DNA of 64,000 bases, taken from contig JAHJUI010000019.1 of NCBI GenBank assembly GCA_018829185.1, positions 5,757 to 69,756 on the forward strand, given 5' to 3'. This DNA is from Nanobdellota archaeon. Lineage in GTDB: Archaea > Nanobdellota > Nanobdellia > SCGC-AAA011-G17 > PNOQ01. Each line of letters opens with the position of its first letter. The stretch's first letter is position 1. The position numbers were made by a program, and so were the translations under genes. The notes under the pieces are model-generated. The model ran no database searches, was not told the origin of the DNA, and worked only from the letters and a program-made list of their open reading frames with translations. This document shows, piece after piece, positions 1 through 64,000 of the stretch.

Positions 1-405
1 CTGGAAATCCAGATCTGTCTCTTAATATCCCTGGGCTTTCTACTTCTGGTGAATCTATTAAGGGGGTTTCATATGTTATTCCTTCTAGGCTGCCCATTAC
101 TCTTCCTATGGCCTTTCTTGCTTCTTCTGTTTGTTTAACATCTTTATCTTCATTTGGCCCATATCCTGAACCTCTATAAAAAATAGCATGCTTTTTTTCG
201 GCATTCCAAATAAGTTCTCCCCCAGCAAAGGGTCCATTGTGCGTTGTTGATGGGGTTTTTTGTTCTGCCCACCCGCGAATTCCTATTCCAAAATGATTTT
301 CGCTAAAAGATCCTATAAAGAGTAAATATCCCCCATCTAAAGAAGCTGTCACCCACTTATATTGTCCACTTTCCTTGTCTAATATTTCTTCTTTTAATCT
401 CATAA
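1..405 (-). CDS. hypothetical protein (5' partial in window; start codon at 405-403)
   Basis: Open frame on minus strand running off the window start, not in the ORF track because it is truncated. My translation begins MRLKEEILDKESGQYKWVTASLDGG... No recognised motif. Confidence 0.35.
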
Positions 406-443
406 AAATGGAAATCTAAAGAGATATAAAAGGTTTTTGAAAA

Positions 444-567
444 TGGCCCGGACCGGATTTGAACCGGCGACCTTTATCGGAATTTCTTCTCTCGATGTCT
501 GCCAAGTCTGGTTATCAGTTTCACCCTCAATTGAGTCGAGTGCTCTACCAGGCTAAGCCACCGGGCC
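444..567 (-). tRNA. intron-containing tRNA (124 nt; isotype unresolved, candidate anticodon-loop CTCAATT)
   Basis: Minus-strand read: GGCCCGG-TG-GCTT-AGCCTGGTAG-AGC...GCCGG-TTCAAAT-CCGGT-CCGGGCC-A. Acceptor stem is 7 perfect bp, the D-arm and the T-loop TTCAAAT are canonical, discriminator A is followed by TTTT. Helix CTCGA/TCGAG encloses 41 nt (loop plus roughly 34-nt intron) and 22 nt lie between it and the T-arm, so there is a long insert or a second intron. Confidence 0.7.
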
Positions 568-608
568 AATAAAAAAGGTAGTTTGAAAATTGTTTAAAAA
601 GGTTTCTA

Positions 609-1025
609 TTAAGAAGTATTTTCCATTAATTTAGAATTCAAAAAATCGATTTGGTTTTCACAGTTTTTTAAATTTTCCAAAAAAATATTTATTTCTTTAT
701 TTGTGTTTTCTATTTCCTTTTCATGATAGTTTATATATTGGTTGTGGTGATCTCCTATTTGTTTAACGTGAAAATTTAATTTTAATTCTTGATCATTTAT
801 TTCTTTTATATCTTTTAGTTCATTTATCTGTTCTTTATGATTCTTGATTGCATTGTTATGAAAGTTTATCCATCCTTTATTGTATTCTATTTCTTTTTGA
901 TTATAGCCTAATAAAAGTTTTAATCTTTCTATCTGATTATTATAAAATTCTTTCTTTTCTTCTTGTTTTTTCTTTTCTTCATTTAGATATCTTCTTCTTT
1001 CTGATTGGTCTTTTTTATCTTTCAT
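609..1025 (-). CDS. Lys/Glu-rich coiled-coil protein, hypothetical
   Basis: ORF track. Low-complexity K/E/N-rich heptad-like sequence. Its stop overlaps the start of the upstream receiver gene (ATGA at 1022-1025). Confidence 0.4.
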   Translation of the reverse strand: MKDKKDQSERRRYLNEEKKKQEEKKEFYNNQIERLKLLLGYNQKEIEYNKGWINFHNNAIKNHKEQINELKDIKEINDQELKLNFHVKQIGDHHNQYINYHEKEIENTNKEINIFLENLKNCENQIDFLNSKLMENTS

Positions 1026-1378
1026 AATAGGTACCTCCCCGAAAGAAGTTCTTTTTTAAACAAAAATTCATCTGCTCCAGAAGTTATAGCTTCTTCTTCA
1101 TGGTTCTCCATGCTTATTAAAACTACAAGAGTTGAAGGATCTCTTTTTCTAACTGCTCTAATTACTTCTGTCCCATATTGCAAGGAATTGCCTTTTCCTA
1201 ATTCAAAATCGGTCACAACTGCGTAATAAGGCATGTCTCCACTATTAATTTTCTCTATGGCTTCTTCTGCAGTTTTAACATAATCTACCTTGTATCCTCT
1301 CCTTGAAAAAAGAATTCTAACTCTACCATGCATTTCTTCCATATCATCAACGAACAATATCCTTTTTGTCATTTTCAA
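1022..1378 (-). CDS. response-regulator receiver domain protein (CheY-like, stand-alone)
   Basis: ILFVDDMEEM (acidic pocket), VVTDFEL (phospho-acceptor Asp), later conserved LIS...K pattern. Length 118 aa, typical of a single REC domain. Confidence 0.7.
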   Translation of the reverse strand: MKMTKRILFVDDMEEMHGRVRILFSRRGYKVDYVKTAEEAIEKINSGDMPYYAVVTDFELGKGNSLQYGTEVIRAVRKRDPSTLVVLISMENHEEEAITSGADEFLFKKELLSGRYLL

Positions 1379-1490
1379 TCTGGATCGTAGGTTTTTCTTT
1401 CATAATCCAAGTCTTCTTGGATTTTTGTTTTTTTTATTCTCTTTACCATAACCAAATAACACATAGAAAAGTATTTAAACGATAGTAGTC

Positions 1491-2225
1491 ATGTTACATA
1501 ACAACAAAATGCTAAAAGAATTTGGTCTAACAAACACTGAAGAAGGGGTGTATTTGATTTTACTTAAACTTGGATCTTCTCCTGCTGCAAGTATAATTAA
1601 AAAGACTCAATTACACAGAACAACTGTTTATGACGTTCTAGACCGGTTAATTGAGAAGGGTTTAGTAGGTTATATTGTCCAAGATAAATTAAAACATTAT
1701 TCGGCTACTGGTCCTTCAAAATTTTTAGATATAGCATTAGAAGAAACAGCGAAAGCGAAAGAAAAGGAAAAATTAGCTAAGGAAGTGATAAAGGAGATCG
1801 GATCTATAAAAGAAGAGCAAAAAGTAAAACAAATTGCCCAAATATTTGTTGGAAATAAAGGACTTAAAACAATTATGAATGATATAATAGAAACTGGTAA
1901 AGATTTTATGATTCTTGGAGCAGGTGGAAGATTTAAGGATGAGCTCCCAGTTTATACAAAACATTGGGCCAACCAACGTAGAAAAAAGAACATAAGAGCG
2001 AAAATAATTTTTACAGAAGGTTCAGATGCTCCAAAATGGGAATTAAATGAAATAAAGTTTATTCCAAAGATGTATCAATCTCCTACAACTACTCACATAT
2101 ATGGTAATAAAGTTGCTATTTTTATCCAAGAAGACCCAATATTAATAATTTTGATAGAAGGAGAAAATGTAGCTAAAGGATATAGGAATTATTTTAATCT
2201 GCTTTGGAAATCAGCTAAAAAATAA
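1491..2225 (+). CDS. TrmB-family transcriptional regulator
   Basis: N-terminal winged-HTH (EEGVYLILLKLGSSPAASIIKKTQLHRTTVYDVLDRLIEKGLV) followed by a TrmB-like C-terminal sensor region. Confidence 0.55.
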   Translation: MLHNNKMLKEFGLTNTEEGVYLILLKLGSSPAASIIKKTQLHRTTVYDVLDRLIEKGLVGYIVQDKLKHYSATGPSKFLDIALEETAKAKEKEKLAKEVIKEIGSIKEEQKVKQIAQIFVGNKGLKTIMNDIIETGKDFMILGAGGRFKDELPVYTKHWANQRRKKNIRAKIIFTEGSDAPKWELNEIKFIPKMYQSPTTTHIYGNKVAIFIQEDPILIILIEGENVAKGYRNYFNLLWKSAKK

Positions 2226-2696
2226 CTATCTCATCATACTTAACAAAGGTGGGACTACATCCTTTAAAATTAATGTGCTTAACCATGCTAAAAGCAAAAG
2301 GCTTAAGATAGTGAATGAGATAACTATAACATAAACTTTCTTTTTATCCATGTTTAATATATTTGCTAATAAAACCGAACTTAAAACTCCTCCTCCGGGA
2401 AAAGGATATAATGCTAAAAGAGCTACCCCCCATATTCCATGTTTCTTAAGATTTATGAAAATTCTTTGTTTCTTTGTTCTTTTGATCATATTTCTTTTAA
2501 ATCTGTTTAAGAATTCTATTTTACAAGTTGTTAACCCATATAGATAATAAACAATCGGAATTTGGGCAATTTCCCATATCATTGCTATTAGAATTACAAG
2601 GTAAAAAGGAAAACCAAGGGTTAAACCATAAAGAATAGATAATTTTTTTCCTAGTGTCATTTCGACTGCTAGTATACTTAGTGGTTTCCAGAGCAT
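2226..2696 (-). CDS. integral membrane protein, hypothetical
   Basis: Several hydrophobic helices and a GGG motif. No catalytic motif recognised. Confidence 0.4.
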   Translation of the reverse strand: MLWKPLSILAVEMTLGKKLSILYGLTLGFPFYLVILIAMIWEIAQIPIVYYLYGLTTCKIEFLNRFKRNMIKRTKKQRIFINLKKHGIWGVALLALYPFPGGGVLSSVLLANILNMDKKKVYVIVISFTILSLLLLAWLSTLILKDVVPPLLSMMR

Positions 2697-2732
2697 ATGG
2701 TAAACTTATTTTGTTTGTTTTTAAGTTTTTCT

Positions 2733-3251
2733 TTAAACCAAGGTTATTTCGATAATCTTTATTTCTTCTAATGGTTTGTCTGCAGAGTCTTTTTCTACTT
2801 TACTTATTGCATCAACTACATCCATTCCTTCGATAACCTCTCCAAAAACTGGATGTTTTGTATCTAAGAAATTATTATTTGCTGTGTTTATGAAAAATTG
2901 ACTTCCGCCAGTGTTTGCACCTGAGTTTGCCATTGAAATTGTTCCTCTCTTATTGCTATTGTGATCTATAAACTCGTCTTCTATGTTGTATCCTGGTCCG
3001 CCCATTCCTGTTCCAGTTGGATCTCCGCCTTGAATCATAAAGTTTTCAATTACTCTGTGGAATATTACTCCATTGTAAAATCCTTCGGAAGCTAATTTTT
3101 TAAAATTTCCTGCTGTGATTGGCATATCATCATGAAGTTTGATTTTTATATCACCCATTGTTGTTTTCATAAGAACTGTGTTTGACATTTTACATCCTCC
3201 CATTGGTAGTATTAAAAGTACTATGCAAATTATTATTAATATGTTTTTCAT
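2733..3251 (-). CDS. peptidyl-prolyl cis-trans isomerase, cyclophilin type (secreted/lipoprotein)
   Basis: FHRVIENFMIQGGDPTGTGMGGPGY and GTISMANSGANTGGSQFFI are cyclophilin signatures. N-terminal signal peptide with Cys (LPMGGC). Confidence 0.85.
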   Translation of the reverse strand: MKNILIIICIVLLILPMGGCKMSNTVLMKTTMGDIKIKLHDDMPITAGNFKKLASEGFYNGVIFHRVIENFMIQGGDPTGTGMGGPGYNIEDEFIDHNSNKRGTISMANSGANTGGSQFFINTANNNFLDTKHPVFGEVIEGMDVVDAISKVEKDSADKPLEEIKIIEITLV

Positions 3252-3320
3252 AGTTTTGTTGAAATTAGTTTTTTTATAAAGTTTATGTTTTTTAATTATT
3301 TTGGAAGAAAAATGATTTAT

Positions 3321-3872
3321 TTATCCGAATAGATTGCTAAGAAATTTCATAAACTTAGTCCATAAACTTCCAGATATACACTCGCTATTAATGCATAAAT
3401 TACTATCGCACTCAAAATTATTATCGCAAACAAAATCTGCTTTTTTCTGAACAATGAACTCTTGTTCATCTGAGCAATAATTACCAGATTTTCTATACCC
3501 AAAAGGGTAACATTTCTTATTCAAAGGGCACCCTTGACAAATTAAAATCTCTTCTTCTTCATCAATGTCTTCAGGGAGTTCAACGGGTTCTTCTTCAGGA
3601 ACTAATTTTATACAAGCTCCATCTTCACAACCATTTGAACATTCAATTGCTTTTATTTGTTGAAAATCATCTTCACAATAATACTCATAGACTTGATTTG
3701 CCATTTGCATCTCGCCACAGTGGTCTTCAAGTTTTTCACCATTCCATAGAATGCTTCCTTTTTTGTAAAAATCTACTCCAGCTTCATTATCAATGCAATC
3801 CTGTGCAGATACAAACACAGCTAAGCTAAGCAAACTTAATATTGCAATTGACAGAATTATTTTTTGTTTCAT
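3321..3872 (-). CDS. secreted cysteine-rich protein, hypothetical
   Basis: Signal peptide (MKQKIILSIAILSLLSLAVFVSA) and more than 20 Cys in CxxC / C-x-C patterns. Confidence 0.4.
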   Translation of the reverse strand: MKQKIILSIAILSLLSLAVFVSAQDCIDNEAGVDFYKKGSILWNGEKLEDHCGEMQMANQVYEYYCEDDFQQIKAIECSNGCEDGACIKLVPEEEPVELPEDIDEEEEILICQGCPLNKKCYPFGYRKSGNYCSDEQEFIVQKKADFVCDNNFECDSNLCINSECISGSLWTKFMKFLSNLFG

Positions 3873-3981
3873 TTTAATATATATAATTGGAAAAGGGTAT
3901 AAAAAGCTTTTTATTTAAGGTAACCAAGATTTTTTATCTTTTTACATTATAGAAAAGCAAAGTTTTTATAAATTTTATGTT

Positions 3982-4827
3982 TTAATTTAATTCTTTTAGT
4001 ATGATTTTTAATTCTTTTTTACCTATTCTTTTTAAATTATGTGTTTCAATTGCATTAACAATTGATTTAATGTATGAATATTCCTTGCTTAGATGCTCTA
4101 AATGTTTTTTATAAATTGATTTTGGTGGTGGCCTAATTAGAGTAAAAATAACTGCTTCTACTAAATTTTCTGCAAAATAACTTTCCCATTCTGAATAATT
4201 TGTATGTTTTTTATATAAATGGGATTTTTCTTCAATTTCATTCTTCATATCTTTAAACAATTTAGTTTGAAAAAAATGAGAAAATTCATGACAAAATATG
4301 TGCTTTATCATATTTTCATATTTGTTAAGTAAGTTAATGGTTATTATATTTTTATTCTTAAACATGTATAGATGTCCACCATTTACAAATGGGTTATTAA
4401 TTATAATCATTCCCCTTGGTTTCTTTATTTTCCAAACTGATGACACTTTAGTTACAAGCGGGAAAATTAATTTTTGATTGTTTTTAATACGATTTTTTTC
4501 TATTGTTTTAATTTTTTTAAATAATAGATCAAAATTATTTCTTTTATAAAATTGTTTAACATAAGGTATAAACTCTTTTGATAATTTAATATCGAATTTA
4601 TCTGTTTTATTTAAAGATTTAACTAATTCAAATGTTTTTAAATTTTTAATTAATAACATATGTCTTACTAACTTTGAATGATGAAAATTTATTTTGTTGG
4701 TTTTAGATATTTTGATAGCTTTACTTACGTATTTGGTTATCTGATTTTTTGGGACTTCATAACCACAAGACATTAATGCAGAATAAGCTAAAACTAATTT
4801 TTTTGAATTTTTGAATAAAATTTTCAC
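3982..4827 (-). CDS. putative HExxH zinc metallopeptidase-like protein
   Basis: FCHEFSHFFQ (HExxH) in the C-terminal half. Otherwise no recognisable family. Confidence 0.35.
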   Translation of the reverse strand: MKILFKNSKKLVLAYSALMSCGYEVPKNQITKYVSKAIKISKTNKINFHHSKLVRHMLLIKNLKTFELVKSLNKTDKFDIKLSKEFIPYVKQFYKRNNFDLLFKKIKTIEKNRIKNNQKLIFPLVTKVSSVWKIKKPRGMIIINNPFVNGGHLYMFKNKNIITINLLNKYENMIKHIFCHEFSHFFQTKLFKDMKNEIEEKSHLYKKHTNYSEWESYFAENLVEAVIFTLIRPPPKSIYKKHLEHLSKEYSYIKSIVNAIETHNLKRIGKKELKIILKELN

Positions 4828-4966
4828 ATAATGGGTTTGATATTTGTTTTTATAAATCTTATGGCAGCCAAGATTTTTTATCTTTTAATTTGTCTGGTAA
4901 GTATTTTGTCATAACATAATTTAATCCATGTTTAGCTAAAGCTTGTTGTTTTTTAAATTTTTTGGT

Positions 4967-5114
4967 TTAACATCGGAATTTAACGGTTCCGAAACCTTGC
5001 AGGTTTCTCCACCCAAATCGCCTTCGGAGACTTCGTTAAATTCCTGTTAGTTTCTTCAGAATACTTGGAAGGATTGATTTTTAGTGCAACGATGCCGTAG
5101 GCAAAAAATCAAAG
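4967..5114. repeat. structured repeat module A, copy 1 (hairpin with ATTTAAC...GTTAAAT ends, then TGTTAGTT and ...GCAAAAAATCAAAG)
   Basis: ttaacatcggaatttaacg [49-nt centre] cgttaaattcctgttagtt ... tagtgcaacgatgccgtaggcaaaaaatcaaag. Related copies at 12742-12941 and 13711-13857. The 11-bp outer stem is ggaatttaacg/cgttaaattcc. Confidence 0.6.
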
Positions 5115-5159
5115 TAATTTCAGGGGCGTATTCAATCAAGCGAACACAGTGAGCAATCA

Positions 5160-5340
5160 AGAATAAGCATCAAGGGGCAATTTTCGTCCGTTCGTCGTTC
5201 GTGGGGGAATTCCGTTTTTTGCTTCTTTTTTTTAAAAAAGAAGATTTTAGAGGGGGCTTTTATTTTGGTTCTTTTTCTAAAAGAACGGGTGGGAGAGAAG
5301 CGAGGGCGGGAAGTTTGGGGCGAGAAAACTATTTTCCGAT
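5160..5340. repeat. repeat module B, copy 1 (GC-richer; palindrome cttcttttttttaaaaaagaag)
   Basis: Inverted, diverged copy of 12543-12735. Shared blocks agttttctcgcccc, aaaagccccctc, cggaattccccc, aaaattgcccc and cccctgaaatt lie in the same order with similar spacing. Confidence 0.5.
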
Positions 5341-5342
5341 AT

Positions 5343-5352
5343 ATTTATAAAT
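5343..5352 (+). promoter_or_regulatory. candidate archaeal TATA box (tttataaata) about 26-35 nt upstream of the 5378 start
   Basis: Identical 10-mer tttataaata also sits at the same spacing upstream of the TBP gene (32974-32983). Confidence 0.35.
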
Positions 5353-5377
5353 ATTTGATTATATTTGTATTAGTAAT

Positions 5378-6292
5378 ATGACAATCTTCAAAAACTCAAC
5401 TAATAAACTCAACAGAATTAAACAATTATCTTTTAAGTTAGAGAAAGAGATTCAAGATTTGACAGAGAAAAATTTAAGTGATATTTTTGGATTACAAATA
5501 GTTAAATCAGAATTTTCTTTAAATGGATTAAGAATAGATACTCTTGCTTATGATAATGAAAATAATAGTTTTGTTATAATTGAATATAAACGAGATAAAA
5601 ATTTTAGTGTTATAGATCAAGGGTATGCTTATCTTTCTTTAATGCTTAATAACAAAGCAGATTTTATTTTGGAATATAATGAGAATTGCGATAGAAATTT
5701 GAAAAGAGAAAATGTTGATTGGTCGCAATCAAGAGTTTTATTTGTTTCTCCTGCTTTTTCAAAATATCAACAACAAGCGATTAATTTTAAGGATTTGCCT
5801 ATTGAATTGTGGGAAATATCAAGATATGAAAATGATTTAATCCAATATACAAGATTAAGGTCGCATGAAAATTCTGAATCAATAAACAAGATAAGTAAGA
5901 AAAGCGATGTTGTTGAAAAAGTAAGCAGTGAAGTAAAAGTTTATACTGAAGAAGACCATTTAAGCCATTGTTCAGAAGAAATTAAATCACTATATAATGA
6001 ATTAAAAAATCAAATTCTATCTATCGATGAAAATATTGAAGTAATTCCAAAAAAGAAATATATTGCGTTTAAATCAGATAGAAATTTTGTAGATATTTTG
6101 CCACAAAAAAGTAAAATAAAGTTTTGGCTTAATTTATCTAAAGGACAGCTTAAAGATGTTGATTCAATCGCAAGAGATGTTTCAAGCGTTGGTCATTGGG
6201 GAAACGGAGATTATGAAGTTTCATTCTCAAATTCTGAAGAATTGCCTGTTTTACTATCATTGATTAAACAAAGTTATGAGAAAAATAAATAG
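5378..6292 (+). CDS. hypothetical protein with N-terminal PD-(D/E)xK-like nuclease fold
   Basis: RIDTLAYD...SFVIIEYKRD gives a D...(E)xK arrangement. The C-terminal ~120 aa (IAFKSDRNFVDILPQKSKIKFW...GHWGNGDYEV) looks like a separate uncharacterised domain. It is the first gene inside the repeat-flanked island. Confidence 0.45.
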   Translation: MTIFKNSTNKLNRIKQLSFKLEKEIQDLTEKNLSDIFGLQIVKSEFSLNGLRIDTLAYDNENNSFVIIEYKRDKNFSVIDQGYAYLSLMLNNKADFILEYNENCDRNLKRENVDWSQSRVLFVSPAFSKYQQQAINFKDLPIELWEISRYENDLIQYTRLRSHENSESINKISKKSDVVEKVSSEVKVYTEEDHLSHCSEEIKSLYNELKNQILSIDENIEVIPKKKYIAFKSDRNFVDILPQKSKIKFWLNLSKGQLKDVDSIARDVSSVGHWGNGDYEVSFSNSEELPVLLSLIKQSYEKNK

Positions 6293-6300
6293 GGGTTAAA

Positions 6301-6450
6301 ATGGATTCAAAAAATATCACATTGCGAGTAAATTCTAAAGTTTATGATAGATACAGAGAACTTTGCAAGAAGAAAGGCTTATTAGTTTCTAGGCAGGTTG
6401 AAATAATGATGGAAGAACAATTAAAAAAAGAGGATGGAAACAATGAGTAA
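6301..6450 (+). CDS. small ribbon-helix-helix (CopG-like) protein, 49 aa (not in ORF track)
   Basis: My translation: MDSKNITLRVNSKVYDRYRELCKKKGLLVSRQVEIMMEEQLKKEDGNNE. A beta-strand (ITLRV) followed by two helices is the RHH pattern. Its stop overlaps the start of the RM gene (ATGAGTAA at 6443-6450). Confidence 0.5.
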   Translation: MDSKNITLRVNSKVYDRYRELCKKKGLLVSRQVEIMMEEQLKKEDGNNE

Positions 6451-9400
6451 AGAAAATTCTCTTTTCAAAGAAGCTACAATTAAAAGATTAGTTTCTAATG
6501 TTAATTTAACTGCTAAACATAAAAAAGCCGTAAACAAATGGTTAGATTATTTTAATAGTGGAAAATTAGAAAATGAAAAACAAGCATATATAGAATTTGC
6601 TAACATCATTCTTAGAGATTTATTAGATTATGACATCAGTCTTGAAGGTCTTAAACACGAAGAAGAAAACATAGAATTTTTATTTAAGAAAGATGGTAAT
6701 AATCTTATTTGTTTTGAAGCAAAAGGAGCAAAGACTAAAGACTTATGGGCTTATCAAGGAAGAGATAAAAAATCAAGAGAAACTCCAGTTAATCAAATAA
6801 ATTCTTATTTGTATGATAAAATAATTCCATTTGGCATTTTAACAAATTATAGATTATTTGTTTTATTTGATCGTAATGAAGGCAGTAAAAAATATCATCT
6901 AATTGATTTTACAGAATTAACTAAAGAAGATAAACTAAAAGAATTTATTGCTCTTTTCTCAAGAGAACAAGTAGAAAAAGGATTTATTACCGAAGTAATC
7001 CAACAATCCATTGTTGAAGAAAGAGAATTTACTAAAGAGTTCTATAAATTATATCACGAAACAAGGTTAATGCTAATTAAAGAATTTGAAGAAAATTCAG
7101 GGATTAGTAGAGAGGCTTCTGTTCATTTTGCACAATTATATCTTAATAGATTAATGTTTGTATTTTTTGCAGAAGATACTGGAAAAATTGATAAGAGAAT
7201 TATAGAAGAGAGGGTTATCAAAACATTAGATAACATTCATCTATTTTCATCAAATTCCTCAAATATTTCCAATGTTTTAGTTGGCTTGTTTAATGACTTG
7301 GATAAAGGAAGTGATTTTCCAGTTAAATTATTTGGGTTTAATGGTGGTTTGTTTAAACATCCAATTCCGCCAAAAATATTTTTTAAAGACTTTAGAGATG
7401 ATAAATTTTTCAAAGATGTAAATCAAAACTCTAAACTAAAGAAGAAAGAATTAGAATTAAACGACAATGAAAAAGAAGTATTTCACAAATACAAAAATAG
7501 GATTAGTCCAGTAATAAAAAATATTTTGATAATGGATTCTTTTGATTTCAATTCTGAAGTTAATGTAAATATTTTAGGTCATATTTTTGAGCAATCTATT
7601 TCCGATATTGAAGATTTGAAGACTGACAAAAGTTCTCGAAGAAAGAAAGAAGGAATATTTTATACTCCTGAATACATTACTGACTACATTTGCAGAAATA
7701 CAATTATAACTTATTTATCTAAGAAAGGAATTAATTCAGTTCCTGAATTAATAAAAGAATATGCTGAGAACATTGAAGAGTTGGAAGAGAAGTTTAAAGC
7801 AATTAAAATATTAGATCCTGCTTGCGGTTCTGGTGCATTCTTGATTAAAGCTACTGATATTATGCTTGAGATTTTCAGAGCAATTCAAGAGTTTAAGCAA
7901 AGCGAAGGAGAATATGAAGCAAAAAAAGGATTAAAAAAGAAAAGCAATGCAAAAGGACAATTAGTATTAGAAAAATGGAATGAAGAAGCAGAAGCAAGAG
8001 AAATAATCGAGAATAGTATTCATGGAGTAGATATTAACGAAGAATCTGTTGAGATAACAAAACTTTCTTTATTCTTAAAGATGGCTAGAAAGAATAGAAA
8101 GCTTACAGATTTATCAAATAATATAAAACAAGGAAACAGCTTAATCAATGATTCAGAAGTTGCAGGAGACTTGGCATTTGACTGGGATAAAGAATTTCCA
8201 TTCAAGTTTGATGTTGTTATTGGGAATCCTCCGTATGTTTTTGCAAGAGAAAAAGTATCTCAAGAAGAAAAAGATTATTATAAAAAATATTATGATTCTG
8301 CTGATTATCAGGTGAACACCTATCTGCTTTTTATCGAAAAAACAATAAGTCTATTAAAAGATAATGGAACTTATGGTTTAATTGTTCCAAATGCTTGGTT
8401 AATGGTTTATTCTGGAAAAGGATTAAGAAAGTGCATATTAGACACTTGTAAATTAAACCAGATAATAAATTTAGAGGGTTTTTCTTTTGATGATGTAAGT
8501 GTTGAAACAATAATTATACTTGCAGAAAAGAAAAAAACTGATAAAAGTACTTTTAAGGTATACTTAAACAATGGAAAAGAGTTCGTATTTTCTCATAAAA
8601 AAAATCAGTCTGAGTTCACTAAAAGTAAAGGTTTTGAATTTAAAATTTTTTCTGATGAAACTAGCACATCATTAACTGAAAAAATAAAGAATGGTTCAGT
8701 TATTCTTGATTCAATTGTACAGATTAAAGCAGGATTGCAAGCATACGAAAAAGGAAAAGGTAATCCCAAGCAATCTGCTAAAGATGTTAAAGAAAGACCA
8801 TATGATTATAATTATAAGTTTGATTTACAAACACACAAATATCTTGATGGTAAGGATGTAGGTAGATATTTTGTTTCTTGGTCTGGACTATATTTAAAAT
8901 ACGGCGAACACTTAGCAGCACCAAGAACTTTTAATTTATTTGATGGTAAGAAAATTATAATCCGAGAAATAACAGGGAGATATCCTAAAAGCATTATTGC
9001 TACATATAGTGAGGAACTATATCTATATAATAGGAGTAATATTGCTATTATTGAGAAAGAAAATAAAAAAATATCATTAAAATATATATTATCTGTTCTT
9101 AACAGTTCTTTAATTTCTTATTACTTTATGAAAAATACTGCAAAGTCGGTTAGAAAGATGTTTCCAAAGGTCATTCTAAAAGATTTACGATTATTTCCGT
9201 TTAAAGAGCTTAATATAGAAGAGCAAAAACCATTTATAGAGAAAGCAGACTTAATGCTAAATCTGAACAAAGAATTCTATGACAAAAAGGATAAATTCTT
9301 CAACAGAATAAAAAAGTCTTTTAATTTAGAAAAATTAAACAAGAAACTTGATTCTTTCTATGAATTGGAATTTAATGATTTTGTTAAAGAAATTGAAAAA

Positions 9401-9589
9401 TTAAGCAAAAAGAAACTTTCATTAAAAGAACAAGACGAATGGGAAGATTACTTCAATGAATATAAAAAAGATTTATCAAATTTAAAGAACAATATTGAAA
9501 AAACTGACAACGAAATTAATCAGATGGTTTACAAACTATATGGTTTATCTAAAGAGGAGATACAGATAATTAAGGAGAGTTTGAGATGA
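6434..9589 (+). CDS. type IIG restriction-modification enzyme (N-terminal PD-ExK endonuclease, gamma-class N6-adenine methyltransferase, C-terminal target-recognition region)
   Basis: LLDYD...ICFEAKGAKTKD (D...EXK) at the N-terminus. ILDPACGSGAFL (SAM motif I) and VVIGNPPYVFAR (motif IV, NPPY) in gamma order. About 450 aa follow the NPPY motif, enough for a TRD. Size of 1051 aa fits MmeI/Eco57I-like single-chain enzymes. Confidence 0.8.
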   Translation: METMSKENSLFKEATIKRLVSNVNLTAKHKKAVNKWLDYFNSGKLENEKQAYIEFANIILRDLLDYDISLEGLKHEEENIEFLFKKDGNNLICFEAKGAKTKDLWAYQGRDKKSRETPVNQINSYLYDKIIPFGILTNYRLFVLFDRNEGSKKYHLIDFTELTKEDKLKEFIALFSREQVEKGFITEVIQQSIVEEREFTKEFYKLYHETRLMLIKEFEENSGISREASVHFAQLYLNRLMFVFFAEDTGKIDKRIIEERVIKTLDNIHLFSSNSSNISNVLVGLFNDLDKGSDFPVKLFGFNGGLFKHPIPPKIFFKDFRDDKFFKDVNQNSKLKKKELELNDNEKEVFHKYKNRISPVIKNILIMDSFDFNSEVNVNILGHIFEQSISDIEDLKTDKSSRRKKEGIFYTPEYITDYICRNTIITYLSKKGINSVPELIKEYAENIEELEEKFKAIKILDPACGSGAFLIKATDIMLEIFRAIQEFKQSEGEYEAKKGLKKKSNAKGQLVLEKWNEEAEAREIIENSIHGVDINEESVEITKLSLFLKMARKNRKLTDLSNNIKQGNSLINDSEVAGDLAFDWDKEFPFKFDVVIGNPPYVFAREKVSQEEKDYYKKYYDSADYQVNTYLLFIEKTISLLKDNGTYGLIVPNAWLMVYSGKGLRKCILDTCKLNQIINLEGFSFDDVSVETIIILAEKKKTDKSTFKVYLNNGKEFVFSHKKNQSEFTKSKGFEFKIFSDETSTSLTEKIKNGSVILDSIVQIKAGLQAYEKGKGNPKQSAKDVKERPYDYNYKFDLQTHKYLDGKDVGRYFVSWSGLYLKYGEHLAAPRTFNLFDGKKIIIREITGRYPKSIIATYSEELYLYNRSNIAIIEKENKKISLKYILSVLNSSLISYYFMKNTAKSVRKMFPKVILKDLRLFPFKELNIEEQKPFIEKADLMLNLNKEFYDKKDKFFNRIKKSFNLEKLNKKLDSFYELEFNDFVKEIEKLSKKKLSLKEQDEWEDYFNEYKKDLSNLKNNIEKTDNEINQMVYKLYGLSKEEIQIIKESLR

Positions 9590-10320
9590 ATCAGGATATT
9601 TCTCAAAAAATATTTCAGCAAGCAATAGATTTATGGATTAAACCTGAAATGGATAAAAGAAAATCTTTGAAAAGATTGCCAAAAGATTTTAAATTAAGAA
9701 GTGCTCAAATATTGTTTTCTTTGGATAGAGGTTGGAATAAGGTAAGGCTTAATGAAGAAGTTAAAGCAGTTGCTAAATGCAAAATCAATTGTGCAAAAAA
9801 TAAAGGAGATGCAATTTATGAAAAGGATATAGATGAAATTGAATCTATTAATCTAACTGAAAAAGATCCAAATTGTGCGCATATCACTTTATTATTATTT
9901 AAGAATAATTGGGTAATTTCATTTGATTTTGCATATAATAAGAAAAGAATTAAAGAGCATATAGATGTAGCTAAAGAATTTTTTGAGAGTGCCAAAGATA
10001 ATCTAGAAAAGAAGAGATTAAGACCATTTTTTGAAAATTCTTTTGCTTGTGCAGAACTTTCAGCAAAGGCTGTTTTACTTCAATTGCCAGATAAAGAGAT
10101 TTTACAAGGTAAGGATCATTCAACGAGAATTAATAAGTTTAAAAACTGGGCTAGTTTAGGCAATGTTAAACAAGAGCATTCAGAGATATTAGAAAGACTG
10201 AATCAACTCAGATCTTCTGCAAGATATTTATGTTCTACTGAATTTAAGAAAGAAAAACCAAAAGAGATTATATCTAAATTAAGCGAAATGATAAATTTTG
10301 CAGAGAGTAGGATAAAATGA
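9586..10320 (+). CDS. hypothetical protein, all-alpha C-terminal half (RM-linked)
   Basis: ATGA overlap with the RM gene at 9586-9589. No catalytic motif is confidently recognised. The C-terminal region (SAKAVLLQLPDKEILQGKDHSTRINKF) is helical. Confidence 0.45.
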   Translation: MNQDISQKIFQQAIDLWIKPEMDKRKSLKRLPKDFKLRSAQILFSLDRGWNKVRLNEEVKAVAKCKINCAKNKGDAIYEKDIDEIESINLTEKDPNCAHITLLLFKNNWVISFDFAYNKKRIKEHIDVAKEFFESAKDNLEKKRLRPFFENSFACAELSAKAVLLQLPDKEILQGKDHSTRINKFKNWASLGNVKQEHSEILERLNQLRSSARYLCSTEFKKEKPKEIISKLSEMINFAESRIK

Positions 10321-11099
10321 GTGATTTTCAACAAGTAAAAAATGTGGCAAAGAATTTTGTTAAAGAAAATAAAGAGTTTTTTGATAGATTTGAGAATGAA
10401 ATTGATGATTTGACTATTGGCAATTATTTTGATTTGTATTTGGGTAGTAAGGGAATCACTGCATTGAACACTGAAACAGAATTTGATAAGATGTATGATG
10501 ATGCTTTAGAAAAATTTCATAATGATAAAGAAAATTTACAAGATATAGAAAAATTGTTAATAGAGTTTCTTGATTTCTTAGTTTGGTTAAAAAAACAACA
10601 GGTCATTTTTAATGTTGACATTTCTGAACGTAAACAGTTACATAAAAATGCACTAGAGTATTCCAACACAATTAATAGAATTTATTTGAACAAAAATCTG
10701 GATGGAAAAGATAAGATTGAGATTTTGCTATTTTATTATTGTTCTCTTCAAGAGATATTTAAGAATGTTGTTCAAGAAGAACTGCTTTTGAATATTTGGA
10801 AACAAGGAAAAACTGATGTTTGTGATTTAAGAAAGAAACATATACAATTAGGTGATTTCAAAAATATAATTGAGAAATATGAAAAAAATAACAAACTATC
10901 GGATGGAATAAATAAGATATTTGATGTTGAATTAAGGAATAAAACACTTCATGCTGATTATTCTGTTAATAATGATGAAATTAAATATGGTTCAAAAAGT
11001 TTAAAAATAACTGATTTACAAAATAAAATAATTAAATTAGGAGTAAGTTTGCAGTTTTTTGTTTTATTTTACCTAAGACTATTTAAGGAATCTGATTAA
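10317..11099 (+). CDS. putative HEPN-domain protein (RNxxxH motif), Abi-like
   Basis: DVELRNKTLHADYSVN carries R-N-x3-H, the HEPN RNase signature as in the AbiD/AbiF (Abi_2)-type families. ATGA overlap with the upstream gene at 10317-10320. Confidence 0.5.
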   Translation: MSDFQQVKNVAKNFVKENKEFFDRFENEIDDLTIGNYFDLYLGSKGITALNTETEFDKMYDDALEKFHNDKENLQDIEKLLIEFLDFLVWLKKQQVIFNVDISERKQLHKNALEYSNTINRIYLNKNLDGKDKIEILLFYYCSLQEIFKNVVQEELLLNIWKQGKTDVCDLRKKHIQLGDFKNIIEKYEKNNKLSDGINKIFDVELRNKTLHADYSVNNDEIKYGSKSLKITDLQNKIIKLGVSLQFFVLFYLRLFKESD

Positions 11100-11100
11100 A

Positions 11101-12543
11101 ATGGCTCATCTCCTGACTAAATCTAAATATATGCAAGGACAACAATGTCTTAGATTATTATGGCTTTCTACAAATAAACTTCTTCCTGAAAAAACTATTG
11201 CTGAAAAGCAAAAGCTTGAACAAGGGCATGAATTTGAAGAATATGCTCATAAATTATTTCCTGATGCTGTAAATCTTGCTGAATTGGGATTCAATGAAAA
11301 TTTAGAAAAAACTAAAGAGTTAATAGAACAGAAAAAGATAATTTTTGAAGCAGGATTAAAAGTTGATGATATGTTTTTGAGAGCTGATGTTTTAGAGCCA
11401 ACAGAAAACGGCTGGAATCTATATGAGATTAAAGCATCCACAAAACAAAAACCTGAACATATCCCTGATTTAGCTTTTCAAAAATTTGTTTGTGAAAAAG
11501 CAGGATTAAACATAGAAAAAAGCTTTGTCTTACACTTAAATAAAGAGTTTATCAAAAATGGAAAGATAAACTCTAAAGAATTATCAACAATAGAAGAAGT
11601 TACTGAAAAAGTAAATCTTATTGATGATGTTGAGAATAATTCTAAATTATATCTTGAAATAATGAATTCAAAAGAAAAGCCTGAAATTTTAATCTCTAAA
11701 AACTGCAATTCCCCATATCCCTGTGCTGTTAAAAAAGATTGTTGGGGAACTTTACCAAAAAATAATGTTTTGCATTTGACAAATTGGAGAGTTTATTGGA
11801 ATCTTTTTGATGATGGAATTATTGACTTAAAAGATGTCCCAAAAGGCACAAAACTAACTCCAAAGGATGAAATCATCTTAGAAGGAGAAACCCAAGAAAA
11901 AATAATGATTTCAAAAGAACATATTAAACATTTTCTGAATTCTTTAAAATATCCTCTTTGTCATTTGGATTTTGAAACTTTTGATACTGCTGTTCCGATT
12001 TTTGATAAATCAAGACCATGGCAAAAAATGCCATTTCAGTATTCTGTTCATATTCAGCCAGAAAATGGAGAAATTATTCATTATGAATATTTAGCTGAAG
12101 ATGGAGAAGATCCAAGACCTAAACTTCTTGAAAATCTAAAAGAACATGCAAAAGGTTCAGGAAGTGTTATAGTTTTTAATAAATCATTTGAAATAAATGT
12201 CTTAAACAAATTAGCAGAAGATTTTCCAGAGCATAAAGATTGGATTCAAAATGTTTTAGACAGAATTATAGATTTAGCTTTTCCATTTCAAAGTTTTTAT
12301 TATTATAATCCATCTCAAAAAGGAAGTTATTCAATAAAGAAAGTCTTACCAGCAATTACTGGAAAAGGGTATACTGGCTTAGAAATTGGGAATGGTGGAG
12401 ATGCAAGTGCATTATATTTTTACAGCCATGTAAAAAAAGAGATTGATGGAAAAGAAGATATAAGAAAAAATCTCTTGAAATATTGTTGTTTAGATACAGA
12501 AGGAATGGTTTGGATTATTGATGAATTAAGGAAGTTAGTTTGA
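11101..12543 (+). CDS. Cas4/RecB-like PD-(D/E)xK nuclease with Cys cluster, fused to a DEDDy-type 3'-5' exonuclease domain (DUF2779-like architecture)
   Basis: N-terminal half: GQQCLRLLW (first Cys), RADVLEP...NLYEIKASTK (D...ExK), AFQKF, CNSPYPCAVKKDC (C-x5-C-x5-C). C-terminal half: LDFETFD (exo I, DxE), VIVFNKSFEINVL (exo II-like), YCCLDTEGM (exo III, YxxxD). It starts 1 nt after the upstream stop. Confidence 0.6.
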   Translation: MAHLLTKSKYMQGQQCLRLLWLSTNKLLPEKTIAEKQKLEQGHEFEEYAHKLFPDAVNLAELGFNENLEKTKELIEQKKIIFEAGLKVDDMFLRADVLEPTENGWNLYEIKASTKQKPEHIPDLAFQKFVCEKAGLNIEKSFVLHLNKEFIKNGKINSKELSTIEEVTEKVNLIDDVENNSKLYLEIMNSKEKPEILISKNCNSPYPCAVKKDCWGTLPKNNVLHLTNWRVYWNLFDDGIIDLKDVPKGTKLTPKDEIILEGETQEKIMISKEHIKHFLNSLKYPLCHLDFETFDTAVPIFDKSRPWQKMPFQYSVHIQPENGEIIHYEYLAEDGEDPRPKLLENLKEHAKGSGSVIVFNKSFEINVLNKLAEDFPEHKDWIQNVLDRIIDLAFPFQSFYYYNPSQKGSYSIKKVLPAITGKGYTGLEIGNGGDASALYFYSHVKKEIDGKEDIRKNLLKYCCLDTEGMVWIIDELRKLV

Positions 12544-12735
12544 GTTTTCTCGCCCCCTCTATAAAAATATCGAACGAAGTGAGTGAAAATGTCCGAAGGA
12601 CTAAAAGCCCCCTCGTTATATTATTTCTTTTTCCGCAGAAAAAGGCACTCTGTCCGTAGGACTCGGAATTCCCCCCGTCGTTTTCGTTTTTAGTTCGTTT
12701 AGTTAAAATTGCCCCCTTCGTTAGCCCCTGAAATT
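12543..12735. repeat. repeat module B, copy 2 (inverted relative to 5160-5340)
   Basis: See 5160-5340. The reverse complement of copy 1 aligns block by block and the copy ends with cccctgaaatt. Confidence 0.5.
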
Positions 12736-12741
12736 ATTGAG

Positions 12742-12941
12742 TTTAACATCGGAATTTAACGAAGTTGAATTTTGAGAGCTGGAGAGAGCCGAGGCAAACC
12801 ACGGCGAGCGACCTCCAAAATTCAATTTGGGTGGAGAAACTTGCAAGGTTTCGGAACCGTTAAATTCCTGTTAGTTGCGTCGGAGCGTAGCGGAGACCGA
12901 GGGATAGTGCAACGATTTTTGCGAAGCAAAAAATCACGAAG
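12742..12941. repeat. structured repeat module A, copy 2 (same outer ends as copy 1; central ~97 nt inverted and expanded)
   Basis: tttaacatcggaatttaacg [centre] cgttaaattcctgttagtt...gcaaaaaatcacgaag. The centre contains atttgggtggagaaacttgcaaggtttcggaacc, the reverse complement of the copy-1 centre ggttccgaaaccttgcaggtttctccacccaaat. Confidence 0.6.
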
Positions 12942-12949
12942 AGTAAGTT

Positions 12950-13660
12950 TTAAGCGGTTGTAACTTTTAATATCTGTTTAACAAAGTAGTCTGGCTCTCG
13001 TTTTCCTCTATAAGCGGGATGTGGTCCAATATAAATAGACTTTCCCATATCTAACAACCTCTTTAATAAAAATTTTTTGTATTTGAAAGAATTGCTCTGA
13101 AATACAATTATATTTGGATTGAAGATTTTGACTTCTTCAATGAAAAAATTTAGTTCAATCTTTTGATCTTGGTGAATTCTATTTTCTCCACCTGTTCTCT
13201 TTTTTCTATTTATTGAAACAAATTTGTAATAGTTTGTTAAAGCAATATAAGATAATGGATTAATTGGAGGTAATTTTTCTTGATATTGCAGTGCTTTCTG
13301 ACAAGATAATATATTTTTGAGGTTGTTCCAATAATTCTGCAAATTAAGATCATCTTTTAGAAAAAATATTGCAGTAAAATATGTTCCTGCGATATGAGGA
13401 TTATGTTTTGATACTGGTTTTTCTTCTATTGCTTGTCTTCTTTCTTCAAAAGATTGAATTCCTCCAATTTTTTCATCTGAACCTATATCTAATCCGACAA
13501 TTAAAATCTTCTTAGAGTTACCATAGTTTGAACCAACATATGGGAAAGTCGGAAATTTAATTCGAGGACTGTTTTTTAAGCATCCAGTTTTTTTATCTAT
13601 ATCAAATTTCTTAAATAAATCTTGATACTCATTTTTTAACTCAGATTGTATCATAATCAA
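12950..13660 (-). CDS. hypothetical protein (weak resemblance to the UDG-superfamily motif pattern)
   Basis: KILIVGLDIGSDE resembles UDG family-4 motif A (h-V-G-E-x-P-G-x-x-E) and GPHPAYRG resembles motif B (HPSP). The resemblance is weak. It sits alone between repeat copies A2 and A3. Confidence 0.35.
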   Translation of the reverse strand: MIMIQSELKNEYQDLFKKFDIDKKTGCLKNSPRIKFPTFPYVGSNYGNSKKILIVGLDIGSDEKIGGIQSFEERRQAIEEKPVSKHNPHIAGTYFTAIFFLKDDLNLQNYWNNLKNILSCQKALQYQEKLPPINPLSYIALTNYYKFVSINRKKRTGGENRIHQDQKIELNFFIEEVKIFNPNIIVFQSNSFKYKKFLLKRLLDMGKSIYIGPHPAYRGKREPDYFVKQILKVTTA

Positions 13661-13710
13661 TTAAACGAGAACCAGACTTTATAATTTTACCGCTTAAAAC
13701 TTATTGCAAC

Positions 13711-13857
13711 TAACATCGGCATTAACAGAAGTCGGCGTAGCCGATTTGGACGAAGAAGTCTGCAAGACTTCGTAGTCTGTTAATGCCTGTTAGTTTCTCC
13801 CGAATACTTGGAGGGATTGATTTTTAGTGCAACGATGCCAAAGGCAAAAAATCAAAG
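13711..13857. repeat. structured repeat module A, copy 3 (covarying stem cattaacag/ctgttaatg)
   Basis: taacatcggcattaacag [centre] ctgttaatgcctgttagtt...tagtgcaacgatgccaaaggcaaaaaatcaaag. The outer stem sequence differs from copies 1 and 2 but stays complementary. The inner hairpin gaagtc-TGCAA-gacttc corresponds to gaaacc-TTGCA-ggtttc. Confidence 0.6.
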
Positions 13858-14050
13858 TTGCAAATTCTCGTTCATATGATTGAGAGGACACTTTAGGACG
13901 GTGGGTTCCGTCTGTAAAACCTATTAAATAATAGAAATTGTTGTTGTATTTTGTCTTGTGAGCCGCCGCCTTTTTTGCTTCTTTTTTTCTAAAAAAGAAG
14001 AGGGGGAGTTTCCGCTCCATCTAAGGAATAAAACACCGCGTAAGGAACAA
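13858..14050. repeat. repeat module B, copy 3
   Basis: Shares ttttttgcttctttttttctaaaaaagaaga..ggggg with copy 1. An inverted copy lies at 18540-18700 with shared blocks ttgcaaattctc, gagaggacacttta (14/14), agaaattgttgt and gtgagccgcc. Confidence 0.45.
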
Positions 14051-14095
14051 TAATGGAAGTTTTGAGTTCTAAATTCATATTTCCTTCTTGCCCAG

Positions 14096-14422
14096 ATGTG
14101 CAACATAAAAAGATTTAAAAAGAACCAAGTAAATATATTTATTATGCCTGATGAAAAAATTGCCAGAGCAATAAAAGCAAAAGTAAGAAGAGAAATGTTA
14201 CAGATACTTTGTCAAAAGGAAAAAATACCTGTTCATGAAATAGCAAATAAATTGAACATAACAGAGTCTTCTGCATCCAAACATTTGAAATTATTGTATG
14301 ATTTAGGTTTTGTAGATTTTGAAGAGAAACATCCAGAAAAATTTTATTTTCTTAAAATAAAAGAAATTAGAGAGCTATTTCAGGTCTATAATAAAATTAT
14401 CAAAAAATTAAGAGGTAAATGA
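14096..14422 (+). CDS. ArsR/TrmB-type winged-HTH transcriptional regulator
   Basis: VHEIANKLNITESSASKHLKLLYDLGFV is an HTH. ATGA overlap with the RuBisCO start at 14419-14422. Confidence 0.55.
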   Translation: MCNIKRFKKNQVNIFIMPDEKIARAIKAKVRREMLQILCQKEKIPVHEIANKLNITESSASKHLKLLYDLGFVDFEEKHPEKFYFLKIKEIRELFQVYNKIIKKLRGK

Positions 14423-15888
14423 AAATGAAAAAAGAACATAAACAATTGCTTAAAACACTTAATGAAAAACAACAAGCTTATGTAAACTTGAACTTGCCTG
14501 ACCCAAAAAATGGCGAGTATCTTCTTACAGTCTTTCATTTAGTTCCAAACGAAAAATTAAATATTTTACAAGCAGCTACAGAAGTTGCAGCAGAATCTTC
14601 TACTGGAACAACCTTTAAGGTGCAGACAGAAACCCCTTTTTCCAGAGAAATGAATGCTCTTGTTTATCAACTTGATTTAAAGAAAAATCTTGTATGGATT
14701 GCTTATCCTTGGAGGCTTTTTGACAGGGGAGGAAATGTGCAGAATATTTTGACATATATTGTTGGGAATGTTTTGGGAATGAAAAAAATAAATACTTTAA
14801 AATTATTAGATGTGTGGTTTTCTCCAGTAATGCTTGAGCAGTATGATGGGCCAAGTTATACAATAGATGATATGAGAAAATATTTGGATGTATATGACAG
14901 GCCTATTCTTGGAACCATTGTAAAGCCAAAAATGGGACTTACTTCTGCTGAATATGCAGAGGTGGCTTATGATTTCTGGGCAGGGGGTGGAGATTTTGTT
15001 AAAAATGATGAACCACAAGCAAATCAGGATTTTTGCCCATACGACAAAATGGTAAGATATGTAAAAAAAGCTATGGATAAAGCTGTCAAAGAAACTGGAA
15101 AGAAAAAAGTTCACTCTTTTAATGTTTCAGCAGCTGATTTTGATACTATGATTAAAAGATGTGAAATGATTAGAAATGCAGGTTTTGAACCAGGAAGTTA
15201 TGCGTTCTTAATTGATGGAATCACTGCTGGTTGGACAGCAGTGCAAACTCTTAGAAGAAGATATCCAGACGTATTTATTCACTTTCATAGAGCAGGTCAT
15301 GGAGGGTTTACAAGACCAGAAAATCCAATGGGATTCACAGTTTTGGTTCTGTCTAAATTTGCAAGATTAGCCGGAGTTTCAGGAATTCATACTGGAACTG
15401 CAGGTGTTGGAAAAATGTCTGGAAAGCCAGAAGAAGATGTTGTAGCTGCGCACAATATTTTAAGTTACATAGCAAAAGGACATTTTTTTGAGCAAAGCTG
15501 GGGAAAGATTCCTGAAAAAGATGAAGATGCTTCGAAGCTCGTTCATGAAGATGCAATTCACCATCTTATTTTAGAAGATGACAGCTGGAGAGGAATGAAA
15601 AAATGCTGTCCTATTATCTCTGGAGGATTAAATCCAATGTTATTGAAGCCGTTTATTGATATAATGAATAATACTGATTTTATTACAACAATGGGGGCAG
15701 GTGTTCATGCTCATCCAAGAGGGACTAAAGCTGGTGCAACTGCATTGGTTCAGGCATGCGAAGCTTATCTTAAAAAAATAGATATCAAAGAATATGCTAA
15801 AGACCATCCTGAATTAGCTGAAGCTATCAAGTTTTTTTCAAAAAAACCAAAGGATGTGGAAGTAGCTGAGGAAACTGAAAAGAGTTAA
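14419..15888 (+). CDS. rbcL: ribulose-1,5-bisphosphate carboxylase, large subunit, type III (archaeal)
   Basis: GGGDFVKNDEPQ (GxDFxKxDE), TIVKPKMGLT (carbamylated-Lys region), FIHFHRAGHGG (HRA.H) and the C-terminal GGL..M.. pattern. No small-subunit gene nearby, consistent with form III. Confidence 0.85.
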   Translation: MKMKKEHKQLLKTLNEKQQAYVNLNLPDPKNGEYLLTVFHLVPNEKLNILQAATEVAAESSTGTTFKVQTETPFSREMNALVYQLDLKKNLVWIAYPWRLFDRGGNVQNILTYIVGNVLGMKKINTLKLLDVWFSPVMLEQYDGPSYTIDDMRKYLDVYDRPILGTIVKPKMGLTSAEYAEVAYDFWAGGGDFVKNDEPQANQDFCPYDKMVRYVKKAMDKAVKETGKKKVHSFNVSAADFDTMIKRCEMIRNAGFEPGSYAFLIDGITAGWTAVQTLRRRYPDVFIHFHRAGHGGFTRPENPMGFTVLVLSKFARLAGVSGIHTGTAGVGKMSGKPEEDVVAAHNILSYIAKGHFFEQSWGKIPEKDEDASKLVHEDAIHHLILEDDSWRGMKKCCPIISGGLNPMLLKPFIDIMNNTDFITTMGAGVHAHPRGTKAGATALVQACEAYLKKIDIKEYAKDHPELAEAIKFFSKKPKDVEVAEETEKS

Positions 15889-15930
15889 TAACAAGATCAA
15901 GTTTTCATAGTTCTTCTTTTTTCTTTATAA

Positions 15931-16482
15931 TTGGTGTTAAGAATGAAAAAAGCAATATTTTTAGACAGAGACGGAACATTAATTGAAGATAGTGGTTATG
16001 CTTATAGAATAGAAGATTTAAAAATTTATCCTGGCGTTGTTGAAGGCCTAAAATTATTACAAAACGATTATTTGTTTTTTATTATAACAAACCAATCAGG
16101 AATTGGAAAAGGGTTCTACACAACAAAAGACTTTCATAGATTTAACAATTCTCTTTTAGAACAATTGAGAAACCAAAATATAAGAATAGAAAGAACATAT
16201 TTTTGTCCGCATATTGGTGATTGTAAGTGTAAAAAACCAAGTACAAAATACATAGAAGAAATTGTTTCTGAGTATAGTATTGATTTAGTAGAATCGTGGG
16301 TTATTGGAGATCATCCCTCTGATATTATTATGGGTAAAAATGCTGGTTGCAAAACAGCATACCTTCTTTCAGGGCATGGCACAAAACATTTTCAAGAGCT
16401 TGAATTAAAAAGAATAAAACCAACAATTATTACAGAAGATTTTTTATCTACTGCTAAATCTATTAGAGAATATGAAAACTAA
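15931..16482 (+). CDS. HAD-superfamily phosphatase, GmhB / histidinol-phosphatase-like
   Basis: AIFLDRDGTLIED (DxDGT motif I), IITNQSG (motif II), CPHIGDCKCKKP (GmhB-type Zn site), GDHPSD (motif IV). Confidence 0.65.
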   Translation: MVLRMKKAIFLDRDGTLIEDSGYAYRIEDLKIYPGVVEGLKLLQNDYLFFIITNQSGIGKGFYTTKDFHRFNNSLLEQLRNQNIRIERTYFCPHIGDCKCKKPSTKYIEEIVSEYSIDLVESWVIGDHPSDIIMGKNAGCKTAYLLSGHGTKHFQELELKRIKPTIITEDFLSTAKSIREYEN

Positions 16483-17512
16483 AATAATCAAAATAAATCC
16501 TGAAAAACTAGAGATATCTAAGGTCAAGATAGCGGCAGAAACTTTGAGAAAAGGGGGACTAGTGGCCTTTCCTACTGAAACTGTTTATGGTCTTGGGGCA
16601 GATGCTTTAAACTCGGAAGCTATTAAAAAAATATTTGAAGCGAAGGGAAGACCTATAGATAATCCATTAATAGTTCATATTGCAGATAAAAAAGAAGTTT
16701 ATAGGTTAGCAAGGGAAGTTCCAAGAGAGGCAGAAAAATTAATTAATAAATTTTGGCCAGGTCCTTTGACTATTATTTTGAAAAAGTCTAATATTGTTTC
16801 AGATATTATAACTGCTGGTTTAGATTCTGTAGCAATCAGAATGCCTAATAATAAAATCGCTCTAACATTAATTAAAAAATCTAAAGTTCCCATAGTTGCT
16901 CCATCAGCAAATCTTTCTGGAAAACCAAGTCCTACAATGGCTGAACATGTAATACAAGATTTATATGGGAAGATTGAGATTATTATAGATGGTGGTGAAA
17001 CAGATATTGGTGTTGAATCTACTGTTCTTGATTTAACTACAAATCCTCCAACCTTATTAAGGCCAGGGGGAGTTGATTTAGAAAAACTAAAAAAGGTTTT
17101 AGGCAAAATTAAGATATATCCAATGGTTAAAGGAAAACAGATAAAGAAAATTGCTGTTAAATCGCCGGGAATGAAGTACAGGCATTATGCCCCAAATGCA
17201 AAAGTGATTTTAGTTGAGGGAAAATATGAACGAGTTAAAAATAAAATTCAAGAACTTACAGATAAATACAAGAAGAAAGGGAAAAAGATTGCTATAATGA
17301 CCACTAATAAAAACTATAATTATAAAACAGGTGTAATAAAATTTATCGGAAAAGATTGTGATGTAATTGCTAAAAATTTATTCAAAACTTTTCGGGAATT
17401 TGATAAAGAAAAAGTTGATTTAATTATTGCTGAAGGAGTTAGTGATAATGGGCTAGGGCTTGCTGTAATGAACAGATTGAGAAAAGCTTCCTATAAAATT
17501 ATATGTATCTAA
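16472..17512 (+). CDS. sua5: L-threonylcarbamoyladenylate synthase (Sua5/TsaC, YrdC domain plus Sua5 C-terminal domain)
   Basis: GGLVAFPTETVYGLGADA and the RPLTII..K...D pattern are YrdC-domain hallmarks. About 140 aa of Sua5-type C-terminal domain follow. Confidence 0.85.
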   Translation: MKTKIIKINPEKLEISKVKIAAETLRKGGLVAFPTETVYGLGADALNSEAIKKIFEAKGRPIDNPLIVHIADKKEVYRLAREVPREAEKLINKFWPGPLTIILKKSNIVSDIITAGLDSVAIRMPNNKIALTLIKKSKVPIVAPSANLSGKPSPTMAEHVIQDLYGKIEIIIDGGETDIGVESTVLDLTTNPPTLLRPGGVDLEKLKKVLGKIKIYPMVKGKQIKKIAVKSPGMKYRHYAPNAKVILVEGKYERVKNKIQELTDKYKKKGKKIAIMTTNKNYNYKTGVIKFIGKDCDVIAKNLFKTFREFDKEKVDLIIAEGVSDNGLGLAVMNRLRKASYKIICI

Positions 17513-17547
17513 AATAAATATAGGGGTGTTAAATATTAATATGCAAA

Positions 17548-18426
17548 ATGAAAAAACATAAAATTTTATACACATCAGATATTCATGGAAATGAAGTTCA
17601 ATATTCAAAACTCATACAATATGCTATAAAGGTATCTGCGGACAGCATTATCATTGGGGGAGATATTGCTCCTAAAGGTGGGGCTATTGAAGATTATATT
17701 GAATATCAGAGAAATTTTTTAGAATATCGTTTACCAGAAATGCTACAACCCTTAAAAAAATATTTACCAAATTCTAACTTGTTTTTAATGATGGGAAACG
17801 ATGATTGTGCAGCTAATATGGATGTATTAGAAAATAGCAAATTGTTTAAAGTTATCCATAATAAAAGAATAAAATTAACAGAAGATTTTGAAATAGTGGG
17901 TTATTCTTTTGTACCAATTACCCCATTTGGAATAAAAGATTGGGAAAAATATGATTTAAGCAAAGTTCCAGCGACTTTGAAGAAAAAATATGCTGAAAGA
18001 AAATTAACAAATTATCGGCTTAATGGAATTAAGAGTATCAAAACCAGATGGAAAATATTTCAGTTTGATTCAGGCATGGAAGTACAAGATTCTATTCAAA
18101 AAGATTTGTCAAGAAAAATATTCAGTAAAAATCCTAAGAAAACTGTTTACATTATCCATTCTCCCCCAGATAATACTAAATTAGATATTGTATCAAATAG
18201 AAATCATGTGGGAAGTATGGCGGTAAGATTGTTCATTGAAAAAGAACAACCATATTTAACTTTACATGGACATATTCATGAGACTGTCGATATTTCTGGC
18301 ACTTTTAAACATAATATCAAAAACACTTTATGTTTAACTTCTGGAAATCATAATGTTGGCGAGCAATTGGCAGTATTAGTTTTTGATTTATATAATCCTC
18401 AAGATGTAAGAAGAATAATTATTTGA
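17548..18426 (+). CDS. calcineurin-like metallophosphoesterase
   Basis: ILYTSDIHGN, IIGGDIAPKG, MMGNDDC, IIHSPP and LHGHIHE are the MPE metal-ligand motifs. Confidence 0.7.
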   Translation: MKKHKILYTSDIHGNEVQYSKLIQYAIKVSADSIIIGGDIAPKGGAIEDYIEYQRNFLEYRLPEMLQPLKKYLPNSNLFLMMGNDDCAANMDVLENSKLFKVIHNKRIKLTEDFEIVGYSFVPITPFGIKDWEKYDLSKVPATLKKKYAERKLTNYRLNGIKSIKTRWKIFQFDSGMEVQDSIQKDLSRKIFSKNPKKTVYIIHSPPDNTKLDIVSNRNHVGSMAVRLFIEKEQPYLTLHGHIHETVDISGTFKHNIKNTLCLTSGNHNVGEQLAVLVFDLYNPQDVRRIII

Positions 18427-18539
18427 TAAAACAGAAAAATTTGCGTGTAATGAAATGAAACCTTTTATCCTAGGTTATGCGAAATTTTAATTTCGTGAGT
18501 TTTTTCTTGGTCGGATAAAAGAAGTTTTTCTGTGAGGAC

Positions 18540-18700
18540 AAAGTCCGAGACTATCTATCACGAAGTGATTAAGGCGGCTCACTTATTTTTTACAACAATT
18601 TCTACAATTTAGGGGCGGGTGGTCGGGGGTTTTAAAGTGTCCTCTCCTATATTTCGTTTTTTTCTTTAAAGTTAGAGAATTTGCAATTGTAACTAACAAG
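18540..18700. repeat. inverted, truncated copy of repeat B plus the terminal TGTTAGTT of module A (aactaaca at 18691-18698)
   Basis: Reverse complement reads ttgttagttacaattgcaaattctct...gagaggacacttta...agaaattgttgt...gtgagccgcc, collinear with 13788-13990. It lies 45 bp upstream of the tyrosine recombinase start. Confidence 0.45.
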
Positions 18701-18743
18701 TTATATAGATAAATTTATATATAATTTAGTTATATAAGGATGT

Positions 18744-19562
18744 ATGGACGAACTTGAGATGTTAAAGGTTGAATTAGACTATCGAGGATTTAGTAACAAA
18801 ACTAAGAAATCTTATACTTTCTTTGTGCATGATTTTCTAAAATATATAAAAAAGGAACCTTCTGATATCAATAAGGACGATATTAAAAATTATATCTCCC
18901 ACTTAATCACAAAGAAAGGATACACTAATATTACTGCAAACTTAGCAATAAGTTCTTTAAAATTCTTTTTTAGTAAAGTTCTAGAAAAGACTATTTGTGA
19001 TAAAATTGAAAGGCCAAAAAGAGAGAAAAATTTACCAAGTGTTTTGTCAAAAGAAGAAGTTAAAAGAATTATAGATTCCGGTAATAATATAAAACATAAA
19101 CTTGTTTTAAAATGTTTATATGGAATGGGTTTAAGAGTCTCTGAGTTAATTGATCTAAAAGTTAATGATTTAGAATTTGATAGAAATATGGCTAAAATTT
19201 CTTCTGGAAAAGGGAATAAACAAAGGTACGTTATGCTGTCTGGAATATTGAAATCTGATTTAATGAAATATATTGAATTGCAAAAACCTGAAAAATATTT
19301 GTTTTCCGGAAGAAAAGGAAAATATAGTGTAAAATCTATACAAAAAATATTTGAAAATGCTGCTAAAAAAGCTAAAATAAAGAAAAAAGCTAGCTGTCAT
19401 ACGTTAAGGCATTCTTTTGCTACCCATTTATTAGAAAATGGAACTGACATTAGATACATTCAAAAATTGCTTGGACATTCTAGATTACAAACTACTCAGA
19501 TTTATACACATGTAGCAGATAGTAAACTAAAAAATATTAAAAGCCCATTAGATGATTTATAA
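18744..19562 (+). CDS. tyrosine site-specific recombinase, XerA/XerCD-like
   Basis: C-terminal catalytic box HTLRHSFATHLLENGTDIRYIQKLLGHSRLQTTQIYTHV (R..H..R/H..Y) with the N-terminal core-binding domain. At 272 aa it is Xer-sized, with no obvious IntI-type extra domain. Confidence 0.8.
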   Translation: MDELEMLKVELDYRGFSNKTKKSYTFFVHDFLKYIKKEPSDINKDDIKNYISHLITKKGYTNITANLAISSLKFFFSKVLEKTICDKIERPKREKNLPSVLSKEEVKRIIDSGNNIKHKLVLKCLYGMGLRVSELIDLKVNDLEFDRNMAKISSGKGNKQRYVMLSGILKSDLMKYIELQKPEKYLFSGRKGKYSVKSIQKIFENAAKKAKIKKKASCHTLRHSFATHLLENGTDIRYIQKLLGHSRLQTTQIYTHVADSKLKNIKSPLDDL

Positions 19563-19607
19563 TTTCATCATTGTGACAAGTGCGCACGCAGAGTTTATAA
19601 AGTCTTT

Positions 19608-20645
19608 TTGCTTATTATCTATATGTATTTTCCTATTGAGCCAAAAATCAATTTAGAAAATTATCTTAATTTATTAATTGATGATAAAATAGACAACAGA
19701 ACAAATTGTCCTATCTGTATTGATGGTATTTCTGAGATTTTAGATAAAATCTATAAAGATTTGAAAGAAAATTATGGGGGTTATTTTCAGAAACTTTTAA
19801 AAAAACATGGATTAATGGGGCTTTATAGTTGGAAAGTTGATAGATATCCTATTCCTATTAGAAAATTAAAAATTCTTTTAAAATTGTGGAAAGAAATTTG
19901 TAAAAAATCTGAAAAAGAATGTGAAGAGTTATATAATAAAATATTTCAAAAAGCTGATTACTTTAGATTATTTAAATCACCATTAAGAATAAAATCTATT
20001 AAAATCTTAGACTCTAAACTGGCTTATTTGATGGGGGTTATCTATGCAGATGGTTCATTAAGAGATATTTGGAGGACACAAAGGAATGAAAAAAGATTTA
20101 GATTTGAATTTTCAATTGTGGATTCCGATAAAGAAAATTTAGAAAGTATAATTAAAATTTTGAATGAAAAATTTAGTATAAAAACTAATGTTAAAAGTGT
20201 ATATGATGGAAGATGGTATCGAATTTTATTTAGTAGTAATGTTTTTCATAGATTTTTAAATAAAGTTTTTGAGATGCCTTATGGGTACAAGAAAGGCAAA
20301 TTAAAAATTCCTGAAATAATAGAAGATTCCCCATTAATTATAAAGAAATATTTTTTGATTGGTTTCATGGATGGTGATGGAACTTGTATACAAAATATTA
20401 AAAGCAAAAATTCTAATTGTGTATCTATTTCTCAATCTAGTACTGAAATCTTATTAGACTTAAAGAAAATTTTAGCAGAGTTGGGATTCAGTTTCAATCT
20501 ATATAAAAAAACTAGGGATAAACATATTTGGTATGTTTTAGAAACAAAAGATAAAAAACAAATTAGAAAATTTTATGAAAAAGTTGGGTTTTTGTATCCA
20601 ACAAAAGCAAGGAAATTAGAATATGTTGTTAAAAATTTAATCTAA
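19608..20645 (+). CDS. free-standing double-motif LAGLIDADG homing endonuclease-like protein
   Basis: LAYLMGVIYADGSL and FLIGFMDGDGTC are two LAGLIDADG motifs about 100 aa apart. No extein or intron context. The true start may be downstream of 19608. Confidence 0.7.
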   Translation: MLIIYMYFPIEPKINLENYLNLLIDDKIDNRTNCPICIDGISEILDKIYKDLKENYGGYFQKLLKKHGLMGLYSWKVDRYPIPIRKLKILLKLWKEICKKSEKECEELYNKIFQKADYFRLFKSPLRIKSIKILDSKLAYLMGVIYADGSLRDIWRTQRNEKRFRFEFSIVDSDKENLESIIKILNEKFSIKTNVKSVYDGRWYRILFSSNVFHRFLNKVFEMPYGYKKGKLKIPEIIEDSPLIIKKYFLIGFMDGDGTCIQNIKSKNSNCVSISQSSTEILLDLKKILAELGFSFNLYKKTRDKHIWYVLETKDKKQIRKFYEKVGFLYPTKARKLEYVVKNLI

Positions 20646-21725
20646 AAACTCTTTTTTCTTAATCTTCTCAGGTAAATATTTTTCAGAAATAAAACTTATT
20701 CCTTTTGAGCTTAATGCTTGTATTTCCACTTTAGCTTTAAATTCTTTTAACATTTTAAATTGCCTCTGCCATGCTTTATTATTTTTAAACCATTGGTAAT
20801 TAGAAATTTGTTTTAGTCTTTTTAAATCCTTTTCATTCATTTTAATAAAATGTTTTTCTAAACCATAATTTGTTACATCATCTGCAGTTATTCCTAAAAA
20901 TTTAACTCCTGGTATTGTTAGCCTTTCAGAAGCATGAGCTAATGCAATTGAACCATATTTAATAACAGAGTAAATATAAATCCCCCATGGATCTAAATCA
21001 GTAAGAACATAAATTGGTAATTTCTCCTCTTCAGATAATCTTTGCAATAATCTTCTTATCCCCCTTGTTGTTTGGCCTTGCGAAGTAACTAAAATGCAAT
21101 TATTTTTCTCCCAGAACTTATCTTCTACTAATCTTTCAAATATTGATGCTTTTTCCATATAAATGATGTATTTTGCATTAACTTTTTTAAATTCAATTTC
21201 ATCTGTGATAGAAGGAATAGACCAACCACCCCTTCCTAGTTTAGACCAATCAATTGCGTCTTCTCCATCTTTGATTATTACTTTTCCAACTACACTGCCC
21301 ATTTTATTTGCAGAGGTATGTAATTGTTCTCTTGAAAGCCCAGTAATAACTTCTAGGTCTTCTATTGCTTTGTCAGATTCTACTTGATCATCTACTAAGT
21401 TAATATTAGTTTTAGGGATAGTTCTCTTAGCCATATAAAAAATTCCTCTTAAATGTTCATGTTTTCCAGTATCAATAAGTTCTTTTTTGATAATTTTTGC
21501 TATTTCAACTGTTTGTAAGAATTTCTTTGCTTGGCCAGTATGAAAGAATTCTCTTGTGCTTTCTTTATTTCCGAGTTTTAATGTATTGCTTTTTTTATCA
21601 TAAACTATGTTATTGATTGTTCTCTGCGGAACTTTCATCTTGGGATTTTTGCCTTTTTTGATTTGACTAACTAAGTCTTTTCCTAAATTTTGTAATTCTT
21701 TTGAGGATTTATTCTTCTTTTCCAT
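20637..21725 (-). CDS. top6A: DNA topoisomerase VI subunit A (Spo11-like)
   Basis: Toprim VLTDLDPWGIYIYSV (DxD), a winged-helix region with the catalytic-Tyr context, and a length of about 360 aa. Confidence 0.85.
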   Translation of the reverse strand: MEKKNKSSKELQNLGKDLVSQIKKGKNPKMKVPQRTINNIVYDKKSNTLKLGNKESTREFFHTGQAKKFLQTVEIAKIIKKELIDTGKHEHLRGIFYMAKRTIPKTNINLVDDQVESDKAIEDLEVITGLSREQLHTSANKMGSVVGKVIIKDGEDAIDWSKLGRGGWSIPSITDEIEFKKVNAKYIIYMEKASIFERLVEDKFWEKNNCILVTSQGQTTRGIRRLLQRLSEEEKLPIYVLTDLDPWGIYIYSVIKYGSIALAHASERLTIPGVKFLGITADDVTNYGLEKHFIKMNEKDLKRLKQISNYQWFKNNKAWQRQFKMLKEFKAKVEIQALSSKGISFISEKYLPEKIKKKEFLD

Positions 21726-23307
21726 TTTCTTTTAAAAGTGAGCTCATGTTTTTCTTTAATAGTTTATTAAGTTTATCTTCTATTTCTGTTTTTTTCTCTC
21801 CACTTAATCCTGCTAATGAACTAGCTAGTTCTGGAATATACCTCTCAAATAAATTTATTCTTTCTTTTTCTTGCTTAGCTCTAATATTTTTTCTTAAATA
21901 TTTTCCAAGTTGTCTACCGCATTCTTGGACTGCTAACCTAATTTCTTTGATTATTTCCGGATAATGTGCAATTGCTTCTTTACTTTCTGATGTAAATGGT
22001 ACCCAAACAGATGCTATGTGTACTGCAATTACTAATGGACCATTGGGTAAATTTCTTCCTGATTGTTGTAAATTATACGCTTTCCAATTTGTTGCTCCGA
22101 CTGATTTTGCTATTGCCCCTGCAGATTGTTGATATAATAATGGAACCCTATTTGCAAACCTCATTAATCTTGCTGGACCCTCTTTGTCTAGATTTCCACC
22201 ATAAGCTAAACAACACTCTATTTGGAATGGAAAGCCTCTGTAAACTGCTGGAGGTCTTGTTATTGAAACATAAAATTCAGCATCAATCTCTTTTTTCAAA
22301 CCTTTTTCCAATAAACTTGCAGATATTGGAGAAAGACAATCTGTTGGAGGGGCAACAAACTTTATTTTTTGTATTGCTTGGAATAAATTTTCTGCTTCTT
22401 GCCTGGCTATTCTTTTTGGTCTTGAACTTGGTTGAAGTTTTGCTTCTTCGCAAACCTCTTTTGCTTTTATTGCTCCAACTCTACAAAATTCAGTTTGTAA
22501 GAAACTTTGCAAGGTTCTTGCATTTGTTCCCTTAAGCATTCTGATAAGAATTCCTAATTCTACTCCTAATGGGTGTGGTTTAATCTGCTTTGGCTCAATT
22601 GGTAAAAGATTCGTGGCTCTTGGAAATTCTACTTTTTCTTCTTCTGGACCTTTATAAGTTATTAAAATGTGGGGATTTGCAATTGCTGTTTGTTTTAAAT
22701 ATTCGAAAACACCTTGTTTTCCTTTTTGATATTTTGCTTCTAATTCTAGTTCTACTTTTGTTCCGTGGTCTTTTTCCCATTCAATTATTTCTTCTTTTAC
22801 TATTTCTGGTTCATTTCTTTGGGTATCTATATGAAGTTCATAATAATGTGCCGGTTTTTTAGGGTCTATTTTAGAAATAATTTTTGTTGGCTTTCCCGTT
22901 GTTAATTGTGCATATAAAACTGAAGCCGAAACCCCAATTCCTTGTTGGCCCCTAGCCATTTTCAATTTGAAAAATTTTGAACCGTATAATAATTTTGCAA
23001 ATATTTTTGGAATCTGTTCTTTTACAATTCCTGGACCATTATCTTCTACTGTTATTCTGAATCTTGTTTCTGCTAATTGTTCTATTGTAACATTTATTTC
23101 TGGGAGGACGTGCATCTCTTCTGATGCATCTGCTGCATTATCTACAAGTTCTTTTACTGTTGTTAACAATGCTCTAACTGGATTATCAAATCCTAGTAAA
23201 TGCCTGTTTTTTTCAAAGAAAGAAGATATAGAGATTTCTCTTTGATCTTTTGCAAGTTCTTCTGCCCTGATTGTTTTTGTGTCTGTAAGTTTTTTTTGCA
23301 TTCTCAA
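21709..23307 (-). CDS. top6B: DNA topoisomerase VI subunit B (GHKL ATPase)
   Basis: Bergerat-fold motifs ELVDNAADA (N box) and DNGPGI (G1), GxG..G, and a transducer domain. Its stop overlaps the top6A start. Confidence 0.85.
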   Translation of the reverse strand: MRMQKKLTDTKTIRAEELAKDQREISISSFFEKNRHLLGFDNPVRALLTTVKELVDNAADASEEMHVLPEINVTIEQLAETRFRITVEDNGPGIVKEQIPKIFAKLLYGSKFFKLKMARGQQGIGVSASVLYAQLTTGKPTKIISKIDPKKPAHYYELHIDTQRNEPEIVKEEIIEWEKDHGTKVELELEAKYQKGKQGVFEYLKQTAIANPHILITYKGPEEEKVEFPRATNLLPIEPKQIKPHPLGVELGILIRMLKGTNARTLQSFLQTEFCRVGAIKAKEVCEEAKLQPSSRPKRIARQEAENLFQAIQKIKFVAPPTDCLSPISASLLEKGLKKEIDAEFYVSITRPPAVYRGFPFQIECCLAYGGNLDKEGPARLMRFANRVPLLYQQSAGAIAKSVGATNWKAYNLQQSGRNLPNGPLVIAVHIASVWVPFTSESKEAIAHYPEIIKEIRLAVQECGRQLGKYLRKNIRAKQEKERINLFERYIPELASSLAGLSGEKKTEIEDKLNKLLKKNMSSLLKENGKEE

Positions 23308-23403
23308 TTGAATTTTCTATGTAGTTTATAAATTTTATTGGTTTGTAGAAATCAAAAGCTTTAAATAATTAACAGGCTTTTTCAACTTAAGGAGGTTATT
23401 AAA

Positions 23404-23958
23404 ATGGATTTATGGTTATGGATTGCAATTGCTGTTGTGGTTGTATTTTTACTATGGCTTTGGGGAATGTATAATCGTTTGATTAGATTAAAAAATAGAG
23501 TTGAAAACGGTTGGAGCCAAATTGATGTACAGTTAAAAAGACGTGCTGATTTAATACCTAATTTGGTGAAAACTGTTAAGGGTTATGTAAAACATGAAAA
23601 AACTGTTTTGGAGAATGTTACAAAAGCTAGATCTGCTTTGGTTAGTGCTAAAAACGTTCCAAGTAAAGCAAAGGCAGAAAATCAACTTACTGGCGCATTA
23701 AAAACTTTATTTGCTGTTGCAGAAGCTTATCCTGATTTGAAAGCTAATGAAAATTTTAAGATGTTACAAGAGGAATTAGCTGGAACAGAGAATAAAATAT
23801 CTTACGCTAGACAGTTTTACAATGATACGGTAATGAGGTTTAATCAGACTATTGAAGTTTTTCCAACAAAGATGTTTGCTAAAAACTTAGGTTTTGGTAG
23901 AAAGCCATTCTTTGAAACTAAAGGGAAAGATAGAGAAGTTGTAAAAGTAGATTTGTAA
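23404..23958 (+). CDS. lemA: LemA family protein
   Basis: N-terminal TM helix followed by YNRLIRLKNRVENGWSQIDVQLKRRADLIPNLV, the LemA signature. Confidence 0.8.
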   Translation: MDLWLWIAIAVVVVFLLWLWGMYNRLIRLKNRVENGWSQIDVQLKRRADLIPNLVKTVKGYVKHEKTVLENVTKARSALVSAKNVPSKAKAENQLTGALKTLFAVAEAYPDLKANENFKMLQEELAGTENKISYARQFYNDTVMRFNQTIEVFPTKMFAKNLGFGRKPFFETKGKDREVVKVDL

Positions 23959-23959
23959 A

Positions 23960-24871
23960 ATGGTTGATATGTTTGATCAAATAGCAAGCAATAAACGTAT
24001 GACTTTCTTTTTATTTTTTATTTTTAGTCTGCTGATACTTATTTTGGGCTTTGTTATTGGTCTGATTTGGGGTAGTTGGATAGTTGGAATAGTCTTTGCT
24101 GTTGTTTTTTCTGTGATTTATGGTTTTATTAGTTATTATTCAGGTGATAAAGCTATTTTAAGTTTGAGTAAAGCTAAAGAAGTTAGCAAAAAGGATGATC
24201 CATTTTTAGTTAATACAGTCGAAGGTTTGGCAATAGCTGCTGGTTTGCCTCAACCTAAAGTTTATGTTATAAAAGAAGATAGTATAAATGCTTTTGCAAC
24301 TGGCCGCGATCCCCAACATGCTACAATAACTGTTACTTCTGGTGCTAGAGAGAAATTAAACAGGCAAGAGCTAGAAGGAGTTATTGCCCATGAGATGAGT
24401 CATATTAAAAATAGAGATATTTTAGTTATGATGCTTTCTGTTATGTTGTTCGGTTTGATTGTACTTTTTAGCCAAGTTATGATTAGAAGTTTCATTTTTG
24501 GGGGTGGTCGAAATAGAAAAAGTTCTGGTGGTGGAGGAATTATTATTTTAATTGCTATTGCTGCTGCTATAATTGCTGCTATTTTAGCTCCTTTATTAGC
24601 CCAAATTGTTAAGTTTGCAATTTCTAGAAAAAGGGAGTATTTAGCAGATGCTAATGGTGCTTTGTTAACCAGGTATCCACTTGGATTAGCTAGTGCATTG
24701 AAAAAAATAAGGGATGATAAAGACAAAGTTGTTGATACTGCAAGCAGAGCAACCGCCTCCTTATATATTGAAAATCCATTGAGACATAAAAAAGAAATTA
24801 ATTTTCTTGATAGATTATATATGACTCATCCTGATATTAATGAAAGAATTAAAAAATTAGAAGCTATGTAA
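23960..24871 (+). CDS. htpX: HtpX-like M48 zinc metalloprotease (membrane)
   Basis: HEMSHIKNRD (HExxH), TM segments, a C-terminal E..L..HP pattern, and the common LemA-HtpX pairing. Confidence 0.8.
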   Translation: MVDMFDQIASNKRMTFFLFFIFSLLILILGFVIGLIWGSWIVGIVFAVVFSVIYGFISYYSGDKAILSLSKAKEVSKKDDPFLVNTVEGLAIAAGLPQPKVYVIKEDSINAFATGRDPQHATITVTSGAREKLNRQELEGVIAHEMSHIKNRDILVMMLSVMLFGLIVLFSQVMIRSFIFGGGRNRKSSGGGGIIILIAIAAAIIAAILAPLLAQIVKFAISRKREYLADANGALLTRYPLGLASALKKIRDDKDKVVDTASRATASLYIENPLRHKKEINFLDRLYMTHPDINERIKKLEAM

Positions 24872-25394
24872 GTTTTTCTTCTTTTTGTTTTTCTAACCAA
24901 ATGTAAACATTTCCGTGTTTTGCGCCTTGGAGTAGTCGTTCAACGGCTTGTTTTGCAAGAATAACATTTAATGCTTCTCCTATAATACAAACTGTTTTAC
25001 CGTAAATTACAATTTCTGTGTCGGTTAAGGTTTCTAATGTTGTTCTGGCTTTACCTTTTGTTCCTATTAATCTTGCTTTTTGTCTCTGTACTGTGTTTTT
25101 TGATTTTCCTACAACATCTGTGATTATAATTATTTCAAATCCATAACCTTCATTCAATAAATTTAATGCTTTATCTGGATTAAATCCTCTTGCTATTGCT
25201 TTTATTATATGTGTTGTTAAGTAAACTTGATAAGAATCTTTCCCTTCTATTGTAACTACTCCTTCTTTAGAGTCTATTGTTAATTTTGTTTGTGTTTCTT
25301 TTTCTACTTGTCTCTTAGTTCTACCTTTTTCTCCTATTAAAACAGCTACTCTCTCCTTGGGAATTTTTACAATTTCCATTTTAGAATTCATCAA
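24864..25394 (-). CDS. KH-domain RNA-binding protein (two KH modules, Dim2/Pno1-like)
   Basis: Two VxIPxxxVxxLIGxKG-like KH cores: IPKERVAVLIGEKGRTK and KARLIGTKGKART. Confidence 0.55.
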   Translation of the reverse strand: MMNSKMEIVKIPKERVAVLIGEKGRTKRQVEKETQTKLTIDSKEGVVTIEGKDSYQVYLTTHIIKAIARGFNPDKALNLLNEGYGFEIIIITDVVGKSKNTVQRQKARLIGTKGKARTTLETLTDTEIVIYGKTVCIIGEALNVILAKQAVERLLQGAKHGNVYIWLEKQKEEKLT

Positions 25395-25734
25395 ATTCAG
25401 ATAATTTTTTTAAGTGACCTTGTTTTTTTAACCATTCCATTTGTGTTGGATTGTATTTATATATGACGTCTCCTTTGGTATTATCTAATTCCCATGGTTC
25501 AATCATTACTATATTATTTTCTCTTACCCATAAAGACCTTTTTAATCTTCCAGGGATTCTGCAAATTCTTGTTTTTCCATCTGAACATGCAACTGACATC
25601 CTTGAAGAACCTAATCTTTGTTTTACAATGCCTAAAAATTGATTTTCTCTTGGTAACCTAACTCTTACAAATGTTGGTTGTTCTGGTTGATTCTTCTTTT
25701 TTTTTATTTTTTTTTGTGGTTTTTTATAAGGCAT
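25381..25734 (-). CDS. eif1a: translation initiation factor 1A (aIF-1A)
   Basis: S1-like OB region RLPRENQFLGIVKQRLGSSRMSVACSDGKTRICRIPGRLKRSLWVRENNIVMIEPW matches the eIF-1A family. Confidence 0.85.
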   Translation of the reverse strand: MPYKKPQKKIKKKKNQPEQPTFVRVRLPRENQFLGIVKQRLGSSRMSVACSDGKTRICRIPGRLKRSLWVRENNIVMIEPWELDNTKGDVIYKYNPTQMEWLKKQGHLKKLSEFDEF

Positions 25735-25767
25735 GTGAGAAATGAAGAATAATGTAGTTTTATAAAA

Positions 25768-26067
25768 CTATTGTTTAAGTCTGAAACAAATTGTTATCCT
25801 ATAAACGTTCTTGCTTGTTTGCCTATCTCTTGTATGCAATGTTTTTGTAACCTTTACTGTTCCGTTAAATTTCTTCTTTAATCGTTTTGTTAAAGTTACT
25901 GCAAATCTTTTTGAAGATAAATATAAGTTAATTCCTGTTTTTAGTTCTTCTTCTTTAACTATATTGCAATCTGAATTTTTTATTTGTTGTAATGCAAATT
26001 CTATTAATGTTTTGTTTATTGGTCTTAATTGTAGAATTGCTTCGTAATACATCTTAATTTCCTTCAT
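25768..26067 (-). CDS. hypothetical protein
   Basis: ORF track only; no motif recognised. Sits between aIF-1A and aIF-2beta. Confidence 0.3.
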   Translation of the reverse strand: MKEIKMYYEAILQLRPINKTLIEFALQQIKNSDCNIVKEEELKTGINLYLSSKRFAVTLTKRLKKKFNGTVKVTKTLHTRDRQTSKNVYRITICFRLKQ

Positions 26068-26380
26068 ATATTTGAGCGTGAGGTATTCTTTTGATTTTCC
26101 TTACTGCTTCCTTATCTAGAACGCCTTGTTTTATTGCAAGGGCTATTGATTTTTTTCCAATTATGTTTATATTTGTTGCTTCTTGTAGAATTACTGCCAC
26201 TTCTTTTTCTGTTTTCTTTTCTCCTTTATAGAATCTTTCTGTTATTTCGATGCATTGTTTTTTATCTTCAAGGGTTTTTCCGATTAAATCTTTGTCACAA
26301 ATTGCAACTACTGTTCTATCCCCTTTTATATGAAATTTTACATACATTTTATATTTTAGCTTTAACTGTGTGACGTGCAC
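26054..26380 (-). CDS. conserved hypothetical protein
   Basis: ORF track only. Overlaps its neighbours in an operon-like arrangement. Confidence 0.35.
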   Translation of the reverse strand: MHVTQLKLKYKMYVKFHIKGDRTVVAICDKDLIGKTLEDKKQCIEITERFYKGEKKTEKEVAVILQEATNINIIGKKSIALAIKQGVLDKEAVRKIKRIPHAQIYEGN

Positions 26381-26759
26381 CGCAAGCAGTACATTCCATG
26401 ATTAAAATTTTATCTTGTTTCTTTAAGATTGTATCTGGTTTTTTACATTCTTGGCATAATACAAAATCTTGTACATATCGTTCTATTTTTGAGTTAATTA
26501 ATTCAGATGAAACTTTTCTTCCTAAAACTAAACGTGTTCCTTCTAAAACTGCTGGTGTTGCTAACTCTCTTTGAAGGTATTTTATTACTTGTGAGCATTC
26601 CCTTCTTAGGGTTGAGCAGATTTGAGTAAAATTAGTTATTATTGTTTTATTTCCTTCTACATGGCCTTTTACTTTGGGTATTTCAAAACGTTCTCTTGAG
26701 TGTGTCGATTCTGGGAGTTCTGATAATGCTTTCTTTAACAGTTTTTTATAGTCTTCCAT
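26349..26759 (-). CDS. eif2b: translation initiation factor 2 beta subunit (aIF-2beta)
   Basis: C-terminal zinc ribbon YVQDFVLCQECKKPDT...CTACGA (C4) and the N-terminal helical domain. Confidence 0.8.
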   Translation of the reverse strand: MEDYKKLLKKALSELPESTHSRERFEIPKVKGHVEGNKTIITNFTQICSTLRRECSQVIKYLQRELATPAVLEGTRLVLGRKVSSELINSKIERYVQDFVLCQECKKPDTILKKQDKILIMECTACGARHTVKAKI

Positions 26760-26784
26760 AATGATTTGGGAGAAATTGTTGTTT

Positions 26785-27912
26785 TTAAAGGTTTTTAATA
26801 TCTATTTTCTCTTTTATTAAGAACTTATCAATTTGTTTCTTTGCTTTTTCTCTTTTTTCATGATGCTCTTTTAAGAATTTTTTAGTAAACTCAATGCATT
26901 GTTTTTTACAATCTCCACAAAGAATCTTTCCAGATTTACATTTTTTCTCTAAATCTTTTGTTTCTTTTAAAGATAAGAAATGATATTTTTGGATTAAGAA
27001 TATTGGACAAATTTCTGGAACTCCACCCAGTATTTTTTGATCTGCTCCAGATTTTAAACCGCCAGTATAAGCTCTTTTTAGTTTTCTTTCTGCTTCTTCT
27101 GGTGAATCTGTTAAAAATATTGCAGTTTCTGGCTTAGACTTGGACATTTTTCCTTCTGGATCTTTTAAACTCGGCAAGAAATTGAATATTAATTCTCCTG
27201 GTGGAACCATATTGGCTTTTTTTGCTATAAATCTAGACAAAAGAATTTGTGGATGCTGATCAAAACCAACTGGAACTGTAGTTATTCTTGGTCCTCCGAA
27301 TTCTTTTATTTGAGGTAATAAGATGTGTGCTTCTTGAACTGATCCTAAATAAAAAAATGAGCCTGGGGTTGAAAGCTCATTAAAGCCAAAAACCCCTTTT
27401 ACTCTATTAAGTGTTAATTTAGTCGATAAATAAATTGCTAAATTGTAAATGTCAGTATAATCAGAATCTATATGTATAAATGTTTTTTGGGGTTCAAAAC
27501 CAAGCGCAATTAGGCTTGGAATTACATCTTTTAATGCTATTTCTCTTGCTTCAAACAATGAGTTTGATTTTTTTGTTATATAGCTTTCATCATTTGAAAT
27601 TGGAATAAAAACATCTGCCCCTTGTTTTTGTAATTCAATTAATTCTTTGAAAATAACTGCATGCCCTAGATGTAATGGCCCATCCGGATTAACCCCCGAT
27701 ATTATTGCTGGCTTTTTCTTTTGTTTTAAAGCATTTATGAATTCGTCAAACTTATGGTGGGCTATCAGAATATCCTTTTTTATTAAATCAGAATCGTATA
27801 TTAAGGAGCTAACATTAGTCAAAGCATATTCTTTTATTTTTGCTTTGTATTCTTTCTCAAGCTTTTCCTTTATTGCTTGTTTTTCTTTTAGTTCTTTTTT
27901 TGACTCTTTCAT
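26785..27912 (-). CDS. trpS: tryptophanyl-tRNA synthetase (archaeal/eukaryotic type)
   Basis: PLHLGH (HIGH-class motif), KMSKSKPETAIFLTDSPEE (KMSKS) and GGVPEICPIFL...ILCGDCKK, which match my recollection of archaeal TrpRS rather than TyrRS. Lys-rich N-terminal extension. Confidence 0.7.
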   Translation of the reverse strand: MKESKKELKEKQAIKEKLEKEYKAKIKEYALTNVSSLIYDSDLIKKDILIAHHKFDEFINALKQKKKPAIISGVNPDGPLHLGHAVIFKELIELQKQGADVFIPISNDESYITKKSNSLFEAREIALKDVIPSLIALGFEPQKTFIHIDSDYTDIYNLAIYLSTKLTLNRVKGVFGFNELSTPGSFFYLGSVQEAHILLPQIKEFGGPRITTVPVGFDQHPQILLSRFIAKKANMVPPGELIFNFLPSLKDPEGKMSKSKPETAIFLTDSPEEAERKLKRAYTGGLKSGADQKILGGVPEICPIFLIQKYHFLSLKETKDLEKKCKSGKILCGDCKKQCIEFTKKFLKEHHEKREKAKKQIDKFLIKEKIDIKNL

Positions 27913-27938
27913 AGTTTTATTAATGAAAAATGAGGTTT

Positions 27939-28442
27939 TTATATCTTTCTTTTGTTTATTTTTTCCAAAAATTTTTTCTTGTGTTTTTGATAAACTTTCG
28001 CATTTCCCTTAGCTAATTTAGTTCCTTGTTTTTTGATTTTAGCATATTCTTTAGTTATTTTTGGATTATTTTTTAGATATTCGACAAAATCGATTGCCCT
28101 TTTAAACTCTTGACTGTTATGAAATGTTAAATGAATATGGACTCTTCTTGTCTTTTTATGATAAGTATAGTCTTTTTCAAAGAATTTTCTTTGCTTACTT
28201 CCACCACTTGGTTTGAATATGTAATCAAATTTTTCTAATTTTTCTTTGGTTTTTTTAATATCTTTTTTGTTAACAGAAATAAATATATCGATAATTCCTT
28301 TTCCCCCTAAACCTGGAATTGCTGTACTCCCAATATGTTTTATTTTGGCATTTTTTGGTAAGAACTTTTTAAGTTTAGTTTTTTCCCTTGTAAACAATTT
28401 AGGAAACTCTGAAGAATATTTTTTAAAAACATATTTTTCCAT
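27939..28442 (-). CDS. GrpB/UPF0157 family protein (nucleotidyltransferase fold)
   Basis: HIGSTAIPGLGGKGIIDIF is the GrpB signature. Confidence 0.6.
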   Translation of the reverse strand: MEKYVFKKYSSEFPKLFTREKTKLKKFLPKNAKIKHIGSTAIPGLGGKGIIDIFISVNKKDIKKTKEKLEKFDYIFKPSGGSKQRKFFEKDYTYHKKTRRVHIHLTFHNSQEFKRAIDFVEYLKNNPKITKEYAKIKKQGTKLAKGNAKVYQKHKKKFLEKINKRKI

Positions 28443-28490
28443 AATTTATTTATAAAAATTGAAGTTTTAAAGGTTTTCCAAAATGTTTAT

Positions 28491-29582
28491 ATGCCAGAAT
28501 TGGGGGCAAAGCATAAATTTATATACCAACGGGCTTTTAAATATTGTATGCATAGCGATTTAAAATCTAAAAAAAATATAGTTATTAATTATATCCAAAA
28601 AAATCCAAATGCTACTTATCAAGAAATTAAAAAAAATACAAAACTAAAGGTGGAAAGGCTTTTTTCTGAGTGTATGAAAGGTGCCTACAAAGCCGCAGGC
28701 ATTCCTTTTTCTAAATCTCTATCTAAAAGGGGTAAGAATAAAATGATTTATGATGTAATCACTTTTATAAGGAAACATCCTGGTTGTACTGTTACTGAGG
28801 TTCAAAATGCAACTAAGGTTTCTATTCCTAAAGTATTTGGATCTATTACCAATGCTTATAAAAAAGCGGGTGTAGAATATCCAAGATTTAGTAAGTTAGA
28901 AGAAGCTTATAAATTCTTTAGAAAAAGTCCTTTATCTAGTTCTGTTGAAATTCAGAAAAGATTTGGGATAAATATTTACAAACATTCTAAGAATATGGAA
29001 GAATTCTGTAATAAGGCTGGTGTTAAATATATTGGGGGTCATAAAAAACGTTTGATTAAATCAAAAAGAAACGTTGTGGACTATATAAAATCTCATCCAG
29101 ATTCTACTCAATGGGAAATCAATAAAAACTGTAAAACTCATGTGCAAGAAATTTTTAAAGGGGGTATAAAAGAAGCTTATAAAAAAGCTGAAATAAAATA
29201 TCCAGAAAAAGCAAGAAAAAACTATGGTGTTATGAATAAAGAAATCAAAAAGAGAGCTCAAGATTACGAAAACAGAATGATAAATATCCTAAAAATAAAA
29301 TTTAATTTTATCAAAAAACAATTAAGAACAAAGTCTGGTATTGCAGATGCTTTAATAAAAATAAGAGACGTAAACTATGTTGTGGAAATCAAAGATTATA
29401 GGTCAAAACCGATATCAATTTCTCAAATAAATCAATTAAATAGGTACATCAATGAAATAGATAATTGTAATAATGGGCTTTTAATATGCAATTTTAAACC
29501 CAAGAAAGATAAGTTTTATATAGGAAATAATAAGATCTCTATAATTACAGAAAAAGACCTTTTAAAGGGGGGCGTAGTTTAA
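28491..29582 (+). CDS. hypothetical protein with tandem ~60-aa HTH-like repeats and a C-terminal PD-(D/E)xK-like domain
   Basis: At least four repeats ending ...(E/G)AYKKAG(I/V)(K/E)YP, followed by DALIKIRDVNYVVEIKDYRS (D...ExK). Its last 15 nt overlap tRNA 29568-29662. Confidence 0.4.
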   Translation: MPELGAKHKFIYQRAFKYCMHSDLKSKKNIVINYIQKNPNATYQEIKKNTKLKVERLFSECMKGAYKAAGIPFSKSLSKRGKNKMIYDVITFIRKHPGCTVTEVQNATKVSIPKVFGSITNAYKKAGVEYPRFSKLEEAYKFFRKSPLSSSVEIQKRFGINIYKHSKNMEEFCNKAGVKYIGGHKKRLIKSKRNVVDYIKSHPDSTQWEINKNCKTHVQEIFKGGIKEAYKKAEIKYPEKARKNYGVMNKEIKKRAQDYENRMINILKIKFNFIKKQLRTKSGIADALIKIRDVNYVVEIKDYRSKPISISQINQLNRYINEIDNCNNGLLICNFKPKKDKFYIGNNKISIITEKDLLKGGVV

Positions 29583-29662
29583 CTTGGCTAGAGCGGTCGA
29601 TTTTCAAAAGAAAAGCCGAAGCTCCAAACCGACTGATCCAGGTTCAAATCCTGGCGTCCCCG
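29568..29662 (+). tRNA. intron-containing tRNA (95 nt; tentatively Glu-UUC with ~21-nt intron at 37/38)
   Basis: GGGGGCG-TA-GTTT-AACTTGGCTAG-AGC-G-GTCGA-TTTTCA[intron]A-CCGAC-TGAT-CCAGG-TTCAAAT-CCTGG-CGTCCCC-G. Acceptor stem has 7 bp with one G-U pair and the T-arm is canonical. Anticodon-stem and intron placement are my inference. Confidence 0.6.
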
Positions 29663-29663
29663 C

Positions 29664-30344
29664 TTATTTTAACAATTTTAAAGTAGAAGTAGTTGGTTTG
29701 AAGATTTCCCCTTCTTTTAGTAAATCTTCAATGATTAAATTAGCTTTTTCTTCTGGTATTTGGGATTCTAAAATAATTTTTGAAAGTTCTGCACCTTTTT
29801 CTCCATCATCTTTTTCTATTAAATTTAATATTTTTTGACGATCTGTTTCAGAAGTTTCTTCTACTGTCTCTTCTTCAACTAATGGTTGAAGCATTTCGGG
29901 TTGTTTTAATTCTAGAACTGGTGTTTCTAGTTTTTGTCTAACCCCAAATTCTTTTTCTAATTCTAACTTTCTGATTTTTTGCCAGGTTGGGTTTTCTACT
30001 TTATTGACTATCTCTGGAACAATATATATTTCTCCCGAGAATTGTCTTGGTCTGCCAATAACTAAAATTGTATCCCCAATTTGAATATCTTGTAATAATT
30101 TTATATCATCTTTCCAAACTTTTACTCTGATTGAAGCAGAACTGTCATCTAATGTAATTGACATATTTCCTCCTTCTTGATTCTCGTACTTCATAATTGT
30201 TGTTGCAATTATGTTTACTCTTGAGACTTTTTTATCTTTTATTTCAATATAATTTGGAGACCATTCTCCTGGGTCTTTTTTATATGGATTACTTATTAAA
30301 TCTGAAATCCAAACTTTGTATGCTGTTTGTCTTTGAATTGCCAT
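29664..30344 (-). CDS. OB-fold nucleic-acid-binding protein (RPA-like?), co-transcribed with MCM
   Basis: VNIIATTIMKYENQEGGNMSITLDDSSASIRVKVWKDD...ILVIGRPRQFSGEIYI is an OB-fold pattern. The acidic C-terminus and 1-nt spacing to the MCM gene also fit. Confidence 0.35.
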   Translation of the reverse strand: MAIQRQTAYKVWISDLISNPYKKDPGEWSPNYIEIKDKKVSRVNIIATTIMKYENQEGGNMSITLDDSSASIRVKVWKDDIKLLQDIQIGDTILVIGRPRQFSGEIYIVPEIVNKVENPTWQKIRKLELEKEFGVRQKLETPVLELKQPEMLQPLVEEETVEETSETDRQKILNLIEKDDGEKGAELSKIILESQIPEEKANLIIEDLLKEGEIFKPTTSTLKLLK

Positions 30345-30345
30345 T

Positions 30346-32370
30346 TTAGATCCTTTGGATAAAACCTCTTTTTGGTTCGAATATTAATCCTTCTCTTTTC
30401 ATTCTTTCTATTGCTTCTTCTACTTTTTCTTCATCTATTCCACGTTCTGCTGCTTCTGCAGAAATATCTTCTAATGGAATCGATTTCATTCCACGTTTTT
30501 CTAAATCATAAATAATTTCTTTTATTGAAACAATTCTTCCACGTTGTGATGCTGGAAGTCCTGTTGAAATTCTATCAATATCTATCTGTCCTGTTTCTTG
30601 ATCCATTCCGACTTTTATCAAACAATATCTTAATAATTCTATCGCTTTTTTTGCATCTCTTTTTGTAACTTTTTTTGAAAGTCTTAATTTTGCTGAAGAT
30701 TCAGAAAGTCTGATTAATGCTTCTAGCTGTCTTGCAGAAATTGGAATTGGTTTTATATCTTCATCTGATTCTTGTCCAGAGTTTCTTAAACTTACATAAA
30801 AATTTTTTATTTCCTCCATCGCACCTTCTGTTAATTCGGGTTTAATTCTTTGTTTGGCATAAGAAATATATTTTCTAAATAAATCTTGATGAATTTCTGT
30901 AACTAAAGTTTCTGGTTTTTGGTGAATCGACAAAACATGTCTTGCAATTTTTTCATCTATATCTTTATTTGGTATGTCTCTGATTGGGAATATTAAATCG
31001 AATCTGTTAATTAAAGTGGGGGGTAAGTCTATTTGGGAAGCTAAGGGCGTATAAGGATCAAATCTTCCTAATTTTGGGTTTGCTGCTGCTAAAACTGTTG
31101 TTTCTGCTCTTAAAGTTGCTTGAATATTAGCTTTACTAATTGTAATTGTTTGTTGCTCCATTGCTTCATGTAAGGCAGAACGATCTTCAGAAGTCATTTT
31201 ATCAAGCTCGTCAATAACACAAATTCCGTGATTTGCTAAAACTATTGCTCCTGCTTCTAAGGCATATCCTTTTAATACATCATCTTTAACTACTGCTGCA
31301 GTAATTCCTGCTCCAGACGCTCCTTTTCCAGATACAAAACGTCCTTTTGGGGCTGCTTTAGAAATAAATTGTAACATTTGTGATTTTCCAGAACCAGGAT
31401 CTCCCACTAATAAAATATGGATGTCCCCTCTTCTAATTACTTTATCTTCCATTATCTTTCTTGTTCCGCCAACTAACTGTAAAAGAAGTGCTTCTTTAAT
31501 TTTCTCATGACCATAAATAGATGGTGCTATTGAAGCAACCATACGACTGTAAAATTTTGGATCTGCTGCAATTTCTTTTATTTCTTTTTCCTCTTCTTTG
31601 GAAATTTCAATTTCTTCAAAGCTTTCTTGAAGTGGTTTTACATAATTTGCATCCATTGCAATTTCAAATCTGGTTAATGTTGCTCCAGAGTGAGAGGTTT
31701 TCGGGATTTCCTTAATTACTCCCACCACCAGTACCTTGCTTCCGGGGGTTGTTCTTTTTTCTAATCTTGGTTCAACTAAATCTTCTTTTAAGAAAACACT
31801 TAGTCTTTTTGGTTGAGAGCCTCCTTCTAAGTTTTCTGGGGCTTCTTCTATCTTTAAGTGTTGAGCATCTACCAAAACTTTCGAGATTAATCTGAATTTT
31901 CCTTTTCTACCACAACTACACCTACTTGGTTCCTTGAATTGTGAATCTAATTGTAAAACTGATATTGTGTTTCCGCAACTAGGGCATTCAAACTTTGCTG
32001 AAACTACTTGTGGTCTAACATCTGATGCTTGCCTTATAATTCCTTCTATGTATACGAAATTTCCTAAATCCACGCTTCTTATATCTCTTATCTGGAGCTT
32101 TGAAGCTACTGGCAAATTACAAAATCTTGCTTTTAATGAAAGGTCTTTTAGAATATCTATTTGAGTTAAGGCAATTTCTGCATTTTGTATTGATTCTGTT
32201 GGCTCTGAAATTATCTGTTCTGCAAGTTCTATGTCGAATTTAGACAATTCTTGAAAGTCTAAAAGAATTGATCTTTCTCCTTTTTCAATGATATTAGTTA
32301 AATTTTTAGAATAAACTGTTTCTATAAAGTCTTTAAACTGTTCTATCTGATTTTGTATGTCTATTACCAT
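30346..32370 (-). CDS. mcm: MCM replicative helicase
   Basis: Zn finger CPSCGN...CSCG, Walker A GDPGSGKSQ, Walker B CVIDELDKM, sensor and arginine finger ISARQLEALIRLSE, and a C-terminal winged helix. Confidence 0.9.
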   Translation of the reverse strand: MVIDIQNQIEQFKDFIETVYSKNLTNIIEKGERSILLDFQELSKFDIELAEQIISEPTESIQNAEIALTQIDILKDLSLKARFCNLPVASKLQIRDIRSVDLGNFVYIEGIIRQASDVRPQVVSAKFECPSCGNTISVLQLDSQFKEPSRCSCGRKGKFRLISKVLVDAQHLKIEEAPENLEGGSQPKRLSVFLKEDLVEPRLEKRTTPGSKVLVVGVIKEIPKTSHSGATLTRFEIAMDANYVKPLQESFEEIEISKEEEKEIKEIAADPKFYSRMVASIAPSIYGHEKIKEALLLQLVGGTRKIMEDKVIRRGDIHILLVGDPGSGKSQMLQFISKAAPKGRFVSGKGASGAGITAAVVKDDVLKGYALEAGAIVLANHGICVIDELDKMTSEDRSALHEAMEQQTITISKANIQATLRAETTVLAAANPKLGRFDPYTPLASQIDLPPTLINRFDLIFPIRDIPNKDIDEKIARHVLSIHQKPETLVTEIHQDLFRKYISYAKQRIKPELTEGAMEEIKNFYVSLRNSGQESDEDIKPIPISARQLEALIRLSESSAKLRLSKKVTKRDAKKAIELLRYCLIKVGMDQETGQIDIDRISTGLPASQRGRIVSIKEIIYDLEKRGMKSIPLEDISAEAAERGIDEEKVEEAIERMKREGLIFEPKRGFIQRI

Positions 32371-32973
32371 GGCCCCAAATTGGGATAACTAGTTCGTTTT
32401 TATAGTTTTATGCAGTTAAGATGATACTTTCATCAATACAAAAATAAGAATTAGTATCAAAATTATGGCTAAAATTAAGACATCGTGTTTGCTTATTATT
32501 CTTGATTTTTGGGATTTAACCACTTTCTTTTTAGTTTTTCTTGGCATGATTTTATTAAGGACTGCTTGTTTTTAAATGTAACTTTTTTGAGAAATTTGAT
32601 AAAAACCGAAAGGTTTATATATAGATGTTACTACTTTTAGGTTACAATGAATCGAAAAAGAACTTGCGGCAAAAAAAGTAGTACGCTTGATAAAATTATT
32701 AATACTGCTAATATAGCTCTAGCTTTAGACGCTATTATTGTTCCGTTCTTAACTGGAAAAACCATTCATGAACATTTGGGGGGCTTCCGCCAGCAAGCGA
32801 TTATAAAGTATTGGGCGAAAGAACAGCCCTAATGGCTGAACAAGCATTATTGGGAATCTCGATGTTGTACATACTTGGAAAATCATTGTATAACAAACGT
32901 TATAAGACCTAATTTTCTCTTGAGAAGTAGCAACTGCCTTTATAAATAGTTTTAAATACCTTTTGGTCCCTCC

Positions 32974-32983
32974 TTTATAAATA
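32974..32983 (+). promoter_or_regulatory. candidate TATA box (tttataaata) 26-35 nt upstream of the TBP start
   Basis: A/T octamer at canonical archaeal spacing, identical to the element at 5343-5352. Confidence 0.4.
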
Positions 32984-33008
32984 AATTATATTCAAGGGGG
33001 TAATTATA

Positions 33009-33551
33009 ATGGCTAAAAAACTAGTTAAAATTGTTAATATTGTTTGTTCCACAAACTTAGAACATGATATACATTTAATCAAATTAGCAGAGACTTTGCC
33101 AAATACGGAGTATAATCCGGAACAATTTCCGGGGTTAGTAATGAGGATAAGAGAACCTAAAACTTCGGCTTTGATTTTTAGTTCTGGAAATGTTGTTTGT
33201 ACCGGTGCCAGATCAATGGCAAAAGTTAAAGAAAGTATAAAACAAATTGTTAAAAATGTTGAAAAAATTGGTATTAAGATTAAAGTTAAACCAAAAATCA
33301 AAGTTCAAAATATGGTTGCTTCGGGAGCAATTGATATGGATTTAAATTTGAATGTTTTAGCAATGAAATTAGAGAATGCGGAATATGAACCTGAACAATT
33401 CCCTGGATTAGTTTACAAATTGCCAGGAACAAGAGCTACATTTTTACTTTTTAGTAACGGAAAAATAGTTTGTACAGGTACTAGATCTGAAGTTAAATTA
33501 AACGAAGCAGTTAGAAAATTGGTCATAAACTTAAAAAAAGTTAAAAAGTAA
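33009..33551 (+). CDS. tbp: TATA-box binding protein
   Basis: Two direct repeats IVNIVCS...EQFPGLV and QNMVASGAIDMDLNL...EQFPGLVY, at 180 aa. Confidence 0.9.
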   Translation: MAKKLVKIVNIVCSTNLEHDIHLIKLAETLPNTEYNPEQFPGLVMRIREPKTSALIFSSGNVVCTGARSMAKVKESIKQIVKNVEKIGIKIKVKPKIKVQNMVASGAIDMDLNLNVLAMKLENAEYEPEQFPGLVYKLPGTRATFLLFSNGKIVCTGTRSEVKLNEAVRKLVINLKKVKK

Positions 33552-33582
33552 GTTTTTTAAATTCTTTTTTATTCCCCTTTTT

Positions 33583-34647
33583 ATGAAAAAGAGGTTAGTA
33601 AGGGGGGTTTTATCTTTATCTTTAATAGCTAGACTGCTTTTTGGGGGGATAGCCAGCGCTGATCCTGCTGAAGGTTGGGCCTATTGTCATCCTGAACATT
33701 CTGATGTTGGAAACTATGGTGTGTTAGTTGAAGGTGAAGGATTTATTGCTAAAAGAGTTCATGATAGAGATACTAAAGAATGGGCTTGGCACATAGAAAC
33801 AAAAGAAGGAGAAGTTATTGGTGATGATGAAAATGAATTAAGAACTTATGCTACAGCTGCAATGACTGCCCAAGTAGCTTATTTGGTTGATACTCATGGC
33901 GTTAATGAACTTGGACAAGGTCTTAGTGATGTTTTAAGAGAAAAAGCAGATACTTTTTATACTTTAGTTGAATTAAACGAAAGATTAGATGATTTACAAT
34001 TTCTTTTTGAATGGGGTAGTAGGTTGGAAGGTCTTTTAGTTGGAGCAAAAATTGTAGAAGTTAATCCTAATTATTCTGAACTTGAAACTCAAATAATTAA
34101 TCGAGTCAATTCTAGTTTCTTTGGAGAGTTTAGAGAATTTTGTATGGCTGATTCCTTGGATCAAGAACTTACTGCGCATGAATTATCTGATTATTTTGAA
34201 GATAAACTTGAAAGTTTTGCAGAAAAGAAAGTTGAAGAAAGTGCTGTAAATCTTAGAAGGGCTGCAAGTATTCTCGAAAGGGATCGAAAGCTATGGAAAA
34301 GTGAAGAGGCTTACAATTTTATAAGAGATTATACGGGTGGACATGTTTATGGACTCGCTTCTCTTAATTTTTTAAAGGGAATTAATGAACATAGAAGTGA
34401 TTGGAGAACTCTTTTAACCTCTTTTTTAGAAAATTTTATTGAAGGTGGAACGGGTATTAATCCCAGGGAATTAATTAGAGATTCTAGTTTCTCAGAATTA
34501 ATTTTTAGCTTGGAACCAAATACATTTGGGAATTTAGAAAGAGAAGTTTTTAATCAAACTAATATTTATAGGGAAATTACTAAGAGATATGATCCTAAGG
34601 AACCAGAAGGTCAAGCTACTTTTTATTTAAGAGAATTAAATCCTTAA
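33583..34647 (+). CDS. secreted hypothetical protein
   Basis: Signal peptide MKKRLVRGVLSLSLIARLLFGGIASA. No motif recognised. Confidence 0.4.
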   Translation: MKKRLVRGVLSLSLIARLLFGGIASADPAEGWAYCHPEHSDVGNYGVLVEGEGFIAKRVHDRDTKEWAWHIETKEGEVIGDDENELRTYATAAMTAQVAYLVDTHGVNELGQGLSDVLREKADTFYTLVELNERLDDLQFLFEWGSRLEGLLVGAKIVEVNPNYSELETQIINRVNSSFFGEFREFCMADSLDQELTAHELSDYFEDKLESFAEKKVEESAVNLRRAASILERDRKLWKSEEAYNFIRDYTGGHVYGLASLNFLKGINEHRSDWRTLLTSFLENFIEGGTGINPRELIRDSSFSELIFSLEPNTFGNLEREVFNQTNIYREITKRYDPKEPEGQATFYLRELNP

Positions 34648-37515
34648 TGATATTTTAAATTTCTTTCCTTTAATTTCATATTCTTTTGATTCTTTAAACT
34701 TTTTATCTTCGAATACTAATTTAGAATTAGTTGTTTTTTGAATTTCATCTGTCCATTCTTTTAATGAGTAATCTGAAACTACCGAAAGCTCAATTTTGTC
34801 TTGTTTTTGCAGACCTGCTTTCTTTCTCATTTGTTGGGCTCTTCTAATTATTTCACGGGCAAAACCTTCTTGTTCTAGTTCTGGTGTAACTTCTTGATCA
34901 AAAACTACTTGGAATTCTTTTCCTTTTTTAATCTCTAATTTTTTAACATTAAGTTTTTTCTGTATCAGTTTTTTTAGTTCCTTTGCAGAACCTAATGTAT
35001 CTATTACTCTTACTTCTGCTAAACTTAATGGCCATTTAACTCCAAGTCCTATTTTTTCCCTTTCTGCTAATCCTTTTTCGATTACTAAAAATGCGGATTC
35101 AAATAAAGCTTCCAATTTTTTATTTATTTTTTTGGGATCTGCTTTTGGCCAATCTGTTAAATGAACAGATTCTTTCTTTTCTATGTCTTTGAAATATTTT
35201 TGATAAATATGTTCTGTTAAGAACGGCACATATGGTGCCATTAATTGTATTACTGTGTAAATTGATTTGTATAAACAATAAACTGCTGCCTGTTTGTTAT
35301 GGCCAGATTCATCTTGAACTCTGTCTCTAATTAATTGAATGTAACCTCTAGATAAATCATTTATGAAAAACTCTTGAACTGAAACCGCCGTTGTATTTGG
35401 ATTGTAAGTTTCTAGGTTATGTGTAGCTTCTTTTACTAACTTATTTAACTTTGATAAAATCCAATCATCTTCTGCTTCAAACTTTTTTGGTGTTTTTGGT
35501 TTCCCTTCTGAGGATTGTGACAAATAATTACAAAGATTGAATAACATTGTTAAATTTCTTTGCATTTCTTTTGACTCGGTGTATCCAAAATTTACATTTG
35601 TTGTTAAATTATGTATAGAATATTGCCACCTTAAGATATCTGCACCTACTTTTTCTACTGCTTCATTAAACCATACTGCATTTCCCCATGATTTGTGCAT
35701 TGGTCTGCCTAGCTCATCATTAACCTTTTCATGGGTTAGGACTGTTTTGTATGGTGGTTTGTTTTCTAATGCTACTGACATGAACAATAAAGAATAAAAC
35801 CATAATCTAATTTGTTCTCTCATTTCCAACACTAATTCTGCCGGGAACCATTTTTTCCAATAAGCTTTATCTTGAATGTAATTTAATGTTGAGTAAGGTA
35901 CAATTCCTGCGTCAAGCCAACAATCTCCTACTTCCGGAATTCTGGTTGCTTCTTTATCACATTTTGAACATTTAATTTTTACATCATCTATCCAGGGTTT
36001 GTGAAGTTCTTTTAGTTTATCGAATCCGCTTGTTGCTACTTTCTTTAATTCTTCTTTTGAAGATATGAATGTTTCATGTCCATCTGGGCAAATCCAAATT
36101 GGCAACGGTAGCCCCCAATATCTTTTTCTTGAGATAGACCAATCTGACATGCTGTCTAACCAGTTTTGCATTAGCTTTCCTGCATGTTCTGGTTGCCAAT
36201 TTACTTTTTCAGCTGCTTTTTTCATTAAAGGACGTATTTCGTCTACTTTGATAAACCAAGAATCAACTAAACGGAATACTAATTCTTCTTTGCAACGCCA
36301 ACAAGTTGGATAACGGTGTGCATAATCTGTTGTTTTGAACAAGAAATTTCTTTTTCCAAGATCTTCTATGACCATTTCTTTTGTTTCTTTTACATGTTTT
36401 CCAGTAAATTGATTAAAATTTTCTATGAAATATCCATTTTCATCCAAAGGAGATATTGCTTCTAATTTTTCTTTTTTACCTAATTCAAAGTCTTCTGCAC
36501 CGCAACCTGGAGCAATATGGACTATTCCTGTTCCTTCTTCTTCTCCCACTAAATCCCAAGCAAGTACTCTGTGTTTTATTCCTTTTTGCGCATCTAGATA
36601 ATCAAAAGGTCCTTTGTATTCTAGGCCTACAAGTTTTTTTCCTTTTAATGTTTCTAGTTCTTTGAAATTTTTTCCTAAACAATCTGTTGTTTGTTTTGAT
36701 AAATATAAAATTTCATTATCTTTCTTTACTTTTACATAATCTAAATCTGGATGAACTGCTGCTGCAACATTGCTTGTTAATGTCCAAGGCGTTGTTGTCC
36801 AAACTAATAAAAATTCATTTTCTTTTCCTTTTATTGGGAACTTTAAATATAATGAAGTGTGCGTCATTTCTTCGTAAGCTTCAATCATTTCATGATGACT
36901 TACTGAAGTTCCACATCTTGAACACCAAGGTTGGACTCTATGTCCTTTGAAAAGCCATTTCTTATCATAACATTTTTTTAATAATAACCAAATATGTTCT
37001 ATATTGTTATCATCCATTGTGTAATAAGAATTCTCCCAATCATTCCATTGACCAAGTCTAATGGACTGATCTGTTATAATTTTAGTGTATTTGTAAACAC
37101 GATTTTTGCAATATTTTGAGAATTTATCTAATCCGTATTTTTCAATATCTTTTTTATTTTTTAGTTTAAGGTCTTTTTCTGCTTCTACTTCAACCCAAAG
37201 ACCTTGACAATCAAAACCGTTTTGCCATCTTTGATCAAAACCTTGCATTGCTTTAAATCTTTGATATACATCTTTTATTGTTCTTCCCCAGACATGGTGG
37301 ATTCCCATCTTATTGTTTGCAGTTATAGGGCCATCTATGAAAGACCAAGGTTTGTTTTTTGAATTTTTTTTTCTTAATTTATCAAAAATCTTGTTCTTTT
37401 CCCAAAATTTCAATATTTCCAGTTCTAATTCGTTTGGGTCGTACATCTTAATTCTGACAGTTTGGTCAATATTTAAAAAGTTTGTTATTGAACTGGATAT
37501 TTGGACATTTGCCAT
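34636..37515 (-). CDS. ileS: isoleucyl-tRNA synthetase (divergent class I signature motifs)
   Basis: GFDCQGLWVE (GWD.HGLP), WCSRCGTSVSHHE (CP1 / zinc region), DWSISRKRYWGLPLPIW (DWCISRQRYWG) and a C-terminal Cys-rich region. The HIGH position reads GIHH and the KMSKS position reads PMHKS. Confidence 0.7.
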   Translation of the reverse strand: MANVQISSSITNFLNIDQTVRIKMYDPNELELEILKFWEKNKIFDKLRKKNSKNKPWSFIDGPITANNKMGIHHVWGRTIKDVYQRFKAMQGFDQRWQNGFDCQGLWVEVEAEKDLKLKNKKDIEKYGLDKFSKYCKNRVYKYTKIITDQSIRLGQWNDWENSYYTMDDNNIEHIWLLLKKCYDKKWLFKGHRVQPWCSRCGTSVSHHEMIEAYEEMTHTSLYLKFPIKGKENEFLLVWTTTPWTLTSNVAAAVHPDLDYVKVKKDNEILYLSKQTTDCLGKNFKELETLKGKKLVGLEYKGPFDYLDAQKGIKHRVLAWDLVGEEEGTGIVHIAPGCGAEDFELGKKEKLEAISPLDENGYFIENFNQFTGKHVKETKEMVIEDLGKRNFLFKTTDYAHRYPTCWRCKEELVFRLVDSWFIKVDEIRPLMKKAAEKVNWQPEHAGKLMQNWLDSMSDWSISRKRYWGLPLPIWICPDGHETFISSKEELKKVATSGFDKLKELHKPWIDDVKIKCSKCDKEATRIPEVGDCWLDAGIVPYSTLNYIQDKAYWKKWFPAELVLEMREQIRLWFYSLLFMSVALENKPPYKTVLTHEKVNDELGRPMHKSWGNAVWFNEAVEKVGADILRWQYSIHNLTTNVNFGYTESKEMQRNLTMLFNLCNYLSQSSEGKPKTPKKFEAEDDWILSKLNKLVKEATHNLETYNPNTTAVSVQEFFINDLSRGYIQLIRDRVQDESGHNKQAAVYCLYKSIYTVIQLMAPYVPFLTEHIYQKYFKDIEKKESVHLTDWPKADPKKINKKLEALFESAFLVIEKGLAEREKIGLGVKWPLSLAEVRVIDTLGSAKELKKLIQKKLNVKKLEIKKGKEFQVVFDQEVTPELEQEGFAREIIRRAQQMRKKAGLQKQDKIELSVVSDYSLKEWTDEIQKTTNSKLVFEDKKFKESKEYEIKGKKFKISLRI

Positions 37516-37568
37516 TTACTTGCACAATGCTTATAAATGTGGCCTAATTCTCAATTGGGAAGGGTAAA

Positions 37569-38519
37569 ATGAGCACAATTTGGACTGAAAAGTACAGGCC
37601 ACAGACTTTTGATGAGATTAAAGGGCAAGATAAAATAGTCGATAGAGTGAAAGCTTTTGTTGATCAAAAAAATATGCCCCATTTGTTATTTGCTGGTCCT
37701 GCGGGGGTTGGAAAGACTACGTTATCCCTAGTTATAGCCAAACAAATGTTTAAAGAAGATTGGCAATATAATTTTCTTGAGTTGAATGCTTCTGATGAGC
37801 GCGGGATTGATATTGTTAGAAATAAAATTAAAGATTTTGCAAGAACTAAGTCTATTAAAGATGTTCCTTTCAAAATTATTTATTTGGACGAATGTGATTC
37901 TCTTACAAAAGAAGCCCAGCAAGCGTTAAGAAGAACAATGGAGAACTACACAAATACTTGTAGGTTTATTTTAAGTTGTAATTATTCAAGTAAAATTCTA
38001 GATCCTATTCAAAGTAGGTGTACTGTTTTTAGATTTAAACCCTTAGAAGAAAAGGATATCAAGGACATCATAAAAAATATTGCCCATACTGAAAAACTTA
38101 AAGTTAGTGATAGTGCAATCAAAGTTTTAATTGAGGTGACTGGCGGAGATGCAAGGAGATTAGAAAATATCTTACAGAGTTGTTCTGTAATCAGTAAAAA
38201 TATTGATGATAATTTAATATTTGATATTGTTAGTGCTGCAAAACCAAAAGAAGTATTAGATATTTTGAAGTGGAGTAGCCAGGGTGAATTCATAAGAGCT
38301 AGAGATCTACTTTTAGATACAATGTTGAAACATGGGCTAAGTGGTTTTGATATTATAAAACAAATACAAAAAGAAATATGGAGCTTGGAGGTAGAAGATA
38401 AAGTAAAACTAAAGATGAGTGAAAAATGTGGAGAAACCGAGTTTAGGATGGTGGAGGGTAGTGATGAATTTTTGCAACTCGAAAGTATGCTTGCTAGTTT
38501 TGCTTTGATAGGAAAATGA
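37569..38519 (+). CDS. rfcS: replication factor C small subunit
   Basis: GPAGVGKTT, LDECD, SRC (IQSRCTVFRF), and sensor 2. Confidence 0.9.
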   Translation: MSTIWTEKYRPQTFDEIKGQDKIVDRVKAFVDQKNMPHLLFAGPAGVGKTTLSLVIAKQMFKEDWQYNFLELNASDERGIDIVRNKIKDFARTKSIKDVPFKIIYLDECDSLTKEAQQALRRTMENYTNTCRFILSCNYSSKILDPIQSRCTVFRFKPLEEKDIKDIIKNIAHTEKLKVSDSAIKVLIEVTGGDARRLENILQSCSVISKNIDDNLIFDIVSAAKPKEVLDILKWSSQGEFIRARDLLLDTMLKHGLSGFDIIKQIQKEIWSLEVEDKVKLKMSEKCGETEFRMVEGSDEFLQLESMLASFALIGK

Positions 38520-39763
38520 ACTTTTTAAAAAATATATTTGGAAAAAAAGAACCTGATGTGGAATTTGTAGATTTAGATGAATTAGATGCATGGTTAGTCA
38601 ATAGGGTTGATATTTTAAAGAATCTTAAGATTACAATTAAGGAATGCTATGATGAAGTTAGAACTTTGATGGAAGAAACAGAAAAGAAATTAGATGTATT
38701 AAGCACAGTTAGTGTTGAGGAAGAACAAGTTCCAGAGAAATTGAAACAAATTGTTAAGGGAAATAGAGATATTTATGTCCAAGGTTGTTCTATCTTATTG
38801 CGGAAACTTGCTCCTCCGGTTATTACTGATTATAAAACTGCTGAAGAGTATATTGAAAAATTTAAAGAAGAAATTAATTCTTTTAATAAAAAGGGTGCTA
38901 GAAATTTTAGTATTGCTCAGAATTTGATTGGTAAGGAATTAGTTAGTATAGTGGACAGTTTAAAGGAAATGATCTTTATTGTTAAGAACTTGAAGAAAAG
39001 GTTAGAAGAAGATAAACCAAAATTACAAGAATATGAAGATGTTTTGACTAAAATAGGGGGATTAAGAAAAGATATTCTATCCTGTAGAGAAAATGAAAAC
39101 TATCAATTAATGATGGTTGAAGAAGTTTCTAGACTTAAGGAAGAACAAGAAAGGATAGAAAGTAAAATTTCTAAACTTAAGAAGAGTAAAGACCTTTTGA
39201 AATTAGAAAATGATAAAGTTAATTTACGGGATATTGAGATTTCTAAACAAAATAAGTTTGACAAAATAATTGATTTATTTTCTAAAGTTGATAAAGCTCT
39301 TAAGAAATATAATAATTTAAATGAAAATGAATTGATTACGGCTTATTTGAAAAGTTCTACTAATGCATTAAAACAGGATAGAGACTTACAAATTGTTGAA
39401 ACTGCTAGAAAAATTAAAACGATGATCGATGATCGGAAATTGGACATAAGTGATGATAAAAGGGTAAGGATTTTAGAAGGGTTAACTAAATTGGACAAAG
39501 ATTCTCTTTATGGATTAAGGATTGCTTTCATTGAAGCCGAAAAAGAGGAAGAAGTTTTAAGGAAAAGAGTTCTAGACAATAAAATTTTAGAAGACATTAA
39601 AGAAGAAGAAATGAGATTAAAGGAAATTAAAGACGAAATAAAAAAAGAAAAAAATAAAGAAATTGAATTTGTTGATCTAGAAAAAGAAAAAATAGAAATA
39701 CAAACCGATATCCTTAGGATGACCGGCACCGAAGTAAAAATTGAAAATGAAGCTTTGGACTAA
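38516..39763 (+). CDS. coiled-coil hypothetical protein inserted between the rfcS and rfcL genes
   Basis: 415 aa, E/K-rich heptad repeats throughout. Overlaps rfcS by 4 nt and rfcL by 23 nt. Confidence 0.45.
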   Translation: MNFLKNIFGKKEPDVEFVDLDELDAWLVNRVDILKNLKITIKECYDEVRTLMEETEKKLDVLSTVSVEEEQVPEKLKQIVKGNRDIYVQGCSILLRKLAPPVITDYKTAEEYIEKFKEEINSFNKKGARNFSIAQNLIGKELVSIVDSLKEMIFIVKNLKKRLEEDKPKLQEYEDVLTKIGGLRKDILSCRENENYQLMMVEEVSRLKEEQERIESKISKLKKSKDLLKLENDKVNLRDIEISKQNKFDKIIDLFSKVDKALKKYNNLNENELITAYLKSSTNALKQDRDLQIVETARKIKTMIDDRKLDISDDKRVRILEGLTKLDKDSLYGLRIAFIEAEKEEEVLRKRVLDNKILEDIKEEEMRLKEIKDEIKKEKNKEIEFVDLEKEKIEIQTDILRMTGTEVKIENEALD

Positions 39764-40946
39764 AAAATATCAACCAACTAAATTGAAGGATGTTCAAGCT
39801 CATGAAAAAGCTATTTATGACTTGAAAGATTATGTTGTTAATTATAAATTTCAAAAGAAAAAAGCTGCCTTGATTTATGGCCCTACTGGTTCTGGGAAAA
39901 CTTGTAGTGTTTATGCTTTAGCAAAAGAAAGTGATTTAGAAGTAGTTGAAATGAATGCCTCTTCTTTTAGAAATAAAGACAATATTAATGAAATCATCGG
40001 TGGATCTATTGGTCAAGCTAGTTTATTTAATAAAGGAAAAATAATTTTAATTGATGAGGTTGATGGTTTAAGCGGGATGAAAGATCGTGGCGGAGTTCAA
40101 GCATTAGTTACTCTTTTGAGTAAAAGCAGTTTTCCAATTATTTTAACTGCTAACGATCCTTGGCAAAGTAAGTTAAGTTCCCTGAGAATGAAATGTAAAA
40201 TGATTGAATTTCAAACTTTGAGTTACATTTCTATTTTTAATGTTTTAAGAAAGATTGCAACTTTGGAGAAAGTAAGAGTTCATGATGATATTTTAAAGAA
40301 GATTGCTACAAGTGTTGGGGGGGATTTAAGGGCTGCTATCTCTGATTTACAAACTTTATCGAGCGGCAAGAAAGTTATTGTTAAGGAAGATTTAGAGGTC
40401 CTTGGTGAAAGAAACAAAAAAGAAAATATTTTTGAGGCTTTGAAAATAATTTTAAAAAGTAAAGATGCTGATGTTGTTTTGGGTTCTTTAGACAATTTAG
40501 ATGAAAATTTTGATGAAGTCTTTTTATGGTTGGATGAGAATTTACCCATTGAATATAAAAATAATTTGGACCTGGCTAGGGGCTTTAATTATTTAAGTAA
40601 GGCGGATATTTTTAGGGGGAGGATTCGTAGATGGCAGCATTGGAGGTTTTTAGTTTATGAAAGGGTATTTTTAACTGTGGGTATTGCATTGTCAAAAGAT
40701 AAGAAATATTTTGGTTTTCAAAGATATAAAAGAACGCAAAGAATTTTGAAATATTGGAAAGCTAAAATGAAGTATGCTCAAAGGAATTCTATTGCAGAAA
40801 AAATTGCTATGAAAATACATAGTTCTTCTAAAAAAGTTTTAAGAGACGAATTGCCTTATTTTAAAATTATCTTTAAAAATAATGGGCAAGATATTGCTAA
40901 AGAATTAGATTTAGATGAGAAAGAAATTGCTTGGTTTAACAAATAG
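39741..40946 (+). CDS. rfcL: replication factor C large subunit
   Basis: WTKKYQP, GPTGSGKT, IDEVDG and the AAA+ lid, in the clamp-loader large-subunit arrangement. Confidence 0.8.
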   Translation: MKMKLWTKKYQPTKLKDVQAHEKAIYDLKDYVVNYKFQKKKAALIYGPTGSGKTCSVYALAKESDLEVVEMNASSFRNKDNINEIIGGSIGQASLFNKGKIILIDEVDGLSGMKDRGGVQALVTLLSKSSFPIILTANDPWQSKLSSLRMKCKMIEFQTLSYISIFNVLRKIATLEKVRVHDDILKKIATSVGGDLRAAISDLQTLSSGKKVIVKEDLEVLGERNKKENIFEALKIILKSKDADVVLGSLDNLDENFDEVFLWLDENLPIEYKNNLDLARGFNYLSKADIFRGRIRRWQHWRFLVYERVFLTVGIALSKDKKYFGFQRYKRTQRILKYWKAKMKYAQRNSIAEKIAMKIHSSSKKVLRDELPYFKIIFKNNGQDIAKELDLDEKEIAWFNK

Positions 40947-40981
40947 AAAAATTAATAAGTTAGTTTAAGTTCTAATTTTTT

Positions 40982-41299
40982 ATGTCTTTAAAAGAGATTC
41001 AAGATGAATTTGATAAGTGGGCACAGAAATGTGATCCCCCTTATTGGAAACCTCATGAAATTATGGCTAGGTTAATTGAGGAAGTTGGTGAACTTGCTAG
41101 AGAAATTAATCACCGGTATGGTCCAAAAAAGAAAAAATCTAGTGAAGAAACAAAAGAAATCGCTGATGAAATAAATGACATTATCATTACTCTGATTTGT
41201 ATGGCTAATTCTCATGGTATTGACTTAAATGAAGCAATGGAAAGAACAATGCAGAAGATAAAGGAAAGGGATACTGAAAGGTTTGAAGCAAAAAATTAA
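40982..41299 (+). CDS. MazG-like nucleoside triphosphate pyrophosphohydrolase
   Basis: EEVGELAREI...EIADEINDIIITLICMA, the EExxE...E..D all-alpha NTP-PPase pattern. Confidence 0.65.
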   Translation: MSLKEIQDEFDKWAQKCDPPYWKPHEIMARLIEEVGELAREINHRYGPKKKKSSEETKEIADEINDIIITLICMANSHGIDLNEAMERTMQKIKERDTERFEAKN

Positions 41300-41324
41300 T
41301 AAATGGCAATAAGAAATTAATTTT

Positions 41325-41558
41325 ATGAACATCACAAAAGACACATTTGAAAAAAGCGTTGTTAAAACATTGAGTTATAGACTTAGTTCTTCTTTGATTA
41401 CCTCTATGCTGATTTATATCTTTACCAGACAATGGAAAATTTCTTTTTTTATTGGCGGAATTGACTTTTTTGTTAAACTAATTTGGTATTATGCTCATGA
41501 GAGGTTATGGAATCATTCTGATTGGGGTGAGACTTTACCTAAAAAAGGTAAAAAATGA
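41325..41558 (+). CDS. small membrane protein, hypothetical
   Basis: ORF track; two predicted TM helices. Confidence 0.3.
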   Translation: MNITKDTFEKSVVKTLSYRLSSSLITSMLIYIFTRQWKISFFIGGIDFFVKLIWYYAHERLWNHSDWGETLPKKGKK

Positions 41559-41592
41559 AAAGTTTTATATTAAATTGAAAACATTCTATTTT

Positions 41593-42930
41593 ATGGCTTA
41601 TAATATAATTGTTGGGAGGACTGAATCTGACAGGAAAAAACTTGGGGAAAGGGGCACTATTTTCTTAGGAAAGGGCTATGTTAAAATGGGCCAAACTACT
41701 TCTTTAAGTAATAATTTGTTTATTGATGTCGCAAGAAGCCACGTAATGCTTGTTAGCGGTAAAAGGGGGACTGGTAAGAGTTGGACTCTTGGTGTAATTG
41801 CAGAAGAATTGAGTAGTTTAGAAACAGAAGTTTCTCAAAATATTGCAACTGTTATTTTTGATACTATGGGTATTTTCTGGACGATGGTTTATCCGAATAC
41901 AAGAGAAGAAGAATTATTAAGAAGTTGGAAGTTGGCTCCAAGACAATTTGACACTGTAGATATTTATACCCCCAAAGGTTATTTTACTGAACAAACAAAA
42001 AGGGGGGTTCCTTCCAAGTTTAAGTTTTCAATTAAACCAAGCGAATTAGATGTTGGTGATTGGTGTAATGTTTTTGGGGTTGAATTAACTGAACCAATTG
42101 GGATCATGATTTCTAGGATTATTGACGGTTTAAAAGAAAAGAAAAATTATGGTTTGGATGATATTATTAAAGATGTTAAAAAGGATAAGAGGACAGACAG
42201 ACATGTTCAAGATGCTGTAGAGAATCTATTTGTTTCTGTTATTGGTTGGGGGTTATTTAGTGACACTGGAACAAAAATAAAAGATATTGTGAAAAGGGGG
42301 AGGGTTAGTGTTATTGATATTAGTTGTTATACCCATGTTGCAGGTAATTGGAGCATTAAGAGTTTAGTTATTGGATTAATTTGTAAAAAATTACTTAATG
42401 AAAGAATTTTTTATAGAAAATTAGAAGAAGTAAAAGCGATAGAAGCGGGAAGAAGTTATTTTGGACTTGAAAGGGGAGATGGGGGTAAACAAGAGATGCC
42501 AATTGTTTGGATTTTGATCGATGAAGCTCATGAATTCTTACCTAAAGAAGGGAAAACTGCTGCTACAGATATTTTAGTGCAATTGCTTAGAGAAGGTAGG
42601 CAACCAGGAATATCTATGGTTTTAGCTACACAACAACCCGGAGAGATTCATAAGGATGTTATGACCCAAAGTGATATTGTAATTAGTCATAGAATTACTG
42701 CTAAGAAGGATATTGATGCTTTGAATAATATGATGCAAAGTTATTTGACCAGCGATATTCAGAGATATATTAATGATTTGCCCAGGTTGAAAGGTTCTGC
42801 TATTATTTTAGATGATAATTCTGAAAGAATTTATCCAATGAGGGTTAAACCAAGAGTTACGTGGCATGGCGGAGAAGCACCAATTAGCGTCCCTGTAAAA
42901 AGAAAGGCTTTACTTGATTTGGGATTATGA
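41593..42930 (+). CDS. HerA-like (DUF87 / FtsK-HerA superfamily) ATPase
   Basis: Start moved to M35 of the tracked ORF, beginning MAYNIIVGRTESD (HerA-type HAS-barrel start). Walker A SGKRGTGKS, Walker B VWILIDEAHEFL, and ATQQPGEI...VISHRIT. Confidence 0.6.
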   Translation: MAYNIIVGRTESDRKKLGERGTIFLGKGYVKMGQTTSLSNNLFIDVARSHVMLVSGKRGTGKSWTLGVIAEELSSLETEVSQNIATVIFDTMGIFWTMVYPNTREEELLRSWKLAPRQFDTVDIYTPKGYFTEQTKRGVPSKFKFSIKPSELDVGDWCNVFGVELTEPIGIMISRIIDGLKEKKNYGLDDIIKDVKKDKRTDRHVQDAVENLFVSVIGWGLFSDTGTKIKDIVKRGRVSVIDISCYTHVAGNWSIKSLVIGLICKKLLNERIFYRKLEEVKAIEAGRSYFGLERGDGGKQEMPIVWILIDEAHEFLPKEGKTAATDILVQLLREGRQPGISMVLATQQPGEIHKDVMTQSDIVISHRITAKKDIDALNNMMQSYLTSDIQRYINDLPRLKGSAIILDDNSERIYPMRVKPRVTWHGGEAPISVPVKRKALLDLGL

Positions 42931-43511
42931 AAAAGGTTTATAACAAAATTTTGGATAAGGCAATACCTTATTATGAAGGGGGGCGTTCTTATGATATTCC
43001 TCAAATTGGGTGGATGTTAAAAGAGGCTAGAAAAATTCTTAAAAAAATTAATTTAAGAGAAGGACTAATTTTTCCAATAATAATTTTACACGATATTGGC
43101 TATTCTGCGGTGGATGAAAAAAATCCAAATGTTAAGGAAATTGGAACAAAGAAAATTCATATGGAAGAAGGGGCAAAAATAGCTGAACAAATTCTTAGGA
43201 AATTAAATTATGACAAAGAGTTTGTAGAAAAAATTGTTTATTATATTTCTGTACATGATAACTGGGTTTTAGGTGATGATGAACCTTTTAAAGAATGCAA
43301 AGAAATGGCTTTGTTTAATGATTTAGATTTTTTAGTGGGGATCAGATCTAAAGAGATGTTTGATTTAAGGGCAGAATCTATGGAAATTGCTCCGTCAGAG
43401 ATGTTTAACTCTCTTTTAAAAGAAGAAAAATTAAAAAGAAGACCATTTTGTTGTAAGGAAACCAAAGAATTATTTAGCCAGTTAATGGGTGATCGGAAAA
43501 AAGAATTATAA
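42927..43511 (+). CDS. HD-domain phosphohydrolase
   Basis: IILHDIGY (H..HD) and a later H...D. ATGA overlap with the HerA-like gene at 42927-42930. Confidence 0.6.
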   Translation: MKKVYNKILDKAIPYYEGGRSYDIPQIGWMLKEARKILKKINLREGLIFPIIILHDIGYSAVDEKNPNVKEIGTKKIHMEEGAKIAEQILRKLNYDKEFVEKIVYYISVHDNWVLGDDEPFKECKEMALFNDLDFLVGIRSKEMFDLRAESMEIAPSEMFNSLLKEEKLKRRPFCCKETKELFSQLMGDRKKEL

Positions 43512-44387
43512 AATTTTAAAATCAAAACGAACTCTGTATTTGTAAGGTGAGAATTTTCCACATTTTTGTATTTTTAGAAGTTTGTATTTTTTTGTGTACT
43601 TTTCTATTTCTTCTTTTCCTGCTTTTGGGATGTCTTTTTCATTTAGGAAAATGTAGAAATGTAATATTCCATTTTTCTTTGTTTTTTTAATTGCTAGATC
43701 TAGGAAACTTTTTCCATGCATGGGATACGGCATTAAAACTCTATCAAATTTCTTTTTTATTTTTGGTAGAATTTCTTTTACATCTCCCTTGTAAAGTTTT
43801 ATGTTTTTGAATTTGTTTAATTTTATGTTTTCTTCTGCATATTTATGCGCTGTTGGATTGATTTCTATTCCAACTATCTCTTTTGGTTTTGAATGTCTTG
43901 CAATTACTAAAGGATATACTGCTGTTCCTGAGAACATTACTAAAACTGATTCTCCTTTTTTTACTTTATTTGCTACTCTAAGTCTTTCTGTGCTAAGTCT
44001 TGGTGAAAAATAACATTTTTCTACGTCTAGTTTAACTTTTATTTCATTTTCTTTGTATAACGTGTGTTTTCTTTTTTCCCCAGCAAGAATCTTTAATTTT
44101 CTTAAACGGTAGATTCCTGAATGTTTTTTTACTTTCTTTGTAATAACTTTTAAATTCTTATGTAGCTTTAGTAAAGTTTCTGCGATTATCTTTTCTTTTT
44201 TTTCTATTTCTGGTTTTATTTCTAAAATCGCTATATCCCCAATTGTATCATAAGCTGAGGGAACTAGGAAAAGTTGCTTTTTTGTTAATTTATCCTTTAA
44301 AGCTAATTTTAGGTCCTGTGATTGCATAATTTTGATTTGTATTTGGGGGTTAAAAATGTTTTGGAAAGATTTATATATTCTGAACAC
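43506..44387 (-). CDS. class I SAM-dependent methyltransferase, Trm5/Taw2-like (tRNA m1G37 / wybutosine family)
   Basis: VLVMFSGTAVYPLVIAR (motif I), IVGIEINPTAHKYAEENIKLNK, and the N-terminal Trm5-type domain. Confidence 0.6.
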   Translation of the reverse strand: MFRIYKSFQNIFNPQIQIKIMQSQDLKLALKDKLTKKQLFLVPSAYDTIGDIAILEIKPEIEKKEKIIAETLLKLHKNLKVITKKVKKHSGIYRLRKLKILAGEKRKHTLYKENEIKVKLDVEKCYFSPRLSTERLRVANKVKKGESVLVMFSGTAVYPLVIARHSKPKEIVGIEINPTAHKYAEENIKLNKFKNIKLYKGDVKEILPKIKKKFDRVLMPYPMHGKSFLDLAIKKTKKNGILHFYIFLNEKDIPKAGKEEIEKYTKKYKLLKIQKCGKFSPYKYRVRFDFKIL

Positions 44388-44399
44388 AGGAAAAATAAT

Positions 44400-45008
44400 A
44401 TGGAAAAAAAGTTTTGGTTGGTGATATTAGCTTTTTTAGTTTGTATCTATTCAGTTTCAGCTTGGACGTTTTATTACGGATATGGATCCGGTAATTTTGA
44501 TATTTTTGGATTTTATCAGCGGTATTATCAATTAATTGATTTAGTTCTTTATTTCTTGTTCTTTAGTGCTATTGCTAATTTGACTATTGGACAAAAATTT
44601 AAGGGCACCGACATGAAATCTGCGAATATTTTAACTGGTGTATTTGGTTTGGTTATGTCTTTGGTTTTAGTATTTTTTGAAACAAATTATTATCGTGGGC
44701 CTTTAATTTTCCAACAAGCTAATGCGTTCTTAATTTTTATTTTGATTGTTTTAGTGTTATTTGCTATAATCGCTTTGACTGGTTTTATAAAAAATGTTTG
44801 GATCGCTGGGGTAATCGGTCTTGGACTTGGCCTTTTAGCTTGGAATAATTTGCAATGGGTTGTTAGTAATAATGGTTGGTATGCTGTAAGTTCTGGTAGT
44901 CTTTATTCTCTTAATTCTTTAAAGAACACTGTTTGGGTTTTTATTTTACTTGCGGTTGCGGTTGCGGGTTTTGCTTTGCAAGGTAGAGGCACAACTCACC
45001 ATCCTTAA
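44400..45008 (+). CDS. polytopic membrane protein, hypothetical
   Basis: Start moved to MEKKFWLV to remove the overlap with the Trm5-like gene. At least five TM helices. Confidence 0.4.
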   Translation: MEKKFWLVILAFLVCIYSVSAWTFYYGYGSGNFDIFGFYQRYYQLIDLVLYFLFFSAIANLTIGQKFKGTDMKSANILTGVFGLVMSLVLVFFETNYYRGPLIFQQANAFLIFILIVLVLFAIIALTGFIKNVWIAGVIGLGLGLLAWNNLQWVVSNNGWYAVSSGSLYSLNSLKNTVWVFILLAVAVAGFALQGRGTTHHP

Positions 45009-46009
45009 AAGTATTTATCTAAAGCGTTTTGACCTTTTTTCTTTCCTGTTAATTTTTCTAGAATTTTATCTATCCTTTCTTGTGAAAAGTCATGATCTAA
45101 GAGAATTTCATTTATTTTGTCTTCGTTTGGGCTTTCCCATTTTAACTGATAATTTTTCATAATTGGCATAGATTTGAAAATTGCGTAAATTTCTTTCCAG
45201 TTAAAATCTGGATTTAAATCTTTGAATAATTTGTCAAATGTTTTGTGTTGTTGAACTAATTTTAAAGCTGTTTTTGGTCCGATTCCTTTTATTCCTCCAA
45301 CATTATAATCTGTCCCTATTAAAATCCCTAGGGCTATTAATTGATCTTGATTTATATTTAATTTCTTTAATGCTTGTTTTAACTCAATCATTTCTGGCGT
45401 TATGTTAATGTATGATCCCCCAACCTTTCTTTTTTGAGAAACTGTTAAGTTAGTTATCATCCTTGGTGAATTGAATAATAAAGTATCAAAATCTGAGCTA
45501 GCTACTGCGTAAACGTCTTTTTTCTCGCAAATGAATGCTGCTTGAGCATCTGATTCAGAAGGTGCTTGGATTACTGGGAGACCAAGTGCTTTTAGAAATT
45601 CTTTTGATTCTTCCATAATTTCTCTGGATAATCTAGTAGACATCTTGGAATATTTTGCCATTGCCTCAGTATTATCTTCTTCTTTTGCTTGTTCTAGTTT
45701 AGTTTCTGCTACTCTTTTTCTATGTTCTCTTTCTTCTTGCTCTTTAATCTTTAATCTTGGTGGCTTTCCATCAAAAACAAAACATGGTTTTATCCCTTTT
45801 TCAATTAAATTAGGTATTCTTGTTGATAGGCCCATTAAATGTGATGTTATTCTTTGTTTAGAATCCATTAATGGAGTTCCATCCATTTGCCTTATTGATG
45901 AAACAAACTGGTAAAGCATGTTAGAAGCATCTACTGCAATTTTCTTTCCTTTTAAATCTTCAAAGGTAATTGCTTTTTTTGGAACTAATTCTGAAAGTTT
46001 AACTCCCAT
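45005..46009 (-). CDS. fen: flap endonuclease FEN-1
   Basis: MGVKLSEL start, XPG-N and XPG-I acidic clusters, the GIKGIGPKTA helix-hairpin-helix, and the C-terminal PIP-like QNALDKYF. Confidence 0.9.
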   Translation of the reverse strand: MGVKLSELVPKKAITFEDLKGKKIAVDASNMLYQFVSSIRQMDGTPLMDSKQRITSHLMGLSTRIPNLIEKGIKPCFVFDGKPPRLKIKEQEEREHRKRVAETKLEQAKEEDNTEAMAKYSKMSTRLSREIMEESKEFLKALGLPVIQAPSESDAQAAFICEKKDVYAVASSDFDTLLFNSPRMITNLTVSQKRKVGGSYINITPEMIELKQALKKLNINQDQLIALGILIGTDYNVGGIKGIGPKTALKLVQQHKTFDKLFKDLNPDFNWKEIYAIFKSMPIMKNYQLKWESPNEDKINEILLDHDFSQERIDKILEKLTGKKKGQNALDKYF

Positions 46010-46092
46010 GCTATTTTAGTAAAAATATTAACTTAAATAGTTTATCATAACAAACTTTATAACTGGGCTCCCTTTTAAAATAATGAAAAGAG

Positions 46093-46746
46093 ATGATAAA
46101 ACATACTTCTTTTGACCACAGCGGAGGATTTTATTTCTATCGTTTACATAATTGGAAGACTGATCAGTTAACAAATGGGTTTCCTAAACTGAAAAATTTT
46201 TTGCATAGTATGTTTGAGGATTGTCCGCATGATTATTTTCATTCTGGACCAAGAGGTTCTGCTTTGAAATTTAGTTTGCATGATGTTGATATGCATCAAA
46301 CTACCGGACATGAAGTTTCTCAACTGACAATTGATGGTTTAGAAGAGAATAGTGAAAGGTATAAGACTGCTCATTCAAAAGTCCAGGTGTTTATGTTGGA
46401 GCATGACGATAAAACTTTAGCTGTAGAAGTGCCAATTTGGTTAAAAGCTAATGAATTAAAGAATTATTCTAATATTTTTAATAGTAAAGAGCCTTTAACT
46501 GGCCATATTGATGTTTTAAGGATGGAAGGAGACAATATTTGGGTTTGGGATTATAAGCCAAATGCAAAAAAAGAGAAATATGCTTCTACACAAGTATTCT
46601 TTTATGCTTTAATGATGAGTAAAAGAACAGGTATTCCGTTAGATCATTTTAGATGTGGGTACTTTGATAGTGCTTATTCCTTTATTTTTAAGCCTGAAAT
46701 GGAGATGCTTAAAATGCCAGAATTGGGCAAATTCCTGGATAGATAA
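46093..46746 (+). CDS. hypothetical protein, possible PD-(D/E)xK fold
   Basis: GHIDVLRMEGDNIWVWDYKPN gives D...D-x-K. The ORF runs into the polB region. Confidence 0.3.
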   Translation: MIKHTSFDHSGGFYFYRLHNWKTDQLTNGFPKLKNFLHSMFEDCPHDYFHSGPRGSALKFSLHDVDMHQTTGHEVSQLTIDGLEENSERYKTAHSKVQVFMLEHDDKTLAVEVPIWLKANELKNYSNIFNSKEPLTGHIDVLRMEGDNIWVWDYKPNAKKEKYASTQVFFYALMMSKRTGIPLDHFRCGYFDSAYSFIFKPEMEMLKMPELGKFLDR

Positions 46747-46777
46747 GGTTTATAAAAGTTTTTTCGTATCTAATTTT

Positions 46778-49231
46778 ATGGTAAATATAAGTTTTTACAT
46801 AACTGATGTAAATTATGAGAATAGAGAAGATAAGGCCTTAGTTCAGCTATTTGGAAGAACTATTGATGGTAAAAAAATATGTGTCTTGACAGACTATGAT
46901 TATTCTTTTTATGTTATTCCTAAGAAAAATATTAAGAAAGTTATGGAGAAGGTTAAGAAAATAGTTGTTATGGGTAAAGAAAAAATCGATTTTGTCAAAA
47001 ATGTTGAAATTATTGATATGAAGTATTTAGGGGGTGATGTTCAAGCAATAAGAGTTTTTATTAGTAATCCAAATGCTGTTAGAGAAATTGCTGAGAGAAT
47101 AAAAGATTTGGATAATGTTGAACTAGTAAAAGAAACTGATTTGAATTTTTATAAAAAATATTTATTGGATAATCAAATTACGCCTTTAGTTTTGACAGAT
47201 ATTGAAGGGGAAGTTTTACTTGATAGGGATGATTTAGATGTAGATTTTGTTGTTAAAGCTAAAAAAATAAAACAAGTTAAAGAAGAATCTTTTGAAAATC
47301 CTAGCATAATTGCTTTTGATTTAGAAATATATTCTCCTGAAAAAAAATATCCTTCTGAGAAAGACCCCATTATTATGTTAAGTATGGTTTCAAATGATGG
47401 TTATCAGAAAGTTTTTACCTGGAAGAAGTTTAAACATAATAAAAAGTATATTGAATTTGTTGAAGATGAAGAAAGTTTAATACATAAATTTAAAGAGGTT
47501 TTAAAAGAGAAAAATCCTGATTATGTTACCGGTTATTTTTCAGATGGTTTTGATTTTCCCTTTTTACAATCTCGTGCAAAAAAATATGGTATTGATTTAA
47601 GATTTAATAATTCTCACTTAAGGATTAATAAAAGGGGGAACTCTGTTACTGCTAAATTAAAGGGAATTGTTCATTTAGATGTTTTCAAATTTATTGGGGG
47701 GATTATGGCTAACTCTTTGAATTTTGAAAATTATAAATTGAATACAGTTGCTAAGGAACTTCTTGGAAAGAAAAAATTAGATGTCAATCTGGATGAACTT
47801 GGAATTGTTTGGGATGACGGGAGCGATAAACTTTTAGAATTTTGTGAGTATAATTTAATTGATTCTCAATTGACTTTAGAATTATGTGAAAAAATATTAC
47901 CTAACTTAAATGAATTAGTTAAATTAACAAATTCCCCGATTTATGATATTTGTAGATCAAGTTATAGTGCTATTGTTGATATGTATTTGATGAGGATGGC
48001 AAAGGAATATAATGAAATTATTCCAAATAAACCCGATCAGGGAGATGCTTCTCTTAGGAGAACTCACACTTATCAAGGAGCATTTGTTTACGAACCAAAA
48101 CCCGGTTTGTATGGCAAATTAGCTGTTTTAGATTTTAGAAGTTTGTATCCTACTATTTTGGTTGTACATAATGTTTGTCCTACAACTTTAACTAATAAAA
48201 AAGGGGGTTATGAATCTCCTGAAATTGTTTTGGAATCTGGTGAAAAGAAAAAATATTATTTTACATCTAAGAAAGAAGGATTTATTCCAAGGGTTGTTAA
48301 GGAAATTATTACTAGAAGGATTAGGGTGAATGAGTTGTTGAAAAAAGATAAGAAAAATCCCATTTTGAAAGCTAGGAGTTATGCTTTAAAAACTGTTGCT
48401 AATGCTACTTCTGGTTATTTAGGTTTCTTTGGTGCTAGATGGTATTGTAGGGAATGTGCTGAGAGTATGACTGCTTGGGGTAGAGAATACATAACTGATG
48501 TTATTGAAAAAGCTGAGAAAAAAGGTTTTGAAGTTATTTATGGGGACACTGATTCTATATTTTTGGTTTTGGGGGACAAAAGTAAAAAAGATACTTTAGA
48601 TTTTTTGGATGAAATTAATAGAGAATTACCCAGTTTAATGGAATTAGAATTAGATGATTTTTATAAAAGAGGACTTTTTGTTTTTAGGAAAGGTGAAAAA
48701 ACTGGTGCTAAGAAAAAATATGCTTTGGTTTCTGAAGAAGGAGAAATAAAAGTTACTGGTTTTGAAACTGTTCGTGGCGATTGGAGTGTAATTGCTCGTG
48801 AAGTTCAGAAAAAGGTTCTTGAATATATTTTGAAAGATAATGATCCAAAGAAAGCTTATGAATATGTTAGAAAAGTTATTGAAAAAATTAAAAGGGGTAA
48901 AGAAGATATGGAAAAAATGATTATTAAAACTCAATTAAAAAGAAAGCTTGAGGGTTATGCAGTAGAGGGCCCACATGTAAAAGTTGCTAGAAAGATGAAG
49001 GCTAAAGGTGAATATGTTGGTCCTGGAATAACTGTCCAATATATTGTTACACCCGGAAAAGGAAATATTGGGAATCGGGCAGAAATTCCAGAAGATGCAA
49101 AAAGTTATGATGCCGATTATTATATAAATAATCAAATCTTACCAGTTGTAGAAAAGATATTTGATGTTTTAGGTCGTGGCAAAGAAGAATTGGTTGGTGG
49201 CAAGAAACAGATGAAGTTGGGTGAATATTAA
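46778..49231 (+). CDS. polB: family B DNA polymerase
   Basis: Start set at MVNISFYITDVNYE. Exo motifs FDLE and YNLIDS, Pol motif A DFRSLYPTI, motif B KTVANATSGYLG, and motif C YGDTDS. Confidence 0.9.
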   Translation: MVNISFYITDVNYENREDKALVQLFGRTIDGKKICVLTDYDYSFYVIPKKNIKKVMEKVKKIVVMGKEKIDFVKNVEIIDMKYLGGDVQAIRVFISNPNAVREIAERIKDLDNVELVKETDLNFYKKYLLDNQITPLVLTDIEGEVLLDRDDLDVDFVVKAKKIKQVKEESFENPSIIAFDLEIYSPEKKYPSEKDPIIMLSMVSNDGYQKVFTWKKFKHNKKYIEFVEDEESLIHKFKEVLKEKNPDYVTGYFSDGFDFPFLQSRAKKYGIDLRFNNSHLRINKRGNSVTAKLKGIVHLDVFKFIGGIMANSLNFENYKLNTVAKELLGKKKLDVNLDELGIVWDDGSDKLLEFCEYNLIDSQLTLELCEKILPNLNELVKLTNSPIYDICRSSYSAIVDMYLMRMAKEYNEIIPNKPDQGDASLRRTHTYQGAFVYEPKPGLYGKLAVLDFRSLYPTILVVHNVCPTTLTNKKGGYESPEIVLESGEKKKYYFTSKKEGFIPRVVKEIITRRIRVNELLKKDKKNPILKARSYALKTVANATSGYLGFFGARWYCRECAESMTAWGREYITDVIEKAEKKGFEVIYGDTDSIFLVLGDKSKKDTLDFLDEINRELPSLMELELDDFYKRGLFVFRKGEKTGAKKKYALVSEEGEIKVTGFETVRGDWSVIAREVQKKVLEYILKDNDPKKAYEYVRKVIEKIKRGKEDMEKMIIKTQLKRKLEGYAVEGPHVKVARKMKAKGEYVGPGITVQYIVTPGKGNIGNRAEIPEDAKSYDADYYINNQILPVVEKIFDVLGRGKEELVGGKKQMKLGEY

Positions 49232-50097
49232 TGGATGATTGGATAAAAGCTGGAGAAATTGCTGGAAAAGCAAGAGACTTTGGAGCTAAGTTAATTAAGA
49301 AAGGGGAGAAATTAATAGTTGTAACTGAAAAAGTTGAAGAAAAAATTTATGAACTTGGTGGAAAGTTGGCATTTCCTACTCAAATTTCTAGAAATGAAGT
49401 TGCTGCACATTATAATGCATTTGTGAATGATGAAACTGTATTTGATAATGATATTGTTAAAATTGATGTTGGAGTACAAATAAATGGTGCTATTGGAGAT
49501 ACTGCAACTACTATTGATTTAACAGGTGAGAGTGAAGCTTTGGTTAAAGCAAGTAGGGACGCTTTGAATAATGCTTTGAAAATTGTTAAACCTGGTGTTA
49601 AATTAAATGAAATTGGGAGAGTTATCCAAGAAACAATTTCTAATGCTGGTTTTGCCCCAATAAGAAATCTTTGTGGTCATGGGTTGGGGGAATATCAAAT
49701 CCATGATAGTCCAAGTGTTCCTAATTTTGATAATGGTGATGAAACAGAATTAGAAGAAGGACAAACAATTGCAATTGAACCTTTTGCAAGTACAGGCTCT
49801 GGAATTGTTGTTGAAGGGAAAGAAAGTGAAATCTATAAATTTTTAGAGAAAAAACCTACTAGGAATCCAATGGCCAGGAAAGTTATGGCTTTTATTGAAG
49901 AAGAATATAATGGGTTGCCATTTGCTAAAAGACATTTATTTAAAAAATTTGGAAATGTAAATTTAGCTTTAAAATTACTTGAAAGGGGGGGAATTTTACA
50001 TCAGTATAATCAATTAGTGGATAAAAGTAAAGGTTTAGTTAGTCAGGCTGAGCATTCTGTTATTGTTGGAAAGAAAATTACTACGAAAATAGAATAG
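49231..50097 (+). CDS. map: methionine aminopeptidase, type 2 (archaeal)
   Basis: Pita-bread fold motifs DIVKIDVG, GDTATTID, HGLGEYQIHD and IAIEPF. Confidence 0.85.
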   Translation: MDDWIKAGEIAGKARDFGAKLIKKGEKLIVVTEKVEEKIYELGGKLAFPTQISRNEVAAHYNAFVNDETVFDNDIVKIDVGVQINGAIGDTATTIDLTGESEALVKASRDALNNALKIVKPGVKLNEIGRVIQETISNAGFAPIRNLCGHGLGEYQIHDSPSVPNFDNGDETELEEGQTIAIEPFASTGSGIVVEGKESEIYKFLEKKPTRNPMARKVMAFIEEEYNGLPFAKRHLFKKFGNVNLALKLLERGGILHQYNQLVDKSKGLVSQAEHSVIVGKKITTKIE

Positions 50098-50130
50098 AAA
50101 AAAAGAAAAAAATTTTGGAGGTGTAAATTT

Positions 50131-52422
50131 TTAACCGAAATAACTTGCTTCTCTTATTGCTGCTCCTCTAGCTGTTCTAATATATTGAGATTCGATTTCT
50201 TTATATTTCTCAATATCTTTTTCGGTTATTGAAGGTGTTACTTTCTTTAATGCTTCTTCAAAGTGTTCCATAGTAACTTCTTTTGCATTTAGATCTTTTC
50301 TTAAGGCTAGCATTGCAGCTTCTCTGCAAACAGATTCTATATCTGCACCTACATGGTTTTGTGTTTTTTCTGCTAACTTTGTTAAATTTACCTCTTTTGC
50401 AAGGGGCATTCCTTTTGTATGTATTTTAAAAATTTCTAGGCGACCTTCTTTCTCTGGAACAGGTGTTAGTAGTAATCTATCAAATCTTCCTGGTCTTAAC
50501 AAAGCTGGATCAATCATGTCTGGTCTATTTGTTGCTGCCATTATTACAACATCATTTAGTTCCATTAAACCATCCATTTCACTAAGTAATTGATTTACCA
50601 TTCTTTCTGTTGCCTGATTTCCCATCCCTTGTCCTCTTTTACCAGCTATAGCATCTATTTCATCAAAGAAAACAATTGATGGTGATGCTTGTCTTGCTTT
50701 TTCAAAGATTTTTCTTAAACCTTTTTCAGATTCTCCTACCCACATGGATAAAAGTTCAGGTCCTTTTACTTGAATGAAATTAGCTTCTGATTCAGCTGCG
50801 ACAGCTTTTGCTAGGAGGGTTTTACCTGTTCCTGGAGGTCCATAAAGCAATATTCCTTTTGGAGGTCTAATCCCCATTCTTTCAAAACTATCAGGATGTT
50901 TTAATGGCCATTCAATTGCCTCATTTAATTCTTGTTTAATTCCTTTTAATCCACCAATATCTTCCCATTTGACATTTGGTTTTTCAACAAGAACTTCCCT
51001 CATTGCACTTGGACGTACTAGTTTTAGTGCGTCTTTGAAATCCCTTTGCGTAATCCTTAGCTTTTCTAAAACCTCTTGGGGTATTGGTTCTTTTTCTTTA
51101 AGTTTTAATTGGGGTAAAATTCTTCTTAATACACTCATTGCTGCTTCTTTTGCTAAAGCAGATAAGTCTGCACCCACAAACCCATGAGTAATTGCTGCTA
51201 GTTCTTCTAGATCTACATCTTTTGTTAAAGGCATATTTCTAGTATGGATTTTTAAAACTTGTAAACGTCCTTTTTTATCTGGAACTCCTATAACTATCTC
51301 TCTATCAAATCTTCCTGGTCTTCTTAATGCGGGATCAATTGCATTTGGCCTATTGGTTGCTCCAATAACAACTACTTGGCCTCTATCTTGTAGGCCATCC
51401 ATCATTGCTAGTAGTTGGGCTACAACTCTTCTTTCAACTTCTCCGCGAGTTTCTTCTCTTTTTGGGGCTATTGCATCTATTTCATCAATAAAAATGATTG
51501 ACGGTGATTTTTCAGATGCTTCTTCAAATATTTTTCTTATCTTTTTTTCCGATTCCCCATAAAATTTATCCATAATTTCTGGTCCATTAATCAAAATGAA
51601 ATTTGCTTCTGATTCTGCAGAAACTGCTTTTGCTAAAAGAGTTTTACCTGTTCCGGGGGGACCATGTAATAAAACTCCCCTTGGTGGTTCTACTCCTAGT
51701 CGTTGAAATACTTCTGGGTGTCTTAACGGTAGTTCTACCATCTCTCTCATTTTTTTAATTTCTTCATCTAATCCACCTATATCTTCATAAGTTACGTCTG
51801 GTACTGCTGAAGAATCTTCTGTTATTTCAACTGCCTTTTGACTTACTTGAATTTCTGTATTTTCTGAAATTATAACTGCTTCTTTAGGGCTTGCATCTGC
51901 TACAATAAACTTTAAAGTTCCCATTGATCCCATAAATCCGGAATCTGACATTAACATGTCGAAGATATCTTCGAAGGGAGAACCTTCCATTGTAGTTCTT
52001 CTTCTTTTTGTTCCACCTAATGAAATAATATCTCCTTTTACAACTACTCTTCCAAGTAATCCGTTTCTAAATACTGCTGGATTTGCTTGAATCATAATTC
52101 CTTGTTGTGCTGGAGCGATTAGAATTTTCTTTGCTTCTTTAACTTCGGCTTTTCTCACTTTTACTGATTCTCCGATTCCTGTTTTTGCATTTCTTCTTAG
52201 AATTCCATCCATCCTGATAACTGCTTCACCAACATCTGTTGGGTAAGCTCTATCTGCAATTCCTACTGTTTTTCTGTTTCCTTCTATTTCAATGATGTCT
52301 CCTGGCCTTATACCAATTTGTTTCATAGTTTGGAGATCTATCCTAACAATTCCTTTGTATGCTTCTTCTTGTAAAGCTTCCATGACTTTTAGTTGAGTCT
52401 CGTTTGGTGTTTTTTTTATCAT
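50131..52422 (-). CDS. cdc48: Cdc48/VCP-like AAA+ ATPase (two AAA domains)
   Basis: N domain followed by two GPPGTGKT Walker A boxes, two DEID Walker B boxes, and SRH regions. Confidence 0.9.
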
Positions 52423-52784
52423 TTTTCTTTCCCCCTATCTTTCTTAAAAAATAATGTTAGTTTTCCTGGTTCTTGTAATGACATATGAATCATCTTATCC
52501 ATTTCTTTTTCTATTTGTCTGAATTTTTCTTCAAATTCAATAATCTCTCTTGGTATTGTTACTGAAAATGAATTTCCAACCATTCTCAATTTTACTTGAA
52601 AATCTCTGTTTTTTAATGTTATAAAGTCTTGATATTCTTTTAGATCTAATGGGTGTAGCCATTTTTTTCCGCAACCAGGACATTCTAATGCCCTGACTTT
52701 GAAACCATCTTTTAATATTGTTACCTTTTCTGTTTTTTTTCCGCATTTGTTGCAGAGTATCTCGTTTTCAAACATATCTTCCAT
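52419..52784 (-). CDS. zinc-ribbon protein, hypothetical
   Basis: CNKCGKK...CPGCGKK (C4). Start moved to MEDMFENE. ATGA overlap with the cdc48 start. Confidence 0.4.
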   Translation of the reverse strand: MEDMFENEILCNKCGKKTEKVTILKDGFKVRALECPGCGKKWLHPLDLKEYQDFITLKNRDFQVKLRMVGNSFSVTIPREIIEFEEKFRQIEKEMDKMIHMSLQEPGKLTLFFKKDRGKEK

Positions 52785-52982
52785 TTTGTGTATACTTCTT
52801 GTGTATACAGGAAGTATATAAATATTTCGGTTCTGTGGGCTTTGCACTAAAATCAGTCCTTTTTAAGTGCGAGGTACTCTTTTGCACATTTATTAAATTC
52901 AATCTCAAGACCAAGCTCGAAGACGTTTTATCTTAAATTAATCTTTAGAAAACTATAATAACAAATTGATTTCTACAATTGT

Positions 52983-53636
52983 ATGAGAATAAGTTCTGGG
53001 AGTAAAGATATTGATAATTTTCTTAATGGGGGCTATCTTAATGGAGAAGTAAACATGATCTATGGTCCTGCTACTTCTGGAAAAACTACTTTTTGTTTAA
53101 TGACTGCTTTACATTTTGCAAAAGATAAAAAAGTTTTATATATTGATACTAAAAATTCTTTTTCTGTTGAACGAGTTAAACAAATTAACGACGATGAACG
53201 TTTATTAGATAATATTATAGTAAAAAGAGTAGATAGTTTTGATGAACAAGAAAAACTTATTGAAGAACTACCAAATATTGTAAAAAATAAAATAAAATTA
53301 GTAATCTTAGATGTTTTAGATATGCATTACAGATTTGTTTTAAGGGATGAAGAAGTTAAATTAGTTAATGCTAGAATGGCTCAACAATTAGTAAATTTAA
53401 CTAGGCTTGCAAGAAATAATAATATTTTAGTTTTAGTCACAAATGGTGTTTATGAAGATCTAAAAGAAAGGAAAGCTACCATGATTGGTGGAAAAATGGT
53501 TAGGAACTGGCCAAAACTTTTGATTCAGTTAAGACAAAATGAGCAAAAAGAAGCTGTTTTAGAGAAAGATGAAAACTTTGAAAGTGAAAGAATTATTAGT
53601 TTTAAGCTTGTAAACGAAGGAATTGAAGTTCTTTAG
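52983..53636 (+). CDS. radB: RadB/KaiC-like RecA-superfamily ATPase
   Basis: MIYGPATSGKTTFCL (Walker A), LVILDV (Walker B-like hydrophobic-D), at about 217 aa. Confidence 0.6.
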   Translation: MRISSGSKDIDNFLNGGYLNGEVNMIYGPATSGKTTFCLMTALHFAKDKKVLYIDTKNSFSVERVKQINDDERLLDNIIVKRVDSFDEQEKLIEELPNIVKNKIKLVILDVLDMHYRFVLRDEEVKLVNARMAQQLVNLTRLARNNNILVLVTNGVYEDLKERKATMIGGKMVRNWPKLLIQLRQNEQKEAVLEKDENFESERIISFKLVNEGIEVL

Positions 53637-53672
53637 AAAGCTTTTTAATAGTTTCTGCCTTCCCGCGTTTAT

Positions 53673-54728
53673 ATGGATAATAACCCAAAAAAATTACTTA
53701 AGGTATCAGAAGGGAAAAAGGTTGCTATATTCCCCCATAAAGATCCAGATGGTGATGCTCTAAGTGCTGGGTTTGGATTACAAAATGGGATTTATAGAAA
53801 AAATGGAATTGAATCTGTAATTGTTCATTTTGGAGTTATTTCTACTGCCGAAAATCAAAGACTTTATTCTGCATTAAGTAAAACTCATCCTAATCTTTTT
53901 GTTGCATATGATCCAAATACTTTTAATCCAGGAGATTATGGGTTTTTTATAGGCGTTGATACAGCTGGAAATCTACTCCCTGAGGGAATTAAATTGAATG
54001 GTGCCATAGACCACCATGGAGATGCTTATAAAGAAGGAGATTTTAAAGAATTTGAATATTGCGATGTAAGGAAACCAAGTGAAATTAAATCTGCTTCATC
54101 TATTGTTGCGCTTTATATGAAGAAACTTGGAATTGAATTGAGTGTAGATGATGAATTAGATATTTTAGTTGCTACTGCATTAAGTGTAGGTATTGAAATG
54201 GATACTGCACGTTTAATCAATCGGACTTCTTTAGATTTAGAGGCCTTAGGTTTTGTTGAACCCATGGTTGACCAATCTCAAAGAAAAAGGATATTGAAGG
54301 TTGAAAAACCTAAGCAAGTTGCATTGGCAGAGGCAGAAGGAGTTTTGAATAGTACCCAAGTAGGAAGTTATGTAATTAGTTCTGTTTTAAGAAGACCTAA
54401 AAATGACAGAGCTATTGTTTATACTGCTAATAGTTTATTGTTAATGGAGGGGGCTAGTTGTTCTCTTGGTCTCGGAATTTTAGAAGATGATGATCTTCTG
54501 GGAATTGCAGTAAGAACTGATGATGACCATAAATTAAAAGCAAGCGACATTGCTGCTTGGTGGGGTGGTCAGGGAAAAAATTACGAAGCCTGGGCCACAG
54601 TAGATTTACGTTTCTTTAAAGATCTAACTGGGAAGGGTTCTGATAAAAAATTGGAACAATTATGTATGGAGGCTGTAGTTGGTAGAGTTAAAAGAGAGAC
54701 GGGAGAACGAGAATCTAAAGATACTTAA
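53673..54728 (+). CDS. DHH-family phosphoesterase (NrnA / RecJ-like core)
   Basis: HKDPDGDALSAG (motif I), GVDTAG (III), AIDHHGD (DHH). Confidence 0.65.
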   Translation: MDNNPKKLLKVSEGKKVAIFPHKDPDGDALSAGFGLQNGIYRKNGIESVIVHFGVISTAENQRLYSALSKTHPNLFVAYDPNTFNPGDYGFFIGVDTAGNLLPEGIKLNGAIDHHGDAYKEGDFKEFEYCDVRKPSEIKSASSIVALYMKKLGIELSVDDELDILVATALSVGIEMDTARLINRTSLDLEALGFVEPMVDQSQRKRILKVEKPKQVALAEAEGVLNSTQVGSYVISSVLRRPKNDRAIVYTANSLLLMEGASCSLGLGILEDDDLLGIAVRTDDDHKLKASDIAAWWGGQGKNYEAWATVDLRFFKDLTGKGSDKKLEQLCMEAVVGRVKRETGERESKDT

Positions 54729-56776
54729 TCTTTCTTATTCCATTTTTCTTTTGTTTTACAATCATAAGTTAAACACATCTCAAAAGGTCTTTTTCCTTTT
54801 CTGATTACTTTTATTACAGGTAATCCGCATTCTGGACAAACTTTTCCTGTTGCTTGAATCAAACCTTGTGGTAAACTAAATGTTGTTTTACATTTTGGAT
54901 AACCATCGCAAGCTGCAAAGTATTTTTTTGTTTTTTTAGAATATAATATTCTTAAATTTCCATTTTTACATTTTGGACAGGGGCCTAATTGAGAACTTTC
55001 TTTTCTTGTTTCTAGGTTTGCTTCTGAAAGTGCTTTTCCAATTTCTTTTTCTTTTTTCTTAAATTTTTCTAGAATTTTTATTAATATTTTTTTTGCCTCT
55101 TCTAGAATTGGTTTTTGTTTTTTCTTTTTACTCAAAATTTGGTTTAATTCTTTTTCAAAATGGACTGTAAGTTCTTCATCAATTACTTCTGGGCAATATT
55201 TTTCTAATGTATCAATTGTTTTTATTCCAAGTGTTGTTGCTTGTATTGATTGCTCTTTTACATAATTTCTTGTATAAAGTGCATCTAGTACACTAGATCT
55301 TGTTGCTTTTGTTCCAAGATTCTTTGATTCCATTATTTTGATTAAGGATGCGGGAGTATAACGTTTTGGGGGTTGAGTTTGTTTCTCTTCATCTTTTATT
55401 TTTCTTTCTTTTATTTTATCTTCTTTTTTACAATCTGGCATTTCTTCTTCTTTGAATTTGGCAAATCTTCCATAGAATTTATGCCATCCTGGTTCTACTG
55501 TTCTTGTTCCTTGTGAAATGAATTTTTCTTTATTACAATCAATTTCTAATGTTACTGTTTCTCTCTTTGCAGGAACAGAGAACGTTGCTAAGAATCTTCT
55601 AACAATTAAATCATATAATTGTGCTTTCTTTCCAGTAATTTCTTTCTTTTCTCCTGTTGGGTGTATTGCTGGGTGTGCTGGATCGTTTTTCTTTCCTTCA
55701 TTTGGAGTTAAACTAGATTTTAATAGTTCATTACAAAGTTCTTTGTAAGTTGGTTGTTTTGAAACTTCTGAAATTAATTTTTTATAATTTAATGATTTTG
55801 GAAGTTTTTGAGAACTAGTTCTGGGGTATGAAATCATTCCTGCAATATAAAGTTCTTGACCTAATTTTAGAGTTTCTTTTGGAGAAGTTTTTAGACATCT
55901 ATATGCTTCAATTTGCAAGGATGTTAAATCAAATGGTGTTGGTGGTGCTTGGTTAAATTCTTTTTTTGTAATGTCTGATATTTTTGCTTCTTTTCCTTTT
56001 GTATTTTTTAGAATTTTATCTACCTCTGTTTTTTTCTTGAATTTGTCTTTTTTATGTTTGGCTAGAATTGGTTTTTTGTTTAAATCTCCATTCAAGTAAA
56101 TTTCCCAATACGTTTCTGGTTTGAATGCTTGTATTTCTTTTTCTTTGTCTACTATCAATTTTAATGTTGGTCCTTGAACTCTACCAATTGATAATATTTT
56201 AAAATAATTTGTTGTGTTTTTAATTGATAGGGTTAAAGCTCTTGACAAATTGATCCCCCAATAATAATCTAAGTAATGTCTTGTTTCTCCTGCTTCAATT
56301 TGATCGAAATCTAAATGTTTGCTTGCTTTTTCATAACTTTTAATTAATTCGTCTTTTGTTAAAGTAGAGAATTTCATTCTTTTTCCATCTTCTTTTTTAC
56401 AAATGAATTTTAAACAGTTTCTTCCAATAACAGAACCTTCTGCATCGTAATCACATGCTACAGTAAATTCATCAGCTTCTTTTGCTAATTTTTTAAGAAC
56501 ATCAAAATATTTTTTTGTGTAAGCATAATTTTTACCTTTCTTATATGTGGGCGACCAAGAAATGTTAAAAACTGGGTACGTCCAACCATTTTTTTCTGTT
56601 TGATCTAATAAAAATAAGTGACCTACGGCACACCCTACAATAATCTCTTTCTTTTTGTGTTTTAAGGTGTAATAAGAAACTCCTTTTTCTTTATGTGGGG
56701 TTGGTTTTGTATCTGCTAAAGCAGTTGCTACCTTTACCATTGCCGCTGGCTTCTCACAAATTATAAGTTCTACCAT
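54725..56776 (-). CDS. type IA DNA topoisomerase (Topo I/III-like) with C-terminal zinc ribbons
   Basis: Toprim ICEKP...DYDAEGS, active-site GMISYPRTSS (Tyr), and C-terminal CPKCKNG...CDGYPKC / CPECG...C ribbons. Confidence 0.85.
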   Translation of the reverse strand: MVELIICEKPAAMVKVATALADTKPTPHKEKGVSYYTLKHKKKEIIVGCAVGHLFLLDQTEKNGWTYPVFNISWSPTYKKGKNYAYTKKYFDVLKKLAKEADEFTVACDYDAEGSVIGRNCLKFICKKEDGKRMKFSTLTKDELIKSYEKASKHLDFDQIEAGETRHYLDYYWGINLSRALTLSIKNTTNYFKILSIGRVQGPTLKLIVDKEKEIQAFKPETYWEIYLNGDLNKKPILAKHKKDKFKKKTEVDKILKNTKGKEAKISDITKKEFNQAPPTPFDLTSLQIEAYRCLKTSPKETLKLGQELYIAGMISYPRTSSQKLPKSLNYKKLISEVSKQPTYKELCNELLKSSLTPNEGKKNDPAHPAIHPTGEKKEITGKKAQLYDLIVRRFLATFSVPAKRETVTLEIDCNKEKFISQGTRTVEPGWHKFYGRFAKFKEEEMPDCKKEDKIKERKIKDEEKQTQPPKRYTPASLIKIMESKNLGTKATRSSVLDALYTRNYVKEQSIQATTLGIKTIDTLEKYCPEVIDEELTVHFEKELNQILSKKKKQKPILEEAKKILIKILEKFKKKEKEIGKALSEANLETRKESSQLGPCPKCKNGNLRILYSKKTKKYFAACDGYPKCKTTFSLPQGLIQATGKVCPECGLPVIKVIRKGKRPFEMCLTYDCKTKEKWNKKD

Positions 56777-56827
56777 TAGTATAAGGGCAGAAAAAGAAAA
56801 ATATAAAAAGGTTTGTATTTAAGATGA

Positions 56828-57955
56828 TTATCTTAGTTTCCAACTGTCTTCATAAATATTTACTATCTTTCCTTTATTATCTCTATCAATTTTACCAGGA
56901 ATTCTTTCAACAAAATCCTTTTTTATTAGTTTTTTCATATGAAAGGATAAACAAGGAGATTTTATTTTTAAAACATTTAACAAATCTCTTGTTTTTAATT
57001 CTCCTTGTGAAAGCAAGGCCATTATTTCTTTTCTTGCTTCATTATTTTTTCTTTGATTAATTTTATAATTATTAATTTTTCTAAAAAGTTTTTTATCCTT
57101 AATTGGGTGGTTAAAACCAATTTGTTTGTGAAATTTTATTAAATCTGCTTTTCCGTATATCCCATAATAATAGCTTCTCTTGTAGACGTCTCTCTTTCTT
57201 GAACCAATAGTTTTAATCTCGATTTCAAATTCTTTCAAAAATGTTGCCGTGGTGTAAATTAGGTTTTTATTTGTCATTTCAATGCTAATCTCATTATTTG
57301 TAATTGAACCCTCATCATCAAAGATAGCTCTAAGAAACGCTGCTTTAATCTCTCTACTTCCTTTTAAAATAAAATTTGGGATTTTTCCCCTTGAAAAATT
57401 AATTTTTTCTAAGCTTAAAATTTTTCCGGTGATTTTGGGTAATCTTAATCTTGTTGTTCCGTCTAAATTTGTAATTTTCTCTATTTTAAATTTTCCAAAT
57501 ACTTCATAAGAATCTTTCTCAAATTGATTTATTAAAGTTTCATTTTTATTAAAATAATAGATAGAATAATCAAAAATTCCTCCATCCCCCAATAAATGGC
57601 CGATTAGTCTTGCAAGAGTTTTAGATTGTTTTAAAGGAAGTTTTATAGAAATGGGTAAGCCAGATTTTGATGATTTAATAGAAATTACATTTTTTTCTAA
57701 AGCTGTTAAATCAAAAATAGATTGAAATATTTTTAATCTCTTCAAAGACAAAAAAGTGCTCCCTTTTAAAAAAGTCGAAAGAGTAGTTCGGCTTATATCT
57801 TCTTTAAACAGTGTTTTTATTTCTCTTCTAAGAATTTCTTCTTTTCCATAGTTTTTTTTAATTACTTTTTTTATTTTTTGAAGGTAAGGTTTATTTAGCT
57901 TACAATAAAAATTATCTGGTAAATCCAATAATCCTAATTTGAAATTTGACTCCAT
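56828..57955 (-). CDS. LAGLIDADG-type protein with flanking HTH / winged-helix domains
   Basis: LIGHLLGDGGI and LRAIFDDEGSI are two LAGLIDADG motifs. C-terminal IMALLSQGELKTRDLLNVLKIKSPCLSFHMKKLIKKDFV is a winged helix. Confidence 0.5.
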   Translation of the reverse strand: MESNFKLGLLDLPDNFYCKLNKPYLQKIKKVIKKNYGKEEILRREIKTLFKEDISRTTLSTFLKGSTFLSLKRLKIFQSIFDLTALEKNVISIKSSKSGLPISIKLPLKQSKTLARLIGHLLGDGGIFDYSIYYFNKNETLINQFEKDSYEVFGKFKIEKITNLDGTTRLRLPKITGKILSLEKINFSRGKIPNFILKGSREIKAAFLRAIFDDEGSITNNEISIEMTNKNLIYTTATFLKEFEIEIKTIGSRKRDVYKRSYYYGIYGKADLIKFHKQIGFNHPIKDKKLFRKINNYKINQRKNNEARKEIMALLSQGELKTRDLLNVLKIKSPCLSFHMKKLIKKDFVERIPGKIDRDNKGKIVNIYEDSWKLR

Positions 57956-58128
57956 TTTTTATATTTACAATGTAAAATTATTCTTTAGCTATACGTGTAA
58001 TTAGCGTCTTAATTTATAAGCTTTTTGTGCGCGGTTGTCAAGTGTTTTTTTAGATATAACTGCCTTTGGTTCAAATTCATTTAAACTTATGGAAAAGTAT
58101 TTATACATTCAAATTACTAAAAAACATT

Positions 58129-58818
58129 ATGAAATACATGATAATTTTAATTATTGGATTATTGTTAACATCCGGATGTACAATCCTCAATAATGGATCT
58201 GGGGGTAGAGCAACGAGCCTACCGCTTACATTATATATGAAAGAAGCAGGAGGCAGATATGGGAATTCTTATAATGAAATTGCAATAAACCCTGGAGATG
58301 AATTCTCTATTGATATAGAAGCAATGAATCTAGGGGAAGAAGCTCAATATACAATAACTTTTAATCCTGAAGAAGGCATAGAGGCACTTGATCCAACAGA
58401 ATTTGAAACAAACATTGTTTCTAGTCAAGAAAAAGTATTTTTGAAAAGTTTAAGTTTTAGAGCTCCTCTTGAACAAGGTTATTATCGAATTCGAGCATTT
58501 GCTTCAGGTGTTTATCCAAGTGCAGCTTCTTTTTGGGTTTGTGTATCATCAAATACCAACACATGCCCCCCAGAACCGCCTGTTTTAATGGGGTGTGTAA
58601 TTGGAGAGAGTGGAGTTGATACATGTCCCATAGAATATGGATATACCTGTTATGATTCATGGCGTGGGCTGGGGGATGCAGAACAAGAAGGAGATTTAAG
58701 ATGCCATAAAAATTGTGAGACCAATTCTGATTGTTTATATACATATAAAGCTCCAGATTGTGAAAATGTAGAGTTATGGAAGGGAGATTCCTCTGTAATC
58801 AAGAGATTTTGTATTTAG
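58129..58818 (+). CDS. Cys-rich lipoprotein, hypothetical
   Basis: Start set at MKYMIILIIGLLLTSGC (lipobox). More than 12 Cys in the C-terminal half. Confidence 0.4.
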   Translation: MKYMIILIIGLLLTSGCTILNNGSGGRATSLPLTLYMKEAGGRYGNSYNEIAINPGDEFSIDIEAMNLGEEAQYTITFNPEEGIEALDPTEFETNIVSSQEKVFLKSLSFRAPLEQGYYRIRAFASGVYPSAASFWVCVSSNTNTCPPEPPVLMGCVIGESGVDTCPIEYGYTCYDSWRGLGDAEQEGDLRCHKNCETNSDCLYTYKAPDCENVELWKGDSSVIKRFCI

Positions 58819-59061
58819 AATAATCTTGCAAATATTTTCTATTTTAAATGATTTTTAGATATGTTAGACGAACTTTATTTTATGGGGGCTAAGTAAAAAC
58901 TAAAGTGAGGAAATTTCTAATTTTGGCTTAACCCGCTTAGCCCTAATATATTAAACCATATATTGATTGATATATTGCCAGTTGGATGAACAGTTAGGTT
59001 TTTATAGTTTTGACTTAATTTAGTTTCTATGAACAGGGGTAAAAAATAAGTGTGAAGGAAG

Positions 59062-59343
59062 ATGAAGAAAGAAGAGTTTATTAAACATGCCTGCGAACAA
59101 GTTCTGCGTTTCACGCAAGTTAAAAAGTGGGATGACCTTTCAGAAGAGCTGAAAGTACAGCTTGGTTTTAATATGGGGGCGATGGCACTTGGTCTTAATC
59201 TTAGCAAAGAAGATGGTTTTCTGGCACTCTCAAATGCTCGCGAGGGAAAGATTTCTATGGAAAAGTTTCATAAACACATACGAGTTATAACCCTCTCTTA
59301 CAAGATTACTGTAGATGAGGGGAAGGTTTTACGACCATTTTAA
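59062..59343 (+). CDS. small hypothetical protein with atypically GC-rich codon usage
   Basis: Uses ctg/gcg/cgc/ggc codons that are rare elsewhere in the window. Flanked by 13-bp inverted repeats (tatattgattgat near 58961, atcaatcaatata near 59397). Confidence 0.35.
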   Translation: MKKEEFIKHACEQVLRFTQVKKWDDLSEELKVQLGFNMGAMALGLNLSKEDGFLALSNAREGKISMEKFHKHIRVITLSYKITVDEGKVLRPF

Positions 59344-59429
59344 TTAAGTTGAAGAAATTATTACAATTCACATCATTTATCGTGTAGGATTATATTAATC
59401 AATCAATATATGTGAGTTAGGCGAACTTT

Positions 59430-60245
59430 TTATTTCTTTTTCGTAGCTATTGCTATAAGAAGAACTAGAAATATAAAAAATATACTTGATAATTCTCCAC
59501 CTACTGCTTCGTCTTCAAAAAGATGGAAAAAGTTTAAAACTACCAATGCAGAAATAATCCCCCCTATAATCGAAGTTTTAAGATCATTAGTATTAGGTAA
59601 TTTTCTTTTATACTGCCAGACTGCAAAGACCAAACTCAAGATTAGAAAGATACTAATTAATAGTCCTAAATTGACCCCTTTTTCCTTTAAAATTAGAGAA
59701 ACTACCGCAAGGACCAGCATAATAATTGATAAGAATATAAATTTATTTTTCCTAACAAAAACGTTGGACATTGATTTTCTTAATGAGACAAATTTTAGGG
59801 TCAAAAGTGTAAAAAAGAATATAAAAAGACCAATACAAATCCAAAAAGCCATATTTGGAAAAACTAAAAATCCAAAAAAACCAACCCCCAAGGAAGTAGA
59901 ATTTACTAAAATTATCCCCCAAACAGATAAAAAAAGGCCCAAAATGCTCTTTTTCCTTCCTTTTATAAAGTGGGTTGCATTAAATCTATTATAATCAAAA
60001 CAGGTACTTACTAAAGTTGCTATCTTTTTGTAATCTAAAAAATAACTTGAAGCCAATAAAAAAATACCCAACAACGAAAATATTAAACCAATCGTTTTTA
60101 TTAGTATATCATTACTTTTTATAACAAAACAAAGGAATAGGGTTAAACCAGTTAACCAGCCCAATATTTTTAAATCATCTGGCCCAGTTAGTTTTTTTAT
60201 TTCTAATTCTATTTTCGTATCAGTTTCAATCTCAGTTTTTTCCAT
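59430..60245 (-). CDS. polytopic membrane protein, hypothetical
   Basis: At least six hydrophobic helices; no motif. Confidence 0.4.
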   Translation of the reverse strand: MEKTEIETDTKIELEIKKLTGPDDLKILGWLTGLTLFLCFVIKSNDILIKTIGLIFSLLGIFLLASSYFLDYKKIATLVSTCFDYNRFNATHFIKGRKKSILGLFLSVWGIILVNSTSLGVGFFGFLVFPNMAFWICIGLFIFFFTLLTLKFVSLRKSMSNVFVRKNKFIFLSIIMLVLAVVSLILKEKGVNLGLLISIFLILSLVFAVWQYKRKLPNTNDLKTSIIGGIISALVVLNFFHLFEDEAVGGELSSIFFIFLVLLIAIATKKK

Positions 60246-60344
60246 ATTGAAACAGGATATGGAAAAAATTAATAAATCTATCCTTTATCTCCAAACCCCT
60301 TCAAAACATTTATATGCAAGGTTCGTCTAACGTACATTTTAGAA

Positions 60345-60947
60345 TTAAATTTCTAAGATTTTTCCTTTTCTTCCAACATTTATGACTCTAGTTTTTCCTA
60401 CTTTCTCTTCTATGCCTTCTGCTTCATGTACGTGTGAACAAAGAAGAAAATCTGGTTTGAATTGATCTATTGCTTTTTTTACTGCTTTACTTCCGGAGAT
60501 TACCCCTCCAAAAGTCATGCTGGTTCCTGCCGGATGTTCATGAGTCACCATTATTGTCTTTTTGGATTTTTTTGCCTTTTCAAAACTTTTCTTTAATGCA
60601 TTAAAAGTTTCTCTTTCTGAAATAAAGTTTGGCCCTACTTCATTTGTTCCGCCCGCCCCAAAAATTGCTAGGTCCTCATATTTAACATAATAACCATGGA
60701 TGTTTTTTATACCATAGAATTCAGCTAAAAAATCTGTTGTTGCAAAACTATCATGATTTCCAGGAACAATTAGTACTTTTTGTTTATTTTTCTTAAATGG
60801 TGCTATGATTCCTTTTGTTGGTTCATCAAACCAAGTTAAATCTCCACATAGTATAACTAAGTCTACCTTTTCTTTTTTTGCCTTAGAAGCTAAACTCCTA
60901 GCTAAGAGAGTATCTCCATGTATATCCCCTGCTGCAAGTATTTTCAT
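60345..60947 (-). CDS. metallophosphoesterase (YfcE/MJ0936-like)
   Basis: MKILAAGDIHGD, ILCGDL, VPGNHD, GGT...H.H. Confidence 0.75.
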   Translation of the reverse strand: MKILAAGDIHGDTLLARSLASKAKKEKVDLVILCGDLTWFDEPTKGIIAPFKKNKQKVLIVPGNHDSFATTDFLAEFYGIKNIHGYYVKYEDLAIFGAGGTNEVGPNFISERETFNALKKSFEKAKKSKKTIMVTHEHPAGTSMTFGGVISGSKAVKKAIDQFKPDFLLCSHVHEAEGIEEKVGKTRVINVGRKGKILEI

Positions 60948-61008
60948 TTTAAAAATGAGTAAATAAGTACTTTTATAATGTTTTTGGATTTAAGAAAAAA
61001 AGAAAAAG

Positions 61009-61287
61009 TTATTGTGTGATGTTGTGTTTCTTTTCGAACTTTTCGGCGCATTCTTCAGAGCAGAATCTACGTAGTTCTCCATCTAATTCTTGTTCTACTA
61101 CTTCGTCGGTTAATATCTTCTTACAATTTGCACACTCCGCCATGCTGCCCTCTTCTTCATATCCTTTCATGAAACCTTCTTCCACTTCATCTATTTCATC
61201 TGATTCTTCTGCTTCTTCTAGCGGTCGGTCATCGTAGATTTCATCTTCTACCATCCCTAAATCTTCATCTTCTGCTATTTTTAGCAC
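61009..61287 (-). CDS. acidic protein with C-terminal zinc-ribbon / TRASH-like Cys motif
   Basis: AECANCKK...CSEEC. The N-terminus is D/E-rich. Its start overlaps the serS stop. Confidence 0.35.
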   Translation of the reverse strand: MLKIAEDEDLGMVEDEIYDDRPLEEAEESDEIDEVEEGFMKGYEEEGSMAECANCKKILTDEVVEQELDGELRRFCSEECAEKFEKKHNITQ

Positions 61288-62554
61288 CCCCTATTTTTTT
61301 AATGTTGAACATGTATTTTTGTAATACTGTTGGAACTTTAATTGATCCATCTTTTTGTTGGTAATTTTCTAAGATTGTGACCATTGCTCTTGAAGTTGCT
61401 AATGCTGTGTTGTTTAACGTGTGTAAGGTTACTCTTTCTCCTTTTTTATTTAAGACTTTTATATTTAATTTTCTTGCTTGGTAATCTGTACAGTTAGTTA
61501 AGGAGCCAAGTTCTTCATATTGTTTTGTTGTTGGTCTGTAAACTTCTATATCGGAACTTTTAGCTTTCCATAATGCAAGATCTCCTTCACACATTTCATT
61601 AATTCTATGTGGAAGTTTTAATTTCTTGAACATTTCTTCTGTATTTTTAGATAGTTCTTCATAATATTTGTAAGAATCTTCTGGTTTACAGAAAATGAAT
61701 TGCTCTACTTTGTTGAATTGGTGTGTTCTCCAAAGTCCTTTTTCATTAATTCCATGTGCCCCTATTTCTTTTCTGAAACACATTGTGTATGAGAAATACT
61801 TTTTTGGTAATTGATCTTCTGGAATTGTTTCATTCATATGCATTGCGAGCATTGAATATTCACTTGTACCGATTAATGAAAGATCTTCTCCATCAATGTT
61901 GTAAATAGAATTGAATAACGTTACAGTGTCTGTTGATGCGGCTAAAACTTCTTTCCTTAACATCAAAGGTGGTTCTATGTAGGTGTATCCTTTTTTATGC
62001 ATGAATTCTATTGCAAATTGAATTAAAGCTTGATTTAATAATGCTAATTCTCTTTTTAAGAAATAAAAACCATTGCCTGTTGTTTTAGCAGAAGTTTCAA
62101 AGTCTCCTATGCCAAGATTTTCCATTAACTCTACGTGTGTTTTTGGCGGGAATGAAAGTTTAGTTGGTTTTCCCCATTTTCTTATTACTTTATTTTTACT
62201 TTCATCTTTTCCTTTCGGAACTGATTTATGAATTATATTTCCTACTTTGATTAAAAGCGCATCTCTTGATTTTAATTGTTCGTTTGCTTGGTCATCTAAC
62301 TTATTTATTTTCTTAGCTACATCTTGCATTTCTTTAATCTTTTTAGCTGCATCTTTTTTGTTTTTCTTTAGTTCATTTATCTCAAGAGAAACTATATTTC
62401 TTTTATGCTTTAACTCTTCAACTTGTTTTGTTGTTTTTCTCCACTTTTCATCTAATTCAAGAATTTCATCAACGTAATTTGTCAGATGACCTCTCTTTTT
62501 TTCAGACTCTTTTACAAGTTTGGGGTTTTCCCTAAGAAATCTTATGTCAAGCAT
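61265..62554 (-). CDS. serS: seryl-tRNA synthetase
   Basis: N-terminal coiled-coil arm (MLDIRFLRENP...), class II motif 2 (FRKE.G.HG...RTHQF) and motif 3 (GSLTNCTDYQARKL). Confidence 0.9.
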   Translation of the reverse strand: MLDIRFLRENPKLVKESEKKRGHLTNYVDEILELDEKWRKTTKQVEELKHKRNIVSLEINELKKNKKDAAKKIKEMQDVAKKINKLDDQANEQLKSRDALLIKVGNIIHKSVPKGKDESKNKVIRKWGKPTKLSFPPKTHVELMENLGIGDFETSAKTTGNGFYFLKRELALLNQALIQFAIEFMHKKGYTYIEPPLMLRKEVLAASTDTVTLFNSIYNIDGEDLSLIGTSEYSMLAMHMNETIPEDQLPKKYFSYTMCFRKEIGAHGINEKGLWRTHQFNKVEQFIFCKPEDSYKYYEELSKNTEEMFKKLKLPHRINEMCEGDLALWKAKSSDIEVYRPTTKQYEELGSLTNCTDYQARKLNIKVLNKKGERVTLHTLNNTALATSRAMVTILENYQQKDGSIKVPTVLQKYMFNIKKIGGAKNSRR

Positions 62555-62652
62555 ATTTTTGATACTGAAAAGGGGTTATTTAAGGTTTTTGATATCCCAA
62601 TCTATATTTATTGCATTAACTTTATAAACAATAAATTCCAACTTCTTCCTGT

Positions 62653-63147
62653 ATGATTGAAATTAAAATCATTGGAAGGGGTGGAATGGGGGCTGTTACT
62701 GCTTCCCAAATATTGGCTAAAGCTGCTTTTTTTGATGAGAAATATGCTCAAGCTTTTCCTAATTTTGGTATAGAGAGGTCTGGAGCTCCAGTGTTTTCTT
62801 TTGTGCGAATTGATGATAAGCCAATTAATTTAAGAGAACAAATTTACAACCCCGATTATGTTATTGTTTTAGATTCTAGTTTGTTTAATGTTTTAGATAT
62901 TAAAGGAAAAGAAATGTTAGTTAATAGTTCAAAGAAAATAAAAAATGCTAAAACTGTTGATGTTACTCGGATTGCAATGGAAACTTTTGGTAGACCAATT
63001 GTAAATACTGCTATTCTTGGTGCATTTGCAAAAATAACTAAATTAGTTTCAATAGCTTCTTTGTGTAAGGCTGTTGAAGAAACTTTTGATGGGGATTTAG
63101 TTGAAAAAAACAAAGAAGTAATGAGGAAAGTTTATGAAAAAAGTTAA
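62653..63147 (+). CDS. porG: 2-oxoacid:ferredoxin oxidoreductase gamma subunit (PorG-like)
   Basis: IRGRGGQGAVTAS-type start (IIGRGGMGAVTASQILAKAA), at 164 aa. Confidence 0.75.
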   Translation: MIEIKIIGRGGMGAVTASQILAKAAFFDEKYAQAFPNFGIERSGAPVFSFVRIDDKPINLREQIYNPDYVIVLDSSLFNVLDIKGKEMLVNSSKKIKNAKTVDVTRIAMETFGRPIVNTAILGAFAKITKLVSIASLCKAVEETFDGDLVEKNKEVMRKVYEKS

Positions 63148-63388
63148 TATGGCTGGAATTGTTGACGAACCTGGAAGTACTGTTAAAAATAAAACTGGTG
63201 GATGGAGAACAAAAAAACCAATTAGAGATGTAAAAAAATGTATTAAATGTATGAAATGCTGGTTGTATTGTCCAGATATTGCTATTGATGAAAAGATAAT
63301 AACTAATTATGATTATTGTAAGGGGTGCGGTATTTGTGCTGAAGTGTGCCCAGTTAAATGCATTAAAATGGAGGATGAAAAAAAATAG
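63134..63388 (+). CDS. porD: 2-oxoacid:ferredoxin oxidoreductase delta subunit (2x[4Fe-4S] ferredoxin)
   Basis: CIKCMKCWLYCP and CKGCGICAEVCP, overlapping porG by 14 nt. Confidence 0.8.
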   Translation: MKKVNMAGIVDEPGSTVKNKTGGWRTKKPIRDVKKCIKCMKCWLYCPDIAIDEKIITNYDYCKGCGICAEVCPVKCIKMEDEKK

Positions 63389-63488
63389 TAAACGTCTTTT
63401 AATACTTATTATATTCAATCAGAAGTCGGGTTAAATAAAAGCGCTTGCAAACGATAAAATTATAAACAACAAGAATTCTTTATGCATT

Positions 63489-64000
63489 ATGAAAAAAGAG
63501 AATTATGTTGGATCAAAATTTTCTTTTGGACGTCCTGAAGTTTGGATTCCAACATCTGAAGAAGATGCACAAAAAGAAATTCCGTTTTTAATTAAACTTT
63601 TTAAAAAATATGGAGAAATAAAAACAATTCTAGATGTGGGTTGTGGTATGGGAAGACATCTTGCTCTCTTATCAAAAAAAGGCTACAAGTGTGAAGGTGT
63701 AGAACCCCATCCAAAAATGATTGAATATGCAAAACAACACTATCCAGACGTTTCTTACAAAGTTAATGGCATGCAAAATATTAATTATAAAAATCAATTT
63801 GATGCCATTATGTGTATATTTAGTATAATTGTTTTTAATAAATCTAATGAAGAAGCAATGAAAACATTTAGGAACTTCTATCGTGCTCTAAAAAAGAATG
63901 GGATTTTAATTCTTGAAACCTTTAATTGTATAAATTGGATTTCTAATCCTTCTTTTAGAAAACAATTTGAAGAAATAGATAAACAAAATAATGAAAAAGT
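63489..64000 (+). CDS. class I SAM-dependent methyltransferase (3' partial, not in ORF track)
   Basis: My translation: MKKENYVGSKFSFGRPEVW...ILDVGCGMGRHLALLSKKGYKCEGVE (motif I GxGxG) ...DAIMCIFS. It runs off the window end. Confidence 0.55.
   Translation, partial: MKKENYVGSKFSFGRPEVWIPTSEEDAQKEIPFLIKLFKKYGEIKTILDVGCGMGRHLALLSKKGYKCEGVEPHPKMIEYAKQHYPDVSYKVNGMQNINYKNQFDAIMCIFSIIVFNKSNEEAMKTFRNFYRALKKNGILILETFNCINWISNPSFRKQFEEIDKQNNEK

What the first reader, a model, noticed from the sequence alone, without database searches (positions are those of the whole stretch)
12761..12857. Central segment of repeat A is inverted between copy 1 and copy 2 while the outer ends stay direct
Copy-1 centre ggttccgaaaccttgcaggtttctccacccaaat appears in copy 2 as its reverse complement atttgggtggagaaacttgcaaggtttcggaacc. 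The flanking tttaacatcggaatttaacg and cgttaaattcctgttagtt are identical and in the same orientation in both copies. The centre is bounded by the 11-bp inverted repeat ggaatttaacg/cgttaaattcc, so this looks like site-specific or IR-mediated DNA inversion (a flip-flop). Copy 2 also carries an extra nested palindrome (ttgaattttgagag...ctccaaaattcaa).
Basis: seen in the sequence. Interest (0 to 1): 0.5.

Follow-up and report, generated by a model that had tools for sequence, protein, structure and literature searches.

The report
Flipped hairpin in XerA-linked cassette array
The inverted centre is real, but it looks like a fixed flip in one copy of a conserved DNA hairpin element that separates gene cassettes in front of the xerA recombinase gene in DPANN archaea, which suggests an integron-like gene-capture platform that I could not find described.

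Summary
The 48 nt between the 11-bp arms of copy 1 (4986-5033) are the exact reverse complement of the standard interior, and the arms stay direct.

There are three copies (E1 4965-5114, E2 12741-12943, E3 13708-13857). They belong to a composite hairpin element found in 78 loci, almost all in DPANN archaea. It matches no Rfam family.

Its helices covary. The top strand folds better than the bottom in 31 of 32 sites; the only exception is the flipped E1.

Among 52 sites that have an interior, 50 have the E2/E3 orientation. E1 is the odd one. It shows the same flipped state in every assembly that covers this locus, so nothing supports an active flip-flop.

Related strains do have rearrangement breakpoints inside this hairpin.

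The elements separate short, mostly single-gene cassettes. Each cassette is bounded by its own inverted repeats ("tail" and "head"). The array ends at a short version of the site directly in front of xerA. This also holds at xerA loci chosen without using the motif.

Best reading: these are recombination sites of an integron-like, XerA-associated cassette array, and E1 carries a one-off inversion between its arms. A structured-RNA reading is not excluded.

The parts
4965..4985 (+). E1 left arm of hairpin P1 (GTTTAACA-TC-GGAATTTAACG): outer box TTTAACA, 2-nt bulge TC, inner 11-nt arm.
   Evidence: Pairing with the right arm shows covariation across the family.
4986..5033 (-). E1 interior, flipped. 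Read on the minus strand it is AAGT, a mini-hairpin CTCCGAAGGCG, then the conserved core ATTTGGGTGGAGAAACCTGCAAGGTTTCGGAAC.
   Evidence: Its reverse complement is 47/48 identical to the interiors of L002, L064 and L078. Orientation census 50 canonical to 2 flipped. E1 is the only one of 32 sites whose bottom strand folds better than its top strand.
5034..5052 (+). E1 right arm (CGTTAAATTCC-TGTTAGTT).
5053..5114 (+). E1 modules P2 and B: a 4-5-bp hairpin with conserved loop GAATACTTGGA, then helix TTGATTTTT/AAAAATCAA enclosing TAGTGCAACGAT and the mini-hairpin GCC-GTA-GGC.
   Evidence: (D3). Compensatory helix classes are visible in the listing.
5115..5329 (+). tail_x: left inverted repeat of cassette x (TAATTTCAGGGGC ... 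GGGGCGAGAAAAC).
   Evidence: It shares 19 ten-mers with the reverse complement of 12540-12745, against a shuffle maximum of 3. Alignment score 58 against shuffles of 24 +/- 4.
5378..12543 (+). Cassette x cargo: five co-directional genes (DUF5655/NucS-like, MmeI-like type IIG restriction-modification enzyme, HEPN, one unknown, DUF2779).
   Evidence: The same block follows a different upstream context in ERZ27247117 k141_351652.
12544..12736 (+). head_x: right inverted repeat of cassette x (GTTTTCTCGCCCC ... GCCCCTGAAATTA).
12741..12943 (+). E2: complete site in the canonical orientation. Left arm 12741-12761, interior 12762-12857 with a long variable hairpin, right arm 12858-12876, P2 and B 12877-12943.
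   Evidence: (MFE -48.8 kcal/mol, z -3.8).
12944..12958 (+). tail_y (TAAGTTTTAAGCGGT): left inverted repeat of cassette y. It overlaps the stop-codon end of the minus-strand ORF 12950-13660.
   Evidence: Exact 15-nt reverse-complement match to 13689-13703.
12950..13660 (-). Cassette y cargo: one ORF of 236 aa with no Pfam or NCBIfam match.
13689..13703 (+). head_y (ACCGCTTAAAACTTA).
13708..13857 (+). E3: complete site in the canonical orientation. Left arm 13708-13728, right arm 13777-13795, P2 and B 13796-13857.
   Evidence: (MFE -53.5 kcal/mol, z -5.3).
13858..13967 (+). tail_z (TTGCAAATTCTC ... GAGAGGACACTTTA ... TAGAAATTGTTGT ... GTGAGCCGCC).
   Evidence: Collinear blocks shared with the reverse complement of 18573-18686: 12 shared ten-mers against a shuffle maximum of 3.
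14096..18426 (+). Block z: ArsR-type regulator, form III RuBisCO, HAD hydrolase, Sua5/YrdC, metallophosphatase.
18573..18686 (+). head_z (GGCGGCTCAC ... GAGAATTTGCAA).
18687..18739 (+). site0: a short AT-rich version of the site (TTGTAACTAAC-29 nt-TTAGTT) that ends 4 nt before the xerA start codon.
   Evidence: Equivalent boxes lie in front of xerA in L002, L012, L035, L073 and in xerA loci chosen without the motif: L102-L108.
18744..19562 (+). xerA, a tyrosine recombinase of 272 aa.
   Evidence: NF040815 recomb_XerA_Arch scores 260.7 bits (cut-off 220). The integron-integrase models fall below their cut-offs.

Best explanation
The 'repeat A' copies are the apical hairpin (P1) of a composite, ~150-200-nt structured element (P1, P2, B).

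In this DPANN archaeon, and in many others, this element marks the junctions of a cassette array:
[site]-tail-gene(s)-head-[site]-tail-gene(s)-head- ... -[short site]-xerA.

Each cassette is bounded by its own inverted repeats (tail and head). Sites are direct repeats of one another.

Most likely (inferred) the sites are recombination sites. Circular cassettes would enter or leave by recombination within the site, which leaves hybrid head/tail combinations as attL and attR do.

The neighbouring XerA would be the recombinase. It would act on the folded top strand, as integron integrases act on attC and as XerCD acts on the folded attP of CTX phage. The outer AAC/GTT box and the inner arm would be the two binding boxes, and the TC bulge would mark the strand.

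Copy 1 (E1) is the first site of the array. Its 48-nt interior was turned round once, either by recombination between the 11-19-bp inverted arms or by a replication template switch across them. That state is now fixed.

The flip is therefore a scar in a recombination-prone hairpin, not a working switch.

Shown:
- the inversion;
- the family and its folded structure;
- the strand bias;
- the cassette architecture;
- the link to xerA;
- strain-level breakpoints inside the hairpin.

Inferred:
- that XerA acts on the sites;
- the single-stranded mechanism;
- the way the flip arose.
For: 1. Inversion. The reverse complement of the E1 interior is 47/48 identical to canonical interiors in three other genomes, with direct arms.

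2. Family. 78 loci match, almost all in DPANN MAGs; none in viral contigs; no Rfam family.

3. Structure. 90.4% of cells are paired and 12 pairs change on both sides. The covariation score is 0.417 against 0.151 in shuffles (0/500 reach it) and at most 0.135 when partners are slid.

4. Strand bias. The top strand is more stable in 31 of 32 sites; the exception is E1. GNA triloops outnumber their complement 43 to 12.

5. Orientation. 50 canonical, 2 flipped. E1 is flipped in every assembly that covers it.

6. Breakpoints in related strains:
- L088 is identical to the window up to 5018 and then different.
- L082 has the same island and interior behind a different left arm and different upstream genes.
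- L089 (flank 99.6% identical) has a canonical site of another class followed by a one-gene cassette with perfect 17-nt inverted repeats.

7. Tail/head repeats. Pairs x, y and z lie in the window. Family-wide, the reverse complement of the tail finds a strong downstream match in 34 of 69 cases, against 6-8 of 69 for controls. At least 15 of these are followed at once by the next site's TTG.AACTAAC, against 0-1 for controls.

8. Cassettes. 12 of 18 hold one ORF. The cargo is accessory: restriction enzymes, GNAT acetyltransferase, nuclease, peptidases, unknowns.

9. xerA link.
- xerA lies downstream on the same strand in 9 of 79 motif loci and in the window.
- It passes the XerA model in the window and in 5 of the 6 loci tested.
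- At xerA loci picked by protein homology alone, site boxes lie in front of xerA in all 5 genomes, and full arrays in 2 of the 3 with enough upstream sequence.

10. Confinement. In the 64-kb window the motifs occur only between 4.9 and 18.8 kb.
Against: No experiment or read-level data show excision, integration or XerA binding.

The modules (arm, core, P2, B, tail) occur in many combinations. For example, E1 and L011 share B and tail_x but differ in P2. No single crossover point can be defined, and plain homologous recombination among copies would give the same mosaics.

ORF orientation inside cassettes is mixed, 11 co-directional and 7 opposite, unlike integrons.

Block z carries genes that look like core genes (RuBisCO, Sua5).

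The same tail class flanks different cargo in different genomes.

The strand bias and the covariation are predicted equally well by a transcribed structured RNA.

28 of 81 sites lack the P1 interior or the whole hairpin, so P1 cannot be essential for whatever P2 and B do.

The head/tail pair z is not significant by gapped alignment alone (43 against a shuffle maximum of 45). Only the block test supports it.
Confidence: 0.5

Rival explanations
1. The element is a structured non-coding RNA (or a UTR or processing element) transcribed from the top strand. Its conserved loops would bind proteins or other RNA. The tail/head repeats would pair in long transcripts, and the flipped E1 would be a damaged copy.
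For: Strong covariation. Top-strand folding bias in 31 of 32 sites. Invariant loop sequences (TAGTGCAACGAT, GAATACTTGGA, ATTTGG..TGCAA) across distant DPANN lineages. Fold z-scores of -3.8 and -5.3 for E2 and E3.
Against: No Rfam match, even at E-value 10. An RNA role gives no reason for the consistent position and strand upstream of xerA, for cassette-like single-gene spacing, or for strain-level rearrangement breakpoints inside the element. Loops are mostly GNA triloops; GNRA and UUCG loops are rare, which is more typical of stable DNA mini-hairpins (my own knowledge). Cassette genes lie on either strand relative to the site.
Confidence: 0.2
2. The elements are selfish palindromic mosaic repeats, in the manner of BIME/REP, BOX or mitochondrial GC clusters, which pile up in an AT-rich genome. 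Rearrangements and the flip would come from ordinary homologous recombination or replication slippage between copies, with no dedicated recombinase and no cassette mobility.
For: Modular mosaic of a limited set of alleles for each module. GC-rich islands in a ~30% GC genome. Breakpoints fall at the edges of the most conserved blocks, as homologous recombination would give. Many assemblies break at the elements.
Against: The elements are not dispersed: the window has them only in one 14-kb array. They have a constant direction and end at xerA. The folded structure and one strand are under selection. Spacing is regular, one cassette per site, with cassette-specific inverted repeats.
Confidence: 0.17
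3. One reading: the 48-nt centre is an actively invertible segment that a recombinase flips between the 11-bp inverted repeats, giving two functional states.
For: Perfect 11-bp inverted repeats bound a precisely inverted segment. A tyrosine recombinase gene is in the same array. A second flipped example exists in another genome, L043.
Against: A single orientation per locus in all assemblies. 50 to 2 across the family. The flipped copy loses the top-strand folding advantage. No recombinase gene is adjacent, and the segment holds no evident promoter or ORF.
Confidence: 0.06

Closest known systems
Integrons (IntI integrase, attC sites, gene cassette arrays), including the archaeal integrons of Ghaly et al. 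2022 (PMC9668308)
   Same: Arrays of short, mostly single-gene accessory cassettes are separated by imperfect hairpin sites in direct orientation. The sites have conserved AAC...GTT outer boxes, an inner paired box, extrahelical bases and a variable apical structure. One strand is favoured for folding. A Xer-clade tyrosine recombinase gene sits at one end of the array next to a simpler site.
   Different: The recombinase passes the XerA model and fails both integron-integrase cut-offs. It is co-directional with the sites and lies at the far end of the array.

Each site carries extra conserved modules (P2, B), and each cassette has long terminal inverted repeats (tail and head).

ORF orientation is mixed. 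The boxes AACTAAC/GTTAGTT each deviate at one position from RYYYAAC/GTTRRRY.

Ghaly et al. report bacterial-type IntI and attC in only 75 of 6718 archaeal genomes. Their held supplementary text contains none of these motifs.
Xer/dif systems and elements that exploit them (IMEX such as CTX phage; pdif modules of Acinetobacter plasmids; dif next to xerS or xerH)
   Same: A housekeeping-type Xer recombinase gene has a short palindromic site directly upstream, as difSL/xerS and difH/xerH do (my own knowledge). Gene blocks are flanked by repeated related sites. The folded-hairpin site is conceptually like the single-stranded attP of CTX phage.
   Different: No classical 11-6-11 dif could be identified. 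The sites here are 150-200 nt and composite, are present several times, and have conserved apical cores.
Small inversions of hairpin loops between short inverted repeats (for example the 'minute inversions' of chloroplast non-coding DNA; quasipalindrome template switching); from my own knowledge
   Same: This is the event seen in E1: everything between the two arms of a stem is reverse-complemented and the stem itself is unchanged.
   Different: Those cases concern neutral spacers. Here the loop is a conserved, structured 48-nt module whose orientation is otherwise kept in 50 of 52 sites.
Flip/flop isomers of parvovirus ITRs and poxvirus hairpin telomeres; from my own knowledge
   Same: A Y- or T-shaped three-way hairpin whose internal arms occur in two mutually inverted configurations relative to the outer stem.
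   Different: Those are termini of linear replicons, with roughly equal flip and flop produced by replication. These elements are internal chromosomal sites with a strongly preferred orientation.

Membership tests
Integron | attC core sites R'' RYYYAAC and R' GTTRRRY at the base of the hairpin | tested here: inconclusive
   The outer boxes are AACTAAC, TTTAAC or TATAAC and (C)TGTTAGTT, GTTAAGT or GTTAAAC. AAC and GTT are conserved. The commonest pair AACTAAC/GTTAGTT breaks the consensus at one position each. The attC covariance model of IntegronFinder could not be run.
Integron | Imperfect palindrome that folds as a single strand, with extrahelical bases and a variable terminal structure | tested here: met
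   TC bulge, covarying inner arm and a variable mini-hairpin of 11-117 nt. Top-strand bias in 31 of 32 sites.
Integron | IntI integrase with the IntI-specific additional domain | tested here: not met
   TIGR02249 scores 238.5 (cut-off 265) and NF011946 scores 155.7 (cut-off 435), while the XerA model NF040815 scores 260.7 (cut-off 220). The protein has 272 aa. The same pattern holds in 6 other loci.
Integron | Array of mostly single-ORF cassettes, each followed by a site, with sites in direct orientation | tested here: met
   12 of 18 delimited cassettes hold one ORF. Arrays are seen in the window, L089 and L100.
Integron | Cassette ORFs nearly all co-oriented, read from a promoter at the integrase end | tested here: not met
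   The first ORF is co-directional in 11 cassettes and opposite in 7. xerA lies at the downstream end and is co-directional with the sites.
Xer/dif (and IMEX) | Xer-family recombinase | tested here: met
   NF040815 equivalog is passed in the window and in 5 of 6 other loci.
Xer/dif (and IMEX) | 28-bp dif: two 11-bp arms around a 6-bp spacer, unique in the chromosome | tested here: inconclusive
   Short inverted repeats with ~6-nt spacers lie in front of xerA in L002 and L052. The window's site0 is AT-rich and ambiguous. No archaeal dif sequence was available for comparison. Uniqueness cannot be judged from a 64-kb window.
Invertible DNA switch (phase-variation inverton) | Both orientations present at one locus within a population | tested here: not met
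   One orientation appears in all assemblies of E1, E2 and E3. Raw reads were not available.
Invertible DNA switch (phase-variation inverton) | Dedicated invertase gene next to the segment, and a promoter or coding end inside it | tested here: not met
   The neighbours are a DUF4932 gene and a DUF5655 gene. The 48-nt segment is a conserved hairpin module without an ORF.
REP/BIME- or MITE-type dispersed repeats | Many copies scattered over intergenic regions; for MITEs, terminal inverted repeats plus target-site duplication | tested here: not met
   The window has motif matches only at the three sites, within 4.9-13.9 kb. There is no target-site duplication at the hairpin; arm differences between classes are compensatory, not direct repeats.
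Known RNA families (Rfam 15) | Covariance-model match | tested here: not met
   No hit at gathering thresholds in the window apart from two tRNAs. Only chance-level hits appear at E-value up to 10 over the three regions.

The most novel reading that the evidence does not exclude
DPANN archaea (Woese-, Pace-, Nano-, Aenigm- and Diapherotrites-type lineages) carry an integron-like gene-capture platform. Its recombinase would be the chromosomal XerA. Its sites would be large composite hairpins used as folded single strands, and its cassettes would carry their own terminal inverted repeats. That would be a cassette system distinct from IntI/attC integrons, and it would explain the variable defence and accessory islands next to xerA.
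Probability: 0.35. Interest if true: 0.85.

Novelty: new variant of a known kind. Interest (0 to 1): 0.6.

Why it matters
DPANN archaea have tiny genomes, and how they acquire and shuffle defence and surface genes is poorly understood.

A conserved, structured site family that punctuates single-gene cassettes and ends at xerA would give these organisms an integron-like platform built on the housekeeping dimer-resolution recombinase. It would also provide a sequence signature (CCTGTTAGTT...TAGTGCAACGAT) for finding such arrays in metagenomes, and it may explain why assemblies of these genomes break just upstream of xerA.

For the finding as stated, the practical message is that the inverted centre is a historical flip in a recombination-prone hairpin. 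It should not be annotated as a phase-variation switch.

Tried and rejected
- Archaeal replication-origin boxes (dyad plus G-string) were considered for the G-rich motifs after copy 1. Rejected: the motifs are one arm of a cassette-flanking inverted repeat, no orc1/cdc6 gene is near, and three origins in 9 kb is implausible.
- tRNA-type intron or bulge-helix-bulge insertion into an RNA gene was considered, because 28 sites lack the interior. No host RNA gene was found.
- MITE insertion with an AATT target duplication was considered. Rejected: other classes have compensatory arms, not direct repeats.
- A protein partner encoded next to the element was sought by clustering ORFs of 79 loci. Only XerA stood out, in 9 loci.
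- A loose regular expression for further sites in the window gave as many hits on the reversed sequence (30 against 30), so it was dropped.
- A scan of viral contigs gave nothing.
- A metagenome scan for the E1 left junction returned only the JGI contig already in hand.
- Exact-protein look-up of the 236-aa ORF with its TTG start found nothing.
- The archaeal dif sequence could not be recovered from the text of two papers.
- The literature searches found no description of this element.
- My attempt to read E1 as the shared hairpin of two divergent arrays (from L082 and L088) stayed ambiguous, and I do not rely on it.

Full report
**1. The observation**

Shuffles give no match. The repeat finder extends this to 44 nt at 98% complementarity.

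The flanks GTTTAACATCGGAATTTAACG and CGTTAAATTCCTGTTAGTT are identical and direct at both places: 4965-4985 and 5034-5052, and 12741-12761 and 12858-12876.

The inversion covers the entire 48 nt between the 11-bp arms of copy 1. Reverse-complemented, it reads AAGT-CTCCGAAGGCG-ATTTGGGTGGAGAAACCTGCAAGGTTTCGGAAC. This is 47/48 identical to the interior of sites in three unrelated assemblies, L002, L064 and L078.

Several different assemblers give the same sequence, and their k-mers (127 or 141 nt where stated in the contig names) are longer than the hairpin. An assembly artefact is therefore unlikely (inference).

**2. Anatomy**

A third copy lies at 13708-13857. Each copy has three parts:
- P1, a Y-shaped hairpin. 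It has an outer box, a TC bulge, an 11-nt inner arm, AAGT, a variable mini-hairpin and a conserved core hairpin with a TGCAA loop.
- P2, a short hairpin with the loop GAATACTTGGA.
- B, a helix that encloses TAGTGCAACGAT and a mini-hairpin.

Copies 2 and 3 share one interior orientation. Copy 1 is the exception.

**3. A widespread family**

The pattern CCTGTTAGTT-N(20-40)-TAGTGCAACGAT has 22 specified bases, so I estimate about one chance hit in that collection. It found 78 loci in species-representative genomes.
- Almost all are DPANN MAGs labelled Woese-, Pace-, Nano-, Aenigm- or Nanohaloarchaeota. A few lie in bins with other labels, probably mis-binned.
- One hit, L004, looks like a chance match.
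- Viral contigs gave none.
- Rfam has no family for it.

The window itself is ~30% GC and carries intron-containing tRNA genes, which fits a DPANN archaeon. Identical contigs belong to NCBI MAGs GCA_018828805.1 and GCA_018819765.1.

**4. It is a folded, strand-specific structure**

On 22 distinct sites, the P1 and core structure I drew has:
- 90.4% of cells paired;
- 12 pairs with changes on both sides;
- a covariation score of 0.417, against 0.151 for shuffles (0 of 500 reach it) and at most 0.135 for slid partners.

P2 and the B helix also occur in several compensatory classes: GTCC/GGAC, TCCC/GGGA, CCAC/GTGG, CCCT/AGGG and CCTC/GAGG for P2, and TTGATTTTT, CTAAAATTT, CTGATTTTT and CTTAATTTTT with matching partners for B (read directly).

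The top strand folds better than the bottom strand in 31 of 32 full sites. The mean is -56.6 against -48.2 kcal/mol with RNA parameters, and 30 of 32 with DNA parameters. The single exception is the flipped E1.

Hairpin loops are enriched in GNA triloops (43) over their complement TNC (12). GNRA (7) and UUCG (0) are scarce.

**5. Orientation census and population check**

Of 81 sites, 50 have the canonical interior and 28 have none. One apparent flip, L040, was a false call. Two are flipped: E1 and L043.

E1 is flipped in every assembly that covers the locus:
- the window;
- GCA_018828805.1;
- JGI 3300015370;
- Logan SRR26275509;
- SRR6514730, where the contig ends inside the hairpin;
- two different contigs of ENA ERZ27247117.

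Some of these may come from one sampling project, so I do not claim that all are independent.

E2 and E3 are invariant in all assemblies that cover them.

**6. The hairpin is a rearrangement hot spot**

Three close relatives differ from the window exactly here.
- L088 is 100% identical to window 1-5018. It then continues with a different mini-hairpin and the reverse complement of a left arm of another class, followed by other genes.
- L082 carries the same island, tail, B, right arm and flipped interior, but behind a different left arm, a decayed inverted P2-B and restriction-modification genes.
- L089 has a flank 99.6% identical to the window. At the same position it has a canonical site of another class, then one 202-aa gene bounded by the perfect inverted repeat TTTTTGGCTTGGCTTTT/AAAAGCCAAGCCAAAAA, then the next site.

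**7. Cassette architecture**

The ~215 nt after E1 (tail_x, 5115-5329) are the reverse complement, block by block, of the ~190 nt before E2 (head_x, 12544-12736). Likewise tail_y (12944-12958) matches head_y (13689-13703), and tail_z (13858-13967) matches head_z (18573-18686).

The array therefore reads:
E1-tail_x-five defence genes-head_x-E2-tail_y-one gene-head_y-E3-tail_z-five genes-head_z-site0-xerA.

Family-wide, the reverse complement of the first 45 nt after B has a strong downstream match in 34 of 69 cases, against 6-8 of 69 for three controls. In at least 15 cases the match is followed directly by TTG.AACTAAC, the start of another site, against 0-1 for controls.

Of 18 cleanly delimited cassettes, 12 hold a single ORF and most are 0.35-2 kb long. 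The cargo includes an MvaI/BcnI restriction enzyme, a GNAT acetyltransferase, a secreted nuclease, peptidases and proteins without matches. The window's cassette x is a defence island.

**8. Link to xerA**

Clustering the ORFs of 79 loci singled out one protein: a tyrosine recombinase located 0.2-3 kb downstream on the same strand in 9 loci, and also present in the window. It passes NCBIfam's XerA equivalog model and fails the integron-integrase models.

In front of its start codon lies the head of the last cassette, then ATTG..TAACA, then a short AT-rich palindrome.

As a check free of motif bias, I fetched xerA neighbourhoods through protein homologs of 52-74% identity.
- All five genomes have the ATTG..TAAC box, often with TGTTAG, within ~110 nt of the ATG.
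- Two of the three with upstream sequence have full sites with single-gene cassettes (L100, L107).
- Many contigs stop 60-900 nt upstream of xerA.

In the window the motifs occur nowhere outside this 14-kb stretch.

**9. Interpretation**

The hybrid head/tail combinations at successive sites are what serial integration of circles carrying head-site-tail into a resident site would leave. This is inference, and it is topologically the same as attL and attR.

The AAC...GTT outer box, the inner paired box, the bulge, the variable apex and the single-strand bias resemble integron attC sites and the folded attP of CTX phage used by XerCD (my own knowledge). XerA is the only recombinase associated with the sites.

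I therefore favour XerA-dependent recombination at folded sites, but this step is not shown. The free reshuffling of modules means that homologous recombination among copies could explain much of the pattern.

The flip of E1 is most simply a single inversion between the arms, by template switching or short-repeat recombination, as is known for hairpin loops in chloroplast spacers (my own knowledge). It has since been inherited through later rearrangements, because L082 and L088 share it.

**10. Comparison with the literature**

Ghaly et al. 2022 describe archaeal integrons with bacterial-type IntI and attC in 75 of 6718 genomes, including a few Woese- and Pacearchaeales MAGs with 2-5 attCs. 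Their held supplementary text contains none of the motifs found here. I cannot exclude that some of their attC hits are P1 hairpins.

Cortez et al. 2010 state that the Thermococcales dif does not lie next to xerA.

The searches of the held library found no description of this element.

**11. Limits**

- Everything rests on MAG and metagenome assemblies.
- No reads, transcripts or biochemistry were available.
- The 78 loci were selected with an exact 22-nt pattern, so the diversity of P2 and B is under-sampled.
- Loci are 8-kb chunks.
- The RNA reading remains open.

Noticed in passing
window 444-567 (-) and 29568-29662 (+): Rfam finds two tRNA genes of 124 and 95 nt, so both presumably contain introns. 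ARAGORN in bacterial mode finds none. This fits an archaeal (DPANN) origin.
   Followed up: partly
window 5378-12543: A five-gene defence island: a DUF5655/NucS-like protein, a 1051-aa MmeI-like type IIG restriction-modification enzyme, a HEPN protein, an unknown protein and a DUF2779 (Cas4-like) protein. The same island sits behind different upstream genes in ENA ERZ27247117 k141_351652.
   Followed up: partly
window 19608-20645: An ORF with LAGLIDADG or intein-like similarity lies directly after xerA, followed by topoisomerase VI genes in the related contigs.
   Followed up: no
window 14096-15888: An ArsR-type regulator and a form III RuBisCO lie inside the block bounded by tail_z and head_z. 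The repeats therefore enclose metabolic genes that look like core genes, not only accessory ones.
   Followed up: no
L097, L101, L105, L106, L107, L108, L094, L095, L084-L086, L091: Contigs from many different assemblies start or end inside these elements or 20-900 nt upstream of xerA. This suggests that the arrays routinely break short-read assemblies of DPANN genomes.
   Followed up: partly
L043 (CAYWPA010000010.1), about 2680-2823 in my orientation: The second site with a flipped interior. Its two arms are perfectly symmetric (TTTAACAGGAATTTAACG / CGTTAAATTCCTGTTA) and lack the TC bulge.
   Followed up: partly
L088, next to the hybrid site (reverse complement of about 2600-2800): Three tandem copies of CCTTTGATTATGCTTGT(C/T)ATAT lie immediately after the hybrid hairpin, before an STT3 gene.
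   Followed up: no
L004 (Bacilli bin); L005, L024, L070, L071 (Gammaproteobacteria bins); L033, L043, L059, L060, L072, L074 (Methanosarcinales bins): L004 looks like a chance match inside a coding region. The other loci carry typical elements and AT-rich DPANN-like flanks, so these contigs are probably mis-binned.
   Followed up: no
window 50629-50736 and 51451-51558: A direct repeat of 108 nt at 76% identity, unrelated to the element studied (D2).
   Followed up: no
window 18687-18739 and the equivalent positions in L002, L052, L102, L107: The short palindromic site directly in front of xerA could be the dif site of these archaea, lying next to its recombinase gene as in the XerS and XerH systems. 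It could not be tested, because no archaeal dif sequence was available.
   Followed up: partly

Follow-up and report, generated by a model that had tools for sequence, protein, structure and literature searches.

A repeat-delimited array of gene units, one carrying a form II/III RuBisCO, beside a XerA-family recombinase gene in a Nanobdellota archaeon: a possible integron-like cassette array

Results

The window, that is the whole 64-kb stretch of Nanobdellota DNA that was analysed, contains three repeat-delimited units (4971-12746, 12747-13713 and 13714-18696) that are co-oriented and form an array (4971-18696) abutting the 5' end of a recombinase gene. The anatomy of a unit is hairpin A, module B1, left arm, cargo genes and inverted right arm, the last ending in ATTG-N-AACTAA; the arms are paired inverted blocks around the gene blocks and are of types C, D and E. 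A scan of the whole window found modules A, B1, C and D confined to the 4.9-18.7 kb beside the recombinase, with 0 copies in the remaining 50 kb. The array member nearest the recombinase is the RuBisCO unit (unit 1), with predicted limits 13714-18696. The features are as follows.

4965..5052, plus strand: hairpin A1, GTTTAAC...TGTTAGTT; predicted crossover AA|C at 4970|4971
5053..5115, plus strand: B1 copy 1 (covariance model R1, 5043-5115, 94.4 bits)
5116..5329, plus strand: left D arm, blocks AATTTCAGGGGC, AAGGGGCAATTTT, GGGGGAATTCC, GAGGGGGCTTTT and GGGGCGAGAAAAC, all five inverted at 12544-12735
5378..12543, plus strand: unit 3 cargo, PDC-S18-like DUF5655, type IIG restriction-modification enzyme, HEPN protein, 260-aa ORF, Cas4-like DUF2779
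12544..12735, minus strand: right D arm, inverted copy of the left D arm
12741..12876, plus strand: hairpin A2; predicted crossover 12746|12747
12877..12944, plus strand: B1 variant with GCGAAGC mini-hairpin (R1, 12867-12944, 27.9 bits)
12950..13660, minus strand: unit 2 cargo, one 236-aa ORF without family match
13708..13795, plus strand: hairpin A3, AACTAACA...TGTTAGTT; predicted crossover 13713|13714
13796..13858, plus strand: B1 copy 3 (R1, 13786-13858, 101.2 bits)
13858..13967, plus strand: left C arm, blocks C1-C4 (module B3 of a preliminary description)
13858-13869 and 18675-18686: C block TTGCAAATTCTC, exact, inverted (12 nt)
13882-13895 and 18633-18646: C block GAGAGGACACTTTA, exact, inverted (14 nt)
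13932-13944 and 18592-18604: C block TAGAAATTGTTGT, exact, inverted (13 nt)
13958-13967 and 18573-18582: C block GTGAGCCGCC, exact, inverted (10 nt)
14144..18426, plus strand: unit 1 cargo, ArsR-type HTH, form II/III RuBisCO, HAD-IIIA phosphatase, Sua5, metallophosphoesterase
18573..18686, minus strand: right C arm, blocks C4-C1 inverted
18686..18698, plus strand: lone core ATTGtAACTAACA, candidate attI-like half-site; predicted crossover 18696|18697
18699..18743, plus strand: AT-rich stretch with weak palindrome, probably the recombinase promoter AAGTTATATA
18744..19562, plus strand: XerA-family tyrosine recombinase, 272 aa, catalytic R, K, HxxR, H and Y present

The gene list of the RuBisCO unit in the preliminary description (HTH regulator, RuBisCO, HAD phosphatase, Sua5, phosphoesterase) agrees with the domain matches; the cargo of unit 3 was assigned by Pfam and PADLOC. 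By contrast, the designation of the RuBisCO as type III had to be abandoned. The protein scores 356 bits with the type III model TIGR03326, below the cut-off of 497, passes NCBIfam NF010002 (639 bits, cut-off 489) and has database relatives named Form II/III, and on these scores it is a form II/III enzyme. The translational coupling proposed for the HTH and RuBisCO genes holds as regards their tight spacing and the presence of ATGA at 14419-14422, but it is uncertain that the overlap is the actual start; RuBisCO gene calls and 487-aa homologues start at ATG 14425, two bases past the HTH stop. Both in archaea (Woese-, Pace-, Aenigm- and Micrarchaeota) and in CPR bacteria there are homologues of this RuBisCO that are 80-92% identical, and their gene contexts differ. 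The copy described here lies in a bracketed unit beside XerA with HAD, Sua5 and phosphoesterase genes and not alongside AMP phosphorylase or ribose-1,5-bisphosphate isomerase. Sua5 is normally a housekeeping gene, and LeuRS (locus L178) and Mre11-Rad50 (L180) are further housekeeping genes among bracketed cargo.

The recombinase gene starts 45 nt past the right-hand AACTAACA, and its position and XerA-like family are as first described. The protein passes the NCBIfam XerA equivalog NF040815 (260.7 bits, cut-off 220), and its best PDB matches are XerA 5HXY and 4A8E, whereas it scores below the integron-integrase model TIGR02249 (238.5, cut-off 265). When it was aligned with IntI4 (2A3V), query residues 182-197 (16 aa) stood opposite IntI4 186-245 (60 aa), the IntI-specific additional domain around patch III being absent. 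By profile and alignment, the enzyme belongs to the XerA family and lacks the integron-integrase insertion. XerA is the archaeal chromosome-dimer resolvase, with one dif site of 11-bp inverted arms and a 6-bp spacer. A search for a dif-like site near the recombinase gene yielded a weak AT-rich palindrome at 18699-18726; at related Xer loci, palindromes with 11-15-bp arms follow the core, their sequences being unrelated.

The four C blocks, previously claimed to be collinear and inverted, are all exact, and their chained matches sum to 49 nt, compared to a maximum of 41 and a mean of 8 in 2000 dinucleotide shuffles. The pairing of the D arms is supported by local alignment of IGR1 with IGR2(-) (z = 24). 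The left C arm recurs near-identically, spacers included, at L140 and L165, a similar copy of the right C arm, again with its spacers, is present at L169, and C arms enclose unrelated cargo at L140, L159/L154/L190, L125 and L103.

Hairpin A consists of an AAC/GTT outer stem, a 2-nt bulge, an 11-bp inner stem and a variable three-way interior; its ends are GTTTAAC or AACTAAC opposite GTTAGTT and its length is 88-245 nt. Folded as single-stranded DNA, A1 reaches -16.4 kcal/mol (z = -3.7); the fold of A2 has z = -4.2 and that of A3 -25.8 kcal/mol (z = -7.4). The inner stem exists in at least 7 compensatory sequence types, that of A3 (GGCATTAACAG/CTGTTAATGCC) being compensatory relative to A1 and A2, and part of the interior of A2 runs in the opposite direction to that of A1 (inverted repeat I2, 44 nt, 98%). 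As had been noted, the AACTAACA at 18691-18698, in the lone core, corresponds to the left end of module A (13708-13715). Module B1 comprises two covarying helices around an invariant unpaired 11-mer, AGTGCAACGAT. Over its 16 pairs, 95% of cells are paired and 9 pairs are changed on both sides, and the covariation score is 0.384, compared to 0.18 in shuffles (reached in 0 of 500) and at most 0.12 with the partners slid. The GCGAAGC-type variant is also found at L104, L112, L114, L126 and L143. The ratio of G.T to A.C is 17:13 in B1 and 26:2 in A, mostly from one lineage in the latter, and does not clearly signal the folding strand. The juxtaposed C arms together with A3-B1 fold with -86 kcal/mol (z = -11) and 63 arm-to-arm pairs. 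A MITE is an element flanked by its own terminal inverted repeats, with a target-site duplication; this reading of A-B1 was rejected, as the arms match across gene blocks and not across A-B1, for example C(-)-A-B1-E(+) at L169 and D(-)-A-B1 at IGR2 of the window.

Metagenomes were scanned with the pattern CCTGTTAGTT-N25-35-TAGTGCAACGAT, which returned at least 120 stretches from many environments; the array architecture is present in at least 120 metagenome contigs and in several Woesearchaeota/Nanoarchaeota MAGs. Among the matches listed, the elements are intergenic with no orientation bias relative to genes, 37 of 38 neighbouring B1 pairs are co-oriented, and contigs of at least 100 kb hold one cluster each, often at the contig end. 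The surroundings of 80 Xer homologues (1.2 Mb) contain seven B1 matches, each of them upstream of Xer and pointing the same way as Xer. Eight of the 120 metagenome loci listed (731 kb) carry a Xer homologue, and in seven of these eight the nearest upstream B1 is co-oriented with Xer; the exception is L182, where the two nearest B1 are inverted, with five co-oriented copies beyond them, farther upstream. One B1 copy is downstream of Xer at L092. In the window and at L108, L200, L181 and L205, the lone-core motif ATTGnAACTAACA precedes the Xer start by 45-95 nt. The cargo beside Xer varies by genome (Tsp45I restriction-modification system, glycan-modification genes, beta-propeller proteins and others), and no RAYT-like or transposase gene was found to recur near the elements.

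Homologous contigs part at the AA|C (G|TT) core of hairpin A. Of 67 internal breakpoints in homology, 21 are no more than about 8 nt from such a core, compared to 1.8 expected. A 4126-nt unit is 100% identical at L145 and L201 with flanks that differ on both sides, its ends reading G|TTATATG... and ...CCCGATG|TTA, and homology between L142 and L153, at 92% identity, ends at ATTGAATATAA|C. Some breakpoints lie at internal module joints, such as ATTTGG, and not at the core. It should be noted that repeats of this type cause assembly breaks and chimeras and can therefore mimic repeat-edge breakpoints; the difference between L111 and L200 could be such an artefact.

The preliminary description had called for a synteny comparison. 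All assemblies of the species that were found share one gene order in the RuBisCO unit, and their contigs are 100% identical. RuBisCO homologues at 86-92% identity are placed differently, in settings that lack the four remaining genes of unit 1. Intact modules were not found around close RuBisCO homologues elsewhere, and neither an excised circle nor an empty site was seen among the contigs of the species. Independent assemblies of the species break at 18690 or 18725, and at 13797.

Discussion

Taken together, these results lead us to read the three-unit block as an integron-like cassette array beside XerA, a reading to which we assign a probability of roughly 0.55. Hairpin A with B1 would play the attC role and the lone core the attI role, the enzyme being of Xer type and XerA the presumed catalyst. 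Site-specific recombination would add, remove and rearrange units at AA|C of hairpin A (G|TT on the opposite strand), the putative crossover suggested by the sequence junctions, and new units would enter at the lone core beside the recombinase gene. The site may act as folded single-stranded DNA. In a circular intermediate, if such forms, both arms would flank A-B1 and extend the hairpin to an imperfect palindrome of about 430 nt; the predicted junctions are CAATTGTAACTAA|CATCGGCATTAAC for the excised circle and CTTATTGCAACTAA|CAAGTTATATAG for the empty site. The RuBisCO unit itself may have been acquired in this manner. Two readings had been offered at the outset. The first, in which the repeats delimit operons all over the genome, is right insofar as a widespread family punctuates gene blocks in many genomes, but the window shows no such genome-wide spread. 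The second, that the RuBisCO block is a mobile cassette, gains from the co-oriented arrays, the Xer enrichment and the core breakpoints, although the supporting loci are all other than the RuBisCO unit.

Integron attC sites are imperfect palindromes that end in RYYYAAC...GTTRRRY, contain unpaired or extrahelical bases and have a variable centre, 57-141 nt long; most cassettes hold one promoterless ORF, in a common orientation. Co-oriented gene units between imperfect-palindrome hairpin sites are common to our array and to integrons, including those of archaea (Ghaly et al. 2022, PMC9668308), in the supplementary text of which the module motifs were not found. In both, sites end in AAC...GTT, carry bulged bases and vary in their centre; one end of the array holds a simple site and a tyrosine recombinase gene in divergent orientation; cargo differs between genomes; and the apparent crossover is at G|TT, so that the bases after it vary with the neighbouring unit. 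As far as sequence can tell, co-oriented sites with G|TT junctions beside a recombinase are the rule here, L182 being an exception. Only unit 2 of the three, with its single ORF, size of about 1 kb and expected orientation, is typical of integron units. Unlike in integrons, the recombinase scores as XerA, every site has a structured B1, inverted arms surround the cargo (B1 and arms having no integron counterpart), and units reach 7.8 kb with several genes in either orientation, housekeeping genes included; each of the 5.0- and 7.8-kb units holds five genes, which run against the direction of the array.

Elements that exploit Xer enzymes are a second point of comparison. They comprise IMEX, such as the CTX phage with its folded single-stranded attP, XerS-difSL, in which difSL adjoins the xerS gene, and the pdif modules of Acinetobacter. 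With our locus they have in common the Xer-family enzyme, a recombination site that adjoins the recombinase gene and carries arrays of inserted elements, hairpin formation by the site, and gene modules within inverted repeats. By contrast, no 11-6-11 dif-like core is conserved between genomes here, the palindromes beside Xer differ in sequence, and it is the 28-bp Xer sites that enclose pdif modules, whereas our units are bracketed by multi-block arms. The term IMEX is not used in a 2021 review of archaeal tyrosine recombinases. In Thermococcales, dif sites are not adjacent to xerA.

REP/BIME repeats are intergenic, dispersed genome-wide and often accompanied by a RAYT gene. The main rival explanation, which we consider unlikely but worth serious weight, is that the modules are mosaic intergenic repeats of the REP/BIME/BOX kind, selfish or structural (for example protein-binding, supercoiling or transcript-end sites), lying between operons whose genes are not mobile. 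Like enterobacterial BIMEs/REP and pneumococcal BOX, the modules are short, conserved, mosaic, hairpin-rich and strictly intergenic; they are also neutral in orientation towards genes. The housekeeping operons among the bracketed blocks, the arrangement fixed in the host species and the breakpoints at module joints fit this explanation, under which edge breakpoints would reflect homologous recombination between dispersed repeats plus assembly artefacts, and the closeness of xerA a repeat-rich chromosomal region; the recombinase may merely be a housekeeping chromosome-dimer resolvase there. It accounts poorly for the clustering (three copies in 14 kb against none in 50 kb, one cluster per long contig), for the co-orientation of neighbours, for the consistent side and orientation relative to Xer, and for exact G|TT junctions with unrelated flanks on both sides of a 100% identical unit. 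Moreover, our elements are anchored at a recombinase gene, their arms match across gene blocks, and no RAYT-type gene is associated with them.

It is improbable, in our view, that A-B1 is a structured small RNA or UTR element, with arms that pair in the transcript as a processing or stabilising stem. Archaeal rRNA processing stems are a precedent for such pairing around an operon transcript, the arms are able to pair, covariation is strong in B1 and A, and an invariant unpaired 11-mer is typical of functional RNA loops. However, an Rfam search gave no family match for the A-B1 elements, no consistent promoter or T-run lies beside A-B1, whose left flank is the previous arm, gene orientation is random relative to the element, the arms have just four short blocks in common and B1 has no excess of G.U over A.C, and the Xer association and G|TT breakpoints would be left unexplained. 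Least credible is inversion of the RuBisCO block between the C arms by the recombinase, as in phase-variable invertons or shufflons: inverted repeats do adjoin a tyrosine recombinase and contigs of sample ERR2191545 end or vary at the C4 edges (13972 and 18586), but none of the species assemblies has the block inverted, the L003 variant, with a different left neighbour from 18586, lacks C4 and has a left flank that is not the reverse complement of the left-arm interior, the arms are interrupted blocks and not a recombinase core site, and the same arm pairs surround many unrelated blocks far from any recombinase.

Returning to the cassette-array reading, we tentatively propose, at less than even odds, that in DPANN of the Woese-/Pacearchaeota type an ordinary XerA-type enzyme without the IntI insertion recombines large folded sites (A, B1 and paired arms) at G|TT, and that this forms a non-integron platform for stockpiling and exchanging whole operons, among them defence and form II/III RuBisCO genes. 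Even without mobility, A-B1 is a widespread structured element with strong covariation, absent from the sources searched, and merits description. If the proposal is true, the core, the hairpin and the invariant 11-mer supply a testable site, and cassettes would be handled in integron-like fashion without the integron-specific domain, which bears on the Xer-like origin of integrons; the platform could be a living analogue of their Xer-like ancestor. To our knowledge, gene transfer in DPANN is known from phylogeny and not from mechanism. The platform would provide a sequence-defined route by which RuBisCO and defence systems move among DPANN archaea, and could cause the poor synteny and patchy metabolism of their genomes.

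Repeat modules in the window and around the RuBisCO block

The best supported reading of this region (probability about 0.55) is an integron-like cassette array of three units, 4971-12746, 12747-13713 and 13714-18696, beside the gene of a XerA-type tyrosine recombinase (Xer, 18744-19562). The repeat modules on which this reading is based are located as follows.

Intergenic regions and modules in the window
4828-5377, 12544-12949, 13661-14143, 18427-18743: four GC-richer intergenic regions with common modules
4965-5052, 12741-12876, 13708-13795: hairpin module A (copies A1, A2, A3), all on the + strand
5116-5329, inverted at 12544-12735: D arm, five blocks, bracketing the defence island
13858-13869 versus 18675-18686: C arm block 1, inverted, exact
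13882-13895 versus 18633-18646: C arm block 2, inverted, exact
13932-13944 versus 18592-18604: C arm block 3, inverted, exact
13958-13967 versus 18573-18582: C arm block 4, inverted, exact
5093-5103, 12591-12601, 12652-12662, 12919-12925, 13732-13744, 13836-13846, 18536-18546: triloop stems

Module A forms a long hairpin that consists of an outer TAACA/TGTTA stem, a TC bulge of 2 nt, an inner stem of 11 bp and an interior that is branched and variable (folding z of -3.7 to -7.4 for the three window copies). Each copy is directly followed by a second structured module, B1, and in the arm-bearing units the arm follows B1. The D arms bracket an island encoding a PDC-S18-like protein, a type IIG restriction-modification enzyme, a HEPN protein and a Cas4-like DUF2779 protein, and the C arm pair encloses the RuBisCO block. 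No further copy of A, B1 or the arms was found in the rest of the 64-kb window.

The four collinear inverted blocks reported around the RuBisCO block in the preliminary description are all exact matches, and their chained length of 49 nt exceeds the maximum of 41 reached in 2000 dinucleotide shuffles. The sequence AACTAACA was likewise recovered at 18691-18698, the start codon of the recombinase (18744) lying 45 nt further on; a second copy at 13708-13715 forms the left end of module A. The gene content of the block agrees with that description except for the RuBisCO, which is not of type III (TIGR03326 scores 356 bits, under its cut-off of 497) and is of form II/III: it passes NF010002 at 639 bits, and the source names of its relatives read Form II/III. 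The window itself is AT-rich (30% GC) and archaeal, with intron-containing tRNAs and topoisomerase VI.

Short GC stems with GAA, GTA or AAA triloops, the very stable GCGAAGC motif among them, cluster in the four intergenic regions and have their purine-rich loops on the + strand regardless of module orientation. Three other intergenic islands (32715-32890, 59073-59266 and 61033-61259) have 45-47% GC compared to 30% for the window and no Rfam match; they are candidate unannotated structured RNAs.

A-B1 elements in other genomes and their fold

A pattern of 22 bases across the A-B1 joint was found by a metagenome scan in at least 120 stretches from many environments. The B1 pattern had no match in IMG/VR, and a viral origin was rejected. 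In the metagenome loci listed, the elements are intergenic and show no preferred orientation relative to the flanking genes (upstream ORFs 30 on + and 35 on -, downstream 33 and 40), which speaks against their acting as promoter, terminator or UTR, and such a role was rejected.

Since RNAalifold predicted no structure on the gapped B1 alignment, covariation was measured on an ungapped 73-nt subset, for which a structure was drawn by hand. This fold comprises 16 pairs, with 95.2% of cells paired and 9 pairs changed on both sides, and its covariation score of 0.384 compares to 0.18 in shuffles (0 of 500 as high) and to at most 0.12 when the partners were slid. Enclosed by the B1 helices are an invariant unpaired AGTGCAACGAT and a GNA-triloop hairpin. 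At least 7 compensatory sequence versions were seen for the A inner stem. These comparative data indicate that A-B1 is a selected structure rather than a recent local duplication. Counts of G.T versus A.C gave no decision on the folding strand, and aligning the four intergenic regions with MAFFT gave no useful information.

Two loci, L140 (630-660) and L147 (766-790), have 'minimal' A sites, with TAACATCGGAATT joined directly to CCTGTTAGTT. Full-length A sites contain a TAACG...CGTTA segment between two AATT copies, which looks like a nested insertion into the palindrome centre.

The motifs were not found in the supplementary text of the archaeal integron paper, and that paper, a review of archaeal tyrosine recombinases and literature searches yielded no earlier description of these repeats.

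Array architecture and predicted crossover site

Module maps of the loci revealed a recurring order: A-B1-arm (+), genes, arm (-), A-B1-arm' (+), genes, arm' (-), and so on, with arms of type C, D, E or others. Arms match each other across the gene block and not across A-B1, and a MITE model was discarded on this ground. Left arms and right arms are each conserved between genomes, together with their spacers, and C arms like those of the RuBisCO block enclose unrelated genes in L140, L159/L154/L190, L125 and L103. A B1 covariance model gave 138 matches in 100 loci, 37 of the 38 neighbouring pairs being co-oriented. Each contig of at least 100 kb contained one B1 cluster, often at the contig end, which fits one localised, assembly-breaking array. 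Clustering of 592 flanking ORFs returned common paralogous families and Xer only, with no recurrent transposase or RAYT gene.

When all loci were compared against each other, 21 of the 67 internal homology breakpoints fell within about 8 nt of the core of A, the predicted crossover AA|C (G|TT on the other strand), for about 1.8 expected by chance and a maximum of 7 in 200 randomisations; several more lay at the ATTTGG joint within A, or within B1. A 4126-nt segment is 100% identical between L145 and L201, two loci from different data sets, with differing flanks on both sides and boundaries at ...G|TTATATG... and ...CCCGATG|TTA..., and L142 and L153 (92% identical) diverge at ATTGAATATAA|C. Among A copies the left four bases vary and AACATC is constant, as expected if crossover occurs at AA|C and the outer bases come from the neighbouring unit; in integron cassettes, too, the bases past the crossover belong to the neighbour.

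The main rival, which we judge about one chance in four, is a REP/BIME-like repeat family without cassette mobility. Such repeats can also give rise to breaks and chimeras during assembly, and these may look like breakpoints. Under the cassette-array reading, the units from the recombinase outward are as follows.

Units of the proposed array, - strand
13714-18696: unit 1, ...TTG|TTAGTT-C arm-cargo-C arm-B1-A3...GATG|
12747-13713: unit 2, TTAGTT-orf236-B1-A2...GATG|
4971-12746: unit 3, TTAAAC-D arm-cargo-D arm-B1-A1...GATG|TTAAAC

Excision of unit 1 would join 18696 to 13714 in a circle with the predicted junction CAATTGTAACTAA|CATCGGCATTAAC, and the empty site would join 13713 to 18697 with the predicted junction CTTATTGCAACTAA|CAAGTTATATAG. 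In this hypothetical circle arrangement, with the C arms set either side of A3-B1, the sequence of 434 nt forms a single imperfect palindrome (-86 kcal/mol, z = -11, 63 arm-to-arm pairs), which suggests that the arms may extend or stabilise the recombination site.

A 44-nt segment of the A1 interior (4975-5018) is inverted in A2 (12825-12868) with 98% identity while the hairpin ends keep the same orientation, so the interior of A is seemingly able to flip or be swapped; the breakpoints that other loci show at the ATTTGG joint agree with this.

The recombinase and its link to the arrays

Against the NCBIfam XerA equivalog model the recombinase scores 260.7 bits, above the cut-off of 220, and its closest solved structures are XerA of Thermoplasma and Pyrococcus. 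It aligns well with the integron integrase IntI4, 16 of its residues facing 60 of IntI4, so that the IntI-specific domain is absent. In the synteny comparison, the nearest Xer representatives were at most 50% identical and had no neighbours in common with the window.

In 1.2 Mb surrounding 80 Xer homologues, the B1 model gave 7 matches in six Woesearchaeota/Nanoarchaeota loci, all upstream of Xer and on the same strand. An Xer homologue is present in 8 of the 120 listed metagenome loci (731 kb), and in 7 of these 8 the nearest upstream B1 is co-oriented with it. In L182, the two B1 copies nearest Xer are inverted and five co-oriented copies lie further upstream; L092 has one inverted copy downstream of Xer. 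In the window, L108, L200, L181 and L205, the start codon of Xer is preceded at a distance of 45-95 nt by ATTG-N-AACTAACA. A palindrome with 11-15-bp arms comes after the core in most related loci, and the sequence of its arms varies from genome to genome. The genes that separate the last A-B1 from Xer are wholly different in each genome (elsewhere than in the window a Tsp45I restriction-modification system, glycan-modification genes, beta-propeller proteins, a peptidase and unknown proteins), and in L045 and L056 they are again enclosed by inverted collinear blocks.

The Xer-proximal unit at 324-984 of L108, also seen in L200, L111 and L113, combines a GC-rich stretch of about 200 nt (541-740, no Rfam match in L108) with a small lysine-rich ORF, and is tandemly duplicated in L108/L113. 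In the window, the recombinase gene is immediately followed by a free-standing LAGLIDADG homing-endonuclease-like ORF of 345 aa (19608-20645) that overlaps the last part of the topoisomerase VI A gene; no such ORF was found beside the Xer homologues of other genomes.

Proposed mobility of the RuBisCO block

The comparative data on the arrays speak for recombinase-associated cassettes but concern other units; for the RuBisCO block itself no positive sign was found of the five genes moving as one. All contigs of the window's species are 100% identical to it in the same gene order; heterogeneity is hinted at only by recurrent contig ends at 13797, 18690 and 18725 and by the left flank of the compared contig L003, which departs from the window at 18586. 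Homologues of the RuBisCO with 86-92% identity stand in other contexts, without HAD, Sua5, phosphoesterase or Xer, and the five-gene block is therefore no conserved unit.

Upstream of a RuBisCO 86% identical to that of the window, L215 (9725-10005), L216 and L217 retain an HTH gene remnant with an internal deletion and, further upstream, decayed B1-like sequence and a AGTAAAATTTGAGTTCCAAT module. This module follows B1 in L135, L139 and L163, and a similar stretch lies at about 14062-14090 in the window. In L213 (1440-3263) and L212, a RuBisCO gene 92% identical to the window's is AT-rich together with its leader; the remainder of the contig, which is assigned to a Methanogenium sp. bin (GCA_023128355.1), is GC-rich. 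A DPANN-type form II/III RuBisCO may have passed into a methanogen recently; alternatively, the contig or the bin may be chimeric.

Other readings and comparison with integrons

An RNA-level function of the elements is improbable, as they matched no Rfam family: searches of the region, the whole window and L108 at gathering and E-value thresholds returned two intron-containing tRNAs and nothing else. These tRNA genes (444-567 and 29568-29662) were missed by ARAGORN, which found none. An invertible segment is very improbable, and inversion between the C arms was rejected: an inverted order was not found, and the L003 flank is incompatible with one.

The proposed cassette array departs from integrons in its enzyme, which is without the IntI-specific domain, in B1 and the paired arms, for which integrons have no counterpart, and in its units, which are large, with several genes in either orientation and housekeeping cargo (Sua5 in the window, LeuRS and Mre11-Rad50 in other loci). 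It resembles them in the recombinase gene pointing away from the array, the simple site beside it, the co-oriented hairpin sites with AAC/GTT ends and bulged bases, the apparent G|TT crossover and the variable cargo. The repeats are real, and they are members of a widespread structured system.
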